NCBI GenBank assembly: GCA_963822135.1
Contig: CAWGGI010000010.1
Location: 385,674 to 449,673 of the forward strand
Direction of reading: 5' to 3'
From: an uncultured Actinomycetota bacterium
GTDB taxonomy: Bacteria > Actinomycetota > Thermoleophilia > RBG-16-64-13
Length of the DNA stretch: 64,000 nucleotides
Both the position numbers and the translations under genes were made by a program. Positions 1-64,000 of the stretch are shown here, piece after piece. The notes under the pieces were generated by a model. It did no database searches. It saw only the letters and a list, made by a program, of their open reading frames with translations, and was not told the DNA's origin. Numbering within the stretch: position 1 is the first letter of the stretch; the number at the start of each line of letters is the position of its first letter.

Positions 1-1738
1 ACCGAGGCGTTGGGCGATGTCGCGCTCGCTGTCGTCCCCCTTAGCGAGCGCGACATCGCCGAGCTTCCCGACCTGATCCGGGCCACGAAGCTGCTGGGAC
101 CGTTTCGGGGGGCGCCTCCGGTCGACCGTGCAGTCGCTGGGAGACATCCTTCGGGCGATCGCGGCGATAGCGGCCGACTTTCCCGAGATCGCCGAGATCG
201 ACATCAATCCCCTGCTGGTGGCCGGCGGCCGGCCTGTGGCCGCCGACGCCCTCGTGATCCTATCTGCTGCGCACGGTGCGCCGACGGGATCCAGGCCGTT
301 CCCGCCCGACCTACGGGCGGTGCTGGCTCCGGACTCGGTAGCGATCATCGGTGCAAACGAAGACATCCGCAAATGGGGCGGGTCTGCCCTGCGGAACATC
401 CTCGACGGCGGCTACCAGGGCACCATATACCCGGTGAACCCCAAGGGCGGGGTGTTCTTCGGAGTCCACGCGTACAAGACCCTTGCCGAACTGCCTGAGG
501 CGCCCGATCTGGCCCTGCTTGCCGTCGGCGGCGCTCAGGTGAAAGGCGCGCTCGCGGATTGCGGCAAGCGTGGCGTCAAAGCTGCGGTCGTGCTGACCGC
601 CGGCTTCTCCGAGACCGGGGTCGAAGGCGCGGAGCACGAGCGCGAGATCCTGCAGGTCGCGGTCGATCACGGCATGACCCTCATCGGCCCCAACTGCATG
701 GGCCTGATGTCCAACGAGAAACGGCTGCACGCCACCGGGTTCGTAGCTCTGCATCCGCCCGCGGGCAAGCTCAGCTTCATCTCGCAGTCGGGCAGCATGG
801 GTCCCACCGTCATCAACATGTGCGAGCGGCGTGGCATCGGGATGAACAAGTTCATCAGCGTCGGCAACGAAGCCATGGTGAGCGCGTTCGACGTGCTCGA
901 CTATCTGCGCGATGACCCGGGGACCGAGTGCGTGACGCTCTATCTTGAGGGCATCGACGACGGGCGACACTTCATGGAGGCCGCCCGGCAGACCACTTGT
1001 CGCAAGCCGGTGGTGGTGCTCCGCGGCGGCCTCACCGACCTGGGCAGCAAGGCAGCGGCCTCGCATACGGGAGCGCTTGCCGGCTCGGCCGCCGTGTTTC
1101 AGGCGGCCGCGCGCCAGGCGGGAGTGGTGACCTGTGGCACCACGCAGGACCTGGTGGACCTGGGTGCCTGCCTCGCATATCTGCCGCTACCGAAGGGACG
1201 ACGTATCGCGGTGATCACCAACGGCGGCGGTCCGGGCGTGCTGGGCGCCGACGAGGTAGCGCTGAACGGACTGGAACTGGCCGAGCTGACGCCCGAGCTG
1301 ATAGCGGCTCTCGACGCCATCCTGCCCGCGTATTGGAGCAAGCGGAACCCTCTCGACCTGGTGGCAGCCGGACTCGGTGACATCGGCCTGCGAGCTCTCG
1401 AGCTCGTTGTCCGCTGCGAGACCGTCGATGCCGTCATGTCTCTCAATTTCCTGGGGATACCCAGCACGGCCGAGACCAGGGAGAAGCTTGCGAACGGAGA
1501 GTACGAAGGGTTCACGGCCTGGGAGACTGCGGTACTGCGCACGACCGCCGAACTCATGGAGGAGACCGGAAAGCCGGTGATCCACGTGCCCGACCACCCG
1601 GTGCACGGGTCCGTCCCGACGGCAGGTGACCGCTTCGTTCCCGTGGTACTCGCGTCTCCCCGTTCGGCCGCCCAGGCGCTTGCCAAGATGGCGTGGTACG
1701 GGGAATACAGGCGGCACGCCGGTGGAGGAAGACCGTGA
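1..1738 (+). CDS. ADP-forming acyl-CoA synthetase (acetate--CoA ligase [ADP-forming] family). ATP-grasp part is followed by the CoA-binding/CoA-ligase part. 5' end lies outside the window; one frame change near 127-130
   Basis: ORFs 10..498 and 128..1738 join as TEALGDVALAV..PPVDR / QSLGDIL..EIAEIDINPLL. CoA-binding and ligase motifs follow (VAIIGANEDIRKWGG, GPNCMG, SQSGS, ASHTGALAG). Clear paralogue of 12272..14422. Confidence 0.85.
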
Positions 1739-1816
1739 AGTCAGAGGGTTTGTCGGCTGGTATCCTGGTGTCGGCGGCAGGCACCTTCCGGGGGAAAGGT
1801 ATCTTCGAGCGGTTCT

Positions 1817-1847
1817 CCTTGACACCCATGGTTCAAAGGTCTATCGT
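1817..1847 (+). promoter_or_regulatory. sigma-70-like promoter candidate upstream of the first liv operon
   Basis: CCTTGACA (1817-1824), 17-nt spacer containing ATGGTTCAAA (1828-1837), TATCGT (1842-1847). Confidence 0.45.
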
Positions 1848-2036
1848 ATCTGCCAATCGCAGCCTGCTCGGAGAGGGTAAGGTAGCGCTCTTCGTGGCTG
1901 ACGTAGTGAGAAGGTCCTATAGTGACTCGCCGTGCAAGCGATGGTGGATCGAAGAGAGACGGCACGCAAGGGGGGCTCTCTTGAGCGACTGTGAGGCCGC
2001 CGTTGACACGGCGCAAGTGACCCCGGTTCCGGGGCT

Positions 2037-2938
2037 GTGCGGGGAGGCCGGGGTCGATGGATAAGTTGGCTTCAACTCCTTGTCACCGGGATTACGATGG
2101 GGTCGGTGTACGCCCTCATCGCCCTGGGGTTCGTGACCATCTATCGATCCTCCCGCATCGTGAACATGGCCCAGGGCAGTTTCGTCATGTTCGGCGGACT
2201 CTTCACGTTCAGCATGTTCATGGAGATCGGGATGCCCTACTGGCTGGCGGCCATCATCGGGATCGTCCTGGTGGTGATCGTGGCGATTCTCATGTGGGTG
2301 GTCGTGCTCAAGCCGGTCCTCAAGATCTCGCTGGTGTCGATGATCCTCTGTACGGTGGCTCTGAGCCTGCTGTTCGAGAACCTCTCTCTTGTCAAGTACG
2401 GCGGCTACACCAAGACGCTGCCGGCTTTCGGCGGAGACAAGACCTTCCAGGTGGGCGGCGTCTACATCAGCGTGCAGAGCTTCTACATCATCGGTATCAC
2501 GGTAGTCGTGCTGGTCGCCCTCTACTTCCTCAACAACCGCACCACTCTCGGCAAGCGGATGACCGCCACCGCCACCAACCCGATGGCCGCCAGCCTCTCC
2601 GGCATCAACGTCGCCCGGATGATCACGGTCTCGTTCATCATCAGTGCCGCGATCGGCGCTATCGGCGGCATAGCCATCTCCAGCTACGTGGGCGGGATCA
2701 GCTACGCCTCCGGCGGTATCTACGGGATGATGGGCTTCATCGCTGCGGTTCTCGGAGGCTGGGGTTCCAGCACCGGCGCTGTCGTCGGTGGCCTCGTCCT
2801 GGGTATCGCCCAGGCGCTAGCCACTGGTCTCGTCCGGCTGGCTACAAGAACGTCGTGGCCTTCATCATCCTGCTCATCGTGCTCTACTTCAGGCCCCAAG
2901 GGCTTCTGGGCACCAACATCCCGGAGGGTGAGGCCTGA
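2037..2938 (+). CDS. livH: branched-chain-amino-acid-type ABC transporter permease (LivH family). Frame change near 2836; start is 2037 (GTG) or 2057 (ATG)
   Basis: LQLLVTGITMGSVYALIALGF..IVNMAQGSF.. in ORF 2037. The C-terminus AGYKNVVAFIILLIVLYFRPQGLLG is in the frame of ORF 2057. The stop overlaps the next ATG (ATGA at 2936-2940). Confidence 0.85.
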
Positions 2939-4880
2939 TGGCGGCCGAAGTGAAGACTCAGGTGCACAGCTCCGAAGCGCCGGCGCGGCGTCTATGGACT
3001 GGACCGCGTACTCATGTCGCCACCATCGCTAAGGTCCTGCTGGTCGTCGTCCTGCTGTCTTCCCGATCATCTACAGGTCGGTCTCGATGACAGCTATGCT
3101 TCAACGTGATGAGCCAGGCCGGTCTCTACGCCATCATCACGCTGCCGTGGGCCTGGTCCTGGGCCAGGCGGGACAGCTCTCCTTCGGGCACTCGGCCTTC
3201 TACGGCATAGGCGCCTACACGTGCGGCCTGCTGAACCTCAAGTTCGGCGTGCCCACCTTCTGGGCCTGGGTAGCCGGCGCTGCAGCGGCCGGTGTGGTGG
3301 CGCTCGATCATGGGGCGCCCGGTGCTCAAACTCAAGTACTTCTACCTGGCTCTCGCCACCATGGGCTTGGGTCAGATCTTTCTGGCCATCGTGTTCGAGT
3401 GGAAGTGGGGCGGCGCCTCCAACGGTTTCGGCCCGGTCGATCCTCTCAACATCTTCGGGTTCGAATTCGGATCGACCTGCGCAAGTACTACCTCATCTGG
3501 GTAGTGGCCATCATCATCCTCCTGTTCCTCTCGCGGTTGCTCAAGTACCGGGTAGGCCGGGCGCTTCGGGGTCTGGCTATCAGCGAGATCGCCTCGTCGA
3601 CCCTGGGCGTGCGCAACGCCAACTGGAAGCTCCTGGCCTTCGTCTTCAGCGCGGTCTTCTGCGGTATCGCCGGCGGTCTGTTCGCCTTCCTATACGGCGC
3701 AGTCTCGCCTCAGAACTTCTCCTTCTCGGCCTCGGTGCTGCCCATCGTCATGATGCTGGTGGGCGGGGACAGGAGCATTTGGGGCAGTGTCATCGGTGCG
3801 GTCATCATGACCTGGGTCGTCAACGGCTTCTCGCAGAGCATGCTGCAGTACAACGGCACGGTCTACTCCGTGATCATGATCCTGCTCCTGCTGTTCCTCC
3901 CCGCCGGGCTTCTCGGCCTGCGGCCCAAGATGGCCAAGCGTCTGTGGGCCAAGATCAAGAACGAGGAGCTTGAAGAAGCCCCCGTCGAAGCTACGGCCTC
4001 CCCTGATGCCGGTGACGCAAACCTCACTCCCGCTGTGGCCACCTCCGTTTCCGGCGCCGCAGGGCCTCAAATCGGCGGACTCCTACGCGAGGACCTTGCC
4101 CGCCAGAAAGCCGAGTCGCACTCGGCCGGCCCGCTTCTTCGTGTCCAAGACGTATCCGTGCACTTTGGCGGCCTCAAGGCGGTCAGCGAGGTCTCCATAG
4201 AGGTGCAGGAGGGCACCATCACCGCCCTTATCGGTCCCAACGGCGCCGGCAAGACCACCTTGTTCAACGCCGTCAGCCGCCTGCAGGAGCTCACCTCGGG
4301 CCGTATCTGGTTCGGCGACACCGAACTCACCAAGCTCGATCCGGCGAGCACCGCCCGCCTGGGTATGGCCCGCACCTTCCAGAATCTACGCATCTTCGTG
4401 AACATGAGTGTTCTCGAGAATGTTCTCGTGGGTTGTCACCGGCACGAGAAGTCGGGCTTCTGGTCGGGCGGCTTGGGACTTCCGTCGCAGCGACGTGAAG
4501 AGAAGCGCTCCCGTCAGCGCGCGCTGGACGCGCTGGAACTGGTGGGCCTGAAAGAACAGGCGATGCTGCCTGCATCCAGCCTTCCCTATGGCCAGCAACG
4601 TCTGGTGGAGATCGCACGGGCCCTGGCGTCCGAGCCTCGCCTCCTGCTCTTGGACGAACCGGCAGCTGGGATGAACGCCAGCGAGCGCGAGTATCTCATC
4701 GCTCGGATCTCAGACGATCCGGGATGCGGGAGTCACCGTGCTCCTGGTCGAGCACGACATGGGTCTGGTCATGGACATCTCCGACGAGGTCAACTGCCTC
4801 GATTATGGGAAGCTCATAGCCTGCGGCATCCCCGAAAAGATCCAGAAGGACGAGAAGGTGATCGCCGCTTATCTCGGTGT
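2938..4880 (+). CDS. fused LivM-type permease / LivG-type ATPase. Several frame changes (about 3000-3150, 3300, 3470, 4720); no stop before the LivF-like domain
   Basis: Permease motifs AGQLSFGHSAFYGIGAYT and IDLRKYYLIWVV..LGVRNANWKLLAFVFSA. A roughly 60-aa linker follows, then the ATPase with Walker A GPNGAGKTT, signature LPYGQQRLVEIARAL, Walker B LLLLDEP, and the end VIAAYLG. Confidence 0.8.
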
Positions 4881-4952
4881 AGACCGGGGCGAGGTGGACC
4901 TCTGCGCCACGCGTGATCTGGTCGACGGGGAGAGCTGTCCGTTGCCGGAAGA

Positions 4953-5664
4953 CATGCTGGTGGTGGAGGACCTGGTGACCTCGTACGGCTCCATCGAGGC
5001 GCTCCATGGCGTATCACTCGCCGTGCACAAGGGGATGGTGGTCGCCGTCCTCGGAGCGAACGGTGCCGGCAAGAGTACGCTGCTGCATACCATCTCGGGC
5101 ATTGTCCACCCGAATGACGGCCATATCCGCTTCCAGGGCGTGGACATCACCAAAATGGCGCCCGAGAAGATCGTCACCATGGGAATCTGCCAGGTCCCCG
5201 AGGGCCGGCAGCTGTTCCCGAGCCTCACCGTGGAGGACAACTTGGTTGTGGGCGCGACCGGCCGTAAGGATCGCAGCAGTCTGTCCGACGATATCGCCTA
5301 TGTCTACGAGCTGTTCCCCATCTTGGGCGAGCGGCGCAAACAGGAGGCGGGCACGTTGTCCGGAGGCGAGCAACAGATGCTTGCTATCGGGCGCGCCCTT
5401 ACCGGGCACCCCACTCTCCTGCTGCTGGACGAGCCTTCGATGGGTCTCGCTCCGCTGGCGGTGGAGCGGATATTCGAGGCTCTGGCCAAACTGAACAAAG
5501 AGGGTCTCACCATGCTCATGGTGGAGCAGAACGCCGAGATGGCGCTCTCGCTCGCCCATAACGCGGTCGTGCTCCAGACGGGCAACGTGGCCCTGTCCGG
5601 CACGGCCACCCGACTTAGGCAGGATGACCGCGTGCGCGCCAGCTATCTGGGCGGCCAAGGATGA
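4953..5664 (+). CDS. livF: LivF-type ABC ATPase. In frame with, and not separated by a stop from, the upstream LivG domain
   Basis: MLVVEDLVTSYGSIEALHGVSL, Walker A GANGAGKST, signature LSGGEQQMLAIGRAL, Walker B LLLLDEPS. Internal Met at 4953 within ORF 4738..5664. Confidence 0.8.
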
Positions 5665-5735
5665 TGGCGCGCCGACGGTCGTTTTGGCATAGAGGCAGTA
5701 AGGGGCAAGAAGCAGTTAACAAGGAGGAGGCAGTA

Positions 5736-7103
5736 ATGAAGAAAGGGTACTGGATAGCCCTGGGGCTGGTCCTGGTGCTCGCCCTCGGTATCTTTGCCGC
5801 GGCATGCGGCGAAGCCGAGGAGACCACCACCACCGCCGGGCCCACCACCACCGCGGCTCCGTCCACCGACACCACAGCGGCTCCGTCCACCGACACCACC
5901 GCGGCTCCGTCCACCGACACCACGGTGGCCGCCGGCCCGCTCAAGATCGGGATCTCGATCTCGCTGACCGGTGACAGCGCCGCTCCGTGCGCGCAGATCA
6001 AGCAGGGCTTCGACACCGAAGCCAAGTTCATCAATGCCAACGGGGGCATCAACGGCCGTCAGGTCGAGCTGACCTACGTCGACGACCAGTCCAAGATGGA
6101 TACGGCTGTGGCCTCCATCAAGCAGCTGATCGACCAGGAGATGGACGTCATCATCGGCCCGTTCCCGCAGTGGACGCAGGCTCCTACCCGGCCGCTCACG
6201 GAAGAGGCGGGTATCCTGCACATCACCTTCGGCCCGCCGACCCTGGCCGAGCTGAATGAAGACCAGACCAAGTACACGTACTCCTTTGGTCCGGCCACCG
6301 GCCCTGACGGCTGCGCCGATGCGTTCCTCAAGGAGATGCTCGCGGACGCCAAGAAGAATGTCCTCGGCATCGGTGACCAGATGGTCATCAGCCAGGAGAC
6401 TCTGAAGGTCCTCGAAAAGAGTCTGCCGGCCGCCGGCGTCACGTTCACGCTCATGAGCGACAGCTGGGGCCTCGGCGAGACAGACGTCACCCCGATCGCC
6501 AACAAGATCGCGGCGAAAGCCAAAGAAGTGAACCCCGACGCGATCATCCTGGCCAGCAACCCCGTGCATGTGAACCCGCTGGCCGCCAAGCTGAGAAGTC
6601 TGGGCATCAAGACGCCTATCTACAACCAGGCGTCCGGCTCTCATCCGCTGCCCCTGTTCGCCCCGGCCGGTAACGATCCGGCGAACGTGGCAGGCGACTT
6701 CACCTTCGGTCCGGCCATCGTGGATCCGACCAAGATCCCCGACGACTATCCCGCCAAGCAGGACCTCATCGCCTTCGTGGAGCGGTGGCGTGCCGACAAC
6801 CCGAAAGAGCCGTTTGCCAGCCTGTTCCTCGGCTTCGCCTACGACACCATCCACCTCGCTGAGGCCGCCATCACGACCGCCACTGAGCAGACGGAGGCCG
6901 GCTGGGCCGCCGCCATGGAAAAGATCGATTGGTGGGGTGCCCAGGGGCACTATGTCATCACTGACACCGACCACGTCGGCAACCACGGTGGCTTCTTCCA
7001 GTGGCAGTACACGGTGGACCAGGGCTTCAAGTTCGTCCGTGACCTCAACAACATGGCTCCCCTGAGCCAGGAAACCATCGACGCGGTGGCTTCGTTCAAG
7101 TAA
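5736..7103 (+). CDS. LivK-family (periplasmic-binding type I) substrate-binding lipoprotein
   Basis: RBS AAGGAGGAGG, then signal peptide plus lipobox (LGIFAAAC), a Thr/Pro-rich linker, and PLKIGISISLTGD.. typical of Leu/Ile/Val-binding-like proteins. Confidence 0.85.
   Translation: MKKGYWIALGLVLVLALGIFAAACGEAEETTTTAGPTTTAAPSTDTTAAPSTDTTAAPSTDTTVAAGPLKIGISISLTGDSAAPCAQIKQGFDTEAKFINANGGINGRQVELTYVDDQSKMDTAVASIKQLIDQEMDVIIGPFPQWTQAPTRPLTEEAGILHITFGPPTLAELNEDQTKYTYSFGPATGPDGCADAFLKEMLADAKKNVLGIGDQMVISQETLKVLEKSLPAAGVTFTLMSDSWGLGETDVTPIANKIAAKAKEVNPDAIILASNPVHVNPLAAKLRSLGIKTPIYNQASGSHPLPLFAPAGNDPANVAGDFTFGPAIVDPTKIPDDYPAKQDLIAFVERWRADNPKEPFASLFLGFAYDTIHLAEAAITTATEQTEAGWAAAMEKIDWWGAQGHYVITDTDHVGNHGGFFQWQYTVDQGFKFVRDLNNMAPLSQETIDAVASFK
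5853..5924. repeat. 3 x 24-bp tandem repeat inside the SBP linker (encodes AAPSTDTT x3)
   Basis: gcggctccgtccaccgacaccac[a/c/g] occurs three times in direct succession. Copies differ only at the last base. Confidence 0.95.
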
Positions 7104-7480
7104 CAGCCGCGCTGATCTGACGACTCAGTGATGAGTCCGGGGCGGCTCGCGGGAAACCGCGAGTCGCCCCTTTTTCATGGGTACCGCCGCCGCTACCGCT
7201 CGGGTAGTTCGTCTCCCAACGCCGACCAAGGGAGAAGGCCAACGGCAGCGCCGCCAAGTGGAGATCGAGCATGGGATGGTCCACGCGGGCCTCCCACCAC
7301 ACGAAAAGGCTTCCCAGCAGCGCTGTGCCGACCAGCAGGCCTATGATGGCCGGGGATCCCCACCACCGAAGCGTCCAGGATGCCGAGGATCAGGCCGGTC
7401 GAGACGGCAGCTAGCACCAGCCACTTGTGGGGATGACCGTCTTGGAGCTGGTCGGCCGAGTCTGGAATCGGGTCCCGCAT
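7096..7480 (-). pseudogene. probable remnant of a DHA2/EmrB-type MFS transporter (TM1-like piece joined to a mid-protein piece; one frame change)
   Basis: Minus-strand reading MRDPIPDSADQLQDGHPHKWLVLAAVSTGLILGILDASVVG, then after a +1 shift SPAIIGLLVGTALLGSLFVWWEARVDHPMLDLHL. Both resemble conserved DHA2 segments, but only about 115 codons remain. Confidence 0.4.
7139..7175 (+). terminator. rho-independent terminator after the first liv operon
   Basis: GGGGCGGCTCGCGG-GAAA-CCGCGAGTCGCCCC (14-bp stem with one G-U pair) followed by TTTTT, 36 nt after the SBP stop. Confidence 0.85.
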
Positions 7481-7606
7481 CGTCTCTCTGTGGTCCGAGT
7501 GGTGTGCGGCGGGCGCCTCCACCAGCCTCATCCCGCCGGGTCGAGGATACCTGTTACTATGGGGGAGTACATAATGGATAAACCACATTACCAAAGGAGG
7601 GTTGCC

Positions 7607-8373
7607 ATGGCCGATAGATTGAAGGGCAAAGTCGCGGTAGTGACGGGGGCCGGCGGCCTGGGGATCGGACAGGGCTGCGCTCTCATGTTCGCCCGCGAGG
7701 GCGCCGACGTGGTGGGCTGCGACATCGATCAGGCCGCTGCCGACGAGACTCTGGCCATCGCGAGAGCGGAAGGTCTCTCCTACGAGAGCTTCATCGCCGA
7801 TCTCACCGACCCCGAAGCCAGTGATCACCTCATGAAGTTCGCGGTCGACCGCTTCGGCGGGCTCGACATTCTCGTGACGGCGGCGGCGTTCGTGGAGTTC
7901 GCCCCCATCGAGGAGTTCGACTACGAGAAGCACTGGAAGCGCACTCTGCAGGGCGAGCTGGATCTGGTCTTCCTGCCCTGCAAGGCGGCCTGGAACCACA
8001 TGAAGGCGCGGGGGGCGGCTCCATCATCAACTTCGCCTCCGCCAACGCCTACGTGTCGCTGCCCAGTGGGGCTCTGGCCCATTGCGCCACCAAAGGCGGG
8101 GTGCTGGCCATGACCCGGCAACTCGCGTCGGAGGGGGCTCCGCACCACATCCGCGCCAACACCATCTCGCCGGCGCTCATCGTCACCTCTCACACCAAGG
8201 AGCGGCTCGACCACGAGCCGGGCTTCAAAGAGATGGTGATGAAGTCGATCATGCTGGACCGGCTGGGCACGCCCGAAGACATCGGCTACTGCGCCACGTA
8301 CCTGGCGTCCGACGAGTCGGGCTGGGTGACCGGGGCGGACATCCGGGTCGACGGCGGCGCCACCGCGTTCTAA
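7607..8373 (+). CDS. short-chain dehydrogenase/reductase (SDR); frame change near 8020-8050
   Basis: RBS AAAGGAGGG. KGKVAVVTGAGGLGIG (Rossmann motif), catalytic region ..AHCATKGGVLAMTRQLA.., C-terminus GWVTGADIRVDGG. Confidence 0.85.
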
Positions 8374-8423
8374 CGGCGGTCAGAAGCAGGCCGCAGTCGT
8401 AAGCAGGCTTGAGTACGGGAGGC

Positions 8424-8900
8424 ATGATGGACATCCCCAGAATGGAGCTGAAGTCTGAGTTCCTCTACCGCGCCCATGTCGACGTGGAGGGCTTCTACGA
8501 GGTGGGCGAGACGTTTCGTGGCCGGCGCACCATCGTGCGCGTGAAGGGTGGCTGGTTCGAGGGGCCCCGCCTCAAAGGCGAGATCCTCCCCGGGACCGGC
8601 GACTGGTTCATCGTCCGGCCCGGCGGCGTGGCCGAGGGTGACGTTCGCGACGCCTATCGGACCGACGACGGTCACGTGATCTACGTGAGCTATCGGGGCA
8701 TCATCGCCGCTGCGCCCGAGGTCTGGGAACGGCTCGGCCGGGGCGAAGACCTGCCCTACACCGAGTACTACGCCCGCATGCAGCCCATGTACGAGACGGC
8801 GACGGACAGCCCGTACGCCTGGCTCAACAACATCCTCGCCGTCAGTGTCGGCAAGCAGGAGGCCATGGGTATCACGTACGACGTCTACCAGATCCTGTAG
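8424..8900 (+). CDS. DUF3237-family protein
   Basis: RBS GGGAGG. FLYRAHVDVEGFYEVGETFRGRRTIVRVKGGWFEGPRLKGEILPGTGDW matches my memory of the DUF3237/UPF0311 pattern. Confidence 0.55.
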   Translation: MMDIPRMELKSEFLYRAHVDVEGFYEVGETFRGRRTIVRVKGGWFEGPRLKGEILPGTGDWFIVRPGGVAEGDVRDAYRTDDGHVIYVSYRGIIAAAPEVWERLGRGEDLPYTEYYARMQPMYETATDSPYAWLNNILAVSVGKQEAMGITYDVYQIL

Positions 8901-8944
8901 ACCGGCGCCGGGAGCGGCGCAGGCAAGGCGCGAAAGGAGGAGCG

Positions 8945-9803
8945 GTGCTCAAGTTCATGCTGGCGGCGAGGCGCAGACCGGACACGCCCCAAGAGCGGTA
9001 CTTCTACGAATGGGGCATCATCCATGTGTCGCTGATGCTGCAGACGCCCTCGGTGATGGACAGTTTCCGCCGCTACGTGCAGCACTACTCCATCAGTGGC
9101 GTCACCGACGACATGCTCATCTATCCCCTGTCGCCCATGGCCTGGGACAACATGGCCGACCATGTGGTCGACGACTACGAGGCCATCGGTCTGCCGTTCA
9201 AGGACCAGGACTACCCCAATCGCATGCAGCCCCACAAGTTCGGTGACGACGCCTTCGCCGTGGAGCTGCTCGACTGGGAGACGCTCTACGAGGAACCGGG
9301 CTTCTACGCGGGCGGGGTCAAGCTGATCCACTGGCTGCGCAAGCGGCCCGAGCTGTCCCACGAGGAGTTCAACGCCATGTGGCGCGACCATGGGACGAAG
9401 ATGCTGGAGGCCGTCCCAGCCGGGCTGGTTCGCAAGCTGGTGATCGACAAGCACGTGCCCATGGATCCGGCGGTCTTCAAAGGCACGCTCTTCCAATTCG
9501 GCAACGTGGGTCGTTACGCCGGCGTGGAGGAGATCTGGTTCCGCAGCCTCGACGACCTGTCCGTCCTACGCAAGCGACCCCGCTCTCCATCGGGTGCTGC
9601 GCGAAAGCTATGACGGGTTCGTCGACCCGGACGACACTTTCGCGATGGTCACCACCGAGCGTGTGGTCTACGACTTCATCACGCCCGGGCACATCTCGCC
9701 CAAAGCGTCGGTGCTGATCCCGGGGACCCTGGAGCATCAGGTCGACAAGCAGGGCTACAACGGTTGGAACGTCCCCGGCTGGGACAAGGACCTGTACACG
9801 TAG
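8945..9803 (+). CDS. tandem EthD-like (dimeric alpha/beta barrel) domain protein; frame change near 9590
   Basis: MLKFMLAARRRPDTPQERYFYEWGIIH.. and a second unit LIHWLRKRPELSHEEFNAMWRDHG... The C-terminus continues in ORF 9594..9803. Confidence 0.5.
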
Positions 9804-9820
9804 CGGAGGCCGGACGGTTC

Positions 9821-9892
9821 GGCCGGCGCGGACCCGGTGGCCGGCGCGGACCCGGTGGCCGGCGCAGACCCGGTGGCCGGCGCGAACCTCGT
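9821..9892. repeat. 4 x 18-bp tandem repeat between convergent genes
   Basis: ggccggcgcggacccggt x2, then ggccggcgcagacccggt, then a degenerate ggccggcgcgaacctcgt. Confidence 0.9.
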
Positions 9893-9901
9893 GACGGTCC
9901 G

Positions 9902-10639
9902 CTAACCTGCGGGGCGGGAGATATGCGCCTCCGCCAGGGCTCTGTCGATCAAACCCTCCACCAGCGCGATGTGTTCGACCATCCTGGCGGAAGCGGTCTC
10001 GGGATCCTGGTTCCGTATGGCGTCGATGATGGCCTGGTGACTCTCGTTGACCTGGAGGGGCCGTTCCTCCAAGCGATCGAGGTCTATGGGGACGAACAGC
10101 TCGCCTCGGGCCGACATCATGGCCCGTTCCAGCCGGGGACTACGCGCCGCCTGAGCGATGGCCCTGTGGATGTCCATGTCGGTGCGGAACAGCGATGACC
10201 AGTCCTGCGGCTGCCGTTCCCCTGCCGCTCCTCTCTCCATGGCCTGGAGATCCTCGTCGGTACGCCGCATCGCGGCAAGAGCGGCGAGCTTCGACTCGAC
10301 CGTCGTCCGGAATTCGAAGATATCGTTCAATTCGCCAGCGTGCTCCTGCATCCACTGAGTCCAGCAGCGGGAGAGGGAGGCGGCGTCGGCCACGCGCGAA
10401 CCGCCGCGCGATCCGCGGGTGGTGACGATGTAGCCGGTACTCTCGAGGGCTTTGAGGGCCAGACGGAGGGTCATGCGCGAGATCCCCAGCCGGGCACCGA
10501 GGTCACGCTCAGGTGGAAGCTTGTCATCGGGCCCCAATTCTGCCGAAAAGATCAGGGCCCGCAGAAAGCGAACGGCGCTATCGCTGGCCGTCTCGGTCTC
10601 GAGGGCGATATCAGGTTGCGCCGCAGCTCGGTTCTCCAT
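9902..10639 (-). CDS. GntR-family transcriptional regulator, FadR-like (winged HTH plus FCD domain)
   Basis: LPPERDLGARLGISRMTLRLALKALESTGYIVTTRGSRGGSRV, followed by an all-helical C-terminal domain. Met at 10639 chosen over the longer ORF start. Confidence 0.85.
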   Translation of the reverse strand: MENRAAAQPDIALETETASDSAVRFLRALIFSAELGPDDKLPPERDLGARLGISRMTLRLALKALESTGYIVTTRGSRGGSRVADAASLSRCWTQWMQEHAGELNDIFEFRTTVESKLAALAAMRRTDEDLQAMERGAAGERQPQDWSSLFRTDMDIHRAIAQAARSPRLERAMMSARGELFVPIDLDRLEERPLQVNESHQAIIDAIRNQDPETASARMVEHIALVEGLIDRALAEAHISRPAG

Positions 10640-10663
10640 ACGCGCACCCCGCTGCTCACTGGT

Positions 10664-10691
10664 TTGGCATATAGTGATACCACTATACCAA
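10664..10691. promoter_or_regulatory. imperfect palindrome, candidate GntR operator
   Basis: TTGGCATATAGTG-ATAC-CACTATACCAA with a perfect core TATAGTG/CACTATA. It lies 25 nt upstream of the GntR start and abuts the divergent -35. Confidence 0.5.
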
Positions 10692-10700
10692 AGTGCCCTG

Positions 10701-10730
10701 CCTTGACAAGATGGTTCAAACATCTACTAT
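10701..10730 (+). promoter_or_regulatory. sigma-70-like promoter candidate
   Basis: CCTTGACA (10701-10708), spacer with ATGGTTCAAA (10711-10720), TACTAT (10725-10730, 16-nt spacing). Confidence 0.45.
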
Positions 10731-10827
10731 ATAGACCAACGACACGACTGCCACGGCGCGGCTCTGTTCCCAGGAACGGTCGCGCCTTCCTCAGCCCGTA
10801 GGACCCGAAAGAAGAGGTGACCAGAAC

Positions 10828-12157
10828 ATGGCCGCAAAGGGGCGTTCGCCAAGAACATCGAAGTCGCTCGCGTACCACGATCTGGAGGGCGGCCTGGTTT
10901 CCAGATGGCCATGCAGGAGGTGGCGGCCGGTTCTATCTTTACGCCGCCACTTCGAGCACTCCGGCTGGGCGATCCTCGATGTGACCGACCCGGCCAAACC
11001 AGAATACCTCAAGTTCGTCCCCGGCCCGGACGCTCACAGGTCAGGGCACGCCCAAGATCCAGGTGGCGGGCGGCCTCATGATAACCGCGCTCGGCGGGCA
11101 CGCTGCCGTTCCTTCACGCCACCGAGTGGGGCGACCCCTACGAGCAGGGAGTCTATCATCTGGGACGTCAAGGACCCGGTGAACCCCAAGCAGCTGTCGG
11201 AGTGGCACTGCGGCGGGATCGGCGGGGTGCACCGCTTCTTCTACAATGGCGGCCGCTACTGCCACCTGAGCGCGACGTACGACGGCTTCAGCGGCTACAT
11301 CTACGTGATCCTCGACCTGGTCGACCCGAAGCAACCCGGTGGAGGCCGGCAAGTGGTGGACTCCCGACCAGTTGATGGCCGGCACCAGACTCCCAAGGCG
11401 CGCCCGCCGCGGCGACGAGCAACTGGCCATGCTGGACGGGCCATGATGCACGGTCCGGCGTATCCCAAGGGCGAGTACTGGCTACGTGAGCTATGGCGGC
11501 GCCGGCATGGTCGTGCTCGACATGTCCGACATGAAGGTGCCGCAACTCATCGGTCAGCTGCGCATCATCCGCCCTTGCCGGCAAGCTGGCGGGCGCGCGC
11601 TGCCACACCGTGCTGCCCCTCTCCAAGCGGACTACGCGGTCATCACCAGCGAGGGCGAGCGCTTCCACGTCTGAGCAACGAGGAGGTCGTCAAGAGTCGG
11701 CAGCGCAGCCGGCTCAACATCCTGGGGATGGTGGACATCTCCGATCCCGACGGACCCCACCCTCGTCTCCGTCTTCCCCTATCCGGAAGTGCCCGCAGGC
11801 TAGCCTTACAAGAACTTCAACGAGATCCCCGGCTGTGGGTGTCGGGCCGTTCGGCCCGCACAACATCCACGAGCCCCACTACGATCCGGCTGCTCGAAGA
11901 CCGCAACGACCGCATCTACTGCGCTACTTCCACGCGGGTCTGCGGGTCTACGACATCAGCGACCCCTTCGTTCCCAAAGAGATCGCCTACTTCATACCGC
12001 CGGACCCGGCGAAGTGGGCCTTCAACAACGCAGACCGGCGATGCCTTCCCCGGTCCGCGCATGGGCACGACCGAGGACGTCGTTGGTGGACAGGCGGGGC
12101 AACATCTTCGTCGACACCAGCACGCGAGGGCTGTACGTGCTGCGCTGCACGGTATGA
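10828..12157 (+). pseudogene. LVIVD-repeat (beta-propeller) protein gene broken by at least 8 frame changes
   Basis: Homologous pieces are scattered over three frames: AYHDLEG; SGWAILDVTDPAKPEYLKFVPGP; IIWDVKDPVNPKQL..GGIGGVHRFFYNGGRYCHLSATYDGFSGYIYVILDLVDPKQP; SYGGAGMVVLDMSDMKVPQLIG; LNILGMVDISDPD; GPFGPHNIHEP; YFHAGLRVYDISDPFVPKEIAYFIPPDP; GLYVLRC. Confidence 0.6.
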
Positions 12158-12206
12158 CGGCGCCGGGCAGACCCCGCGGCGAAGCCTTGGAGGTCGGCGA
12201 GCAGCA

Positions 12207-12237
12207 CCTTGCGCCTAAAGGTTCAAGGAGTACCATT
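12207..12237 (+). promoter_or_regulatory. weaker third copy of the CCTTG..GGTTCAA promoter-like element
   Basis: CCTTGCGC (12207-12214), CTA, AAGGTTCAAG (12218-12227). The -10 is poor (ACCATT). Confidence 0.3.
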
Positions 12238-12271
12238 AGACATATACACGACGAGCGATAGGGGAGAGACC

Positions 12272-14422
12272 GTGGCAAGCGACATCATCAAGGCCGCCTT
12301 GGCCGCCGGTAGGACGGCGCTTGACGAGCGGGAGGCCAAGAGCCTCTTCGCCGCCTACGGGATACCCGTGCCCCAGGGGGAGCTGGTGACGAGCGAGGCC
12401 GAGGCCGTCGCGGCAGCCGCCCGCATCGGCGGTCGGGTGGTCATGAAGGGCGTGGCTTCCGAGATCCATCACAAGACCGAGGCGGGTCTGGTGGTGCTCG
12501 GCGTGGATGCCGACGACGCCGACGCGGTGGGCCGGACCTATCGCCTGTTGGAAGAGCGGGCGGCCGGGGCTTTGGAAGCGGTGCTGGTCGAGCAGATGAT
12601 CGCCGGTAACCGCGAGTTCATGGTGGGCATGAAACGGGACCACGCCTTCGGACCGGTGGTGGCCTTCGGCCTGGGTGGGGTGCTCACCGAAGCGCTGGGC
12701 GACGTGGCGCTGGCCGTCGCTCCGCTCGATGATCATGACGCTGAGGGGCTGCCCGCCCTGATCAAGGCGAAGCGCCTGCTCGGCTCCTTCCGCGGGTATC
12801 CGCCGGTGGACCGGGCAGCGCTCTCCAGGATCCTTCAGGCGGTTGGGCAGATGGCCCTCGACCATCCCGAGATCGCCGAGATCGACGTCAACCCGCTGAT
12901 GGTGGAGGGCGACCGGCCGGTGGCGGCGGACGCCCTCGTCATCCTTTCCGGCCCATCTGCTTCGGAGCCGGAGCGGAGTCGGTTCATCCCCAACATCAAG
13001 GCCCTGGTGGCGCCCCGTTCGATGGCGGTGGTGGGCGCCTCCGGTGACGTGAACAAGTGGGGTGGGTCGGCAGTACGCTCCATCATCGACGGCGGCTACA
13101 CCGGCACCGTCTACCCGGTCAATCCCAAGGGCGGGGAGTTCTTCGGGCTGAAGGCCTACCCGAGCCTGGAGGAACTGCCCGAGGCTCCCGACCTGGCCCT
13201 GCTGGCGGTGGGCGGTCACCAGATCGCCCCCATGCTCGAGCAGTGCGGGCGCAAGGGCATCCCCGCCGCCATCGCCATCGCGGCAGGCTTCTCGCGAGAC
13301 CGGCGAGAGCGGGGCCGAGGCCGAGCGGGAGATCGCCCGGATCGCCACCGAGAACGGCGTCACGCTCATGGGCCCCAACTGCATGGGGATGATCTCCAAC
13401 GAGGTCGGTCTGCATGCGGTGGGGTTCGTCAGGTCTTCATCCGTCCAAGGGCACGCTGAGCTTCGTCTCCCAATCGGGCAACATGGGGACACCAGACCAC
13501 AGCTGCCTGTCAGCGGCGGGGCATCGGCATCGACAAGATCGCTGAGCGTGGGAAACGAGGCCCAGATCGGCGCGATCGACATCCTCGACTACCTTCGGGA
13601 CGATCCGAACACCACGTGCGTCATGATGTACATGGAAGGCATCGACGACGGGCGGCGCTTCCTGGAGGTGGCCCGCCGCACGACGGCGGTCAAGCCGGTC
13701 GTGGTGCTGCGTGCGGGGCTGACGGAGTACGGCAGCAGAGCGGCGGCCTCGCACACGGGCGCGATGGCCGGCATCGCGGCCGTCTGGGAGGCGGCGGCAC
13801 GGCAGTCCGGGGTGGTCACCTGCACCAGCACGCAAGAGGTGGTCGACCTCGGCACCTGCCTGGCCTACATACCCGGTGCCCAAGGGGCGGCGGGTGGCCG
13901 TGGTGACCAACGGCGGGGGCGCCGGTGTGATGACCGCCGACGAGGTGGCCCGGCACGGGTCTGCAGCTGGCGGAGTTCCCACCCGAGCTCTACGCGGCGC
14001 TGGACGCGCTCCTGCCGCCATTCTGGAGCAAGCACAACCCCCTGGACATGGTCGCCTCTGCGGGCGGCGACGTCGGGCCTCGAGTGCTCCGGCTGGTGGC
14101 CGAGTGCGACGCGGTCGACGCCGTCGTCGTGCTCTCCTGCCTGGGCGTGCCCAACAGCGGCAGCGACGAGCGGGCAGTCGGCGCCACCGGGGAGTTCCTC
14201 GAGCTGAGCCCGTGGGAGGCCGCCTTCCTGGAACTGGCCGCCGACCTCATGGAGACCACGGGCAAGCCCATCATCAACGTACCCGACCTCCCCATCCAGA
14301 AGTCGGTGTTCGACGTCGGCCGGCGCTACAAGCCGATCGTTCTCGGGACCCCGCAGGCGGCCGTGCGGGCGCTCGATCGGATGGAGTGGTATGGTGCCTA
14401 CCGGCGCGCGCGCGGAGCATGA
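12272..14422 (+). CDS. ADP-forming acyl-CoA synthetase (ATP-grasp then CoA-binding/ligase); about 6 frame changes (about 13295, 13432, 13490, 13540, 13885, 14040)
   Basis: GTG start after GGGGAGAG. EREAKSLFAAYGIPVP..VVMKGV..HKTEAGLV (ATP-grasp), MAVVGASGDVNKWGG, GPNCMGMISNE, SFVSQSGNMG, ASHTGAMAG, VAVVTNGGGAGV. Pieces lie in ORFs 12209, 13368, 13876 and 14048. Confidence 0.85.
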
Positions 14423-14504
14423 GCGCCGCGCCCGACGTGACGAAAGCGGACCGTGCTGAACGGGCCGTTGGACCGAATGAATCCCTGTGCAAGGTGGAGG
14501 AGAT

Positions 14505-16368
14505 ATGGCAGTCAATGTAGAGACAGAACACGCGGTCGAGATCCTATCGGGCAACGAGGCGATAGCCCGCGGCGCTTGGGAAGCCGGCGTCAGGCTGGCC
14601 GCAGCCTATCCGGGCACGCCGAGCACCGAGATCCTGGAGGAGCTGGCCAGTACAAGGAGATCTACTCCGAGTGGTCGCCCAACGAGAAGGTGGCCATGGA
14701 AGTGGGCATCGGCGCCTCGATGGCCGGCGGCCGGGCGCTCGTGTGCATGAAGCACGTGGGTCTCAACGTGGCGGCCGACCCCTTCTTCTCCTCGTCCTAC
14801 ATCGGTCTGGAAGCGGGCATCGTGGTGGTCTCGGCCGACGACCCGGGAATGCACAGCTCCCAGGACGAGCAGGACAACCGCAACTATGCCAAGTTCGCCC
14901 GGGTGCCCCTGCTGGAGCCCTCCGACAGCGGCGAGGCCAAGGACTTCATGGTCGGGGCCTACGAACTCTCCGAGCGCTTCGACACCCCGGTGCTCTTCCG
15001 CACCACCACGCGGACGTCACACTCCAAGAGCCTGGTCACCTTCGGCGAGCGCACTGCGACCCAAGCCGGTGGTCAAGCTCAAGCGCAACTGGACCAAGTA
15101 CACCATGATGCCGGCCAACGCCATCGCCCGGCACGTCGTGGTCGAGCAGCGGGTGCTCGACCTGGCGGAGTACGCAGAGGATTGTCCGTTCAACCGCATC
15201 GAGATGGGCGACACCAAGGTCGGGCATCATCACCTCGGGCTCGGCGTACGGTTACACCCGGGAGGCTCTCCCGGACGCGAGCTATCCTCAAGATGGGCAT
15301 GACCTATCCCCTGCCCAAGAAGATGATCGCCGACTTCCGCGCCGGGTGGAGAAGCTGTACATCGTCGAGGAACTCGATCCCGTTCCTCGAAGACGCCATC
15401 CGGCTCATGGGCATCGAGATCGACGGAGGCAAGGAGCTCAACACCCTCCTGGGCGAGATCAGTCCCAAGTCGGTGGCCGAGTCGCTGGCCAGGGCCGGCG
15501 TGCCCGGCGTCACTCCCGATCTGCTGGTGGACGTGCGCGACGCAGCCGAGGGCCTTCCCAGCCGGCCGCCGACGCTGTGCCCCGGGTGCTCGCATCGCGG
15601 CGTCTTCACGGTGCTCAAGAAGCTGCGCGTGTTCGTGAGCGGCGACATCGGCTGCTACACCCTGGGGGCGCTGCGAACCGTTCAACTCGGTGCACTGCCA
15701 GCACCTGCATGGGGGCCAGCATCAGCATGGCCCACGGTATGAGCAAGGTGCAGGCGGAACCCGAGGCACCTGCCGCAGGGGCTCGGCCGGACTACCGCAA
15801 CAAAGTGGTGGGCATCATCGGCGACAGCACCTTCTATCACTCCGGGATCACCTCCCTGATGGACGTGGCCTACAACAAGCGGCAAGACGCTCAGCATCAT
15901 CGTCGACAACTCGACCACCGCCATGACCGGCGGCCAGGAGAACCCCGGAACCGGCAAGACCCTGCTGGGCGAGCCCTCCCAGTCGGTGGACCTGGAAGCC
16001 CTGGTCCGGGCGCTCGGGATCAAGCGGGTCGACAACCATCGACGATCCCTACGACCTCGAACTGGTCGAGCGGGTGCTTCGCGAAGAGCTGGCTGCCGAG
16101 GAGGCCTCGGTGGTCATCGCCAAGTACCCGTGCGTCCTCCAGTTCAAGATCAGGCGGCCCATCTATCAGGTGGACGCCGAGCTCTGCATCGGCTGCAAGC
16201 GCTGCCTGCAGGCGGGCTGCATGGCGCTCAACCTGGTCGTGGACGCCCAACGGCGACCGCAAAGTGGAGATCGACCCGGCGCAGTGCAACGGCTGCGGCG
16301 TCTGCGCCCAGCTGTGCAAAGAGGATGCCATCGCCCGACCGGCGCCGGCTGAAGGAGGGAAGGCCTGA
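14505..16368 (+). CDS. iorA: indolepyruvate:ferredoxin oxidoreductase alpha subunit; about 11 frame changes
   Basis: [91 protein letters not shown], and C-terminal 2x[4Fe-4S] motifs [12 protein letters not shown] / [11 protein letters not shown]. Confidence 0.85.
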
Positions 16369-16988
16369 TGACCGCTCGTCCCACCATCAACATGCTGCTC
16401 TCCGGCGTGGGCGGCCAGGGAGTCGTCCTGGCCAGCTTCGTGCTCAGCCACGTGGCCATCGAGGAAGGCTACGACGTCAAGCAGAGCGAAGTGCACGGCA
16501 TGAGCCAGCGGGGCGGCAGCGTGACCAGCCACTTCCGCTTCGGTGACAAGGTCTGGGCTCCGCTGGTGTCGCCCGGTTCCGCCGACATCCTCATGGCCTT
16601 CGAGTCGCTCGAGGCGCTCAGGTACGTCCACTGGCTCAAGCCCGGCGGCCTGCTGGTCTACAACTCCCAGAAGATCAATCCCAGCCCGGTCGCGGCCGGT
16701 CTGGCGACCTATCCGGAAGAGATCGACGCCAAGATCACCGCCGCCTGGCCGCGGGTACAGTGCGTCAAGGCCAACGAGCTCGCCATCCAGGCGGGCACCG
16801 TCAAATCGGCCAACGTGGTGATGCTGGGCGCAGTGTCGCCCGCTCTGCCCTTCAAGGCCGAGACCTGGGAAGCGGTCATCCGCAAGGCGGTCCCGCCCAA
16901 GAGCATCGACGTCAACCTGGAAGCATTCCGTCTAGGAGTGGCGACCGCCGCGGCGCCGGCCGCCTCGTGCGCGACAAGCGGGGCTTGA
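16368..16988 (+). CDS. iorB: indolepyruvate:ferredoxin oxidoreductase beta subunit
   Basis: Intact ORF with ATGA overlap to iorA. INMLLSGVGGQGVVLAS..EVHGMSQRGGSV. Confidence 0.85.
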   Translation: MTARPTINMLLSGVGGQGVVLASFVLSHVAIEEGYDVKQSEVHGMSQRGGSVTSHFRFGDKVWAPLVSPGSADILMAFESLEALRYVHWLKPGGLLVYNSQKINPSPVAAGLATYPEEIDAKITAAWPRVQCVKANELAIQAGTVKSANVVMLGAVSPALPFKAETWEAVIRKAVPPKSIDVNLEAFRLGVATAAAPAASCATSGA

Positions 16989-17079
16989 CCCGTGCCGGAT
17001 GACCGGCCGGGCATAAGGCGCGACCGCCCCTCGGCGTCGCACCGCCGGCGCGCGTCCTCCTCGACCTGACCGGCATGAC

Positions 17080-18373
17080 ATGAGCTTCACTCACAGCCCG
17101 CGCTACAGGTGGGTCGTGCTGGCCATGGGCTTTCTGGCCGTCTTCGGCGCGCTCGGCTTCGGACGGTTCGGCTACAGCGCGATCCTCCCCTCCATGCAGG
17201 AGAGCCTCGGCATCAGCAGTGCTGCGGCCGGCTCGCTGGCTTCGTGGAATCTGGGGGGCTACGTCATCATGGCGGCCGTCGGAGGGCTGTTGGCCTCCCG
17301 CTTCGGTTCGCGGCAAGGTGGTGGCGGCAGGCTCCATCACGGCGGCCGTAGGCATGCTGCTGACCGGATTGGCCACCGGGCTGGTCTCGGCCTCTGCGGC
17401 TCGGCTCTTGACCGGTCTGGGCAGCGGTTGCGTGCTGGTGCCCTCGGTGGCCCTCATGTCGGCGTGGTTCGATGTGCGGCGCCGGGGTATGGCCTCCGGC
17501 ATCGTCACGTCCGGCTCTTCTCTGGCCCTCGTCATCACCGGCCCGCTCGTGCCCGCCATCATCGCCGCCGGGGGCCTGGAGGGGTGGAGATCCGCCTGGT
17601 ACTTCTTCGCAGGACTCACCTTCTTGGTCGGCGTCCTCACCCTGGTCTTCCAGCGTGACCGTCCCTATTCCGCGGTTGCCAAGACGCGACCCGGCCGCGG
17701 GTCGAAGTCCCGTTTGGACCTGGGCAGCGTTGTCCGCTCCCGGTATGCCTGGCACCTGGGCTTCGTGTACCTGATGTTCGGCTTTGCGTACATGGTCTAC
17801 TTCACCTTCTTCCAGAAGCGACTCACCGCGGATCTCGGGTTCAGCAGCAGCGCCGCCGGCCGGCTCTTTCTGGTGGTCGGTGTGGTGAGCCTGGTATGCG
17901 GCGTGCTCTGGGGAGTGGTCTCCGACCGCATCGGTCGGGGAAGGGCCATCGCCGCCATGTGCTTCCTGCAGGCGGTCGCGGCCGTTCTCTTCGCCTGGTG
18001 GCCGGCAACTCCCGGGCTTGTCCTGTCGGCGATCCTCTTCGGGTTGACCTCCCTGGCAGTCCCCGGCATCGTCGGAGCCGGCTGCGGCGACCAGTTCGGT
18101 CCGGTGCTGGCCTCGGCGTCCCTCGGGTTCGTCACCATCTTCCTCGGTATCGGCCAGGTCCTGGGCCCGTACCTAGGCGGGAGGCTCGCGGACACGTACG
18201 GCACGCTCGACTATTCTTATCTCATGGCCGCGGGGGTGTTCTTCCTGGGGGCCGTTCTCGCGGCGCTGCTGAGAGAGACCGGGTGGAAGACCGCGATCGG
18301 CGCCCGGCAGGTGGCATTCAGGTCCTCAGGAGAGGCAAAGGCCGGGGAGACGCAACCGGCAGAAGGGGTGTGA
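17080..18373 (+). CDS. MFS transporter (YbfB/YjiJ-like); frame change near 17310
   Basis: Twelve-TM-type hydrophobic pattern. FGRFGYSAILPSMQESLG.. matches the family N-terminus. Continues in ORF 17219..18373. Confidence 0.7.
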
Positions 18374-18374
18374 C

Positions 18375-18812
18375 GTGAACAGTGGCGAGGTGCTTGGCGC
18401 GTCCAGCGCCGTGTCCGGTCTCCGCCCGGATCACGCGGGCATAAGCGTGGCCGATCTGGAGGCGTCTATCGCCTGGTACTGCGAAATGCTCGGCTTTTCC
18501 GTCGATCGTGTCGTCGACGTTCCCGGGGATGCCGGCCGTGTGGCGCTGATCCGGCACGGTGACTTCATCCTCGAGCTCTTCGCCATCCCGGGGGCGGCTC
18601 CCCTTCCCGAAGAGCGCCGGCACCCGTCCACCGACCTGCGCACGCACGGCATCAAACATGTCGCGTACGCCATCGGCGACATCCGCGCCCTCATGGACGA
18701 GCTCAAGACGAAGGGCGTAGATGTCGTGTGGGACGTGGTGATGCACGATCACACCCTGTGCGCGTTCGTGCGCGATAACTCAGGCAATCTCGTCGAGTTC
18801 GTAGAGCGGTAG
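18375..18812 (+). CDS. VOC/glyoxalase-family protein
   Basis: HAGISVADLEASIAWYCEMLGF..HGDFILELF..GIKHVAYAI.. is a typical paired beta-alpha-beta-beta-beta fold signature. Confidence 0.75.
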   Translation: MNSGEVLGASSAVSGLRPDHAGISVADLEASIAWYCEMLGFSVDRVVDVPGDAGRVALIRHGDFILELFAIPGAAPLPEERRHPSTDLRTHGIKHVAYAIGDIRALMDELKTKGVDVVWDVVMHDHTLCAFVRDNSGNLVEFVER

Positions 18813-18854
18813 TCGCGCCGCAGACCGACACGGCCGAGGGACCCGAGTCACCTC

Positions 18855-18872
18855 CTGGTATACTCATACCAG
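18855..18872. promoter_or_regulatory. perfect 7-4-7 inverted repeat, FadR/GntR-type operator candidate
   Basis: CTGGTAT-ACTC-ATACCAG upstream of the 3-hydroxyacyl-CoA dehydrogenase gene. It fits the TGGT..ACCA pattern of FadR-subfamily sites. Confidence 0.4.
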
Positions 18873-18892
18873 TTTCCGAATACCCAGCGAGC

Positions 18893-19888
18893 ATGCGCAG
18901 ATCCCCACGCGGACGCTTGGGAGCCGAGGTGCAGCTACAGCAAATCCAGAAGATCGCGATATTCGGAGCGGGGACCATGGGGCCGGGTCTGGCCCAGGTG
19001 TTCGCCACGGCGGGTTACCAGGTCGCCCTCCACTCGCGGACCGCCGAGACCCTCGACAGGGCGATGGCGATCATCCGCACGAACCTGGCGACGTTCGTCG
19101 ATCGCGGTCTCGTCGAGGAGGCTGCTGTCCCGGTCATCGCAGAGCGGATCGTGCCCACCCGCTCGCTCGAGGAGGCGGCGAGTGACGCCGGTCTCGTCGT
19201 GGAGACCATCGTGGAGAACCGCGAGGCGAAGCAGGCTCTGTGCGAACGCCTCGATGAGGTATGCGCCGAGGATGCCATCCTCACGAGCGACACCTCCTAC
19301 CTGAACATCTTCGAGATCATGCCCGCGCGAAGGCTGCCGCGGACGATCATCGCCCACTGGTTCGCCCCGCCGCACATCGTCCCGCTGGTGGAGGTGGTCA
19401 GAGGCCCAGAGACGACGCAGGAGACGGTGGACGTCGTCGTGGGGCTCATCGAGCGGGTGGGGCATATCCCCTCGGTCATGGAGAAGTTCGTCCCCGGCTT
19501 CTGCATCAACCGGTTGCTGCGCGCTATCGGTCGGGAGGTGTTCTTTCTGCTGGACAACGGCTACATGACGGCCGAGCAACTGGATGTGGCGGTCAAGGCG
19601 AGTATCATCCCACGGGCGATGGTGTTGGGCTTTGTCCAGAGGTATGACTTCACCGGGCTGGATCTAGCCTACGCCAACCTCAAGAACGAGGCCTTCATCG
19701 AGGCGCCGGTGGACAACGACCCCCGCAGTCTGGCGGAGCGGGTCGAGGCCGGAGAACTGGGCGTGAAGACCGGCAAGGGCTTCTTCGACTATCACGGGCG
19801 CTCCCTCCAGCAGGTGCTCCATGAGCGCGACAGCGCGATGCTCGACGTGTTCGGTGACATGAGAGATCTGATCCACAAGCGGATATAG
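18893..19888 (+). CDS. 3-hydroxyacyl-CoA (3-hydroxybutyryl-CoA) dehydrogenase family; the true start is possibly GTG 18929
   Basis: IQKIAIFGAGTMGPGLAQVFA (NAD-binding motif) plus the C-terminal 3HCDH domain (..WFAPPHIVPLVEVV..). Confidence 0.8.
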   Translation: MRRSPRGRLGAEVQLQQIQKIAIFGAGTMGPGLAQVFATAGYQVALHSRTAETLDRAMAIIRTNLATFVDRGLVEEAAVPVIAERIVPTRSLEEAASDAGLVVETIVENREAKQALCERLDEVCAEDAILTSDTSYLNIFEIMPARRLPRTIIAHWFAPPHIVPLVEVVRGPETTQETVDVVVGLIERVGHIPSVMEKFVPGFCINRLLRAIGREVFFLLDNGYMTAEQLDVAVKASIIPRAMVLGFVQRYDFTGLDLAYANLKNEAFIEAPVDNDPRSLAERVEAGELGVKTGKGFFDYHGRSLQQVLHERDSAMLDVFGDMRDLIHKRI

Positions 19889-19904
19889 ACCAGGGAGGAC
19901 AAGC

Positions 19905-20711
19905 ATGGACATGCCGGCGAAACCAAAGGTGGAAGACCTCGACGACCTCTTCTCGCTCAAGGGCAAGAACGCTGTGGTCGTGGGCGGTGCCGGGGGCATC
20001 GGCCGGGGGCTCGCCGGGGGCCTGGTGAGGTACGGCGCCCAGGTGGCTATCGCCGACATCAACCTGACTGGTCTCGAAAGCGCAGTGGCCGACCTGCAGG
20101 AGTTCACGGGACAGACGGTCAAGGCCTACCGGGTCGATACGGGTCAGGAGAGCAGCGTCGAGGAACTGGTGGCCAGCGCGGTGGCCGATATGGGATCGGT
20201 GAACATCCTCATCAACGCCCAGGGCTTCAATGTCAAGGCGCCTGCCACCGAGTTCCCTGTCGCGGATTGGGACAAGCTCTTCGCCGTCAACGTGCGGGGA
20301 GTGATGCTCTGCTGCAAGCACTTCGCCGCCCACATGGCGGCGCAGGGCGGGGGCAAGATCATCAACCTGTCGTCCATCCGCGGGGCCCGGGCCGCGCTGG
20401 GCGGCAACCTGGCCTACTGCGCCAGCAAGGGTGCCATCGATATGATGACCAAGCAACTGGCGGTCGAGCTGGCCTCCAAGAGGGTGCTGGTCAACGCCAT
20501 CGCGCCGATCATCACCATCACCCCGATGACCGAGGAACGAGTCAAACGGGAAGCCGACCGCTACGAGAAGATGCTCGTGAACGTGCCCATGGGCCGCATG
20601 GGAACCGTCCAAGATCTGATCGGGCCGGCGATCTTCCTCGCCTCGGCTGCTTCGAACTTCGTCACGGGGACCATCCTGTATCCCGACGGCGGGACCATGG
20701 CCTTCGTGTAG
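19905..20711 (+). CDS. SDR-family oxidoreductase
   Basis: RBS GGGAGGA. KGKNAVVVGGAGGIGRG, NLSS..Y.ASKGA catalytic motif, GTILYPDGG C-terminus. Confidence 0.85.
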   Translation: MDMPAKPKVEDLDDLFSLKGKNAVVVGGAGGIGRGLAGGLVRYGAQVAIADINLTGLESAVADLQEFTGQTVKAYRVDTGQESSVEELVASAVADMGSVNILINAQGFNVKAPATEFPVADWDKLFAVNVRGVMLCCKHFAAHMAAQGGGKIINLSSIRGARAALGGNLAYCASKGAIDMMTKQLAVELASKRVLVNAIAPIITITPMTEERVKREADRYEKMLVNVPMGRMGTVQDLIGPAIFLASAASNFVTGTILYPDGGTMAFV

Positions 20712-20746
20712 CCGCTCTCCGCGGGTCGAACGCCAAGCCCTAGACA

Positions 20747-20785
20747 CAGAGGCGGCCGGGGGTACCCCCGGCCGCCTCTGCTTTG
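20747..20785. terminator. strong hairpin between convergent SDR and AOR genes
   Basis: Perfect 16-bp inverted repeat CAGAGGCGGCCGGGGG-TA-CCCCCGGCCGCCTCTG, then CTTTGG. Confidence 0.65.
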
Positions 20786-20807
20786 GCGTCACTGATGGCG
20801 CGCGGGG

Positions 20808-22676
20808 CTACGAGATACCGAGCGCAGCCAGGGTCTCCTTCTTCGGCGCTCCCGTCTCCTTGTCCCAACCCATCGCCTCGAAATACCCCTGCTGCAGCAT
20901 CTCGAAGTCCGGAGGCGTGTTTCCCGCGGCGGGCCCTGCTGCCAGAGGGTTCAGGAAGCGCTTCGGCAGCCGGAAGGTGCGCATGTCCACGCCCTCCCTC
21001 ACGTTGAAGGCCTGGCGCAGCGTGTTGATGCGCTTGCCCGCCGCCAGGCCCTCCGCCCAATCGATGTCCCACCCGGTGACCGGAGCGATGAGCTCGACCA
21101 CAGGCGGCGCATAGAACTGAGCGTAGAGGCCGCAGAGGCCGGCGGAACTGAGAAGTTGATAGAAGGCGGCTCCCCGGGAATAGAGCTCGCCCTTCCTGTC
21201 CCAATCGCCGAAGACCTCGCTGGAATCGGACGTGAGCAGCGGGTCGGAGCCCAGTTTTCCACCGCCTTCGAGCACGCCCATGCCCTGCGAGCCCATGTGG
21301 TTGGCAGGCTGGGCATCGGCGATGAAGTGGGTGCCCATGCTCGGGGCGAGGCGCGGGTCGTGGAACGGGATCGCCCGCCCGGCCACGTGCATGGCGAACT
21401 CCTCGCTGCCCTTGCCGATCGTTTCAGCCGCGAACTTGGAGCCGTCCGCCAGCACTGCGCCGAAGCCCTCGCGTGCGCAGATCTGCCGGGTCAGCTCCAC
21501 GAGAGCCATGGGATCGCCCCATCTCAGTTCTAGGCCGCCCGTGTCGTCCTTGCCGATGAGGCCGTTCTCGTAGCACTCCATCGCGAAGGCCACCGTGGCT
21601 CCCACGCCCATGGTGTCGGCGCCGTACCGGTTGCAGAGTTCGTTGGCCTTGACCACCGCCTCCACCGTGTCGTTCCGACAGTTGGGGCCAAGAGCGGCCA
21701 GCGTCTCGTACTCGGGGCGGTGCACCTCTCCATCAGTGGCGTAGGGGCCCTCCGAGATCTCGATGAGCGCTCCGCAGCGTACCGGGCAGGTGTGGCAGCC
21801 GTAGGACTTGAGTTTGTACACATCCATGTTCGCGGCGTCGAGGTTGCCGCTGGTGGGCAGCGCGTCCAGGCCGGTGGTGTTCCAGTTGTCCACCGGGCAG
21901 TCACCGATCTTGACCAGGAAGCTGGTGGCTCCGCCCGTGCCCGCTTGAGTGAGGCCCTTGTGGAAGGGGCTGTCTTTGAGCTCCTGGCCGTAGCGTTTCT
22001 GGATGGCCTTGAGGCCCTCCTTGTCGGCCACGCCGATACGCGATCCCTTGGCGCCCCGGACCGCGATCGCCTTGAGCTTCTTGGAGCCCATGACCGCGCC
22101 TACTCCCGAACGTGCAGCGATGCGGCCCTTCTCGTTGACGATCCCGGCGAGCAGGGACAGGCGTTCGCCGGCCGGCCCGATGCAGGTGACCGTCCAGGTG
22201 TCCGGCTCGCCCAGCTTGGCCTTGACGGCATCTTCGGTGTCGTAGGTGTCCATGCCCCAGATGTCGTCGGCCGGGACGATGCTGGCCTGGCCCTTGTCGA
22301 TCACGATGCAGACGGGTCCGGCCGCCGCTCCGGTCACGAACAGCCCGTCGTAGCCCGCGAACTTGAGCATCGGTCCCCACGTTCCTCCGGAGTTGGAGTC
22401 CGCCCAGGCGCCGGTGAGCGGCGACTTGCAGGCCACCGTATAGCGACCGCCGCCATAGACGCCGGTACCCGTGAGCGGCCCCGTGGCGAAGGCGAGCAGG
22501 TTGTCCGGGCCCAACGGGTCGATGCCCCGCTCGGTCTTCTCCGCGATGATCGCCGCCGCCAGACCGGCGCCGCCGATCCACCTGCGGTAGAAGGCCTCGT
22601 CCCGTGTCTCAACCGTGATAGCCCCGGTGGTCAAGTCCACGAACAGCAGTTTTCCCACATATCCGTTGTCAGCCAT
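20808..22676 (-). CDS. aldehyde:ferredoxin oxidoreductase (AOR family, tungstopterin type)
   Basis: Intact 622-aa ORF. GKLLFVDLTTG..RRWIGGAGLAA, GPLTGTGVYGGGRYTVACKSPLTG, KSYGCHTCPVRCG and ELCNRYGADTMG are characteristic of AOR. Confidence 0.9.
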   Translation of the reverse strand: MADNGYVGKLLFVDLTTGAITVETRDEAFYRRWIGGAGLAAAIIAEKTERGIDPLGPDNLLAFATGPLTGTGVYGGGRYTVACKSPLTGAWADSNSGGTWGPMLKFAGYDGLFVTGAAAGPVCIVIDKGQASIVPADDIWGMDTYDTEDAVKAKLGEPDTWTVTCIGPAGERLSLLAGIVNEKGRIAARSGVGAVMGSKKLKAIAVRGAKGSRIGVADKEGLKAIQKRYGQELKDSPFHKGLTQAGTGGATSFLVKIGDCPVDNWNTTGLDALPTSGNLDAANMDVYKLKSYGCHTCPVRCGALIEISEGPYATDGEVHRPEYETLAALGPNCRNDTVEAVVKANELCNRYGADTMGVGATVAFAMECYENGLIGKDDTGGLELRWGDPMALVELTRQICAREGFGAVLADGSKFAAETIGKGSEEFAMHVAGRAIPFHDPRLAPSMGTHFIADAQPANHMGSQGMGVLEGGGKLGSDPLLTSDSSEVFGDWDRKGELYSRGAAFYQLLSSAGLCGLYAQFYAPPVVELIAPVTGWDIDWAEGLAAGKRINTLRQAFNVREGVDMRTFRLPKRFLNPLAAGPAAGNTPPDFEMLQQGYFEAMGWDKETGAPKKETLAALGIS

Positions 22677-22715
22677 CGATGTTCCCCCCAGGTGTTGCTT
22701 TGGATTGTTCGGCGG

Positions 22716-23537
22716 TCAGTCGCGCCGCGAATAGCCGAGGAATGCAGAGAGAGAATCGGCCGCCGCTTTGACCGCCTCCGCATAGCGGGGACGCTCGGCC
22801 GGGCCGAAGCGGCCTGTGGGTACCACAAGAGAGAGCCCGGCGATCACCTTGCCCAGTTGGTCGCGGACGGGAGCCGCCACGGCGCAGGTGCCCACGTTTC
22901 GCTCTTCGATGTCGAAGGCCACGCCCTCGCGGGCGACCCCGTCGAGTTCCAGGGCCAGAGCCTCCGGATCGGTGATGGTATTAGGGGTGATCTGAGGATG
23001 CGGTTGCGCCAGTATCGCCGCCCGCTCGCTGCCGGTCTTGAAGGCGGCGAAGACCTTGCCGTTGGCGTTGGCAGTGTCCCCGATGATGCGGCCCACGGCG
23101 ACCTCCCGCCTGAAGGGACGAGGAGTGTCGACCAGGTCGACGCTCACGGCCACCCCATCGACCTCCACGGCCAGGGTGGCCGACTCGCCCGTCTTCTCGG
23201 TGAGCTCGCGCAGATAGGGCTTGGCGATGTCCACCAGCTCCGCGTAACCTTCCGATAAGTAGGTGGCTGCAAGCAGCGCGGGGCCCAGATGGTAGCGGTT
23301 GGTGACCGAGTCACGGATGAGGTAGCGGGCGGCCTCCATGGTCCGGATCATCCGGTAGGCCGTCATGCGCGGCAGCCCGGCCCGCTCGGCTATCTCGTCG
23401 AGGGTCCACTCGCGGTTCTCGGCGTCGAAGAGGCCGAGAACGGTCAGCCCCTTGGCAAGTGCTCTCACGAGAAAGGCGCCCTCTACGGAGCCCGCCTGCC
23501 CTTCTCCCTGTTCGTCTTTCGTCCGAGGTCTTGCCAT
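22716..23537 (-). CDS. IclR-family transcriptional regulator (IclR-1), co-directional with and 39 nt upstream of AOR
   Basis: VRALAKGLTVLGLF..WTLDEIAERAGLPRMTAYRMIRTME.. plus the C-terminal effector domain. RBS GGAGG before Met 23537. Confidence 0.85.
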   Translation of the reverse strand: MARPRTKDEQGEGQAGSVEGAFLVRALAKGLTVLGLFDAENREWTLDEIAERAGLPRMTAYRMIRTMEAARYLIRDSVTNRYHLGPALLAATYLSEGYAELVDIAKPYLRELTEKTGESATLAVEVDGVAVSVDLVDTPRPFRREVAVGRIIGDTANANGKVFAAFKTGSERAAILAQPHPQITPNTITDPEALALELDGVAREGVAFDIEERNVGTCAVAAPVRDQLGKVIAGLSLVVPTGRFGPAERPRYAEAVKAAADSLSAFLGYSRRD

Positions 23538-23689
23538 CGAGACGACCTCCACAATACCCATGCTGGCAGGGAGTGACCCCTCCCTCGTCGCTGATGGTAG
23601 CATGAAGAGTGATATCGGTATACCGGAAATAGCGTAGTGCGGAACCATGCGCACGACGAATGACGTGTCCGTGGTATTCCATTCCGCGT

Positions 23690-23701
23690 TATCTCGATAT
23701 T
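23690..23701. promoter_or_regulatory. 12-nt motif shared with 41683..41694 (candidate IclR box)
   Basis: TATCTCGATATT is the reverse complement of AATATCGAGATA. A perfect palindrome CGGTATACCG lies nearby at 23616-23625. Confidence 0.4.
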
Positions 23702-23767
23702 ACTGGCTGTACATGTGCTATCGTGGTATGACTTCCAGAACGGCCTTTTGACTGCGGGGAGGGGCCC

Positions 23768-24568
23768 ATGACGAGATGGGGAATGGTCATCGATCTGGCG
23801 AAGTGCATGCGGTGCCACGCCTGCGTGGCGGCCTGTAGGATCGAGCACTTCCTGCCACTTAGAGTGACCTGGCCAAGGCTGATCGCTCTCGAGGTGGACG
23901 AGGGCTATCGAGTGGACGTCTCCACCTATCCTGTCCGCTGCAATCAGTGCAAAGACGCGCCGTGCGTCGACGCATGTCCTACCGAGGCGTCGCACAAGCG
24001 CCCGGACGGCATCGTGGCGGTCGATTCTGACAAATGCTTTGGGTGTCGGTACTGCATCATCGCCTGCCCGTATCAGAACCGCACCTACGTGTCCAGGAAG
24101 AGGGACCCCGGCTACTTCCCGGGTCATCCGAAGACCGCCTTTGAGAAGAAGGGCGAGAAGCTGTACCCGCATCAGCGTGGCACCACCGAGAAGTGCAACT
24201 TCTGCATGGAACGCATCGACGCCGGTCTGCCTCGAGGCCTCAAGCCGGGCATCGACCGCGACGCCACTCCGGCGTGCGTGAACACGTGCCAGGCGCGGGC
24301 GCTCACCTTCGGCGACCTGGACGATCCCAACAGCAACATCTCCAAACTCATCCGCGAGAAGAGCGGGTTCGTCCTCCATCCCGAGTACGGCACCGACCCC
24401 TCGGTCTTCTACATCGACTACAGGCTGGGTGGCAGAGATAACAAGGCTCCGCGCGAGGCGCAGACGGGCAGCCACATCCAACACCTGAGCACGGTGTACG
24501 AGCCGTCCAAAGAGAAGCTTGCCACGGTCCACCCCGACCCGGCGAAGGGGGGCAAGAATGAACGCTAG
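23768..24568 (+). CDS. 4Fe-4S ferredoxin-type electron-transfer subunit of a DMSO-reductase-family enzyme (DmsB/PsrB/NrfC-like)
   Basis: WGMVIDLAKCMRCHACVAAC, CNQCKDAPCVDACP, CFGCRYCIIACP, CNFC..CVNTCQ. No twin-arginine signal. Confidence 0.85.
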   Translation: MTRWGMVIDLAKCMRCHACVAACRIEHFLPLRVTWPRLIALEVDEGYRVDVSTYPVRCNQCKDAPCVDACPTEASHKRPDGIVAVDSDKCFGCRYCIIACPYQNRTYVSRKRDPGYFPGHPKTAFEKKGEKLYPHQRGTTEKCNFCMERIDAGLPRGLKPGIDRDATPACVNTCQARALTFGDLDDPNSNISKLIREKSGFVLHPEYGTDPSVFYIDYRLGGRDNKAPREAQTGSHIQHLSTVYEPSKEKLATVHPDPAKGGKNER

Positions 24569-25532
24569 AACGGCCCGCCAGTGGATGGTCACCCATGAGT
24601 GGATGGTCAAGCCCATGGCCCAGACCGAATGGATCGAGGGCAAAGGGCTGCTCGTCTGGCTGGCGGAGGTGTTCTCCGCCCTGGGCACCGGCCTCTATCT
24701 GGTCTCCATCTTCTTCGCGCTCAGCGAGGAGTTCGCGCTCACGGCCTTCTGGGCCGGCATCTTCGGATGGATCATGATCGCCATCTTCAAGCTGCCCCTG
24801 CATCTGGCCTACCTCGGGAAGCCTTGGCGCTTCTGGAGGAGTTTCCCGCCGTTCAGTAACGCGTGGCGGACATCCTGGTTCGCCCGGGGCATCGTGTTCA
24901 CCATGATCTTCCTGGCGTTCGCCGCCGTCCAGCTGATCCTGCAGGGCCTGATCGCCTATGAGGTGGTCTCGTTCGACTCCGGCGCCATGACCGCCAACTA
25001 CGTGTTCATGGTGCTGGCCGGCATCTTCTGCGTCATGACCGCGGTCTACTGCGGCTTCGCCATGAGTTACTGCAAGAGCGTCCCCTTCTGGAACACCGGC
25101 TTGCTTCCCATCGTGTTCCTTCTCATGGGAATCGCCGACGGCCTGGCGCTGATCATGGGCGTGGGCATGGTGACAGGGGAGGACGTGATCCCGACCGCGG
25201 AATCGGCCACCCGTATCATGCTGATCATCAACTCCCTGCTCATCGTGGCCTACCTGATCAACGCGAACTACCAGTCAGAGACCGCCGAGCTCTCGGTGAA
25301 AGAACTCATCCGTGGTCACGTGGCCTGGGTGTTCTGGCTCGGCATCGTGGTCCTTGGCATCATCGTCCCGTTCGGCATCTCGGTCGGTAGCTATTTCACC
25401 GGCGAGGAGGCCGCCACCGGGCTGCTGATCTTCGCGATCATCTGCCACACCATCGGGGCGTTCTCCCTGAAGTACGGCGTGCTCAAGGTCGGCATCTACA
25501 GACCCCTACTTCCCAAGGCTCACGCCTACTAG
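24558..25532 (+). CDS. NrfD/PsrC/DmsC-type integral membrane anchor subunit
   Basis: Polytopic hydrophobic protein (about 8-9 predicted helices by eye) placed between the FeS and catalytic subunits. Overlaps the FeS gene by 11 nt. Confidence 0.65.
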   Translation: MNARTARQWMVTHEWMVKPMAQTEWIEGKGLLVWLAEVFSALGTGLYLVSIFFALSEEFALTAFWAGIFGWIMIAIFKLPLHLAYLGKPWRFWRSFPPFSNAWRTSWFARGIVFTMIFLAFAAVQLILQGLIAYEVVSFDSGAMTANYVFMVLAGIFCVMTAVYCGFAMSYCKSVPFWNTGLLPIVFLLMGIADGLALIMGVGMVTGEDVIPTAESATRIMLIINSLLIVAYLINANYQSETAELSVKELIRGHVAWVFWLGIVVLGIIVPFGISVGSYFTGEEAATGLLIFAIICHTIGAFSLKYGVLKVGIYRPLLPKAHAY

Positions 25533-25560
25533 GCGCAGGGCACGTGCCCAAGGAGACACT

Positions 25561-27786
25561 ATGGCAAACAGAGAAGTAGTCTATTCGACCTGCAAGAGCT
25601 GCCACGGCGGCTGCGGCGTGAAGATCACCAAGGAAGACGGGGTCGTCGTCCACATCCAAGGCAACCCCGACTCACTGACCGCGGGCACGATGTGCTCCAA
25701 AGGTCTCTCCAGCATCCAGCACCTCGACAATCCGTACCGCATCAAGTACCCCATGAAGCAGGTGGGCAAGAAGGGCGAAGGCAAGTGGAAGCGCATCTCC
25801 TGGGACGAGGCCCTGGACACCATCGCCGACAAGATGAAGGACGCCATCGCCGATCCGGGGCCGCAGAGCATCGCAATCTCTCAGGGCACCGGACGCGGGT
25901 ATAACCGCTACACCATGCGGCTCGCGCGCTCCCTGGGCACGGGCAACGCCATCACCCCCGGCTACGTCTGCCACAGCCCTCGCTTGGGTCTGTATGCCCT
26001 GGTGACCGGCTACGGCCGCCTGTACTGCGACTACCATGGCTGGGGCGGCGAGTTTCCCAAGACCCAGATCATGTGGGCCAAACAGCTCGAGATCAGCAGC
26101 GCCGACTCTGAGATGGCCTACTGGTTCATGAACTCACTCGACTACTGCAAGAACCTCATCATCATCGACCCGCGCGCGAGCGCGTACGCGTCGCGCGCCA
26201 CCCTGTGGATCCAGCCGCGTCCCGGCACCGACTGCGCGCTGGCCCTGGGGATGATGAACGTCATCATCGAGGAAGAGCTCTGGGACAAAGACTTCGTAGA
26301 GAACTGGACCTTCGGCTTCGACGAGTTGCGTGAGCGGGTCAAGGAATGGACGCCCGAGAAGGTGTCCGACATCTGCTGGATCCCCAAGGAGCACGTGGTC
26401 GACGCGGCGCGCATGTGGGCCGTCGATACCCCGGGCTGCATCCAGGTGGGTAGCTCGCTCGAGCGCCAAGCCAACTGCGGCCACACCCTCAGGGCAATCA
26501 CCTGCCTCATGGGTCTTGCCGGCAATATCGAGCGGCCGGGCAGCATGATCAGCTGGGTGCTTCCCGACACAGGCCTCATCGAGGACTTCAACCTCGAGCT
26601 GCCCATCACCGACGAGATGAAGTCCAAGATCATCGGCGGCGACCGCTTCAAGATGGGCGCCACTCGTACCTGCAACCCCGACACCATGGTCAAGGCCATC
26701 AACGCGGGCAAAGCCCCGATCCGTGTGTGGTTCAGCGTCGGTGGCCAGCAGATCGTGCATATGGCCAACACCAAAGAGGTGGTCGAGGCCATCGAGAAGG
26801 TCGAGTTCATGTCCCACACCGACCTGTTCATGGGTCCCATGGCCGAGGCCGCCGACATCGTGCTGCCGGCCGCTCACTGGCTGGAACTGGACGACGTCTA
26901 CGACATGCACCCGCGGTTCATGATCGAGGCACACAACAAGGTCGTCGACCCGCCCGGTGAGGCCAGGTCCGACGCGTGGATCTTCAATGAGATCGGCCGG
27001 CGCGTGGTCCCCGACAAGTGGTGGTCCACGGTCGACGAAATGCTCGACTATCAGCTCCGGCGGGGCGAGAGCAAGGACGGCGGTGCGCTGACCTTCAAGG
27101 AGTTCAGCGAGAAACTCGTGAGCGGCTGCTGGGGTCCCGATCAGGTGTACTACAAGTACAAGACCGACTTCTGGCGAGAGGGCGGCGGGTTCCCCACTCC
27201 GTCGGGCAAGTTCGAGTTCAGATCACAGCACCTGGAGTCCCTGGGATACGACGGACTGCCGGTCTTCAACGAGCCGGGCGAGAGCCCCGTCTCCACTCCC
27301 GAGCTGTACAAGGAATACCCCCTCGTGATGAGCAGCGGCTACCGCCAGCCCTTCTACTTCCTGGGGCAGTACCGCAACATCCCCTGGCTGCGCAGTTTCA
27401 TGGAGTTCCCCACCTGCCAGCTCCATCCCGAGACGGCCAAGCTGTACGGCGTCGAAGACGGCGACATCGTCTGGCTCGAATCGCCGCGGGGCAGGGTGCG
27501 GCAGAAACTGCGCACCTTCCCGGGCATCAAGAAGGGCGTGCTCATGGCCACGGCCAACTGCTTCTATCCGGAGGAGCCGGCCAAGGGTTATCACGGCGTG
27601 TTCATCTCCAACCCGAACGTGCTCACCAGCAACGACCACCTGGATCCCATGTACGGCTCGCCCGACCTCACCTGTCTCCTCTGCAAGGTCTACAAGGCCA
27701 AGGACGAGGAACTGAAGGAAGAGGTGTTCCAGAGCGAGGAGTACGGGTTCGTGCCCAGGACCACCTCGGGCATGCAGGATACATAA
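25561..27786 (+). CDS. molybdopterin/tungstopterin oxidoreductase catalytic subunit (bis-MGD; acetylene-hydratase / polysulfide-reductase-like clade). No Tat signal
   Basis: Intact 741-aa ORF. N-terminal FS0 motif CKSCHGGC..(25)..C, then YPMKQVGKKGEGKWKRISWDEALD. The N-terminus MANREVVYS lacks an RR motif. Confidence 0.85.
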   Translation: MANREVVYSTCKSCHGGCGVKITKEDGVVVHIQGNPDSLTAGTMCSKGLSSIQHLDNPYRIKYPMKQVGKKGEGKWKRISWDEALDTIADKMKDAIADPGPQSIAISQGTGRGYNRYTMRLARSLGTGNAITPGYVCHSPRLGLYALVTGYGRLYCDYHGWGGEFPKTQIMWAKQLEISSADSEMAYWFMNSLDYCKNLIIIDPRASAYASRATLWIQPRPGTDCALALGMMNVIIEEELWDKDFVENWTFGFDELRERVKEWTPEKVSDICWIPKEHVVDAARMWAVDTPGCIQVGSSLERQANCGHTLRAITCLMGLAGNIERPGSMISWVLPDTGLIEDFNLELPITDEMKSKIIGGDRFKMGATRTCNPDTMVKAINAGKAPIRVWFSVGGQQIVHMANTKEVVEAIEKVEFMSHTDLFMGPMAEAADIVLPAAHWLELDDVYDMHPRFMIEAHNKVVDPPGEARSDAWIFNEIGRRVVPDKWWSTVDEMLDYQLRRGESKDGGALTFKEFSEKLVSGCWGPDQVYYKYKTDFWREGGGFPTPSGKFEFRSQHLESLGYDGLPVFNEPGESPVSTPELYKEYPLVMSSGYRQPFYFLGQYRNIPWLRSFMEFPTCQLHPETAKLYGVEDGDIVWLESPRGRVRQKLRTFPGIKKGVLMATANCFYPEEPAKGYHGVFISNPNVLTSNDHLDPMYGSPDLTCLLCKVYKAKDEELKEEVFQSEEYGFVPRTTSGMQDT

Positions 27787-27874
27787 CGGGGCGGTCGGCC
27801 GCGACGCCATGGCGTGGCGGCTCCGCCGCTTGATGCAGGCCCGCCGCTAGGGCGAGCCGGCCATAGGCAGAAGA

Positions 27875-27907
27875 AGAGACCCTGGGAGCCCCCCTCCCGG
27901 GGTCTCT
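27875..27907 (+). terminator. rho-independent terminator candidate after the catalytic subunit gene
   Basis: AGAGACCCTGGGAG-CCCCC-CTCCCGGGGTCTCT (14-bp stem, one G-U pair) followed by TTGTCTATT. Confidence 0.6.
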
Positions 27908-27911
27908 TTGT

Positions 27912-28625
27912 CTATTCGGAGCCGGTCGCGCGCGGGGAAGCGAGCACGGTCTCCATGAACGAGCGCCAAAGGGCAAAGGCGCCCTGCACATCGACGCTAC
28001 CTGGCTCCGCAAGCACCTGCACGGCCAGGCCGTCGCTGAGAGCCACGGTCATCGCTGCCAGCTCGCGCACCATGGCCGGCGGCTCTCCGGCGAGGTCGCC
28101 CCACAGGGCTCGAGCATTGACCTCGCGATAGCCTCGGTACAGTGCGGCTAGCTGCCTGGCCATCCGCGGATTCTCGAGAAGGCGGGGCAAGAGATCGAAC
28201 AATAGCCGGTACGAGGCCTCGTCTTCCACGATGGTCTGGGCGGCGTCGGTCAGGACGGAGAGTCGGTCCTTGGTGTCGGAGAGACCGGCGAGGCGTTGGC
28301 GCGCCCTCCGGAGGGTGTCCGAGATCAGGCTGTCGGTGAGGGCCACGAGCAGCCCGTTCTTCGAACCAAAGTAGTATCGGATCAGGGCCTTGTTCTCGCC
28401 TGCTTCTTGGCCGATGGCCTCGACCGAGAGCGAGTTGTACCCCGAGCGCACCAGCAGCCGGTGGGCTGCGTCCAGCAGGCGTTGAGCGGTGGGAGGCAGT
28501 TCGGAATCGGCGCCGGGCAGGAGCGACACGGTTCTCCCCGGGCCTGGGTCATGCCGGCCGGCCTTCCGGCCATTGCCGCGATTCGGTTGCGAGTTCTCTG
28601 CCATGGGCTGCCCCCAACCACGCAC
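27912..28625 (-). CDS. TetR-family transcriptional regulator (start 28625 or 28604)
   Basis: RLLDAAHRLLVRSGYNSLSVEAIGQEAGENKALIRYYFGSKNGLLVAL is a typical TetR HTH. Confidence 0.85.
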   Translation of the reverse strand: MRGWGQPMAENSQPNRGNGRKAGRHDPGPGRTVSLLPGADSELPPTAQRLLDAAHRLLVRSGYNSLSVEAIGQEAGENKALIRYYFGSKNGLLVALTDSLISDTLRRARQRLAGLSDTKDRLSVLTDAAQTIVEDEASYRLLFDLLPRLLENPRMARQLAALYRGYREVNARALWGDLAGEPPAMVRELAAMTVALSDGLAVQVLAEPGSVDVQGAFALWRSFMETVLASPRATGSE

Positions 28626-28721
28626 AGCTCGGACGTCGACGCACCTTCTCTCCTCACGATACCATCATCACCATCACGTTTGTATGGTTGGACAAAAGGG
28701 GTGCGGCTGTTGGGCAGATGC

Positions 28722-28751
28722 TTGACGCGAATCCCGCAAAATGCCTATACT
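28722..28751 (+). promoter_or_regulatory. sigma-70-like promoter candidate for the ald operon
   Basis: TTGACG (28722-28727), 18 nt, TATACT (28746-28751). An A/T-rich GTTTAA..TTAAAAAAC element lies downstream. Confidence 0.5.
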
Positions 28752-28815
28752 GATGTTTAATCATACGGTTAAAAAACCTGAGCTTGCCAAGGTTGCGCGC
28801 CACTGGAGGGACGGC

Positions 28816-29922
28816 ATGATCGTCGGGGTCCCGAAGGAAGTCAAGAACCACGAATACCGTGTGGCCATGGTGCCCGCAGGCGCCAAGAGTCTGGTTGCGG
28901 ACGGGCACACCGTGATCGTCGAGACTTCGGCGGGGGTGGGTTCGGGCATCTCCGACGAAGAGTATGTCGGCGCCGGGGCCCTCATCAGGCCCACCGCCGA
29001 GGCGGTCTTCGCCGAGGCCGACATGATCGTCAAGGTCAAGGAACCCCTTCCTCAGGAGTATCCGCTGCTGCGGCGAGATCAGATCCTCTTCACCTACCTG
29101 CATCTCGCCCCTGCCCCGGAGCTCACCCGGGCTCTGCTCGAGAGGGGCGTGGTCGGCATAGCCTACGAGACGGTCCAACTCGCGAACGGTTCGCTTCCTC
29201 TCCTGACCCCCATGAGCGAGGTGGCCGGGCGGCTCTCCATCCAGGTGGCGGCCCACTGGCTGGAGAAAGAGAACGGCGGAAGCGGGGTGCTCCTGGGCGG
29301 CGTCCCGGGTACTGCGCCGGCGAACGTGGCCATCATCGGCGGAGGTACGGTTGGCACCAACGCGGCCAAGATGGCCCTGGGCATGGGAGCCAATGTCACC
29401 ATCCTCGACATCAATCTCGACAGACTACGGTATCTGGACGATGTGCTCGGCGGCAGGCTGACCGTGCTCGCCTCCAACGACGTGAACATAGAGAGAGCGG
29501 TGGTGGAGGCCGACGCGGTTATCGGCGCGCTTCTCGTTCCAGGCGCCAAGGCTAAAAAGGTAGTGACCACGTCGCTCATCTCGAGGATGCGCAAGGGATC
29601 GGTGGTCGTCGATGTAGCCATCGACCAAGGGGGTTGCGTCGAAGGCGCCGTTCCTACCACGCATCAGGACCCGGTCATCCGGGTCGGCGGGGTCACGCTG
29701 TTCTGCGTCGCCAACATGCCGGGCTGTGTGGCGAGGACTTCCACTTTCGCGCTCACCAATGCGACCTTCCCCTACGCTTCTCGGCTCGCGAACCTAGGCT
29801 ACGAGGCCGCTCTCAAATCCGACCCGGCTCTCGCGAAGGGCCTGAACGTGCTGCAGGGGCGACTGGTGTCCAAGGCCGTCGCCGACGGGGTCGGCATGCA
29901 GTGCGAGACCTACGAGATCTGA
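28816..29922 (+). CDS. ald: alanine dehydrogenase
   Basis: MIVGVPKEVKNHEYRVAMVPAG.., GGVPGTAPANVAIIGGGTVGTNAAKMA, VDVAIDQGGC. Confidence 0.9.
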   Translation: MIVGVPKEVKNHEYRVAMVPAGAKSLVADGHTVIVETSAGVGSGISDEEYVGAGALIRPTAEAVFAEADMIVKVKEPLPQEYPLLRRDQILFTYLHLAPAPELTRALLERGVVGIAYETVQLANGSLPLLTPMSEVAGRLSIQVAAHWLEKENGGSGVLLGGVPGTAPANVAIIGGGTVGTNAAKMALGMGANVTILDINLDRLRYLDDVLGGRLTVLASNDVNIERAVVEADAVIGALLVPGAKAKKVVTTSLISRMRKGSVVVDVAIDQGGCVEGAVPTTHQDPVIRVGGVTLFCVANMPGCVARTSTFALTNATFPYASRLANLGYEAALKSDPALAKGLNVLQGRLVSKAVADGVGMQCETYEI

Positions 29923-29976
29923 CCTGGCAGAGTCACGGGGCGGCCCGCGCTCACGACGTGAAAGGATGGGCGGCAG

Positions 29977-31353
29977 ATGATTTCCGAAGCTGAACTGATG
30001 GGACTGTCCTTCCCCGATGCCCCCAAGATGATCACCAAGGTCCCCGGGCCCAAGGTGGCGGCGCTCATGGAAGAGTCGGCCAAGTACGAGGCCTTCACCC
30101 GGGGCGGCGGCGGCTTCCCCGTCATCCTCGAGGAGGGCAAAGGGGCCACCGCCAAGGATGCCGACGGCAATCTCTATATAGACATGGCAGCTGGAGTGGC
30201 GGTCAACGCGGTGGGTAGAGGGCATCCACTGATCCTCGAGGCCATCAACCGGCAGTGCAACCTGATCATGCACACCACCGACATCACCAACCCCAAGCGC
30301 ATAGCCTTGGCCAAGAAGGTCTCCGAGGTCATGCCTGAAGGGCTGCGCGGCAACTGCCATACCTCGTTCTTCCAGGCGGGATCCGACGCGGTCGAGACCG
30401 CCATAAAGTTCTCCCGTCGCCACACCGGCAGGACACAGATCCTGGCGTTCCAGGGCGCCTACCATGGGGTCTGGTGCGGCACCAGCGCTCTCACCACCGG
30501 TTACAACTACCGGCACGGCTGGGGCCCGCTCATCGCCGGCGTCCAGCATCTGCCCTACGGCTACTGTTATCGCTGCCCGTTCAACATGACCTACCCCGAC
30601 TGCGACGTGCAGTGCGGCAAGTATGTCGACTACGTGCTCAACACGCCGTACACGGCTGCCGACGACGTGGCCGCCGTCATCGTGGAGTCGCAGCAGGGTG
30701 AAGGCGGTTACGTGGCGCCGCCTCCCGAGTTCTTCCAGCTCATCAAAGCCGCCTGCGAGAAGTATGGATGCCTCTACGTGGCCGACGAGGTGCAGTCCGG
30801 TGCCGGCCGCACGGGCAAGATGTGGTGCATCGAACATACCGGTGTGCAGCCCGACATGCTCACCTGGGGCAAGGGGATGGGAGGAGATCTTCCCATGGCC
30901 GGCCTTACCTACCGGGCCGAGATCGAGAAGAGCCTGGCGGAAGGCTCGCAGCCCAGCACCTTCGCCGGCAACGCCCTCGGCTGCGAAGTGTGCATGACCA
31001 ACATCGACATCATCCTCGATCCGCAGATGGACCTTCTTGGACGCGCGACTCAGCTTGGAGACGAGATCCGGGCCAAGTTCATCGACGCCATGCCCAACGT
31101 CACGTGCATCGGTGACGTACGGGGGCGCGGCCTGATGCTCGGCGTCGAGGTGGTGGCCGACCGCAAGACCAAAGAGCCGCTCGCGGGCGCCAAGTGCGGC
31201 GAGATCGCCTTCAAGCTGCTCAACCGGGGCGTGCTCATGACTCCGTGCGGCCGCTACGGCAACGTATTCCGCTTCATGCCGCCGCTGACGGTCCCGCGGG
31301 AGTACGCCTACAAGGCCACCGACATCATGATCGACGTTCTCAAGGAGTACTGA
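29977..31353 (+). CDS. class-III (omega/GABA-type) PLP aminotransferase
   Basis: DADGNLYIDMAAGVAVNAVGRGHP, FQAGSDAVETAIK, ADEVQSGAGRTGKMW, and the PLP lysine in TWGKGMGG. Confidence 0.85.
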   Translation: MISEAELMGLSFPDAPKMITKVPGPKVAALMEESAKYEAFTRGGGGFPVILEEGKGATAKDADGNLYIDMAAGVAVNAVGRGHPLILEAINRQCNLIMHTTDITNPKRIALAKKVSEVMPEGLRGNCHTSFFQAGSDAVETAIKFSRRHTGRTQILAFQGAYHGVWCGTSALTTGYNYRHGWGPLIAGVQHLPYGYCYRCPFNMTYPDCDVQCGKYVDYVLNTPYTAADDVAAVIVESQQGEGGYVAPPPEFFQLIKAACEKYGCLYVADEVQSGAGRTGKMWCIEHTGVQPDMLTWGKGMGGDLPMAGLTYRAEIEKSLAEGSQPSTFAGNALGCEVCMTNIDIILDPQMDLLGRATQLGDEIRAKFIDAMPNVTCIGDVRGRGLMLGVEVVADRKTKEPLAGAKCGEIAFKLLNRGVLMTPCGRYGNVFRFMPPLTVPREYAYKATDIMIDVLKEY

Positions 31354-31383
31354 CAGCAGGGATCCACGCGGGGGGAGCGCTCG

Positions 31384-32328
31384 ATGGGGGATCAAGCGCG
31401 CTGGATATCGGTAGGGGAACTGGCTGAGGCCTTCGGTCCCGACAGCCACACCCCTGTGGCAGTCGCGGACCTTGCGGGCACCGTGCAGACGCTCCACTTC
31501 GAGGACGAGCGGGTCGTCGAACACCGCTTCCTATCGGAATCCGCGTTGGTCTGGACGGTGAGCGGGGGCCCCGCCGAGGGGGCCACCGGGAAGGCGGACT
31601 ATCGGGCGCTGAAGGTGCGCAAGGGCATCTACTTCGTTGACTTCGTCGCCCACCAGGCGCCACCTACCGCGATCAGTCTGGTCCTCGATCTCGAGCGACA
31701 GATAGCCACGTCTCTGATCGCCCGCCTACCTGAGCGGCCGGATGTCGGCCGCTCGCTGCTCGCCCGGATCAACGCAGGAGAGGAGCCCACGGCGGTGTCC
31801 GCCGACTTCTCGAGTGCGGCGATCGGCACCCCGTTTACCGCGGCCACGCCCCGACACGAATCCACGCGCGATCTCATCGGCCGGCGCATCGAGTACACGT
31901 ACAGCCTCACGGAACGCTACGAGCACATCTACCTCAACGAGCACCTCTACACATGGCACTGCCTTCTGGGGTCGGAGAAGGGGCTGGCCGACACCGATCG
32001 GTGCCATCACTTCAACCTGGGAGACCAGCTCTACCTGTTCGTGTGGAGGGAGAAGATCGTTCCCACACTCGGCGCCGTCGTCGTTGATCTCGCGGCCATG
32101 CGCACGATGGGGAAGATATACGGGCACGCGCAGGCTGGGGACCCGGACGGTCGTCCCGCGCAGGCCGGCTTCGCCCCTGCCGACTCCGTCCCTGCGGGCG
32201 CGGCGACGACCGGCGGGACCATCGGTCGCCGCGCGAGCTCTCCTCCGCCTGGTGTGGTGAACTTCTTGGTCGGTGCGCGCGCACGTCTCCTCGACGTGAC
32301 GGTTTATGGCGAGGAGAGTGCACGGTGA
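31384..32328 (+). CDS. MoaF-like (calycin-type, two-domain) protein
   Basis: Pattern LAGTVQTLHFED..YRALKVRKGIYFVDF.. and ..RIEYTYSLTERYEHIYLNEHLYTWHCLLGSEKG..LYLFVWREK resembles the MoaF N- and C-terminal domains from memory. The last 70 or so codons are low-complexity. Confidence 0.45.
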   Translation: MGDQARWISVGELAEAFGPDSHTPVAVADLAGTVQTLHFEDERVVEHRFLSESALVWTVSGGPAEGATGKADYRALKVRKGIYFVDFVAHQAPPTAISLVLDLERQIATSLIARLPERPDVGRSLLARINAGEEPTAVSADFSSAAIGTPFTAATPRHESTRDLIGRRIEYTYSLTERYEHIYLNEHLYTWHCLLGSEKGLADTDRCHHFNLGDQLYLFVWREKIVPTLGAVVVDLAAMRTMGKIYGHAQAGDPDGRPAQAGFAPADSVPAGAATTGGTIGRRASSPPPGVVNFLVGARARLLDVTVYGEESAR

Positions 32329-32431
32329 ACCACGCCGGGAGGTCCATGCTAATCTGTTTGCCGCGAGCCTTCAGCCCGGCCGGCGACCGGGCGGGACCGT
32401 GCAGAAGTGGGCGACGGGTGTTGGGGGGAGA

Positions 32432-33292
32432 ATGAGCCAAGCACTGGTGACCGGGCTCAACGGCCTGTCCTACGCCTTCATCCTCTTCCTGGTCGCAGCC
32501 GGCTTCTCCCTGACTTTCGGTGTCATGGGCGTGCTCAACCTTGCGCACGGCGCGCTCTACATGTTCGGCGCTTACGTCGGCCTGCAGATAATCAATATGT
32601 TGGGCGCTTTCTGGCTGGCGATCGTCGCTGCCGCTATCGCGCTGGCTGTGATCGGCTTCTCTCTGTATTGGTTCTTCCTGCGCAAGCTCTACGGCAAGGT
32701 CCCCGAACAGGGGGTGCTCACCATAGGAGTGAGCTACATGGTCGCCAACATGGTGGTCTGGATATGGGGGCCACGCGCCAAGATCATGCAAACGCCCGAA
32801 TTCCTGACCGGTGCGGTCACGATTGGGGGCCTGAGCTTCCCTATCTACCGCATCTTCATCTGTGGCGCCGGGCTGCTCGTACTCGGTGTGCTCTGGTACA
32901 TCCAAGACCGGACCCGCGCCGGGGCCATCATCCGCGCCGGCATGGACAACAAGGAAATGACCGTCAGCCTGGGCATCAACTACGGGCTGGTCAGCACCGC
33001 GGTGTTCCTGCTGGGGATGGCGTTGGCGGGGATCGCCGGGGTTCTCGGCTCCCCCATCCTGGGCGCCTATCCCACCATGGGGGACAACCTGCTGCTACTC
33101 ACCCTGATCGTCGTCGTGGTGGGGGGCACCGGCTACATCCAGGGGACCATGCTGGGGGCGCTCGTCATCGGGCTGCTCGACACCTTTGGTAAGGCCTATC
33201 TCCCCGATTACTCCATGTTCTTCGCCTGGGTGGTGTTCATCATCGTGCTGCTGGTTCGGCCTAGCGGCCTCATCGGCAGGAAGGTCTTCTGA
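32432..33292 (+). CDS. livH: LivH-type ABC permease (second system)
   Basis: Intact. LVTGLNGLSYAFILFLVAAGFSLTFGVMGVLNLAHGALYMFGAY. Confidence 0.85.
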   Translation: MSQALVTGLNGLSYAFILFLVAAGFSLTFGVMGVLNLAHGALYMFGAYVGLQIINMLGAFWLAIVAAAIALAVIGFSLYWFFLRKLYGKVPEQGVLTIGVSYMVANMVVWIWGPRAKIMQTPEFLTGAVTIGGLSFPIYRIFICGAGLLVLGVLWYIQDRTRAGAIIRAGMDNKEMTVSLGINYGLVSTAVFLLGMALAGIAGVLGSPILGAYPTMGDNLLLLTLIVVVVGGTGYIQGTMLGALVIGLLDTFGKAYLPDYSMFFAWVVFIIVLLVRPSGLIGRKVF

Positions 33293-34280
33293 TGAGACGG
33301 CGCTCCCTTCAAGGAAGTCGCCCTGCCCGTGCTTGTGATCGGCGTGCTCATACTGGTGCTTCCGATGTTTATCCCCCAGTACGTGAGCGGTCTCGTCACC
33401 AAGATGATGTACTACGGCCTCTTCGGGCTGAGCCTCAACATCATCTGGGGTTATGCCGGTATCCCCAGTTTCGGCCACGCCGCCTTCTACGGCGTGGGCG
33501 CCTACACCGCTGGAATCCTGGCGCTGAAGACGGATATCGGCAACTTCTGGGCGACCCTGGCGCTGGCCATCATCGCGACGGCAGTGGTCGCGGCGATCCT
33601 CGGGATACCTGCCTTCCGAGTGTTCGGAGTGGGCGCGGGCGCCACCAACCCCATCTATTTCCTGCTGGTCACCCTCGCGTTCGGGGAGTTGCTCTCGCGA
33701 CTCGCCATATCGGCAAGACCGGTGACCGGGGGATCGACCGGCCTGAGCGGGATCCCCGAACCGGATCTCGGCTTCGGCATAGCCGTCAACTCGCAGGAGT
33801 TACTACTATCTGGTCTTTGCCGTTTTGGTCATCTGTGCGTACCTCATCTACCGCATCGTGAACTCCCACTACGGTTACGCGCTCAGGGGTATCCACGACA
33901 ACGAACGCCGCATGCAGGCGCTGGGATACAACACCTGGCTCTACAAGTACACGTCATGGATCATCGCCGCCGTGTTCGGTGGTGTCGCCGGCGTGTTGTT
34001 CGTGTACGACAGCGGCACCCTGCTTCCCAGGAGCCTTGCCATGGCCACCAGCGACATCGCCTTCCTCCTCGTCATCATGGGGAGCACGACCGTGTTCTTC
34101 GGCCCGCTGGTGGCGTCAGTCGTGTTCGTGGGAGTCGAGTACATCGCCAGCCTCTATCTGCCGGCCCGCTGGCCACTCATCTTCGGGGCGATGTTCGTGT
34201 TCACCATCATGGTCATCCCTCAGGGGCTGGGAGTGTGGGTCCTGGGGCTGTGGAGGAGGGTCATCCGTGGCTCTGCTTGA
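33292..34280 (+). CDS. livM: LivM-type ABC permease (second system); frame changes near 33300 and 33800
   Basis: GLSLNIIWGYAGIPSFGHAAFYGVGAYT.. in ORF 33329. ..YALRGIHDNERRMQALGYNTWLYKYTSWIIAAVFGGVAG.. in ORF 33825. Confidence 0.8.
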
Positions 34281-35025
34281 GACCAGGGGGATATGGGTCC
34301 ACTTCGGGGGTCTGGCGGCGGTCAAGGATGTCAGCCTGGCCATCGAGCAGGGCGAACGGGTGGCGCTCATAGGTCCGAACGGGGCAGGCAAGACCACCTT
34401 CTTCAACGTCCTTACCGGTCAGCTGAAGCCTTCGGCAGGCTCGGTGCATTTCAAGGACGTCGATATCACCAACCATTCCGTGTTCTCCCGCGCCCACATG
34501 GGGATGGCGCGTTCGTTTCAGATCACCAGCCTCTTCCCCAACGAGACCGTTCTTGTCAACACGTTGATCGCTCTTCAGGGAACGAGGCAGGGGAGGTATG
34601 GCCTCGTCCGCTACTTCATGAAGGACAAGAAGTTGCGGAGCGACGCGCAGGAGTTGCTGGAATCCATCGATCTCTGGGACCTGAGGGAAGCTCGCGTCGG
34701 GTCGCTCGCCTACGGGCTGGCACGAAAACTCGAGATCACCCTGCCGCTGGCCAGTGAGCCGGACCTACTGTTGCTGGACGAGCCCAGCTGCGGGCTGACC
34801 ACGGTGGAGAGCGCCGACATCACCACGCGCATCCGAGCCCTCGGGTCGAAGATAACCGTCCTGATGATCGCTCACGACATGGACCTCGTGTTCGGGGTGG
34901 CCGACAGGGTCATACTCCTTCACTACGGCGAGATCGCCTGTGAGGGCACCTGCGACGAGATCCGCGCCAACCCGATGGTGAGAGAGATCTACATGGGCAA
35001 CCGCAAATCTCTCACGGGTGCATGA
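34267..35025 (+). CDS. livG: LivG-type ABC ATPase (second system)
   Basis: GTG start. LLETRGIWVHFGGLAAV, Walker A GPNGAGKTT, Walker B LLLLDEPS, end REIYMG. Confidence 0.85.
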   Translation: MALLETRGIWVHFGGLAAVKDVSLAIEQGERVALIGPNGAGKTTFFNVLTGQLKPSAGSVHFKDVDITNHSVFSRAHMGMARSFQITSLFPNETVLVNTLIALQGTRQGRYGLVRYFMKDKKLRSDAQELLESIDLWDLREARVGSLAYGLARKLEITLPLASEPDLLLLDEPSCGLTTVESADITTRIRALGSKITVLMIAHDMDLVFGVADRVILLHYGEIACEGTCDEIRANPMVREIYMGNRKSLTGA

Positions 35026-35035
35026 GGGTGCGGAC

Positions 35036-35806
35036 ATGCTAGAGATCAAAGACATCCACACGTGGTACGGGGACAGCTACATACTCCAGGGCGTCTCGCT
35101 GGAGGTGAAGGACGCGACGATCGTGACCCTGCTGGGCCGCAATGGCATGGGCAAGACCACCACCATCCGCTCCATCATGGGGCTCACACCACCGCGCAAG
35201 GGCAGCATCACGTTCAACGGAACGGAGCTCGTCGGCCTGCAGCCTCACAAGATCGCCCGCCTGGGCATCGGGCTCATACCGCAGGGCAGGCTCATCTTCT
35301 CGTCACTCTCGGTGCTCGAGAACCTCAAGATGGCCGCCCGCACCAGCGGCAAGGACGACCCGTGGACTCTTGACAAGGTGTTCACCATCTTCCCCAAACT
35401 GGCCGAACGGCGCAAGAACAAGGGGAACCTGCTGAGCGGGGGCGAGCAGCAGATGCTGACCATCGCCCGCGCGCTCATGACCAACCCCGACCTTCTGTTG
35501 TTCGACGAGCCTTCGGAGGGGCTGGCGCCGGTGGTGGTCGACGAGGTCTTCAGAGTCATCGAGCGACTCAAGGAGGCCGGTGAATCGATCCTTCTGGTGG
35601 AGCAGGACTTCGGCATGGCCATGAGCGTGGCCGACTACGCCTACATTATGAGCAAAGGGACCATCGTGTACGAATCCACGCCGGACCAATTGATCGAGAA
35701 CGAGCGGATCAAGAGCACGTACTTGGGCGTGGGGGAGAGCGAGGAAGGAGGCGACGCGCGTGTCTCGCAGGGAGAGATCGGCAAAGCAGAGTATGAAGGG
35801 GGATAG
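35036..35806 (+). CDS. livF: LivF-type ABC ATPase (second system)
   Basis: MLEIKDIHTWYG, GRNGMGKTT, LSGGEQQMLTIARAL, LLLFDEPS. Confidence 0.85.
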   Translation: MLEIKDIHTWYGDSYILQGVSLEVKDATIVTLLGRNGMGKTTTIRSIMGLTPPRKGSITFNGTELVGLQPHKIARLGIGLIPQGRLIFSSLSVLENLKMAARTSGKDDPWTLDKVFTIFPKLAERRKNKGNLLSGGEQQMLTIARALMTNPDLLLFDEPSEGLAPVVVDEVFRVIERLKEAGESILLVEQDFGMAMSVADYAYIMSKGTIVYESTPDQLIENERIKSTYLGVGESEEGGDARVSQGEIGKAEYEGG

Positions 35807-35825
35807 CGTGACAAAGGGGGAGAAG

Positions 35826-37083
35826 ATGAACAGGAGACTACTACTGATCGTGCTACTCGCACTGATGGTAGGCGTGTCGGCTGCGTTGGTGGCATGCGGA
35901 GATGAATCGACCGAGACGACGGCGACCACGGCCGGCGGGACCGAGACCACCGCGACGAACGGAGCAGCCACCGGCGAGCCCATCAAGTTCGGCTTCAACG
36001 AGGGCTTCACGGAGTTCATGGCCTACGACTGCGAGCTGGCCGACAAGGGCGTCAAAGACGCTCTCGACATGCTCGGCAACCAGTGGAACGGGCGGCCGCT
36101 CGAGTACTATCCCGGAGGACAACGCCTCCAATCCCGAGATCGCGGTGCAGAAGGCCGAGAAGCTGGTCGAGAGCGACAAGATCAACGTCATGATCGGCCC
36201 GATCTTCTCGCCATCGGCGAAGGCAGTCGACCGACTACCTCGGCAAGTCGTCGGGCATCCCGCAGATCTCGATCGTGGGTCAGCCGGCGGAGAACTTGGA
36301 GACCGCCAACGGGCTTGCCTTCATCCACACCGGGTTCTTCGACTCGCACGGGTACTACTTCGGGAAGTACCTTGCGGAGAAGGGCTTCAAGACCGCCAAT
36401 GTCATCAACTATGACGACACACCCGCCTATGCCCTGACGGCGGGCTTCAAGAAGGCCTTCGTCGACGAGGGTGGCGGACAGGTGCTGAGCGAGAACTACG
36501 TCGACATAACCGCGGTCGACTTCAGCGCCTATCTGTCGGCCATGAAACCGGCCGATGTCACGGTGAACTGGATCTTCGGCAACGGCGCTGTGCCCTTCGT
36601 CAAGCAGTACAAGGACTACGGGCTCACAGCTCCCCTGGCAACGACCATGTCGAACAACTTCAGCGATGCGCAGCTGGCCGAACTGGGCGATATCTCGCTG
36701 GGTATGCTCGCCTGCGACTACTATGCGTACACCATCGACAACCCGCTGAACAAGGAGTTCGTCGCCGCCTACGAGAAGGTCTACCCGGGGGAAAAACCCA
36801 CTCCGCAGGGCTACGGTGCCTGGCAAGGCGTCATGATGTACCTGAAGGGACTGGAGGCCACCGGTGGCGACACGACGCCGGCCAAGGTGATCGAGGCCAT
36901 GTCGAACATGACCTTCGACAGCCCGGCCGGGCAAGGTGACAATCGTTCCCTACAAGAATGCCTTCGTAGGCAAGCGCGACTTCTTCATGCTCGAGGTACA
37001 GAAGGTCGGCGACGTATGGACCTGGGTCCCGTTAAGACGTACGAGCAGGTGCTGCTGGGCGACCTGGGGCCATCGGGCAGTAG
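35826..37083 (+). CDS. LivK-family substrate-binding lipoprotein (second system); at least 4 frame changes, 3' end uncertain
   Basis: Signal peptide plus lipobox (SAALVAC), Thr-rich linker, then PIKFGFNEG... Pieces lie in ORFs 35760, 35902, 36275 and 36936. ..VKTYEQV is near the end. Confidence 0.75.
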
Positions 37084-37122
37084 TGCTCCTCCTACGCCGA
37101 AGACCAGCCAAGGTCAATACTC

Positions 37123-37152
37123 GGGCCCCCGTCGCGATCGCGACGGGGGCCC
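37123..37152. terminator. perfect 30-bp palindrome between convergent genes
   Basis: GGGCCCCCGTCGCGATCGCGACGGGGGCCC. No clear T-tract on either strand. Confidence 0.5.
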
Positions 37153-37201
37153 GGTCTTCATCGTCTGCCGGCGCCGGCGGATTGGCGTCGTGCGACGGGG
37201 C

Positions 37202-38020
37202 CTACTTGGCCAGCGCTATGTCGCCCAGGTTGACGTCATCTTCAGTGCTGATCGCGTCGATGCTCTTGGTCGCGAAGCCGGGAGCGGCGATCGTGAGGCT
37301 GTAAGTGCCCCCGCCGGCCAGACCCCGGAACCAGAAGTCGCCGAAGCCATCGGTAGTGGTGGAGCAGGTGGCACCGTCCGCGCCGGTGAGCGTCAGGGTG
37401 GCGCCCTCGACGATCTCCTTGTCGGCGGGGTCGTACACCGTGCCGGCGATGAACTTCTTGGGTATGTTCAGGTAGTACACCCGCGGCTTGGCGCCGCTCT
37501 CGGGCAGGAGCACCTCAGCCTTGGCGATCTCGGCTGCGAAATCGGCTTCCTCGCCGAACTTGATGGCCTCGGTGGGGCAGGCGTCGGCGCAGCGTGGGAT
37601 CTTCCACTCGCCGCCGTCCAGAAGGTGAGCGCATCCCGTGCACTTCTGAGCGAGGTTGAGATCGTCGTTGAAGTAGATCGCCTTGTACGGACAGGAGTCG
37701 ACGCAGTTTCTGCACCCCGTGCACTTGTCGGTGTCGATGATCACCAGGCCGTCGTCGCGCTTGTAGATCGCCCCCTCGATGGGGCAGGCCGGGATGCAGG
37801 GAGCGTCGTCACAATGCATGCACGGGTTGGGGACATAGTGCATCTCCACCTTGGGCACCGTGCCGCGGATGTGCTCGTCGAGTCTCATCCAGAACTGGCC
37901 CGTATCGGGCTGGGGCTTGGCGATCGGCGACCAGTCGTTACCGACGTGCTCGTCCTTGCAGACGAACTGGCAGGCATAGCAGCCTACGCACAGATCGACA
38001 TCTATCACGAAGACCTTCAT
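37202..38020 (-). CDS. pyrogallol-hydroxytransferase-type small (beta, FeS) subunit with a C-terminal beta-sandwich domain (pair 1)
   Basis: Intact 272 aa. CVGCYACQFVC, CMHCDDAPCIPACP, CTGCRNCVDSCP, CTGC..CADACP. The last 80 or so aa (37202-37453), GTVYD..TDGFGDFWFRGL..YSLTI, look carboxypeptidase-regulatory/Ig-like. Confidence 0.8.
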   Translation of the reverse strand: MKVFVIDVDLCVGCYACQFVCKDEHVGNDWSPIAKPQPDTGQFWMRLDEHIRGTVPKVEMHYVPNPCMHCDDAPCIPACPIEGAIYKRDDGLVIIDTDKCTGCRNCVDSCPYKAIYFNDDLNLAQKCTGCAHLLDGGEWKIPRCADACPTEAIKFGEEADFAAEIAKAEVLLPESGAKPRVYYLNIPKKFIAGTVYDPADKEIVEGATLTLTGADGATCSTTTDGFGDFWFRGLAGGGTYSLTIAAPGFATKSIDAISTEDDVNLGDIALAK

Positions 38021-38027
38021 CTATGCC

Positions 38028-40670
38028 CTACCTTTCCTCGATCCAGGCGTCGAAGCGCAGGCCGGCACCTGGGTCGTATTCCCGGGCGAAGGCCTCGGGG
38101 TAGTCCCTACGCCACTCTTCCCATTCCTCGTTCTTGACTTTCTGCACGTCGACCAGATAGCCGCTGGTGGCCTGGCCGCAGCAGTTCTTGGAGGTGAGTC
38201 CGTTCGGGGCGATGGTGTTGATCGCCCCGCCGCGGTCGACCTTGCCGGGAACCAGCGGGTCGTGCCGGGAACCGTGGTCGACGTACACCACTCCCGGCCG
38301 GATGCGCTCCCAGACCCGGGCGCCCACGAGCACGATGCCACGCTCGTTGAACACTTTGACGACGTCGCCGTGCTTGATGCCGCGTGCCGCCGCGTCGATG
38401 GGGTTGATCCAGATGGGCTCATACTTGTACCCGTCGAAACCGAGCACCTTGCCGGTCGGGGTCTCACGCGCCCAGCTGATGTCGTCGCCCTGGGCGTGCG
38501 TGCGCCAGCGCGGGTGGTTTGACACGATGAGCAGCGGGAACATCCCTGCCCGCTCGCTCGATAGAGCTTCGTCGTGAGTGACGCCCTTCTCCACCCACTT
38601 CGGGATCGGCGGCCGCTCGTGGTCGTCGGGGAAGTGCTGATGTAGGCGCTCCGAGTAGAACTCCAGCAGGCCGCTGGGGGTCTTGAGCGGGTTGGTCTTG
38701 GGGTCGTCGTAGAAGAGGCGGAACCCGGGCGGGTCGTCTTCCCAGTCGGTGGCCGTCTTGTAGACGTAGGTCTTCTTCTCGTAGAAGTCTTCCCAGCTGG
38801 TCAGCTTGTCCATCTTCATGGCGTCGAAGACGATCTTCTGCAGGTCCCTGGTGGACATGCCCCCGGTGAACTCGTCGCCGTAGCCCAGCTTCTCGGCGAT
38901 GGCGGCGACGATCTCATAGTCGCTCTTGGATTCGCCGATGGGCTTGATGGACTGCTCCTGGATGGACACGCTCGCGAAGTGCGGGCCCTGGCGGACCGTC
39001 GTCACGATGTCCTCCACCTCGAGGGTGGTGTTCGCCGGGAGGATGATGTCGGCGTAGAGACAGTCGTTCTCGAGCCACGGGTGCTGGGCCACGACGCACT
39101 CGATGCTGTCGTGCTTCATCGCCTCGATGGTCCAGTTGCCGTGGTTCCAACAGGTGATCCGGCACGGGGTGTCGGTCCAGATCATGTGGATGGGCACGCC
39201 GCCCTTGTCCTTGGCGATGGGGTACGTGTAACGGTCGAACTGCTCCTCGGTCTGGCACTCCTGACCGCCACTGCCGTGGAAGACCAGCGGGGGCTTGAGG
39301 ATGGCGTCCTGGATGAGCGTCTTGGGGATGAGCTGCGGTCCCCACGCATGGACCGTGGTCCAGCAAGGCTTGGTGAGGCGTTCGGGGAGCTCGGGGTTGA
39401 AGAAGCGGACGCTTCCCAGGCCCTCGGCCCTCGGCATGCCGAAATAGGTCATCTGGCACTGGTGGACGCCTGGGCCGCCCAGGCCCTGCATCCCCAGCAT
39501 GACGCATTCGAGCCGGCCAGGCTCGTGCGAGTACGGGCCCCGGAAGGCCGAGCCGCCGAAGTAGTGGACGATCGAGGTGGTGTTCTTGGCGAACTGGCGG
39601 GCGAGAGCCTTGATGGTCCACTCAGGCACGCCGCATTTCTTGGAAGCCCACTCCGGCGTCTTGGGGATGCCTTCTTCGTCCTCGCCCAGGACATAGGCTG
39701 CCACCTTGTCCATGCCCACTGCGTGGGTGGCGACGTACTCCTTGTCCCAGGTGCCCTCTTTCAGCCATACATAGATGACAGCGAGCTGGAGGGCGGCGTC
39801 GGTGTTGGGCAGTACCGGGATCCACTTGTCGGCGTGGACGGCGGCCGCGTAGTTCAGGTCCGGGCAGATGTAGACCTGCTTGATGCCCGCCCGCGTCCAG
39901 AACTGCGAGATGCGGCTGGCGTATTGGCCGGTGAAGCCCCACGGGGTGGTCTCCTCGTCGCAGCCCCACTTGAGCACCATGTCGGCGTGCTCGGAGATGT
40001 CTTTGATGAGGTTGGCCGCCGGCGACATCATGCCCTGGAAGCCCTGGCCCCATACATGCTTGGCGCCCCAATACCAGCCTTCCCAGCTATCGGGGTTACG
40101 GACCTGCTGGGTGAAACCGCCCATCATGTCCAGCAGGCGGGCCTGATGGCCATGCGGCGTATGGATGGTCTTGTTCTCGCCGTGACCGTCCCCCTGCGCC
40201 AGGATGGCGAGGGGACCGTATTCTTTGTGGATACGGGTGATCTCGGTGGCGATGATGTCGGTGGCCTCGTCCCAGGAGATGCGCACATACTTGCTCTTGC
40301 CCCGGTTCTGGGGGTTGCGCTCGCCATTGGGATCCCAGTCCACGCGCTTCATGGGGAACTTGATCCGGTTGGGCGACAACGTCCGCTTCTTGTAGGCCAG
40401 GGAGAACGGCGCCGGTAGCGCCTTGGGCAGCGGATGCAGCTCCTCGCCGTTGCGCTTGATGGTCCACGGTCGGAGCGACTGAAAGTCGTACTTCCAGTCG
40501 TACTTGTAGGGCCTGATCCTGACGGCCTTGCCGTCCTTGACGTCGACGAAACACTCGCCGCCTCCGCCGAGCAGGCCCCCCATGGCCAGGTTCTTTATGG
40601 TCACATTGTCGACGCTTACGTCGACCTTCTTGCGCTTCTCGTCCGCCATATCGATCGTCGTCCTTTCCAT
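38028..40670 (-). CDS. pyrogallol-hydroxytransferase-like large (alpha, bis-MGD) subunit, divergent member (pair 1)
   Basis: Intact; Met at 40670 preferred. No N-terminal Cys cluster and no Tat signal. KFPMKRVDWDPNGERNPQNRGKSKYVRISWDEA, NPDSWEGWYWG, and C-terminal YPLLIVSNHPRWRTH, GGAINTI. Confidence 0.75.
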   Translation of the reverse strand: MERTTIDMADEKRKKVDVSVDNVTIKNLAMGGLLGGGGECFVDVKDGKAVRIRPYKYDWKYDFQSLRPWTIKRNGEELHPLPKALPAPFSLAYKKRTLSPNRIKFPMKRVDWDPNGERNPQNRGKSKYVRISWDEATDIIATEITRIHKEYGPLAILAQGDGHGENKTIHTPHGHQARLLDMMGGFTQQVRNPDSWEGWYWGAKHVWGQGFQGMMSPAANLIKDISEHADMVLKWGCDEETTPWGFTGQYASRISQFWTRAGIKQVYICPDLNYAAAVHADKWIPVLPNTDAALQLAVIYVWLKEGTWDKEYVATHAVGMDKVAAYVLGEDEEGIPKTPEWASKKCGVPEWTIKALARQFAKNTTSIVHYFGGSAFRGPYSHEPGRLECVMLGMQGLGGPGVHQCQMTYFGMPRAEGLGSVRFFNPELPERLTKPCWTTVHAWGPQLIPKTLIQDAILKPPLVFHGSGGQECQTEEQFDRYTYPIAKDKGGVPIHMIWTDTPCRITCWNHGNWTIEAMKHDSIECVVAQHPWLENDCLYADIILPANTTLEVEDIVTTVRQGPHFASVSIQEQSIKPIGESKSDYEIVAAIAEKLGYGDEFTGGMSTRDLQKIVFDAMKMDKLTSWEDFYEKKTYVYKTATDWEDDPPGFRLFYDDPKTNPLKTPSGLLEFYSERLHQHFPDDHERPPIPKWVEKGVTHDEALSSERAGMFPLLIVSNHPRWRTHAQGDDISWARETPTGKVLGFDGYKYEPIWINPIDAAARGIKHGDVVKVFNERGIVLVGARVWERIRPGVVYVDHGSRHDPLVPGKVDRGGAINTIAPNGLTSKNCCGQATSGYLVDVQKVKNEEWEEWRRDYPEAFAREYDPGAGLRFDAWIEER

Positions 40671-40794
40671 GCGTTTGCCCGACCGACTGTCACTTCTCGT
40701 GAATGGAGCCCACTCCCATTGTGTGAAGCCATCCCCCCTTTGTCTGGTGTCACTATCCGGCAGTCGTATGGGGACCCGCGTTCCCCCTGGTCCG

Positions 40795-41592
40795 CTAGGG
40801 TTTGCCTGGATTCCAGCCCAGATACGCCGAGAACGACGCAGCCGCCCTCGTGACGGCGTCTGCACAGACCAGGCGTTCCGCCGGGCCGAAGCGTCCGGTG
40901 GGCACTACCACGGAGATGGCCGCGGCTATGGCTCCCAATTGGTCGCGCACCGGCGCACCCACGGCACAGGTGCCCAGGTAGATGCCCTCGATGTCGTACG
41001 CGACACCCTCCCGAGCCACCGTCTCCAACTCGGCGGCCAGCGCGGTCCTGTCGGTCACCGAGTACGGGGTGTGTTTGATATGGAGCTGGTCCAGCAGGGC
41101 CTCCCGCTCCTCGGGCGGCCGGAAAGCCGCGAAGAGCTTTCCGTGGACCGAGACCAGGTCGCCCAGGATCCGTCCCGGCGCCGTGCGACGCTTGAACGGC
41201 CGATTGGTGTTGATGATGTCCACACACACCGGGAAGCCGTCGATCTCCACCGCCAGAGTGACCGATTCTCCTGTCTCTTTGGTGAGAGCCTCGAGGAAGG
41301 GTCGCGCCGCTTCGACGAGGGCCGAGTGGTCTTCGGAGACATACGTCATTGCGAGAGTCGCCGGTCCGAGTCGGTAGCGGCTGGTGCCGGGATCGCGCAC
41401 GAGAAAGGCCATGGACTCGAGGGTGCGCACCATGCGGTAGGCTGTCATCCGCAGGAGGCCGGTCTGCTCGGCCATCTCGTCGATGGTCCACTCCCGATGG
41501 TCCACGTCGAACAGCCCGAGGATGGACAGCCCCCGTGCGAGCGCTCTCACTGAAAACGGGTCGGTTTCCCGGGATTCCTTCGTCGCTGCCAT
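40795..41592 (-). CDS. IclR-family transcriptional regulator (IclR-2), paralogue of 22716..23537
   Basis: VRALARGLSILGLF..WTIDEMAEQTGLLRMTAYRMVRTLE... More than half the positions are identical to IclR-1 by eye, including the HTH. Confidence 0.85.
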   Translation of the reverse strand: MAATKESRETDPFSVRALARGLSILGLFDVDHREWTIDEMAEQTGLLRMTAYRMVRTLESMAFLVRDPGTSRYRLGPATLAMTYVSEDHSALVEAARPFLEALTKETGESVTLAVEIDGFPVCVDIINTNRPFKRRTAPGRILGDLVSVHGKLFAAFRPPEEREALLDQLHIKHTPYSVTDRTALAAELETVAREGVAYDIEGIYLGTCAVGAPVRDQLGAIAAAISVVVPTGRFGPAERLVCADAVTRAAASFSAYLGWNPGKP

Positions 41593-41682
41593 GCGCCCCC
41601 AGTCGGCGTCGCGTGTTGCCTAGCCCCCCGTGCCTTGCAAATCGCCATAGGCTACCCTACGATACTAGCAATATTATTCAAC

Positions 41683-41694
41683 AATATCGAGATA
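41683..41694. promoter_or_regulatory. 12-nt motif shared with 23690..23701, inside an AT-rich island (about 41661-41700)
   Basis: AATATCGAGATA, followed by TCGTAT. The surrounding GATACTAGCAATATTATTCAACAATATCGAGATATCGTATT is strikingly AT-rich for this genome. Confidence 0.4.
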
Positions 41695-41746
41695 TCGTAT
41701 TGGAGCAGGCCGGTAACAACCTTCGATTTCCGGAGGACGATGATTG

Positions 41747-44298
41747 ATGGCTGAAAAAGTGTTCGCGAACTGCACGAACAGCGGTCCCGTCTCAGTCTAC
41801 GTCAAAGACGGGAAGATCGTGAGGGTCCGCCCTCTGGTCGTGGCCGACGGCGACATGAAGCCCTGGACCATCGAGGCGGGGGGCAAGAAGTACTCCCCCT
41901 GGAAGAAGTGCACCCTCTCGCCCTACATCCACGCCGAACGCCGGCGCATCTACTCCGACGAGCGTATCAAGTACCCGATGAAACGGGTCGACTTCGATCC
42001 GGCCGGCGCTCCCGGCTCCACCGGCCCGGGCGGGCGTAATGCTCAGAACCGGGGCAAGTCGCGTTACGAGCGCATATCCTGGGATGAAGCCTCCGACCTT
42101 GTGGCCGCAGAACTCACGCGGGTCAAGGACACTTACGGCGGCTCGGCCATCAGCGGGATAACTTCGTCACATCACAACTGGGGCATCGTGGGCTACAAGA
42201 TGGGTCCCTTCGCCCGCTTCATGAACATGATGGAGTTCACCCCGGTCCTCGACAACCCGGACAGCTGGGAAGGTTGGCACTGGGGCGCGTCGCACACCTA
42301 CGGCTTCTTCTGGCGCCTGGGCATGCCCGAGCCCTACGACATGCTGGGCGACGCTCTCCAGAACGCCGAGATGATCGTGTACTGGTCCAACGACCCCGAC
42401 AGCACGCGGGGCACCTACTCCGGCCAGGATTCGGCTCTCTGGCGGCAGTGGCTCAAGGAGAAGGGCGTCAAGATGGTCTTCATCGACCCCTTCTACAACT
42501 ACACCAACGCGGTCATGGGCGGCAAATGGATCGCCCCGCGCATGGGCACCGACACGGCCATCGCCATGGCCATCGCTTTCGTCTGGATCACCGAAGACAC
42601 ATATAACAAGGACTACGTCGCCAACCGCACCATCGGCTTCGAGAAGTTCAAGCCCTACGTTCTGGGCGAGACCGACGGCGTGCCCAAGACTCCGGAGTGG
42701 GCCGAGGCCGAGTCCGGAGTCGACGCCCGCACCATCCGCACGCTGGCCCGGGAGTGGGCGGCCAAGCGGACAGTGCTGTCGGGCGGCTCTCGCGGGGGAG
42801 AAGGCGGCGCCTGCCGCACCGCGTACGGCACCGAATGGGCCCGCATGATGGTGCTGCTGCAGGCCATGCAGGGGTTGGGTGCTCCCGGCCGCAGTATCTG
42901 GGGCACCACGATGGGCGCTCCCATGGACTGCGCTCCCTGGGTTCCCCAGCTACGGCGAGCCCGAAGGGCGCATCTCCATGGCCACGAGAGTCGCAAAATA
43001 CATCCCCCAGAACCCCACCAAGCAGCGCCTGTGGCGGCTGACGGTCCCCGAGGCCATCCTCAACGGCCACGACGAGTGGTACGGCGACGGCTTCTGCGGC
43101 AAGTCGCTCGAACAGCAGTTCCTGCACTACGTCTATCCGGCGGAGGGCTGTTCCGAGATCAAGCTCTGGTACCGGTACGGCGGCTCGTTCATCGGCACCA
43201 TGAGCGAGACCAACAACTGGGTGCGGATGTACCAGAGCCCCAAACTGGAGTTCGTCGTCAACCAGGACATCTGGTGGCAGAGCGAGACCCGCATGGCCGA
43301 CGTCATCCTGCCGGCCTGCACCAACTTCGAACGCGACGACCTGGGGGAATGGGCGGCCATCAACGGCTATACGGTGCACGCCTCGAGCGGCTGCAACTAC
43401 CGCGTGGTCGTGCGTGAGCAGAAGTGCATCGAGCCCCTGTGGGAGTCCAAGTCCGACTACGAGATCTTCGCCCTCATCGCCCAGAAGATGGGCCTGCGCG
43501 ACGAGTACACCGACGGCGGCAAGACCGACGTCGACTGGGTCAAGGGCTTCTTCGACATCTCCGACCTGCCCAAGATGACCACCTGGGAGGAGTTCAACGA
43601 GAAGGGCTACCAGATCATCAACACCGGAGAAGACTACAAGCCCACGCCGGCGTCTGCGCTGGTTCTACGAAGGCCGGCCGTGCGACACGCCCGACCTGGG
43701 TAACCCCAAACGCCTCACCGAGCGGCGGGGCGAGCTGGGCACCTTCAGCGGCAAGATCGAGTTCGAATCGGTGAGCCTCAAGCAGTACTTCCCCGATGAC
43801 GACGAGCGACCCGTGGTGCCGCGCTACATCCCCAGCTGGGAGGGGCATCACACCACGGAGCTCTTCGAGAAGTACCCGCTGGCGCTGATGTCACCGCATC
43901 CGCGCATGTCGTTCCACTGCCACTACGACAAACACACCGACTGGCTCAACGACATCCCCGTGCATCGCATCAAGAAGGACGGCTATCCGTGGTGGCCGGC
44001 CCGTCTCAGCCCCGAGGACGCGACCAAGCGGGGCATCAACAACAACGATATCGTCCGGCTCTACAACGATCGCGGCTCGGTGCTCTGCATCGCTGTCGTC
44101 ACCCCTCGTGTGCGGCCCGGCGTCATCCATAGCTATGCCTCTTCGGCGCTCTACGATCCACTGCAGCCGGGAGATCCGACGTCCATCGACAAGGGCGGGT
44201 GCGTCAGCATCCTCACCCCGGCCCGGATGATGTCGAAGAACGTCCCCGGCATGACGCCGAATTCCTGCCTCATCGAGATCGAGAAATGGGAGGGCTAG
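41747..44298 (+). CDS. pyrogallol-hydroxytransferase-family large (alpha) subunit (pair 2); frame changes near 42940 and 43650
   Basis: NSGPVSVYVKDGKIVRVRPL, IKYPMKRVDFDP, GITSSHHNWGIVGY, DNPDSWEGWHWG, ILPACTNFERDD, LRWFYEGRPCDTPD, YPLALMSPHPRMSFH, GGCVSILTP, IEIEKWEG. No Cys cluster, no Tat signal. Confidence 0.8.
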
Positions 44299-44302
44299 AG
44301 AC

Positions 44303-45139
44303 ATGGCACGCCTCGGTCTGCTCATAGACGTCACCAAGTGCAGCGGCTGCCATAACTGCTTCCTGGCCTGCCGCGACGAGTACTACGACAACGACTACAG
44401 CCCCTACTCGGCTCCCCAGCCGCTCGACGGCCAGTTCTGGATGCAGGTCAAGGAGATCGAGCGAGGCACCTATCCCAAGCCCAAGCTCGACTACATCCCT
44501 CTGCCGTGCCTGCACTGCGAGGACGCGCCCTGCATCGACGTGGCGGCCGACAACGCCGTCTATCGCCGCGCGGACGGCTTTGTGATCATCGACCCGGTCA
44601 AGGCCAAAGACCAGAAGGCCATCGTCAACGCCTGTCCGTATCGGGTGGTGTTCTGGAACAAGGAGCTCGAGATCCCGCAGAAGTGCACCATGTGCGCTCA
44701 CCGGCTCGACGAGGGCGAAAAGCAGCCGCGCTGCGTGGAGGCGTGTCCCACCGGCGCTCTGGCCTTCGGCGACCTGGATGATGCTGCCAGCGAGATATCG
44801 CGGCTGGTGGCGGCGAAAAACATCGAGGCCTACCATCCCGAATTCGGCACCAAGCCCACGGTGATGTACGTGGGCATCCCCAAACGTTTCGTGGCGGGCG
44901 AAGTGGTCCGCGACGATGTGCGGGGCGAATGTGCCGAGGGCGTGTCGATCACCCTCGATGGCGGGGGCGTCAAGCTGGAGACCAAGACCGACAGCTACGG
45001 CGACTTCGAGTTCGAAGGCCTGGAGAAGAACACTGCGTACACCGTGAAGGTGCAGCTTGCAGGCTACGCGCCGCGGGTGTTCGAGCTCACGACGCATACC
45101 GATGTCAATCTGGGTGAGATAGTTCTACAGCGGGCGTGA
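44303..45139 (+). CDS. pyrogallol-hydroxytransferase-type small (beta, FeS) subunit with a C-terminal beta-sandwich domain (pair 2)
   Basis: Intact 278 aa. CSGCHNCFLAC, CLHCEDAPC, ..ACPYRV.., CTMC..CVEACP. C-terminal domain (44888-45139) TDSYGDFEFEGL..YTVKV. Confidence 0.8.
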   Translation: MARLGLLIDVTKCSGCHNCFLACRDEYYDNDYSPYSAPQPLDGQFWMQVKEIERGTYPKPKLDYIPLPCLHCEDAPCIDVAADNAVYRRADGFVIIDPVKAKDQKAIVNACPYRVVFWNKELEIPQKCTMCAHRLDEGEKQPRCVEACPTGALAFGDLDDAASEISRLVAAKNIEAYHPEFGTKPTVMYVGIPKRFVAGEVVRDDVRGECAEGVSITLDGGGVKLETKTDSYGDFEFEGLEKNTAYTVKVQLAGYAPRVFELTTHTDVNLGEIVLQRA

Positions 45140-45158
45140 GCCGCCCCGTGGGGCTGAT

Positions 45159-46353
45159 GTGAACGAAGTCGTCATCGTCAGCGCGGTCCGGACGGCCGGC
45201 GGCAGGATCGGCGGCGGTCTGAGAGACGTGCAGCCGGAGGAGCTCGCCCGAGTCGTCATCGAGGCGGCCATCCGGCGGGCCGGCGTGGAGCCGGAGGCGA
45301 TCGACGAAGTGATCATGGGGCAGGCCAAGCAGAGCGCCGATGCGGCCAACCTGGCGCGTGTCGCCGCGCTTCGAGCGGGCCTGCCTGTGGAAGTGCCTGC
45401 CTACACGGTGATGCGCCAGTGCGGCTCGGGTCTGCAGGCGGTCAACAACGGGGCCCAAGCCATAATGACCGGTTTGGCCGACATCGTCGTGGCCGGCGGC
45501 ACAGAGAGCATGAGCAACGCTCCCTATTATTTGAGGGGAGCGCGATTCGGATATCGGTCGGGCAACGCCCTCTTGGTCGATTCCAACACCGAGAGCCAAC
45601 CCCGGTCTCAGCCGTACGAGATCTACGGGAACCTCACCATGGGCCTGACCGCCGAGAACGTGGCTGCCGACGTACGGCATCACCAGGCAGGAACAGGATC
45701 GGTTCGCTCTGGCCAGTCAGGAGAAGGCCCTGGCTGCGATCGCGGCGGGAAGGTTCGCCGACGAGATCGTCCCGGTGGAGGTGCCCCAGCAGAAGGGTCC
45801 TCCGCTGACCTTCGCCATCGACGAGCACCCGCGGGAGACCAGCCTGGAACGGTTGGCCGAGTTGCCCGCCATCTTCAAGGAGGGCGGCACGGTCACAGCC
45901 GGCAACTCCTCCGGACGCAACGACGGCGCCGCCTGTCTGGTCCTCATGTCCGCGGGCGAGGCGCGCAGGCGCGGCCTCGCCCCGCTCGCCGTCATCCGTG
46001 GCCAGGCGGTGGCAGGGGTCCCTCCCGAGATCATGGGCATCGGTCCGGTGCCGGCCAGCCGCAAAGCGCTGGCCGCGGCGGGCTTGACGCTCGCCGAGGT
46101 GGAGCTGATCGAACTGAACGAGGCCTTCGCGGCCCAAAGTCTCGCGGTGATCAAGGAGCTCGGCCTCGACGAGTCGCGGGTGAACGTGAACGGCGGGGCC
46201 ATCGCGCTGGGGCATCCCCTGGGGTGTTCGGGCGCGCGTATCCTCACCACGTTGCTCCACGAGATGAAGAGGCGGGGTACCCGCTACGGCCTGGCTACGC
46301 TCTGCATCGCCGGAGGGCAGGGGATCGCCACCGTGGTCGAGGCGGCCGGCTAA
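45159..46353 (+). CDS. acetyl-CoA C-acetyltransferase (thiolase II); frame change near 45670
   Basis: [22 protein letters not shown] (active-site Cys), [30 protein letters not shown]. Confidence 0.85.
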
Positions 46354-46360
46354 GGTCGGG

Positions 46361-47513
46361 ATGAAGACGCACGAATACCAGGCGCGCGAGGTTCTCGAGG
46401 GATACGGGATCCCGTTCCCGCCCGCGTCCGTCGCGGAATCCCCCGAAGAGGCGGAGACCGCGGCTCGGACATTGGGCGGCTCGGTGGTGGTGAAGGCCCA
46501 GGTGCTGGTCGGCGGCCGGGGCAAGGCCGGGGGGGTCAAGCGGGCCGCGTCTGCCGAAGAAGCCGGGCGCGTCACCGGCGAGGTCCTCGGAATATCGGTG
46601 CGCGGGGTCCCGGTCCACAAGGTCCTGGTGGCCCAGGCCGTCCCGGTGATCCGGGAATACTACCTGGGGGCCGTCCTCGACCGCTCGGCCAGGCGGATCA
46701 CTCTGATGGCCAGCGCCATGGGCGGGGTAGACATCGAAGAGGTCGCCAGGACCACGCCCGACGCCATCGTTCGGGTGCTGGGCTGATCCCCTTCTCGGGC
46801 TCGCCGACTACCAGACGAGAGACCTGGCCCGCGCTCTGGGACTCACGGGCGAGCAGGCCAGGGCATTTCGGACCATCGCGGGAGCGCTGTATCGCGCGTT
46901 CGTCGAGTGCGATTGCTCGTTGCTCGAAGTCAATCCGCTGGCGCTCACCGAAGCGGGCGGGTTCGTGGCCCTCGACTCCAAGATGATCATCGACGACAAC
47001 TCCCTGTCCCGCCGGCCGGAATTGGCGGCGATGCGGAATCCGGAAGAGGAGGAGCCGGCTGAGGCCGAAGCCCGCCACGTGGGGGTGAGCTACATCGAAC
47101 TCGAGGGCAACGTGGGGTGTCTCGTCAACGGAGCCGGTCTGGCCATGGCGACCATGGACGTGATCAAGCTGTACGGAGGCGAGCCCGCCAACTTCCTCGA
47201 CATAGGCGGCGGAGCCCACATCGACCAGGTCCGCGCTGCCCTCCGCATCCTGCTGCACGATCCCTACGTGCGGTCGGTGCTCGTAAACATATTCGGCGGT
47301 ATCACCCGCTGTGACGTGGTCGCGCAGGCGGTGGTCGACGCCGTCGATGCCGGAGAGGTGCACGTGCCGGTGGTAGCCCGACTGGTGGGGACGAATGCGG
47401 CCGAGGGACGGCAGATCCTTGCGGGCAGGAGCGTGACGTTGGCGGAGAGCATGACCGAGGCTGCCCAGAAGGCGGTGTCCCTGGCCACCGGCGAGGGGAG
47501 GGGAGAGGCGTGA
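46361..47513 (+). CDS. sucC: succinyl-CoA synthetase (ADP-forming) beta subunit; frame change near 46780
   Basis: [71 protein letters not shown]. Confidence 0.85.
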
Positions 47514-48388
47514 GTATCCTCGTCGGCGCCGATACCGCCGTCATGGTCCAGAACATCACCGGCGAAGAAGGTCGCTTCCACACCCGGCAGATGCTGGAAT
47601 ACGGCACCAGGGTCGTCGCCGGCACGGCTCCCGGACACGGCGGCCAGCATGTAGAAGGAGTGCCGGTGTTCGAGTCGGTCCGCGATGCGGTGGAGGCAAC
47701 GGGCGCCAATGCCACGGTCAGCTTCGTGCCCGCGCGCTTCGCGGGGGACGCCATCGTCGAGGCTGCCGACAACCTGATTCCTCTCATCGTCTGCATCACC
47801 GAGTGGATCCCGGTGCTCGACATGGTGAAGATCGCCGCGCACGTGCGCTCCAAAGGCTGCAGGTTGGTCGGCCCCAACTGCCCCGGCATCATGACTCCGG
47901 GTTGCTGCAAGATGGGTATCCTGCCCGGCAATATCTTCCTGCCCGGCCCGGTAGGCCTGGTATCCCGGAGCGGCACCCTCACCTACGAGATCGCCTGGGC
48001 CCTCACCAGTCTGGGAGTCGGACAATCGACCTGTGTGGGCATCGGAGGCGACCCCATCATCGGCTCTTCGTTCATGGACATGCTGGCCCTCTTCGAGGAC
48101 GATCCGGCCACGAAGGTCATCGGCCTGATCGGCGAGATCGGGGGAACCGACGAGGAAGAGGCTGCCGCATTCATCGCCTCGCGGGTGACGAAGCCGGTGG
48201 TGGCTTTCATCGCTGGCAAGACGGCTCCGCCCGACCGGCGCATGGGCCACGCGGGCGCCATCGTCTCCTCGGGTAGGGGGACCGCCGCCGAGAAGATCGC
48301 CGCGCTGGAGGAGGCGGGTGTGGCGGTGGCCAGCAGCACCGATGAGGCTGCGCGGGTGATAGCCGGACTGGTGGCGAGTCGCGACTAG
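47510..48388 (+). CDS. sucD: succinyl-CoA synthetase alpha subunit
   Basis: Intact, 4-nt overlap with suc[44 protein letters not shown] (phosphohistidine loop). Confidence 0.9.
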
Positions 48389-48420
48389 AGGTCGCCTCGC
48401 GGCGGCGGGTCGTCTGCTTC

Positions 48421-49137
48421 CTACGGAGCCAGCGAGATGCGCGGGCTGTCCGCGGTGAGATAGTCGATCCGGCTGACCCCGCCGCAGAAGCGGTCGACCA
48501 ATTCCACCACCTCGCCACAGGCCGTCTCGATCTCCTGGCGCGTGACGGGTGGCAGTCCGTCCACGTTGAACTCTATAGCTGTGGTCTCGGGAAGCGTCAG
48601 CGTGTGGTTCGCCTGCCGCCAGGTCCAGCGGCGGGTGAGCACCGTGTCACCCTCCACGAAGACCACTTCACCCGGTAGAGGGTGTTCCACCTCTTCCGAC
48701 CCGAAGGCGACGAACTCCTCAGCGCCGGTGGCGAACCTCAGCTCGATGTCGCCGTTCAAGAGGTCGATGGCGTGCCCGCCCGCCGGGATGAGGTGTCGAA
48801 GGGAGATGACGTTGCCGATGTCCACCAGAGCGCTGATAGCCGGCAGTTCGTCGCCGCGCAGCGCGCGACGGGCCATCGCCTCCACCGAGGACCTGAACTC
48901 GGCGGGCTTGGCGCCAAAGGCGCGGTAGGCGTCGCGCCAGGCTTTGATGCGCGGCTCCTCGGCTATCTGCTCCAAGCTCACCCGGGCGCGCACGGAGGCC
49001 TCGGCCTCTCGAAGCATCGCTACCAGCTCGGTGGGAGAGGGGCCGTTCCTGACCTCGTGAGCCACGACGACGCCCCGGATGTATCCGGGAAAGCGGACGA
49101 ACACGTCCGGAGAGATGCTGTAGCTATAGTGCTGCAT
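48421..49137 (-). CDS. B3/B4 (PheRS-beta-like) domain protein
   Basis: FPGYIRGVVVAHEVRN.., IKAWRDAYRAFGAKPAEFRSSVEAMARR.., VDIGNVISLRHLIPAGGHAID, and TRRWTWRQ match the COG3382-type B3/4 family. Confidence 0.65.
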   Translation of the reverse strand: MQHYSYSISPDVFVRFPGYIRGVVVAHEVRNGPSPTELVAMLREAEASVRARVSLEQIAEEPRIKAWRDAYRAFGAKPAEFRSSVEAMARRALRGDELPAISALVDIGNVISLRHLIPAGGHAIDLLNGDIELRFATGAEEFVAFGSEEVEHPLPGEVVFVEGDTVLTRRWTWRQANHTLTLPETTAIEFNVDGLPPVTRQEIETACGEVVELVDRFCGGVSRIDYLTADSPRISLAP

Positions 49138-49263
49138 GGCTGGGCCTCAGTCTTCACTCAGATGTATTGCCGCATCGGTGCGCCGAGTCGCCGCACCGAC
49201 CTCGATTCTACCGGATAACCTAGGCTATCCTCGTCACGTGAGCTCGCAGGGAAGGGAGTAGGG

Positions 49264-50577
49264 ATGCGCATCGAGGTACCCTGGAGTACGGGCAGCACGG
49301 TCGTGGAGGTGGACGAGCGCCGGGTGGCCGGCGTGCTGGGCGCCAACGTGGAGACGGCGGTCGATCCGGAAGGGGTGCTGCGCACGGCGCTCGCCGGAGA
49401 GGCGCGGACGGGACCGGCTAACGGGGCATCCGGGGAGGGCCTCGAGGGATTCCTGAGCGTGGCGCGATCGCCGCTGCTGGTGGTGGTCAACGACGCGACC
49501 CGTCCCACCCCCTCGGCGGACGTTCTCAGGGTCCTACGCCCCGGGCTCGAACGATGGCTGGGGGGCGGCCGCGATCGCGTCCTCTCCTTCGCTGTGGCCA
49601 CGGGCACCCACCGGGCAGCGCTTCCCCAGGAGTTGGAGCGTATCTTCGGGGCCGACTTCCTCGCCGCCCACAGCCGGCGCGTGATCTCTCATGACGCGAA
49701 GGACGGCTCTCGACTCGTCACCCTCGGGCGGACGCGGCGGGGCACCGAGATCCGAGTGAACGCGTTGTTGGCGGAAGCTGGAAGCGTGATCCTGATCAAC
49801 TCGGTGGAGCCTCATTACTTCGCAGGCTACACGGGAGGCCGCAAGTCCCTCTTCCCGGGGCTGGCCGGATACGACACCGTCTGGGCCAACCATGCCTTGT
49901 CCATGAAGCCCGGCTCCGAAAGCCTTGCGCTCACGGGCAACCCCGTCCACGAAGACCTGGAGGATGCGCTCACCGTGGGCGTCGCCGGCCGGCAGGTCTA
50001 CTCCATCCAACTGGTCCTGGACAAGGAGCACCGGATCGGCTTCGCGGCGGCGGGCGCTTTGGACGAGACCTTCCGCCGTGCGGTGGAGGTGGCCGACCGC
50101 CAGTTCGTGCTCGACATCGCCCGGCGCTGCGAGGTGGTGGTCGCGGCTGCGCCGCACCCGATGGACTGCAATTTCTACCAGACCAACAAGGCCATCCAGA
50201 GCGGAGCGCTCGCCGTCAGGGACGGGGGCATCCTCATCGTGGTGTCGGAATGCCCCTTCGGCCTGGGGGAGAACCAGACCCTCTACGACATGCTCGCGGC
50301 CGCCGATTCACCGGCCCAGGCTCTTGAGCGCGCGGACCTGGAGGAGTACCGGCTGGGGGTCCAGCAGGCCACCCGCGTCGCGGGCATCCTGCAGCGCGCG
50401 CAGATCTGGGCGGTCACGGCACTGCCCGCGGCGCAGATCGAGGCCATGTTCATGAGACCGTTCGCCACCCTGCAGGCCGCGGTGGATGCTGCCCTTGCCG
50501 CCCAGGGCTCCGGGGCGCAGGTCCTCTTCCTGCAGGAGGCCAGCATCACCGTGCCCCGGCCGAGAAGCGTCGGGTAG
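49264..50577 (+). CDS. LarA-like (nickel-pincer lactate racemase family / DUF2088) protein
   Basis: VVVNDATRPTP, ATGTHR, NSVEPHYFAGYTGGRKSLFPG and GNPVHED are LarA N-domain hallmarks. Confidence 0.7.
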   Translation: MRIEVPWSTGSTVVEVDERRVAGVLGANVETAVDPEGVLRTALAGEARTGPANGASGEGLEGFLSVARSPLLVVVNDATRPTPSADVLRVLRPGLERWLGGGRDRVLSFAVATGTHRAALPQELERIFGADFLAAHSRRVISHDAKDGSRLVTLGRTRRGTEIRVNALLAEAGSVILINSVEPHYFAGYTGGRKSLFPGLAGYDTVWANHALSMKPGSESLALTGNPVHEDLEDALTVGVAGRQVYSIQLVLDKEHRIGFAAAGALDETFRRAVEVADRQFVLDIARRCEVVVAAAPHPMDCNFYQTNKAIQSGALAVRDGGILIVVSECPFGLGENQTLYDMLAAADSPAQALERADLEEYRLGVQQATRVAGILQRAQIWAVTALPAAQIEAMFMRPFATLQAAVDAALAAQGSGAQVLFLQEASITVPRPRSVG

Positions 50578-50659
50578 AGGCGTCCGTCGGGGCGGTCGGC
50601 AGCGCCGGCCCGCCCCAGACCGCCGGGCAGTCCGCGGCCGCGCAGCCGGCCCGCGCGCG

Positions 50660-51082
50660 TCAGCTCTCGACCATGTGGAAGGTGGCGGTGATCGGTGTCC
50701 CGGTCTTGAGCATCGCCCACACGGGGCAGAGCTGCCCCTCGGCGATCGCGAGCGCCTGGGCGACGCGATCGGCGTCCAGTCCCGCGCCGGCCACCCCGAA
50801 CTCCAGCGCGATGGACGTCAATACGGTGGGGTGCTCTTCGCGTCGCGTGCCCTTGGCCTCGACGGTCATGGCCGCCAGAGGCTGCTTCATGCGCTCGAGC
50901 ACCAGCGCAACGGTGCTTCCCGCGCATACCGCCAGACTGGTGAGGAGCATCTCCAAGGGAGTGGGACCGGCGGTGGCCCCCGGTCCGAGCGGATAGTCCA
51001 GGCACACGCTGTGCTGGCCGGTGCTGGCGGTGAAGCACATGCCGGTCTCCCGGACTGCGCGGACGGATAGCTCTGTGGGCAT
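50660..51082 (-). CDS. OsmC/Ohr-family protein
   Basis: GPTPLEMLLTSLAVCAG..(second Cys) AEGQLCPVWAML. Confidence 0.75.
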   Translation of the reverse strand: MPTELSVRAVRETGMCFTASTGQHSVCLDYPLGPGATAGPTPLEMLLTSLAVCAGSTVALVLERMKQPLAAMTVEAKGTRREEHPTVLTSIALEFGVAGAGLDADRVAQALAIAEGQLCPVWAMLKTGTPITATFHMVES

Positions 51083-51172
51083 CTGGACCTCCACGTCGAG
51101 GGGATCGGGACTGTCACATCATAGGCGTGGTCCCCGACGGCGTCGAGACGGTCGCGGGGTCTCTGGTGTTTC

Positions 51173-51201
51173 TTGAAATGCCCTAGTGTGTTGGGTATCA
51201 T
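51173..51201 (+). promoter_or_regulatory. sigma-70-like promoter candidate for the tRNA cluster
   Basis: TTGAAA (51173-51178), 17 nt, TATCAT (51196-51201), about 34 nt before tRNA-Tyr. Confidence 0.55.
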
Positions 51202-51234
51202 GCCTTTTCGCCTCCGCGTGGGGTTGTCGCGCGT

Positions 51235-51319
<85 letters not shown>

Positions 51320-51374
51320 CCATCCAGCGGAGTGCGGTAGTCGGCGCAGCCGTAGCGGCGGCCGGCTCGAGCGG

Positions 51375-51450
51375 GCCTCCATAGCTCAGTTGGCAGAGCA
51401 CTTCCATGGTAAGGAAGGGGTCTTCGGTTCAAATCCGAATGGGGGCTCCA
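51375..51450 (+). tRNA. tRNA-Thr (GGT), CCA encoded
   Basis: Acceptor GCCTCCA/TGGGGGC, D-arm GCTC-AGTTGGCA-GAGC, anticodon loop ATGGTAA, T-arm TTCGG-TTCAAAT-CCGAA. Confidence 0.9.
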
Positions 51451-51479
51451 TGAGGAACCCGACAGACGGGTCCAGAGGG

Positions 51480-51553
51480 GGCGGCGTAGCTCAGCTGGTC
51501 AGAGCAGCGGAATCATAATCCGCGTGTCAGAGGTTCGAGTCCTCTCGCCGCTA
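51480..51553 (+). tRNA. tRNA-Met (CAT), probably elongator; CCA not fully encoded
   Basis: Acceptor GGCGGCG/CGCCGCT, anticodon stem-loop GCGGA-ATCATAA-TCCGC, T-arm AGAGG-TTCGAGT-CCTCT. It lacks the three G-C pairs of initiator anticodon stems. Confidence 0.85.
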
Positions 51554-51607
51554 CCTGCGTTTGTGGTAGCATGCACGGGCATTAAATGACTAGGGAGCGG
51601 TGAAGCA

Positions 51608-51757
51608 ATGCGGGTACGGGTGACGATGGCTTGCCAAGAATGCAAGCGCCGTAACTACACCACCATGAAGAACAAGCGCAACGATCCCGAACGGATCGAG
51701 CTGCGCAAGTACTGCAAGTGGTGCGACACGGTCACGGTCCACAAAGAGACCAAGTAG
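51608..51757 (+). CDS. rpmG: 50S ribosomal protein L33 (below the 60-aa cutoff of the ORF track)
   Basis: Own translation: [49 protein letters not shown], with a CxxC..CxxC zinc ribbon. RBS GGGAG. Confidence 0.9.
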
Positions 51758-51784
51758 TCCGGTAGCGGAAGGCTGGATAGGCGA

Positions 51785-51859
51785 AGGGCAGTAGCTCAAC
51801 GGTAGAGCGCCGGTCTCCAAAACCGGATGCCGGGGGTTCGAATCCCTCCTGCCCTGCCA
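51785..51859 (+). tRNA. tRNA-Trp (CCA)
   Basis: Acceptor AGGGCAG/CTGCCCT, anticodon stem-loop CCGGT-CTCCAAA-ACCGG, T-loop TTCGAAT, 3' CCA encoded. Confidence 0.9.
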
Positions 51860-51886
51860 CTTCTTCCTAGGTAGCGAGAAAAGGCG

Positions 51887-52298
51887 ATGGCGAAGAGCGT
51901 CAACGACAAGACGGTAAGCAGCAAGGCTCCAGCGGCCACGGCAAGGCCCCGGCGAAGAATCGCCGGCGGTCTCAAGAACCCGTTCTCGCGATCCTCGTCC
52001 GGCGCCTCCTCCAAGCAGACCTCCGGGCCCGCGCGGGACGGTGGCCACCAAGCCGCACGGCCGCATGCGCACCTTCTTCCGCGAAGTGCGCATCGAGATG
52101 AGGAAGGTCACCTGGCCGCCGCGCAAGGAGCTGATCAAGTCCACCGGGGTGGTCATCGTCGCTGTCATCATCGCCGCCGTGTTCATCGGCGTGTTCGACT
52201 TCATCTGGAACCTCGTCGTCCAAGTCGGTGAATTTGGGGTAGTTGTGACCGAACCTGACAACCAGCACGGCGATCCATGGATGCCAAGTGGTACGTGA
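51887..52298 (+). CDS. secE: preprotein translocase subunit SecE; frame change near 52035, 3' end uncertain
   Basis: Long basic N-terminal tail, then [45 protein letters not shown] (ORF 52041). Conserved position before nusG. Confidence 0.8.
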
Positions 52299-52801
52299 TC
52301 AACACGTACTCGGGCCACGAGAACAAGGCGCGGACCAATCTGGAGCACCGCATCCAATCGATGAACCAGGCCCAGTACTTCGAGGACATCGTCGTGCCCA
52401 CCGAGCAGGTGGTGGAGACCAAGGGCGGCGAGAAGGTCCAGCTGGAGAAGCGCATCTTCCCCGGCTATCTGCTGGTCAAGATGATCCTCACCGACGATTC
52501 CTGGTCGCTGGTCAAGAACACCCCGGGCGTCACCGGGTTCGTGGGCTCCGAGAACAAGCCCACCCCGCTCATGCCGTCGGAGGTGGATCGCATCCTGCAC
52601 ACCACCACGGTGGAGAAGCCCAAGGCCAAGGCGGAGTTCGTCATGGGCGACCAGGTGCGGGTGGTCAACGGGCCGCTCACCGACTTCACCGGCGAGGTGT
52701 CCGAGGTCAACATCGAGCAGAGCAAGCTCAAGGTGATGGTGTCCATCTTCGGGCGGGACACACCGACCGAGCTGGGTTTCGAGCAGGTCAAGAAGATCTA
52801 G
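52277..52801 (+). CDS. nusG: transcription termination/antitermination factor NusG
   Basis: Intact. [35 protein letters not shown] region [18 protein letters not shown]. Confidence 0.95.
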
Positions 52802-52860
52802 GTCAGGTCCGGCCGGGCACCGGTCGGGGCTGGAGATCCGGGCAGAGACGGAGAAACAAG

Positions 52861-53286
52861 GTGGCTAAGAAGGTACGGGCGATAGTCAAGCTGCAGATCG
52901 TGGGGGGCAAGGCGACCCCGGCTCCTCCGGTCGGCCCTGCGCTGGGTCAGCACGGCGTGAACATCATGGAGTTCTGCAAGGCCTACAACGCGGCCACCCA
53001 GGACAGGGTCGACCAGGTGGTCCCGGTCGAGATCACCGTCTTCGAAGACCGCTCGTTCACGTTCGTCCTCAAGACCGCGCCGGCCGCCGTCCTCATCCGT
53101 CAGGCCGCCGGCATCGACAAGGGCACCGGCAATCCCCGCAAGGAGAAAGTGGGCAAGATCACCAAGGACCAACTGCGCCAGATCGCCGAGACCAAGATGC
53201 CCGACCTCAACGCCCACGACATCGACGCCGCGATGAACATCATGGCCGGCACGGCGCGCAGCATGGGGGTCACGGTAGTAGACTGA
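52861..53286 (+). CDS. rplK: 50S ribosomal protein L11
   Basis: GTG start. [34 protein letters not shown]. Confidence 0.95.
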
Positions 53287-53422
53287 CAGTGGTAATAGCC
53301 GCGCCGACGGGTCACAGCGCCCCTCAGCGCGGGTGAAAATGCCCGGGCGGACGGCTCAGTCCGCCAATGGGCCGGAAGGTGGGAGGGCCGGGTGGCCCGT
53401 TTGACCACCAGGAGGTAAGAAG

Positions 53423-54134
53423 ATGAGCAAGGATTCCAAGCGCTTCCAGGAAGCGAAGAAGGCCGTCGAGCCGGGCGGTCTACACGCCGCTCGAGGCGGC
53501 CAAGCTGCTCAAGAGCATGGACACCGCCAACTTCGACGAGACCGTCGAAGTCCACATCAAGCTGGGAGTCAATCCCCGTCACGCCGACCAGCAGGTGCGC
53601 GGCACGGTCATGCTGCCGCACGGCACCGGCAAGACCATGCGGGTGGCCGTGTTCGCCAAGGGCGAGAAGGCCACCGAGGCCGAAGCCGCCGGCGCCGACC
53701 TGGTGGGCGCCGAAGACCTGGCCGCCCAGGTCGAGGGCGGCATGCTCGACTTCGACGCCGCCATCGCCACTCCCGACATGATGGGCGTGGTCGGCAAGCT
53801 GGGCCGGGTGCTCGGTCCCCGCGGCCTCATGCCCAACCCCAAGGCCGGCACCGTGACCTTCGACGTGGCCAAGGCCGTGCAGGACATGAAGGCCGGCAAG
53901 GTCGAGTACCGCACCGACAAGTTCGGCGTGGTGCACCTGATCGTCGGCAAGAAGTCCTTCGATGCCGAGCAGCTGGTGGCCAACTACAGCGAGGTGCTGG
54001 GCGAGATCGTCCGGGCCAAGCCGGCTGCCGCCAAGGGCAAGTACCTGCGCAGCATCACCATGACCACGCACCATGGGCCCCGGCGTCCCCCTGGACACCT
54101 CCAAGACCCGGGCGTTGCTGGAGGACGAAGCTGA
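53423..54134 (+). CDS. rplA: 50S ribosomal protein L1; frame changes near 53480 and 54065, 3' end uncertain (54134 or up to about 54232)
   Basis: [13 protein letters not shown].., [60 protein letters not shown]. Confidence 0.9.
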
Positions 54135-54194
54135 GGCTCCGGCCAGCCGCCAAGCCCCCGCGATGGCGGGGGCCGCGCCGCTCGGCCGTCCGTG

Positions 54195-54222
54195 TGGACA
54201 CCCGCCGCGTACCTGCTATAAT
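54195..54222 (+). promoter_or_regulatory. promoter candidate for rplJL
   Basis: TGGACA (54195-54200), 16 nt, TATAAT (54217-54222). Confidence 0.5.
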
Positions 54223-54425
54223 CCCCGCCGCTAAATCCGCCAGAGACAGCTGGTGCCGCCACGGCGGCAGAAGCGGGAGGCTCGGGGCTCGCTCGAGGGC
54301 AGCCTGCGACCGGCCCGCCAGCCGAGGCAGAGTGTGACCGACATAGCGGCCGCAAGGCATGCAGTGTCATCGTCCGCCTCTGCTATCGGAGGTGGACGAT
54401 TTTCGTTTGAAGGAGGTGACACAGA
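54223..54425 (+). promoter_or_regulatory. rplJ 5' leader (ribosomal-protein L10 leader type) ending in an attenuator hairpin
   Basis: A roughly 200-nt GC-rich untranslated leader between the promoter candidate and the rplJ RBS GAAGGAGG. See the hairpin at 54370-54408. Confidence 0.5.
54370..54408 (+). terminator. intrinsic terminator/attenuator just upstream of the rplJ RBS
   Basis: TCGTCCGCCTC-(8-nt loop)-GAGGTGGACGA (11-bp stem, one G-U pair) followed by TTTTCGTTT. Confidence 0.6.
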
Positions 54426-55025
54426 ATGCCAAGACCGGACAAGATCGAAGCGGTAGCGGAGATCACCGCCGATCTCAAGGCGGCCGACGTCTACTACTTC
54501 GTCGACTACCGGGGCTCACGTTCGCCGAGTCCACCGAACTGCGCAAGCGCCTGCGCAAGGTCGACGCCGATCTCAAGGTGGTGAAGAACACCCTTGGCAA
54601 GATCGCCGCCGCCAACGCCGGCGTGGAGGGTCTGGACGAACTGCTGGCGGGCCCCACGGCCATCGCCTACGTGCATGGCGACCCGGCCAGGACGGCCAAG
54701 ACCATCCAGGACTTCATCCGGGAGAAGAAGAAGGCCGCCATCCGCGGTGGCAAGCTGCAGCGCTCCATGCTGAGCGCCGCTCAGGTCGAGAAGCCTGGCC
54801 ACGCTGCCCAGCCGCGAGCAGCTCATCGCCCAGTTGGTGGGCACCATCGCCGCGCCGCTCACAGGCCTGGTCACCGTCCTCAACGGTCCCATCCGTGGAT
54901 TGGTCGTGGTCCTGGGGCAGGTGCAGGACAAGAACGCCGCTAGCGGCCGCGTCGAGCCGTCGCAGGCTGATGCCCAGCGGCAGACGGCGCCTGACCGGCG
55001 GGTAGCTCAGCCGGATGTTGCGTAG
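54426..55025 (+). CDS. rplJ: 50S ribosomal protein L10; frame changes near 54510 and 54795, 3' end uncertain
   Basis: Own translation MPRPDKIEAVAEITADLKAADVYYFVDYRG, then LTFAESTELRKRLRKVDADLKVVKNTL.. (ORF 54359), then LIAQLVGTIAAPLTGLVTVLNGP.. (ORF 54834). Confidence 0.85.
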
Positions 55026-55048
55026 CAGAGGTGACTAAGGAGTGAAAG

Positions 55049-55430
55049 GTGACCCCGCAGGAACTCATCGAAGAGATCAAGAAGATGACGGTCATGGAGC
55101 TTGTCGCAGCTCGTCAAGGCCCTGGAAGAGGAGTTCGGCGTGAGCGCCGCCATGCCGATGGCTGTGGCCGCCGCTCCGGCCGCCGGTGCGGGCCCGGCTG
55201 CAGCCGAGGAAGAAGAGCAGACGGAGTTCGACGTCATCCTCAAGGCTGCCGGCGAGAAGAAGATCAACGTCATCAAGGTGGTGCGTGCTCTCACCGGCCT
55301 GGGCCTGAAAGAAGCCAAGGACCTGGTCGACGGTGCTCCCAACCCGGTCAAGCAGGCTATCACCAAGGCCGAGGCCGAAGACATCAAGAAGCAACTCGAA
55401 GAAGCCGGCGCGGAAGTCGAGGTCAAGTAG
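55049..55430 (+). CDS. rplL: 50S ribosomal protein L7/L12; frame change near 55100
   Basis: [18 protein letters not shown] / [16 protein letters not shown].., [27 protein letters not shown]. Confidence 0.9.
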
Positions 55431-55573
55431 CAGTGACGCCGGCGTCGGCGGCGCTGTAGCCGCCCGGCCGACTGAGTGCGCGAGCCCGGCCGCGGTGTTC
55501 GAAATATACTGTCCGGGACCGGGCTTGCCGCGCATGAGTGCCGTGATAAATGCAAGTTTGCGCGTTGACCCCT

Positions 55574-63690
<8,117 letters not shown>

Positions 63691-63785
63691 GGCCGAAGAC
63701 GGCTCTGCTGGGCGGCGACCAGTCCGAGCAGGCGATCACGTCGACTCCGGCGAGTCGAGAGAGATACACGTGCGCTGCGGGCTTC

Positions 63786-63814
63786 TTGCAGGCCTCCAGG
63801 GGCTTTGCTATACT
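63786..63814 (+). promoter_or_regulatory. promoter candidate for the rpsL (str) operon
   Basis: TTGCAG (63786-63791), 17 nt, TATACT (63809-63814), about 97 nt before the rpsL start. Confidence 0.45.
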
Positions 63815-63911
63815 TCGCGGCCGCTGCGCGGCTCCAGGTGCGTCTGAATGCGCCGTTGCGCGGCGCTCAGCGTTAGTCGAGTCGTAACAAGCTGAGTAGA
63901 CGAGGAGTACG

Positions 63912-64000
63912 TGTGCCAACGATCAACCAGTTGATCCGCAAGGGCCGGCAGGAGCAGTCCAAGAGGACCAAGACCCCTGCTCTCAAGGGCGCGCCGCAGA
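63912..64000 (+). CDS. rpsL: 30S ribosomal protein S12, 5' part (runs off the window)
   Basis: RBS GAGGAG, GTG start. Own translation [29 protein letters not shown]. Confidence 0.9.

Follow-up and report, generated by a model that had tools for sequence, protein, structure and literature searches.

A Tat-less FeS-NrfD-molybdoenzyme gene trio, predicted to face the cytoplasm, as a candidate quinone-coupled (de)hydroxylase of hydroxylated aromatics

The window analysed here is the whole stretch of 64,000 nucleotides, and its coordinates are used throughout. It carries an intact trio of plus-strand genes in the order FeS protein, NrfD-type membrane protein and catalytic subunit (B-C-A), with two genes lying upstream and divergent from it:

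20808-22676, minus strand: aldehyde:ferredoxin oxidoreductase of the tungsten AOR family (AFOR_N, E 1e-73; AFOR_C, E 9e-106)
22716-23654 (maximal ORF), minus strand: divergent IclR-family regulator (Pfam HTH_IclR and IclR_C)
23768-24568, plus strand: Subunit B, FeS protein (Fer4_11 and related Pfam domains)
24558-25532 (maximal ORF from 24519), plus strand: Subunit C, NrfD-type membrane anchor (PF03916)
25561-27786, plus strand: Subunit A, Mo/W-bisPGD catalytic subunit (Pfam Molybdop_Fe4S4, Molybdopterin and Molydop_binding)

All five genes are maximal ORFs with a coding-type composition (GC3 of 0.79-0.89). ORF listing and Pfam agree with the gene order, coordinates and divergent IclR and AOR genes given in an earlier note on this DNA, whose quoted N-termini of the FeS and catalytic subunits were exact. 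The true start of the divergent IclR gene is probably near 23537 (MARPRTK...). A Shine-Dalgarno-like GGGGAGGGG precedes the ATG of Subunit B (23768), the stop codon of which overlaps the ATG of Subunit C (24558). Homologues of Subunit C share the starting sequence MxxxxxRQWxVTHEWMV, supporting this ATG. Only 28 nt separate the stop codon of Subunit C from the ATG of Subunit A (25561), with AAGGAG located 6 nt 5' of the latter. The overlap and the short gap are those of an operon with translational coupling.

The FeS and catalytic ORFs leave no room for a longer N-terminus, since in each the first start codon following a stop is already used. In the profiles of the Tat-bearing PhsA, DmsA, TtrB, NrfC and DsrO, residues 2-10 of the two proteins fall at approximately positions 37-55, which argues that a Tat leader is absent rather than lost to a mis-called start. 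In most maximal ORFs of the family the CxxCxxxC motif begins about 10 residues after the start, and no [ST]RRxFL-type motif was found within the first 45 residues of any of 81 family members. Judged from these sequences, a Tat leader neither exists nor could fit, here or in the 81 relatives. The Tat-less FeS/NrfD/Mo-bisPGD complex proposed in the earlier note is thus borne out by ORF limits, profile alignments and motif search; the Tat signal that correction of a start or frame might have revealed was looked for, and none is possible upstream.

The membrane subunit was confirmed as NrfD-type, Subunit C matching PF03916 with 62.2 bits (E 8e-17) against a cut-off of 25.8. Its topology was derived from hydropathy and a positive-inside calculation, eight hydropathy peaks giving eight predicted helices. 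Loop by loop, lysine and arginine residues number 4, 0, 6, 0, 1, 0, 2, 0 and 4, amounting to 17 on the N-terminal-side loops versus 0 opposite; the family mean for NrfD subunits is 18.7 versus 0.84. The opposite bias occurs in DmsC (4 versus 8) and NrfD (5 versus 12) of E. coli when aligned helix-for-helix. Both termini of Subunit C are predicted to be cytoplasmic, with the anchor inverted relative to DmsC and NrfD, and this reversed pattern places the complex very probably toward the cytoplasm. It lends independent support to the cytoplasm-facing orientation suggested earlier. No PDB match to Subunit C was obtained by sequence search, and the quinol-site residues of DmsC (His65 and Glu87) have no counterpart in the aligned protein; quinone coupling is therefore predicted from family membership only.

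An inverted NrfD subunit has been described before, in the sulfite:quinone oxidoreductase SoeABC, the only NrfD-containing complex with N-side peripheral subunits in a 2021 review (PMC8076601). Like the trio, SoeABC combines N-side peripheral subunits and an inverted NrfD-like subunit with a Tat-less catalytic subunit (PMC8076601, PMC9324843). Its substrate and context are those of sulfur oxidation and its gene order is ABC, whereas the trio has the order B-C-A, an acetylene-hydratase-like catalytic subunit and no sulfur genes nearby.

Subunit B is a four-[4Fe-4S] ferredoxin-type electron-transfer protein resembling PsrB, ArrB and DsrO, with 16 cysteines in four CxxCxxCxxxC-type groups and a C-terminal tail of approximately 45 residues. 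Its PDB matches are ArrB (6cz7_B, E 1e-36) and PsrB (2vpw_B, E 4e-32), and its best NCBIfam match is DsrO (179.8 bits versus a cut-off of 200), with query residue 2 at profile position 42.

The closest solved relative of Subunit A is acetylene hydratase of Pelobacter acetylenicus (2e7z; E 1e-87, full length, 33.6% identity), a Tat-less cytoplasmic enzyme of the same size and with the same FS0 cysteines (C11/C14/C18/C45 in Subunit A), relay lysine (K47) and cysteine metal ligand (C137). These cofactor ligands are invariant in 71-74 family members, 174 of 741 alignment columns are invariant, and the pocket residues His15, His138, Arg141 and His450 are strictly conserved. The catalytic Asp13 of acetylene hydratase is replaced by His15, and Ile14, Ile113, Ile142, Trp179, Trp293 and Trp472 of its acetylene ring by Gly, Gly, His, Ala, Val and His; these substitutions, kept family-wide, enlarge the pocket and raise its polarity. 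Acetylene hydratase activity, an alternative raised earlier, is excluded by this residue mapping, in which neither Asp13 nor any of the six ring residues is retained. Acetylene hydratase also works as a soluble monomer without redox chemistry, in contrast to Subunit A, whose co-translated partners are a four-cluster FeS protein and a membrane anchor. It is a more distant relative of Subunit A than are more than 150 uncharacterised 50%-identity clusters; among the family and its nearest clusters no characterised or informatively named member was found, which counts against the reading preferred below.

An inward-facing enzyme of inorganic substrates, either a sulfite dehydrogenase akin to SoeABC or a reductase of the polysulfide, thiosulfate, tetrathionate or arsenate type, would agree with the best NCBIfam matches (PhsA for Subunit A, DsrO and ArrB for Subunit B), with the automatic naming of some 36-39% identical clusters as 'thiosulfate/polysulfide reductase chain A', and with the analogous orientation of SoeABC (PMC8076601). 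It is nonetheless quite unlikely, as the matches lie far under curated cut-offs (PhsA 266.9 versus 694; ArrB 143 versus 450), acetylene hydratase outscores PsrA against Subunit A (298 versus 170 bits; PsrA 2vpw_A, E 4e-49), and sulfur- and arsenic-metabolism genes are absent from the window and from the recurrent neighbourhoods. The polysulfide and thiosulfate reductases PsrABC and PhsABC share the three-subunit blueprint and NrfD Pfam anchor of the trio, but PsrA and PhsA possess Tat leaders and face the periplasm, while the trio is Tat-less, has the opposite anchor topology and falls far short of the PhsA equivalog cut-off.

Orthologues (66-98% identical) were identified in MAGs only, from at least six phyla. 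ORF clustering recovered the trio at 68 of 81 loci, and tblastn at 79 of 83. Of the 81 loci, 24 have an IclR gene, in Actinomycetota and Thermoleophilia only, and 12 have AOR, nearly all of these in Actinomycetota/Thermoleophilia, with one AOR in Dehalococcoidia. AOR is a lineage-specific neighbour outside the core system; the divergent IclR-AOR operon, which the earlier note had thought worth checking across orthologous clusters, proved to be a feature of this lineage and not of the system. An IOR-alpha-like cluster (13 of 83 clustered loci) and an ADP-forming acyl-CoA synthetase (9 of 83) are likewise almost confined to Actinomycetota/Thermoleophilia.

This distribution bears on the function favoured in the earlier note, a PadBCD-like phenylacetyl-CoA:acceptor oxidoreductase carrying out alpha-oxidation of arylacetyl-CoA to arylglyoxylate with a quinone as acceptor. 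In the window, IOR, two acyl-CoA synthetases, AOR and an aminotransferase do lie near the trio, and PadBCD of Thauera and Aromatoleum is also a membrane-bound Mo-FeS enzyme of catalytic, FeS and membrane subunits, with a cytoplasmic aromatic CoA ester as substrate (PMC5109826). Compared by description, its gene order (padBCD) differs from B-C-A and its neighbours are not conserved, PadEFGHI- or PadJ-like genes not being recurrent around the trio. The 80 best genome matches include no known phenylacetate degrader and no orthologue from known PadBCD degraders. The window synthetases are of the ADP-forming, ATP-yielding type (ATP-grasp_5/CoA_binding) and not PadJ-like ligases; such enzymes normally act last in a pathway, releasing the free acid, and not in the activation of its substrate. 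With this context limited to some Actinomycetota, and AthL/BthL together with SDR/BKACE/3HCDH as the cross-phylum partners instead, a PadBCD-like function is quite improbable.

AthL-like genes occur within 10 kb of the trio in 28 of 81 loci. In 18 of 74 loci, AthL/BthL genes follow the trio directly on its own strand, one to three paralogues being in operonic linkage; AthL holds this position in all Desulfobacterota, SAR324 and Acidobacteriota loci having a downstream gene and in 7 of 15 Thermoleophilia. SDR and BKACE/3HCDH genes are near the trio in 15 of 81 loci; the phloroglucinol pathway draws on four enzyme families, of which these and AthL make up three (PMC10470551). Counting against a role in polyphenol breakdown, the pathway cyclase (DPGC) was not seen, and 28 of 29 Dehalococcoidia loci are without nearby AthL or SDR/BKACE/3HCDH genes. 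Related genes in the window are as follows:

18893-19888, plus strand: 3-hydroxyacyl-CoA-dehydrogenase-family (3HCDH) gene (Pfam), candidate family of TfD of the phloroglucinol pathway
19905-20711, plus strand: SDR gene (Pfam), candidate family of PGR of the same pathway
37202-38020, minus strand: BthL-like FeS subunit (Pfam Fer4_11 and CarboxypepD_reg)
38028-40865 (real start near 40649), minus strand: AthL-like Mo subunit (Pfam AhtL-like_1st, Molybdopterin and Molydop_binding)
40795-41592, minus strand: second IclR-family regulator (Pfam), upstream of the AthL/BthL pair
41780-44334 (block 41744-45139), plus strand: second AthL-like gene, in three frames (Pfam fragments; tblastn pieces in frames 2, 3 and 1)
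44303-45139, plus strand: second BthL-like gene, intact, with the second AthL-like gene

The pair at 37202-40865 is of the pyrogallol-phloroglucinol transhydroxylase/resorcinol hydroxylase type, its AthL-like gene matching pyrogallol hydroxytransferase (PDB 4v4c, E 9e-126). This gene is 70-72% identical to the trio-adjoining AthL of two other loci (L002 and L022) and, on sequence grounds, the pair, 10 kb from the trio, is the orthologue of that found directly 3' of the trio in other phyla. The frameshifts in the second AthL-like gene are probably sequencing errors. The window 3HCDH and SDR genes are 65% and 71% identical to counterparts in related loci, in two of which (L001 and L038) the SDR gene is within an SDR-BKACE-3HCDH-IclR block adjoining the trio; their families match those of the phloroglucinol pathway (PMC10470551). 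The window SDR has no named PGR among its PDB matches and is not demonstrably a phloroglucinol reductase, and no BKACE gene lies within the window.

The tight operonic coupling with AthL/BthL would also suit a Subunit A that is a non-catalytic, electron-transfer module like QrcB or ActB, the trio serving to connect AthL/BthL, through their FeS clusters, with the quinone pool. BthL-type subunits carry such clusters, which are not known to have a role in the Pelobacter enzyme. An FeS-NrfD-AthL arrangement at one Dehalococcoidales locus (L034) points the same way, and indicates that the inward-facing module also serves AthL-type enzymes. QrcB, however, is cofactor-less, while Subunit A keeps every cofactor ligand, a strict pocket and its many invariant columns, and 53 of 81 loci have the trio without AthL; a non-catalytic Subunit A is very improbable.

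The catechol-dehydroxylase-like alternative of the earlier note fits best, acetylene hydratase being the closest solved relative of Subunit A and the catechol dehydroxylases (Dadh, Hcdh, Cadh, Dodh and Cldh of Eggerthella and Gordonibacter) being bis-MGD enzymes that form its sister group (PMC7028382). Hydroxylated aromatics are their substrates; the enzymes of E. lenta share the composition of catalytic subunit, 4x[4Fe-4S] protein and membrane anchor, and those of Gordonibacter are Tat-less, like Subunit A, and of approximately 770 aa (PMC7028382, PMC11585353). The catechol dehydroxylases known so far are either Tat-positive with an anchor (outward-facing, as E. lenta Hcdh with its catalytic subunit of 1193 aa) or Tat-negative without one (soluble), whereas the trio is Tat-negative with an inverted anchor; going by their descriptions, it is also set apart by its environmental MAG hosts and IclR-type regulator. 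Tat-less, cytoplasm-facing and catechol-dehydroxylase-like are thus the parts of the earlier interpretation that stand, and PadBCD and acetylene hydratase those that fall.

The trio is best read, with a probability of roughly 0.55, as an inward-facing complex iron-sulfur molybdoenzyme transferring hydroxyl groups on a hydroxylated aromatic, in exchange with menaquinone and within a polyphenol funnel, dehydroxylation being weakly preferred. It would be a quinone-coupled (de)hydroxylase akin to the catechol dehydroxylases, its architecture read from sequence and its function inferred. Subunit A would hold Mo- or W-bisPGD by Cys137, along with an N-terminal [4Fe-4S] cluster; the four [4Fe-4S] clusters of Subunit B would form a wire to Subunit C, a putative quinone/quinol-interacting anchor upside-down with respect to DmsC, NrfD and PsrC, so that the catalytic dimer would sit on the cytoplasmic membrane face. 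The substrate, a hydroxylated aromatic taken up into the cell, would gain or lose an oxygen atom (as hydroxyl) in a two-electron step, with the electrons going to or coming from the menaquinone pool.

The same complex in the same orientation may run oxidatively, as a water-dependent di- or trihydroxybenzene hydroxylase that passes electrons to menaquinone and feeds or primes AthL/BthL (resorcinol, catechol or hydroquinone to a trihydroxybenzene, or pyrogallol to 1,2,3,5-tetrahydroxybenzene), a possible but doubtful direction. It is favoured by loci in which the trio shares an operon with one to three AthL/BthL paralogues. Darley et al. (2007) reportedly described the anaerobic hydroxylations of resorcinol and 3,5-dihydroxybenzoate as membrane-associated Mo reactions. 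These reactions (summarised in PMC10100899) also favour it, as does the quinone-reducing operation of SoeABC, the only other inward-facing NrfD complex (PMC8076601). Against it, the known aromatic hydroxylases of the superfamily are of the Ser-ligated AthL/RhL type and not of the Cys-ligated acetylene-hydratase type (PMC10100899), the reductive dehydroxylases are the only redox-active characterised relatives (PMC7028382), and many hosts (Dehalococcoidales, Desulfatiglans) are strict anaerobes for which, by our own reasoning, menaquinone would be a poor acceptor in hydroxylations of this kind.

For the (de)hydroxylase, a quinol-driven reductive dehydroxylation, as in catechol dehydroxylases, is weakly preferred by analogy and rough thermodynamic reasoning. 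Both the site for the substrate and that predicted for the quinone would lie on the N side, and the complex would therefore serve as an electron sink or redox valve and not as an electrogenic redox-loop arm, in this lineage perhaps under the control of the IclR-type regulator. It may belong to an anaerobic funnel in which pyrogallol, hydroxyhydroquinone and the like would be turned into phloroglucinol by the AthL/BthL transhydroxylases and then broken down to acetate units. This uncharacterised family is widespread among uncultured anaerobes of soils and sediments, in which it is found among genes for the breakdown of plant polyphenols.

Five long ORFs, all with a strong coding signature (GC3 0.79-0.89), make up two divergent gene groups:

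20808-22676, minus strand: AOR (Pfam AFOR_N, AFOR_C)
22716-23654, minus strand: IclR regulator (HTH_IclR, IclR_C)
23768-24568, plus strand: FeS protein, subunit B (Fer4_11 and related domains)
24558-25532, plus strand: NrfD-family membrane protein, subunit C (PF03916, 62.2 bits; cut-off 25.8)
25561-27786, plus strand: Mo/W-bisPGD catalytic subunit A (Molybdop_Fe4S4, E 9e-12; Molybdopterin, E 1e-45; Molydop_binding, E 1e-16)

ORF and Pfam analysis thus bears out the FeS, NrfD, catalytic gene order and the divergent IclR and AOR genes described in the earlier note, and the score of subunit C against PF03916 shows that it does not belong to an unrelated membrane protein family. The three plus-strand genes (the trio) form a tight operon in which the FeS stop codon overlaps the NrfD ATG and a gap of 28 nt containing an AAGGAG box precedes the catalytic gene. 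Subunit B possesses 16 cysteines in four cluster motifs, and its PDB matches are ArrB and PsrB. Judged from sequence, the trio encodes a three-subunit complex iron-sulfur molybdoenzyme with a complete predicted electron wire, in which FS0 and four clusters connect the metal site with the NrfD-type anchor.

NrfD-anchored enzymes usually carry a Tat leader and place their catalytic dimer outside the cell, whereas the trio has no leader and its positive-inside pattern is inverted. Residues 2-10 of subunits A and B align to approximately positions 37-55 of the Tat-bearing PhsA, DmsA, TtrB, NrfC and DsrO profiles, so that both soluble subunits start right at the conserved core. Neither ORF can be extended upstream, each opening at the first start codon past a stop. 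A twin-arginine motif was found in none of 81 relatives, in which the FS0 motif CKSCHGGC begins about ten residues from the start. The absence of this motif from both proteins, observed in the earlier note, therefore holds, and no leader can be gained by moving either start upstream.

Subunit C has eight hydropathy segments (predicted helices), with 4, 0, 6, 0, 1, 0, 2, 0 and 4 K+R residues in successive loops, which places 17 on the side that holds both termini and 0 on the opposite side; the family means are 18.7 and 0.84 (45 members predicted to have eight helices). As a PDB sequence search with subunit C gave no match, DmsC and NrfD of E. coli MG1655 were put through the same analysis, with a helix-for-helix alignment. 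These show the opposite pattern (K+R of 4 versus 8 for DmsC and 5 versus 12 for NrfD), and the termini of DmsC are periplasmic by experiment. By its inverted charge bias, the FeS-docking face of subunit C is predicted to be cytoplasmic. Together with the missing leader, this predicted orientation supports the cytoplasm-facing enzyme proposed in the earlier note. A Tat-less catalytic subunit and an inverted NrfD-like subunit (N-side orientation) are shared with SoeABC, the sole complex with this arrangement in a 2021 review of NrfD-like subunits (PMC8076601).

Subunit A reached none of the curated equivalogs, its score against PhsA being 266.9 bits (cut-off 694) with an alignment beginning at profile position 41. 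Sulfur genes were found neither in the window nor in the recurrent neighbourhoods of the trio. On scores and context, a polysulfide or thiosulfate reductase is rejected, the trio differing from PhsABC/PsrABC in missing the PhsA cut-off and in lacking a Tat leader. A SoeABC-type function is disfavoured on the same two grounds; by context and published description, the trio differs from SoeABC in having no sulfur genes around it and an acetylene-hydratase-like catalytic subunit.

Among solved proteins, subunit A is closest to acetylene hydratase (2e7z; full-length match at 33.6% identity, E 1e-87). C11, C14, C18, C45, K47 and C137 of subunit A align to C9, C12, C16, C46, K48 and C141 of that enzyme, and these six residues (four FS0 cysteines, relay lysine, metal-ligand cysteine) are invariant across the family. 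The catalytic Asp13 of acetylene hydratase, which adjoins the second FS0 cysteine, is replaced by His15 (His in 71 of 71 aligned members), and the hydrophobic acetylene-binding ring formed by Ile14, Ile113, Ile142, Trp179, Trp293 and Trp472 is replaced in full by Gly16, Gly111, His138, Ala181, Val296 and His450. These active-site replacements are invariant or nearly so among 74 aligned sequences, in which 174 of 741 columns are invariant. The retention of the ligands and the conserved replacement of Asp13 and the ring indicate that subunit A is a cofactor-competent enzyme with a predicted larger and more polar pocket. A degenerate scaffold resembling QrcB or ActB is ruled out by the retained cofactor ligands and the invariant columns, and the acetylene-hydratase-like activity listed as a candidate in the earlier note is excluded by the active-site residues.

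A protein search with subunit A returned 120 clusters that share 67-92% identity with it. They come from MAGs of Thermoleophilia, Dehalococcoidales, Desulfobacteraceae and other groups, and each has either no name or a generic one. Exhaustive HMMER searching revealed a sharp family edge, with one sister cluster at 53% identity and all others no higher than 42%; acetylene hydratase is more distant from subunit A than are over 150 uncharacterised clusters. Twenty cluster representatives at 35-53% identity bear generic or automatic names only. A scan of species-representative genomes yielded 158 relatives, with orthologues found in MAGs only: the best 80 of the 158 (66-98% identical) are all from MAGs, of Actinomycetota, Thermoleophilia/Gaiellales, Dehalococcoidia, Desulfatiglans/Desulfobacteraceae, Acidobacteriota, SAR324 and one betaproteobacterial bin. 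The nearest relative, 98% identical to the window, is an Actinomycetota MAG of Microflora Danica. A tblastn search of plasmids found only soluble acetylene-hydratase-like genes of aerobic Mycobacterium and Rhodococcus, without FeS or NrfD partners. One of these, on a plasmid of the aerobe Mycobacterium sp. THAF192 (L086, 3250-10130), carries the annotation 'Acetylene hydratase' and shares 36% identity with subunit A. A toluene-4-monooxygenase-type di-iron monooxygenase operon and moeA/moaA are co-linear with this gene, which is another uncharacterised use of the acetylene-hydratase-like clade.

All ORFs of 83 loci were clustered (81 after loci repeating the same contig were dropped). The FeS-NrfD-Mo order is kept wherever the contig permits, in 68 of 81 loci by clustering and 79 of 83 by tblastn. 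While acetylene hydratase is a stand-alone soluble enzyme, subunit A is thus co-operonic with FeS and NrfD partners in 68-79 related loci. Most orthologous loci do not keep AOR and IclR as neighbours, AOR occurring in just 12 of 81 and IclR in 24 of 81. Clusters resembling IOR-alpha (13 of 83 loci) and ADP-forming acyl-CoA synthetases (9 of 83) are likewise infrequent, and all four are confined to Actinomycetota/Thermoleophilia loci, save one AOR in Dehalococcoidia.

Across phyla, the recurrent partner of the trio is an AthL/BthL pair (Mo and FeS subunits of the pyrogallol-phloroglucinol transhydroxylase/resorcinol hydroxylase type), which lies within 10 kb in 28 of 81 loci. It is directly downstream on the same strand in 18 of 74, namely every Desulfobacterota, SAR324 and Acidobacteriota locus having a downstream gene and 7 of 15 Thermoleophilia, and two or three paralogues are common there. 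In the remaining Actinomycetota, the trio stands beside IclR-SDR-BKACE-3HCDH genes (15 of 81 loci). Phloroglucinol reductase, triacetate acetoacetate-lyase and the triacetate-forming dehydrogenase belong to the SDR, BKACE and 3-hydroxyacyl-CoA dehydrogenase families, respectively (PMC10470551). These three enzymes are part of the phloroglucinol pathway, which was solved recently; the cyclase of that pathway was not seen. A metallo-beta-lactamase-fold hydrolase (ORF cluster 22; L058, 3206-4132, and seven other loci) lies beside SDR/BKACE/3HCDH genes at loci where no 'cyclase'-family dihydrophloroglucinol cyclohydrolase was seen, and it may be an alternative ring-opening hydrolase.

In the window, related genes flank the trio on both sides:

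18893-20711: 3HCDH and SDR genes
37202-40865: intact AthL/BthL pair, 10 kb downstream of the trio
41744-45139: second pair, AthL-like gene read in frames 2, 3 and 1, BthL-like gene intact

Phloroglucinol reductase is not named among the best 59 PDB matches of the SDR, and no BKACE gene lies within the window. The intact pair shares 70-72% identity with the copies downstream of the trio at other loci. Its AthL-type subunit (PF21423, PF00384, PF01568) matches pyrogallol hydroxytransferase (4v4c, E 9e-126) and conserves the NPDSWEGW (Asp-Ser) motif, while its BthL-type FeS subunit combines Fer4_11 with a C-terminal CarboxypepD_reg-like domain (PF13620). By these features, the pair is assigned to the pyrogallol-phloroglucinol transhydroxylase family as a putative member. 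Many other genes, at 56476-63887, 12323-16365, 17050-18316 and 33299-34277, are also frame-split; they include the essential rpoB and rpoC as well as genes for ABC permeases, an MFS transporter, IOR alpha and an ADP-forming acyl-CoA synthetase. This pattern suggests indel errors in a long-read assembly and not true pseudogenes. Given this wider pattern, the second AthL-like gene may encode a functional transhydroxylase-type enzyme.

At 27912-37063, genes for alanine dehydrogenase, a class III aminotransferase, a MoaF-domain protein and a branched-chain-type ABC transporter come after a TetR regulator gene. This block accompanies the trio and AOR in 11-14 Actinomycetota/Thermoleophilia loci, and suggests a route from amine through aldehyde to acid in which AOR oxidises the aldehyde. 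Two ADP-forming acyl-CoA synthetases (ATP-grasp_5 and CoA_binding), and an indolepyruvate/2-oxoacid:ferredoxin oxidoreductase (128-1738 and 12209-16988), with an MFS transporter after them, constitute an ATP-yielding 2-oxoacid module that is adjacent in some Actinomycetota only. At 8409-9613 and 49264-50577, DUF3237 and EthD-domain proteins adjoin a split SDR gene, and a LarA-like (lactate racemase family) gene lies near succinyl-CoA-ligase-like genes.

The Dehalococcoidia differ in their trio neighbours, one set comprising URO-D-like, carboxylesterase, ThDP enzyme and Zn-ADH genes, and another FixC/FixX-like, UbiA-family, radical SAM and cytochrome b genes. In eight Dehalococcoidales loci (L053, L083, L050, L055-L059), genes for a FixC/FixX-like flavoprotein and ferredoxin, a UbiA-family prenyltransferase, an AhbD-like radical SAM protein, a UbiE-like methyltransferase and a cytochrome b561-like protein lie 3' of the trio. 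None of those scanned (all but cytochrome b561 and FixX) reached an NCBIfam cut-off, and a role of the UbiA, radical SAM and methyltransferase genes in menaquinone biosynthesis is unsupported, the matches being sub-threshold ones to heme and prenyltransferase families only. A 22-kb stretch of one Dehalococcoidales MAG (L034) carries three Tat-less Mo/FeS/NrfD sets, the additional ones (1663-6226 and 13222-17414) being one FeS-NrfD-AthL-like and one Mo(879 aa)-FeS-NrfD. The K+R bias of their NrfD paralogues is also inverted (14:1 and 12:1), and so predicted inward-facing FeS-NrfD modules seem to serve several catalytic subunits in such Dehalococcoidales.

Two candidates from the earlier note, a PadBCD-like alpha-oxidation and a catechol-dehydroxylase-like activity, bear on function. 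PadBCD has the same general blueprint as the trio (PMC5109826). Compared by description, it differs in gene order, and padEFGHI/padJ do not recur near the trio; the recurrent neighbours are AthL/BthL, SDR/BKACE/3HCDH and IclR, with IOR and ADP-forming synthetases in just some Actinomycetota. Alpha-oxidation thus receives no specific support, its AOR/IOR/synthetase context being lineage-specific and the synthetases ADP-forming. Acetylene hydratase has its sister group in the catechol dehydroxylases of gut Actinobacteria (PMC7028382), which occur either as a Tat-positive three-subunit membrane complex or as a Tat-negative two-subunit soluble enzyme of ~770 aa (PMC7028382, PMC11585353). Against these published descriptions, the trio is neither known form, as its catalytic subunit is Tat-negative yet comes with a membrane anchor. 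In Chloroflexi, genes called 'acetylene hydratase-like' had been noted next to pyrogallol hydroxytransferases by 2013 (PMC3971608), and some such genes are labelled 'catechol dehydroxylase' in peat metatranscriptomes (PMC12203004). Precedents exist for the blueprint (complex iron-sulfur molybdoenzyme), the clade (acetylene hydratase/catechol dehydroxylase) and the inverted orientation (SoeABC). The novelty lies in the joining of a Tat-less acetylene-hydratase-type subunit to a predicted inward-facing FeS-NrfD module, in a set that is very strongly conserved across phyla and operonic with transhydroxylase-like genes.

From the clade, pocket and neighbourhood of the enzyme, its substrate would be an imported hydroxylated aromatic; the reaction would be a two-electron hydroxyl transfer. 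Subunit C would exchange electrons with menaquinone, judging by family membership only, as the quinol-site residues His65 and Glu87 of DmsC align to Tyr and Trp (a His lies three residues earlier). With the predicted substrate and quinone sites both facing the N-side, no electrogenic redox-loop arm would be formed by the complex itself. We lean towards a quinol-driven reductive dehydroxylation, since the sole redox-active characterised relatives dehydroxylate reductively and many hosts are strict anaerobes, in which menaquinone would be a poor acceptor for aromatic hydroxylation; FixCX-like quinone-reducing modules stand beside the trio in some Dehalococcoidales. A serious rival is the oxidative one, in which the trio would be a hydroxylase feeding or priming the AthL/BthL enzymes. 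The link of the trio to anaerobic polyphenol catabolism is real but unproven. More specifically, and with a probability of only about one in five, the trio may be an unrecognised respiratory or redox-balancing polyphenol (de)hydroxylase shared by uncultured anaerobes that abound in soil, peat and sediment (Thermoleophilia/Gaiellales, Dehalococcoidales, Desulfatiglans, Acidobacteriota), forming with AthL/BthL a quinone-buffered hydroxyl-shuffling system that gates the entry of tannin and lignin phenols into the phloroglucinol pathway. It might, for example, produce or consume 1,2,3,5-tetrahydroxybenzene, which serves transhydroxylases as co-substrate and whose physiological source is not known to be established.

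How plant polyphenols are turned over without oxygen controls the storage of carbon in peat, soils and sediments (the 'enzyme latch' debate), and only a handful of the enzymes of this turnover are known. The subunit A family is extremely conserved, at 66-98% identity over at least six phyla, is common in MAGs, has no characterised member and is linked to transhydroxylase-like and phloroglucinol-pathway-type genes; such genes should not be annotated as acetylene hydratase or polysulfide reductase. With SoeABC as the first, the trio would represent only the second class of NrfD-anchored molybdoenzymes for which a cytoplasmic orientation is predicted, and a third architecture inside the acetylene-hydratase/catechol-dehydroxylase lineage. 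It is a concrete, testable candidate for a missing quinone-linked step of anaerobic phenol metabolism.

Follow-up and report, generated by a model that had tools for sequence, protein, structure and literature searches.

Two transhydroxylase-family molybdenum enzyme pairs of different type flank an IclR regulator in an uncultured Thermoleophilia-like actinobacterium

Introduction

Transhydroxylase lets anaerobes degrade tannin-derived trihydroxybenzenes, and how tannins and other polyphenols are broken down without oxygen matters for the carbon stored in peat, soils and sediments. The enzyme of Pelobacter acidigallici (AthL/BthL, PDB 4V4C) is a two-subunit cytoplasmic Mo-bisPGD enzyme whose alpha subunit carries His144 and an Asp-Ser-Trp motif with the Ser ligand, and has neither an N-terminal Fe-S cluster nor a twin-arginine (Tat) signal. 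Its beta subunit joins ferredoxin domains to a transthyretin-like C-terminal domain. To our knowledge, a structure has been solved for just one member of the family, and assays exist for very few. A route from hydroxyhydroquinone via pyrogallol to phloroglucinol has reportedly been described physiologically in Pelobacter massiliensis, and we know of no genes for it, of none for hydroxyhydroquinone transhydroxylations, and of no source of the tetrahydroxybenzene co-substrate.

Two-subunit enzymes with net redox phenol hydroxylation are also described, namely resorcinol hydroxylase RhLS of Azoarcus/Aromatoleum anaerobium and 3,5-dihydroxybenzoate hydroxylase DbhLS of Thauera aromatica AR-1, whose clusters carry hydroxyhydroquinone-oxidising enzymes and have LysR or sigma-54 regulators. 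The sigma-54 type is represented by RedR1/2 (PMC10084136), and RhLS and DbhLS fall with transhydroxylase-type enzymes in a Ser-coordinated RhL/PgtL family (PMC10100899). The gut actinobacterial catechol dehydroxylases (Dadh, Cldh, Hcdh and others), which act on aromatic-ring hydroxyls and belong to the wider bis-MGD (DMSO reductase) superfamily, have acetylene hydratase as their neighbour in the published phylogeny and lie apart from transhydroxylase (PMC7028382).

Genes of the transhydroxylase family have been reported from subsurface uncultured bacteria: two such operons per genome were described for Chloroflexi in 2013 (PMC3971608), and Wasmund et al. (2016) reported three copies for Dehalococcoidia DEH-C11. 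In the accessible portions of these two papers, all copies are treated as pyrogallol transhydroxylases without separation of clades, and neither 16- versus 12-Cys beta subunits nor a head-to-head two-type IclR module is described there.

Results and discussion

Locus layout and gene integrity

The 64,000-nucleotide stretch of DNA analysed here (the window) comes from an uncultured Thermoleophilia-like actinobacterium of soil or sediment, and in it two Mo enzyme pairs of the pyrogallol-phloroglucinol transhydroxylase family flank one IclR regulator (Table 1). The gene positions of the original prediction were all borne out by open reading frames and Pfam domains. Homologues of alpha1 begin at Met-8 (40649), with an alternative start at 40670 (open reading frame 38028-40670). 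Alpha2 lies where it had been placed, but the window does not show it as a single open frame: it runs through three successive frames, with two frameshifts and an in-frame stop.

Table 1. Features of the locus and of related genes in the window.
Feature	Position	Strand	Description
3-hydroxyacyl-CoA dehydrogenase	18944-19885	+	Pfam 3HCDH_N/3HCDH
Short-chain dehydrogenase	19938-20708	+	Pfam adh_short
Beta1	37202-38020	-	272 aa; Fe-S subunit, pair 1 (type 1)
Alpha1	38028-40649	-	873 aa; Mo-bisPGD catalytic subunit, pair 1 (type 1 clade)
IclR-2	40795-41592	-	Transcription regulator; shares the strand of alpha1 and lies upstream of it, divergent from alpha2
Intergenic region	41593-41746	.	Between divergent IclR-2 and alpha2; candidate promoter/operator
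Alpha2	41747-44298	+	849 aa once two spurious bases are removed; Mo-bisPGD catalytic subunit, pair 2 (type 2 clade)
Beta2	44303-45139	+	278 aa; Fe-S subunit, pair 2
Beta-ketothiolase	45159-46353	+	20 nt 3' of beta2; broken in the window
B3/4-domain protein	48421-49137	-	Pfam B3_4
LarA-family protein	49264-50577	+	Pfam Lar_N + LarA_C

Taken at face value, these breaks would make alpha2 a genuine pseudogene and leave pair 1 alone functional in the organism, a reading which we find scarcely credible. Both shifts are single extra bases (at ~42942 and ~43652 by comparison with other contigs) which are missing from the ~98%-identical, independent Illumina contigs L002-L004 and from L008, and an intact counterpart exists, as repaired alpha2 matches the metagenome protein P0121 at 100% identity over 100% of its length (BLASTP). 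Furthermore, the same kind of break affects rpoB, rpoC, the thiolase, sucC, the binding protein and a permease in the window, hence the assembly is probably indel-prone and probably long-read. Since independent contigs lack the insertions and rpoB shows the same damage, the pseudogene reading was rejected, and the alpha2 breaks are assembly artefacts.

Membership of the transhydroxylase family

All four subunits match the P. acidigallici enzyme best in PDB phmmer searches, along their whole length and with much lower scores for the next hits, upholding the AthL/BthL likeness which had been proposed from the sequence. Alpha2 scored 890 bits (4v4c_A, residues 7-849) and alpha1 425 bits (4v4c_A, residues 36-851), with DMSO reductase at 270 and 248 bits respectively, and the beta subunits scored 214 bits (beta2, 4v4c_B, aligned to residue 257) and 187 bits (beta1, 4v4c_B, residues 4-268); E-values span 1e-54 to 1e-267, far beyond chance. 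Identity to the Pelobacter enzyme is 47.8% for alpha2 and 35.5% for alpha1, and the two alphas are 35% identical to each other, as befits the divergent paralogues they had been taken for. Pfam detected the Molybdopterin, Molydop_binding and AhtL-like_1st domains in alpha1 (PF21423, 32.7 bits against a cut-off of 27), and PF21423, the AhtL-like first domain, is precomputed for P0121, the metagenome protein identical to alpha2. NCBIfam includes no model for the transhydroxylase family.

Both alphas had also been said to lack an N-terminal Cys cluster and a Tat signal, which agrees with what was found: the cluster is missing from the alignment, PF04879 gave no hit in alpha1 and is not among the precomputed alpha2 domains, and inspection of both N-termini found no twin-arginine (RR) motif. 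The Molybdop_Fe4S4 domain does occur in an unrelated Mo enzyme of the window (25471-27783). In both betas, Pfam detected Fer4_11 and a C-terminal CarboxypepD_reg domain (58.6 and 38.3 bits against a cut-off of 32.3), and the motifs DGFGDFWFRGL and DSYGDFEFEGL were confirmed in the sequences. The extra C-terminal domain is a folded beta-sandwich in the AlphaFold model of beta1 (pLDDT 88 overall), where the stretch from ~189 to 269 consists wholly of beta-strands at pLDDT >90; Foldseek matched the whole model best to 4v4c_B (E 1e-27) and the C-terminal domain alone to transthyretin-like domains. Neither of the two contrary outcomes named beforehand, alphas in a non-aromatic clade or an unfolded beta C-terminus, occurred. 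By these matches, both pairs are members of the pyrogallol-phloroglucinol transhydroxylase family and predicted cytoplasmic Mo/Fe-S heterodimers.

The JGI pipeline names such genes as S- or N-oxide reductases of the DMSO, TMAO or biotin sulfoxide type, and the best NCBIfam models were indeed bisC_fam, dmsA_ynfE and TorA. We consider this function highly improbable for either pair, as the NCBIfam scores (277-355 bits) are far under the cut-offs (778-1465), the Pelobacter enzyme outscores every S/N-oxide reductase structure by far, there is no Tat signal, and both pairs possess a BthL-type beta which DorA, TorA and BisC are without. Catechol dehydroxylases, previously suggested as relatives, are so at superfamily level, but a closer kinship did not hold: acetylene hydratase (2e7z), their closest neighbour, scored only 49-50 bits against the alphas in the PDB search, as opposed to 425-890 for transhydroxylase, and neither alpha1 nor alpha2 shows the N-terminal Fe-S cluster of the dehydroxylases.

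Two types differing in pocket residues and predicted iron-sulfur clusters

In a tree rooted on DorA/TorA, built by neighbour-joining only, a fast distance method, both alphas group with the Pelobacter enzyme. Type 2, represented by alpha2, and the transhydroxylase subclade form one group with 100% bootstrap, and type 1, represented by alpha1, is a separate clade. The tree thus places pair 2 as sister of the transhydroxylase subclade, outside it, and pair 1 in a deep, populous and uncharacterised clade, found in Thermoleophilia, Dehalococcoidia, Desulfobacterota/sulfate reducers and some gut Firmicutes, with several copies in many genomes. RBG Chloroflexi proteins are among the closest hits of alpha1 (P0026 and P0059; locus L015). 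A literature search found no paper characterising the type-1 or the type-2 clade. A plasmid search detected a third clade with a degenerate beta on Burkholderia and Rhizobium megaplasmids, which groups with the transhydroxylase subclade and gave no help toward function.

For the active site, we take Ser175 to be the Mo ligand, His144 and Asp174 to be catalytic, and the pocket to comprise Tyr404, Tyr560, Tyr152, Arg153, Trp354 and Phe468, all as reportedly described for the Pelobacter enzyme by Messerschmidt et al. 2004. The Asp174-Ser175-Trp176 motif and His144 are invariant in alpha1, alpha2 and their homologues (119 type-1 and 120 type-2 sequences), and Arg359 is likewise kept in both types. 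In the same sequences, His145, Tyr152, Tyr404, Phe468 and Tyr560 are kept in type 2 only. Alpha2 itself retains His144, His145, Tyr152, Asp174, Ser175, Trp176, Tyr404, Phe468 and Tyr560, differs from the Pelobacter enzyme at Arg153 (invariantly Lys in type 2) and Trp354 (invariantly Glu), and is without a ~20-residue insertion after Tyr404. The presumed alpha1 pocket is rebuilt, with Thr152, Pro153, Leu404 in place of Tyr404, and Gly468, while Tyr560 and Trp354 are deleted; the alignment also shows a conserved C-terminal extension of ~35 aa.

The beta subunits differ in parallel. Beta1 has 16 cluster cysteines (CCCC x4), kept in 120 of its 120 closest homologues and also in most type-1 betas of the genome loci. 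Beta2 has 12, in a 4+3+1+4 pattern identical to that of BthL; these 12 occur in every type-2 beta and in BthL, and betas resembling that of the Pelobacter enzyme (PaTH-like) have 12 or 11. The three-cluster signature (third CxxCxxC group and fourth Cys of group II absent) is present in beta2 and not in beta1. Beta1 is hence predicted to carry a fourth [4Fe-4S] cluster and beta2 three clusters, the four extra cysteines of beta1 presumably forming the distal cluster FS4, as in the four-cluster subunits DmsB and NarH.

Metagenome papers label all such genes pyrogallol hydroxytransferase and 4V4C is the best match for both pairs, which would suit two redundant isoenzymes performing the same pyrogallol-to-phloroglucinol reaction. 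This is nonetheless improbable, given the low identity between the pairs, the type-specific invariant pocket residues and cluster count over >100 sequences, and the fact that in Actinomycetota as well as in Desulfobacterota orthologues of the two types are retained as neighbours. Pairs 1 and 2 are not duplicates, and the joint retention of both orthologues in these two phyla argues for distinct roles.

Recurrence of the two types in other genomes

Orthologous pairs (67% and 76% identical) occur in the same head-to-head layout in Desulfobacter CP054837, beside genes reminiscent of the phloroglucinol pathway: two cyclase-family genes and one gene each for a short-chain dehydrogenase, acyl-CoA synthetase, hydratase, thiolase and TRAP transporter. 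The cyclase family includes dihydrophloroglucinol cyclohydrolase, and the short-chain dehydrogenases include phloroglucinol reductase (PMC10470551). Of the 80 type-1 loci, 11 had an alpha of type 2 or like that of transhydroxylase within the fetched flank, and the other 69 had no type-2 gene nearby; cyclase-family genes were detected near type 1 in six of these loci. Unsupervised clustering of neighbours over the 80 loci showed a highly variable context, in which only TRAP transporters, IclR regulators and genes for cyclases, dehydrogenases and thiolases recurred, none of them at more than 11 loci, and the closest Chloroflexi type-1 operons are set among housekeeping genes. The pairing of types 1 and 2 is therefore recurrent across phyla and not obligatory.

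Proposed functions

With moderate confidence, we explain the locus as a transhydroxylase-like pair 2 and a net redox phenol enzyme in pair 1, with an IclR regulator between them. Judging from its residues and its three-cluster beta, pair 2 would most likely transfer hydroxyls among poly-hydroxybenzenes in a redox-neutral manner, as in the conversion of pyrogallol to phloroglucinol. Pair 1 would most likely hydroxylate or dehydroxylate a related phenolic substrate with net redox change and feed the same route, by analogy with RhLS and DbhLS, which are compared here by description only and share with it the two-subunit make-up and the Ser-coordinated family. Its fourth, distal [4Fe-4S] cluster would exchange electrons with a partner, and IclR-2 would control both pairs. 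The redox role of pair 1 would follow from the rebuilt pocket together with the retained distal-cluster cysteines, since the distal cluster of related enzymes passes electrons to a partner; the fourth cluster could also be an unused ancestral relic. From these comparisons we infer the substrates, the direction of electron flow, the targets of the regulator and the link to the phloroglucinol pathway.

Both pairs share transhydroxylase-family Mo-site residues, the two-type module is conserved in several phyla, and the P. massiliensis route, cited in PMC3971608, offers a physiological precedent, all of which would suit two redox-neutral pairs of different regiospecificity acting in turn, from hydroxyhydroquinone to pyrogallol to phloroglucinol. 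Such sequential transhydroxylation seems to us rather unlikely. Type 1 has lost both Tyr404 and Tyr560, which are conserved in the Pelobacter enzyme and in type 2; the fourth cluster predicted for it would be superfluous in a redox-neutral enzyme; and at loci such as L037 and L046 it stands by itself among cyclase and dehydrogenase genes.

Beyond the explanation favoured above, of a redox-active pair 1 beside a transhydroxylase-like pair 2, we raise a broader and more tentative possibility, itself doubtful. Type 1 may be an unrecognised redox-active transhydroxylase branch, a four-cluster phenol hydroxylase or reductive dehydroxylase cooperating with three-cluster type 2 in a two-enzyme Mo module conserved from Actinomycetota to Desulfobacterota. 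If so, type 1 could make or consume the tetrahydroxybenzene co-substrate, or turn another phenol (hydroxyhydroquinone, resorcinol or a hydroxybenzoate imported by the adjacent transporters) into the transhydroxylase substrate, so that in anoxic soils and sediments diverse polyphenols would enter the phloroglucinol pathway. The locus offers candidates for the hydroxyhydroquinone transhydroxylations which are without genes and for the source of the tetrahydroxybenzene co-substrate.

The family itself is known, and what is new is that two types are told apart, with type 1 in a large uncharacterised clade. The metagenomic label "pyrogallol hydroxytransferase" covers at least two ancient types which differ in predicted electron wiring and pockets, and if these divide the work, current annotation assigns pyrogallol use too often while a new reaction goes unnoticed. 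The earlier suggestion of an uncharacterised pathway is fair, with the reservation that two such operons per genome appear already in the Chloroflexi report (PMC3971608).

Neighbouring genes and pathway context

A thiolase/CoA-ligase operon had been proposed next to the two pairs, of which only the thiolase accompanies pair 2. The beta-ketothiolase carries one spurious base at ~45670, such that Thiolase_N matches residues 4-172 only in the window, but L002 and L004 carry it unbroken (397 aa), and it scores 476 bits with TIGR01930, over the cut-off. It adjoins beta2 in L008, L010 and L011 too, and is probably co-transcribed with it. The "CoA-ligase" is canonical succinate-CoA ligase SucCD (SucD 417 bits against the NCBIfam equivalog cut-off of 336) and is absent from the corresponding place in L010 and L011, where synteny is otherwise conserved, hence a pathway-specific CoA ligase was rejected. 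The binding-protein-dependent ABC importer does not recur as a neighbour: L011 has a TRAP transporter in its place and L010 no transporter.

Genes for B3/4-domain and LarA-family proteins are the same neighbours of both pairs in L008, L010 and L011, from related Thermoleophilia; the LarA-like protein is under all NCBIfam cut-offs (284 versus 500), and whether the two proteins are part of the system is uncertain. The 3-hydroxyacyl-CoA and short-chain dehydrogenase genes, 17 kb away, are possible lower-pathway genes, with orthologues which adjoin the type-1 pair in L011, L012, L046 and L083. The window dehydrogenase (18944-20708 region) is 45% identical to that of the Desulfobacter cluster. When the short-chain dehydrogenases of the window and of Desulfobacter were compared with the PDB, many hits scored almost alike and no phloroglucinol reductase could be singled out, and a cyclase-family (dihydrophloroglucinol cyclohydrolase-like) gene was not found in the window. 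No complete phloroglucinol pathway can therefore be made out in the window, whose short-chain dehydrogenase is indistinguishable from generic ones. No gene for an electron-transfer partner is adjacent to pair 1.

The regulator and the divergent intergenic region

IclR-2 contains PF09339 (HTH_IclR, 39.9 bits) and PF01614 (IclR_C, 91.9 bits), both over cut-offs, and its best NCBIfam model is the PcaR/PcaU/PobR subfamily, under its cut-off. It is 61% identical to IclR-1 (22728-23474), and its position is unchanged in L008, L010 and L011. Of the claim that one regulator is dedicated to both pairs, the association holds, as IclR recurs with the enzyme type in other genomes, and control of both operons is what we infer. 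In this the locus differs from the RhLS and DbhLS clusters, as no sigma-54- or LysR-type regulators and no hydroxyhydroquinone-oxidising enzymes were detected among the Pfam-annotated genes of the window.

The region between IclR-2 and alpha2 has an AT-rich core at ~41630-41705 (CTTGCAAAT...CTACGATACTAGCAATATTA...CAATATCGAGATATCG) in a genome of otherwise 65% GC. This core is conserved in L008, L010 and L011, whose alphas and betas share 74-93% identity with their window counterparts, and an imperfect inverted repeat is present at 41651-41664 / 41693-41706, a putative promoter/operator arrangement. A GGAGGA ribosome-binding site lies 9 nt 5' of the alpha2 ATG.

Two transhydroxylase-like enzyme pairs

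The two-pair finding is real and its family assignment correct. Among all PDB sequences, the large subunit of the Pelobacter acidigallici pyrogallol–phloroglucinol transhydroxylase (AthL/BthL, PDB 4V4C; 4v4c_A) was the top match of both molybdenum alpha subunits, alpha2 with 890 bits over residues 7–849 and alpha1 with 425 bits over residues 36–851. DMSO and TMAO reductases came next at ~250–270 bits, and formate dehydrogenase and nitrate reductase, the clades that the original prediction had set against its own assignment, scored <95 bits, as did acetylene hydratase. The iron–sulfur beta subunits matched the small subunit 4v4c_B best (beta2 214 bits, beta1 187 bits), with alignments extending into the C-terminal domain, and Pfam assigned Fer4_11 and CarboxypepD_reg to the betas and an AhtL-like first domain to the alphas. 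Names of S/N-oxide reductases were rejected, all such NCBIfam models falling far below their cut-offs for the alphas; with no NCBIfam model for the transhydroxylase family, these sub-threshold matches account for the misleading JGI names. The beta C-terminal segment, proposed to be a folded domain, is modelled as one: the AlphaFold model of beta1 (31 sequences, mean pLDDT 88) is all beta-strand at residues 189–269 (pLDDT >90), and Foldseek ranked 4v4c_B first for the whole model (E 1e-27, TM 0.73) and matched the last domain alone to transthyretin-like domains. All five genes lie where they had been predicted.

Positions of the enzyme pairs and other features in the window
Feature	Position	Strand	Remark
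ADP-forming acyl-CoA synthetases	77–1735; 12158–13865		ATP-grasp_5 + CoA_binding + Succ_CoA_lig
Short-chain dehydrogenase	7415–8367		split by indel
3-hydroxyacyl-CoA and short-chain dehydrogenases	18.9–20.7 kb
Aldehyde:ferredoxin oxidoreductase	20811–22715	minus
IclR-1 (second IclR gene)	22719–23474	minus
Third molybdopterin enzyme with its ferredoxin subunit and membrane anchor	23732–27783	plus	polysulfide-reductase-like
Further indel-split regions	33300–34300; 35793–37078; 56467–59399; 59403 onward
Beta1	37202–38020	minus
Alpha1	38028–40670		homologues begin at 40649, giving 873 aa
IclR-2 (IclR-family regulator)	40795–41592	minus
Alpha2	41747–44298		divergently transcribed
Beta2	44303–45139
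B3/4-domain and LarA-family proteins	48421–50577		B3/4-domain protein is stand-alone

Frame breaks and assembly quality

The window (GC ~65%) splits alpha2 over several frames, with a change to +1 near residue 400 and to +2 near residue 635. Exact-protein look-ups with beta2 retrieved six short metagenome contigs of Illumina type, 98–99% identical to the window, in which alpha2 and the downstream thiolase are unbroken. Base-by-base comparison with these located extra single bases in the window at 42942, 43652, 45670 and 46779, the exact frame breaks of alpha2, the thiolase and sucC. With the two extra bases removed, alpha2 encodes a protein of 849 aa, 100% identical (BLASTP) to P0121, an intact protein from a different metagenome, and both insertions are absent from the related 271-kb contig L008, hence we rejected the reading of alpha2 as a pseudogene. 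As the breaks are absent from other contigs, and as rpoB and rpoC, both essential, an ABC permease and the solute-binding protein show fragmentation of the same kind, the window is an indel-rich assembly; its source appears unpolished and is probably long-read, several relatives having contig names of long-read style. Apparent pseudogenes in the window should be distrusted.

Single-base indels split many window genes, also including sucC, the thiolase and a short-chain dehydrogenase. In L008, sucC (14605–15757) lies in two reading frames with the break placed differently from the window's, hence this independent assembly also has indel errors.

Two distinct types of alpha subunit

Alpha2 is 47.8% identical to the Pelobacter enzyme and alpha1 35.5%, and the two alphas are 35.4% identical to each other. 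In a neighbour-joining tree (787 columns, 100 bootstraps, rooted on Cereibacter TorA/DorA), a type-2 subclade of alpha2 with Desulfobacter, Acidobacteria and Actinobacteria proteins joined the transhydroxylase subclade with 100% support, and alpha1 fell in a separate deep clade, type 1. Pair 2 is a newly found member of a clade that is sister to a known enzyme.

We compared 119 type-1 and 120 type-2 homologues at positions which we take to line the active site of the Pelobacter enzyme (Messerschmidt et al. 2004). His144, Asp174, Ser175, Trp176 and Arg359 had no exceptions in either type; positions that differ are tabulated. Type-1 proteins of the window and Desulfobacter also have in common an N-terminal insert rich in Gly and, at the C-terminus, a conserved extension of ~35 residues.

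Pocket residues that differ between the types (Pelobacter enzyme numbering)
Residue	Type 2	Type 1
His145	kept	Gly
Tyr152	kept	Thr
Arg153	Lys (invariant)	Pro
Trp354	Glu (invariant)	deleted
Cys358	kept	Val/Ile/Phe
Tyr404	kept	Leu
Phe468	kept	Gly/Ala
Tyr560	kept	deleted

Wells et al. 2023 (PMC10100899) placed RhL and PgtL together in one Ser-coordinated family, and catechol dehydroxylases cluster apart from transhydroxylase (Maini Rekdal et al. 2020, PMC7028382). Hug et al. 2013 (PMC3971608) reported that Chloroflexi RBG-2 and RBG-1351 have two transhydroxylase operons, from which they inferred pyrogallol fermentation, and Wasmund et al. 2016 described three transhydroxylase copies in a Dehalococcoidia single cell. 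Our literature search found no paper separating the type-1 and type-2 clades or assaying either, and we consider the novelty of the finding moderate.

Beta-subunit cysteines and electron wiring

Twelve cysteines, arranged 4+3+1+4, occur in BthL, in beta2 and in all type-2 betas of the fetched loci, with the CxxCxxC of group III and the last cysteine of group II missing; the two PaTH-like betas have 12 and 11. Beta1 has the complete set of 16, as do its closest database homologues (120/120) and most type-1 betas of the genome loci; four clusters are thus predicted for beta1 against three for beta2. By analogy with the four-cluster subunits DmsB, NarH and PsrB, the four extra cysteines are presumably ligands of the distal cluster FS4, which passes electrons to a partner. 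A minority of type-1 betas have only the second cysteine of group III replaced, by His, Ala or Asn, variants reminiscent of the FS4 of NarH, which is naturally a [3Fe-4S] cluster. The nearest relatives of the betas outside the family, PsrB/NrfC and ArrB, are four-cluster proteins, which suggests that type 1 keeps an ancestral wiring lost in the transhydroxylase lineage. Pair 1 represents a populous, uncharacterised variant whose electron wiring is predicted to differ and, mainly on the basis of its retained FS4 cysteines, is proposed to catalyse a net redox reaction. The substrates of the two pairs and their division of labour are what we infer.

Distant type-1-like alphas (52–57% identical) of Peptococcaceae, Oscillospiraceae and Syntrophomonadaceae (L064, L081 and L084) are paired with 12-Cys, three-cluster betas, hence either the fourth cluster was lost repeatedly or the sequences represent a group in between. 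The Eubacterium oxidoreducens isomerase, which is not known to have been sequenced, may belong among such gut and rumen Firmicutes enzymes.

Conserved gene order and survey of type-1 loci

The best matches of alpha1 (68–90% identity, 120 clusters) were from metagenome-assembled genomes of Thermoleophilia, Dehalococcoidales and RBG Chloroflexi, and those of alpha2 from Actinobacteria, Acidobacteria, Desulfobacter and Desulfococcaceae. L008 has the window's gene order: MoaF, ABC transporter with binding protein, beta1-alpha1, IclR, alpha2-beta2-thiolase, sucCD, B3/4-domain protein, LarA-like, OsmC, then ribosomal and nusG genes. Two Thermoleophilia-like loci, L010 and L011, keep beta1-alpha1, IclR, alpha2-beta2-thiolase, B3/4 and LarA-like without sucCD, and the place of the ABC system is taken by unrelated genes in L010 and a TRAP transporter in L011. 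The AT-rich core of the IclR-2/alpha2 intergenic region (about 41630–41705) is conserved in all three loci and is a plausible candidate, judged from sequence, for a shared promoter/operator. The B3/4-domain and LarA-family proteins are syntenic with the pairs in four Thermoleophilia-like genomes; the window's LarA-family (nickel-pincer racemase-like) protein is below all NCBIfam cut-offs.

Of the relatives, Desulfobacter CP054837 is the most informative: both pairs have orthologues there (67% and 76% identical), also arranged head-to-head. Types 1 and 2 form a module recurring across phyla. Its neighbours comprise a GntR regulator, two cyclase-family genes, a cupin, a short-chain dehydrogenase, an ADP-forming acyl-CoA synthetase, enoyl-CoA hydratase, a DUF35-thiolase pair, a TRAP transporter and molybdenum-cofactor genes. 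The cyclase family includes dihydrophloroglucinol cyclohydrolase, and phloroglucinol reductase is a short-chain dehydrogenase (PMC10470551); with both kinds of gene present, the cluster resembles a route from trihydroxybenzenes to acetyl-CoA.

When genomes were scanned, one for each species, 80 type-1 loci were obtained, all from uncultured organisms, and features were counted in the fetched flank. A type-2 or transhydroxylase-like alpha was present in 11/80 (7/35 among loci of at least 15 kb), at least two type-1 alphas in 11/80, TRAP binding proteins in 11/80, IclR regulators in 9/80 and cyclase-family genes in 6/80. L046 reads IclR, alpha1, alpha1', beta1, LuxR, cyclase, cyclase, dehydrogenase, 3-hydroxyacyl-CoA dehydrogenase, with type 2 absent from the locus; in L083 a thiolase, 3-hydroxyacyl-CoA dehydrogenase, dehydrogenase and cyclase adjoin a type-1-like alpha; and the closest Chloroflexi type-1 operons lie among FtsH, MetRS and MoaE genes. 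The association of type 1 with type 2 and phloroglucinol-pathway-like genes is recurrent, not universal.

Tandem type-1 alphas, often in two to four copies, occur in L035, L038, L039, L046, L050, L056, L075, L085 and L086, some as alpha-alpha-beta operons with a single shared beta gene, which suggests that the copies expanded to serve different substrates; in L086, a 63%-identical transhydroxylase-like gene accompanies four type-1-like alphas. A further transhydroxylase-like clade, joining the Pelobacter subclade in the neighbour-joining tree, is represented by Burkholderia stagnalis plasmid NZ_CP156687 (L090, 457464–475971), with matches on Rhizobium, Sinorhizobium, Cupriavidus and Paraburkholderia replicons of aerobic or facultative soil bacteria. 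Its alpha, 992 aa long, is extended by ~130 aa at the N-terminus, the beta has lost most cluster cysteines, and neighbouring genes encode a VOC-family protein, fumarylacetoacetate hydrolase, acyl-CoA synthetase and MFS transporter.

Possible pathway genes elsewhere in the window

No cyclase-family gene was found in the whole 64 kb. The CoA ligase noted next to the pairs did not prove pathway-specific: the genes are sucCD, probably housekeeping since SucD is above the NCBIfam equivalog cut-off for succinate-CoA ligase, and it is absent from the L010/L011 order. Of the dehydrogenases at 18.9–20.7 kb, the short-chain dehydrogenase is 45% identical to its Desulfobacter counterpart, and PDB comparison gave no identification as phloroglucinol reductase. 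Nearby IclR-1 is 61% identical to IclR-2, and orthologues of these genes lie much nearer pair 1 in L011 and the Thermoleophilia locus L012.

Beside IclR-1 and the aldehyde:ferredoxin oxidoreductase, the third molybdopterin enzyme carries an Fe4S4 domain at its N-terminus and is preceded by genes for a ferredoxin subunit with four clusters and a membrane anchor of the NrfD type, the order B-C-A being unusual. Its 85%-identical orthologue directly adjoins the type-1 pair in L012; the enzyme could be a quinone-linked electron partner, or unrelated. The two ADP-forming acyl-CoA synthetases of the window are 30–38% identical to that of the Desulfobacter cluster and have in their vicinity another ABC system of the Liv type, a GntR regulator and genes for 2-oxoacid:ferredoxin oxidoreductase, in a region of the genome with many anaerobic acid-catabolic functions.
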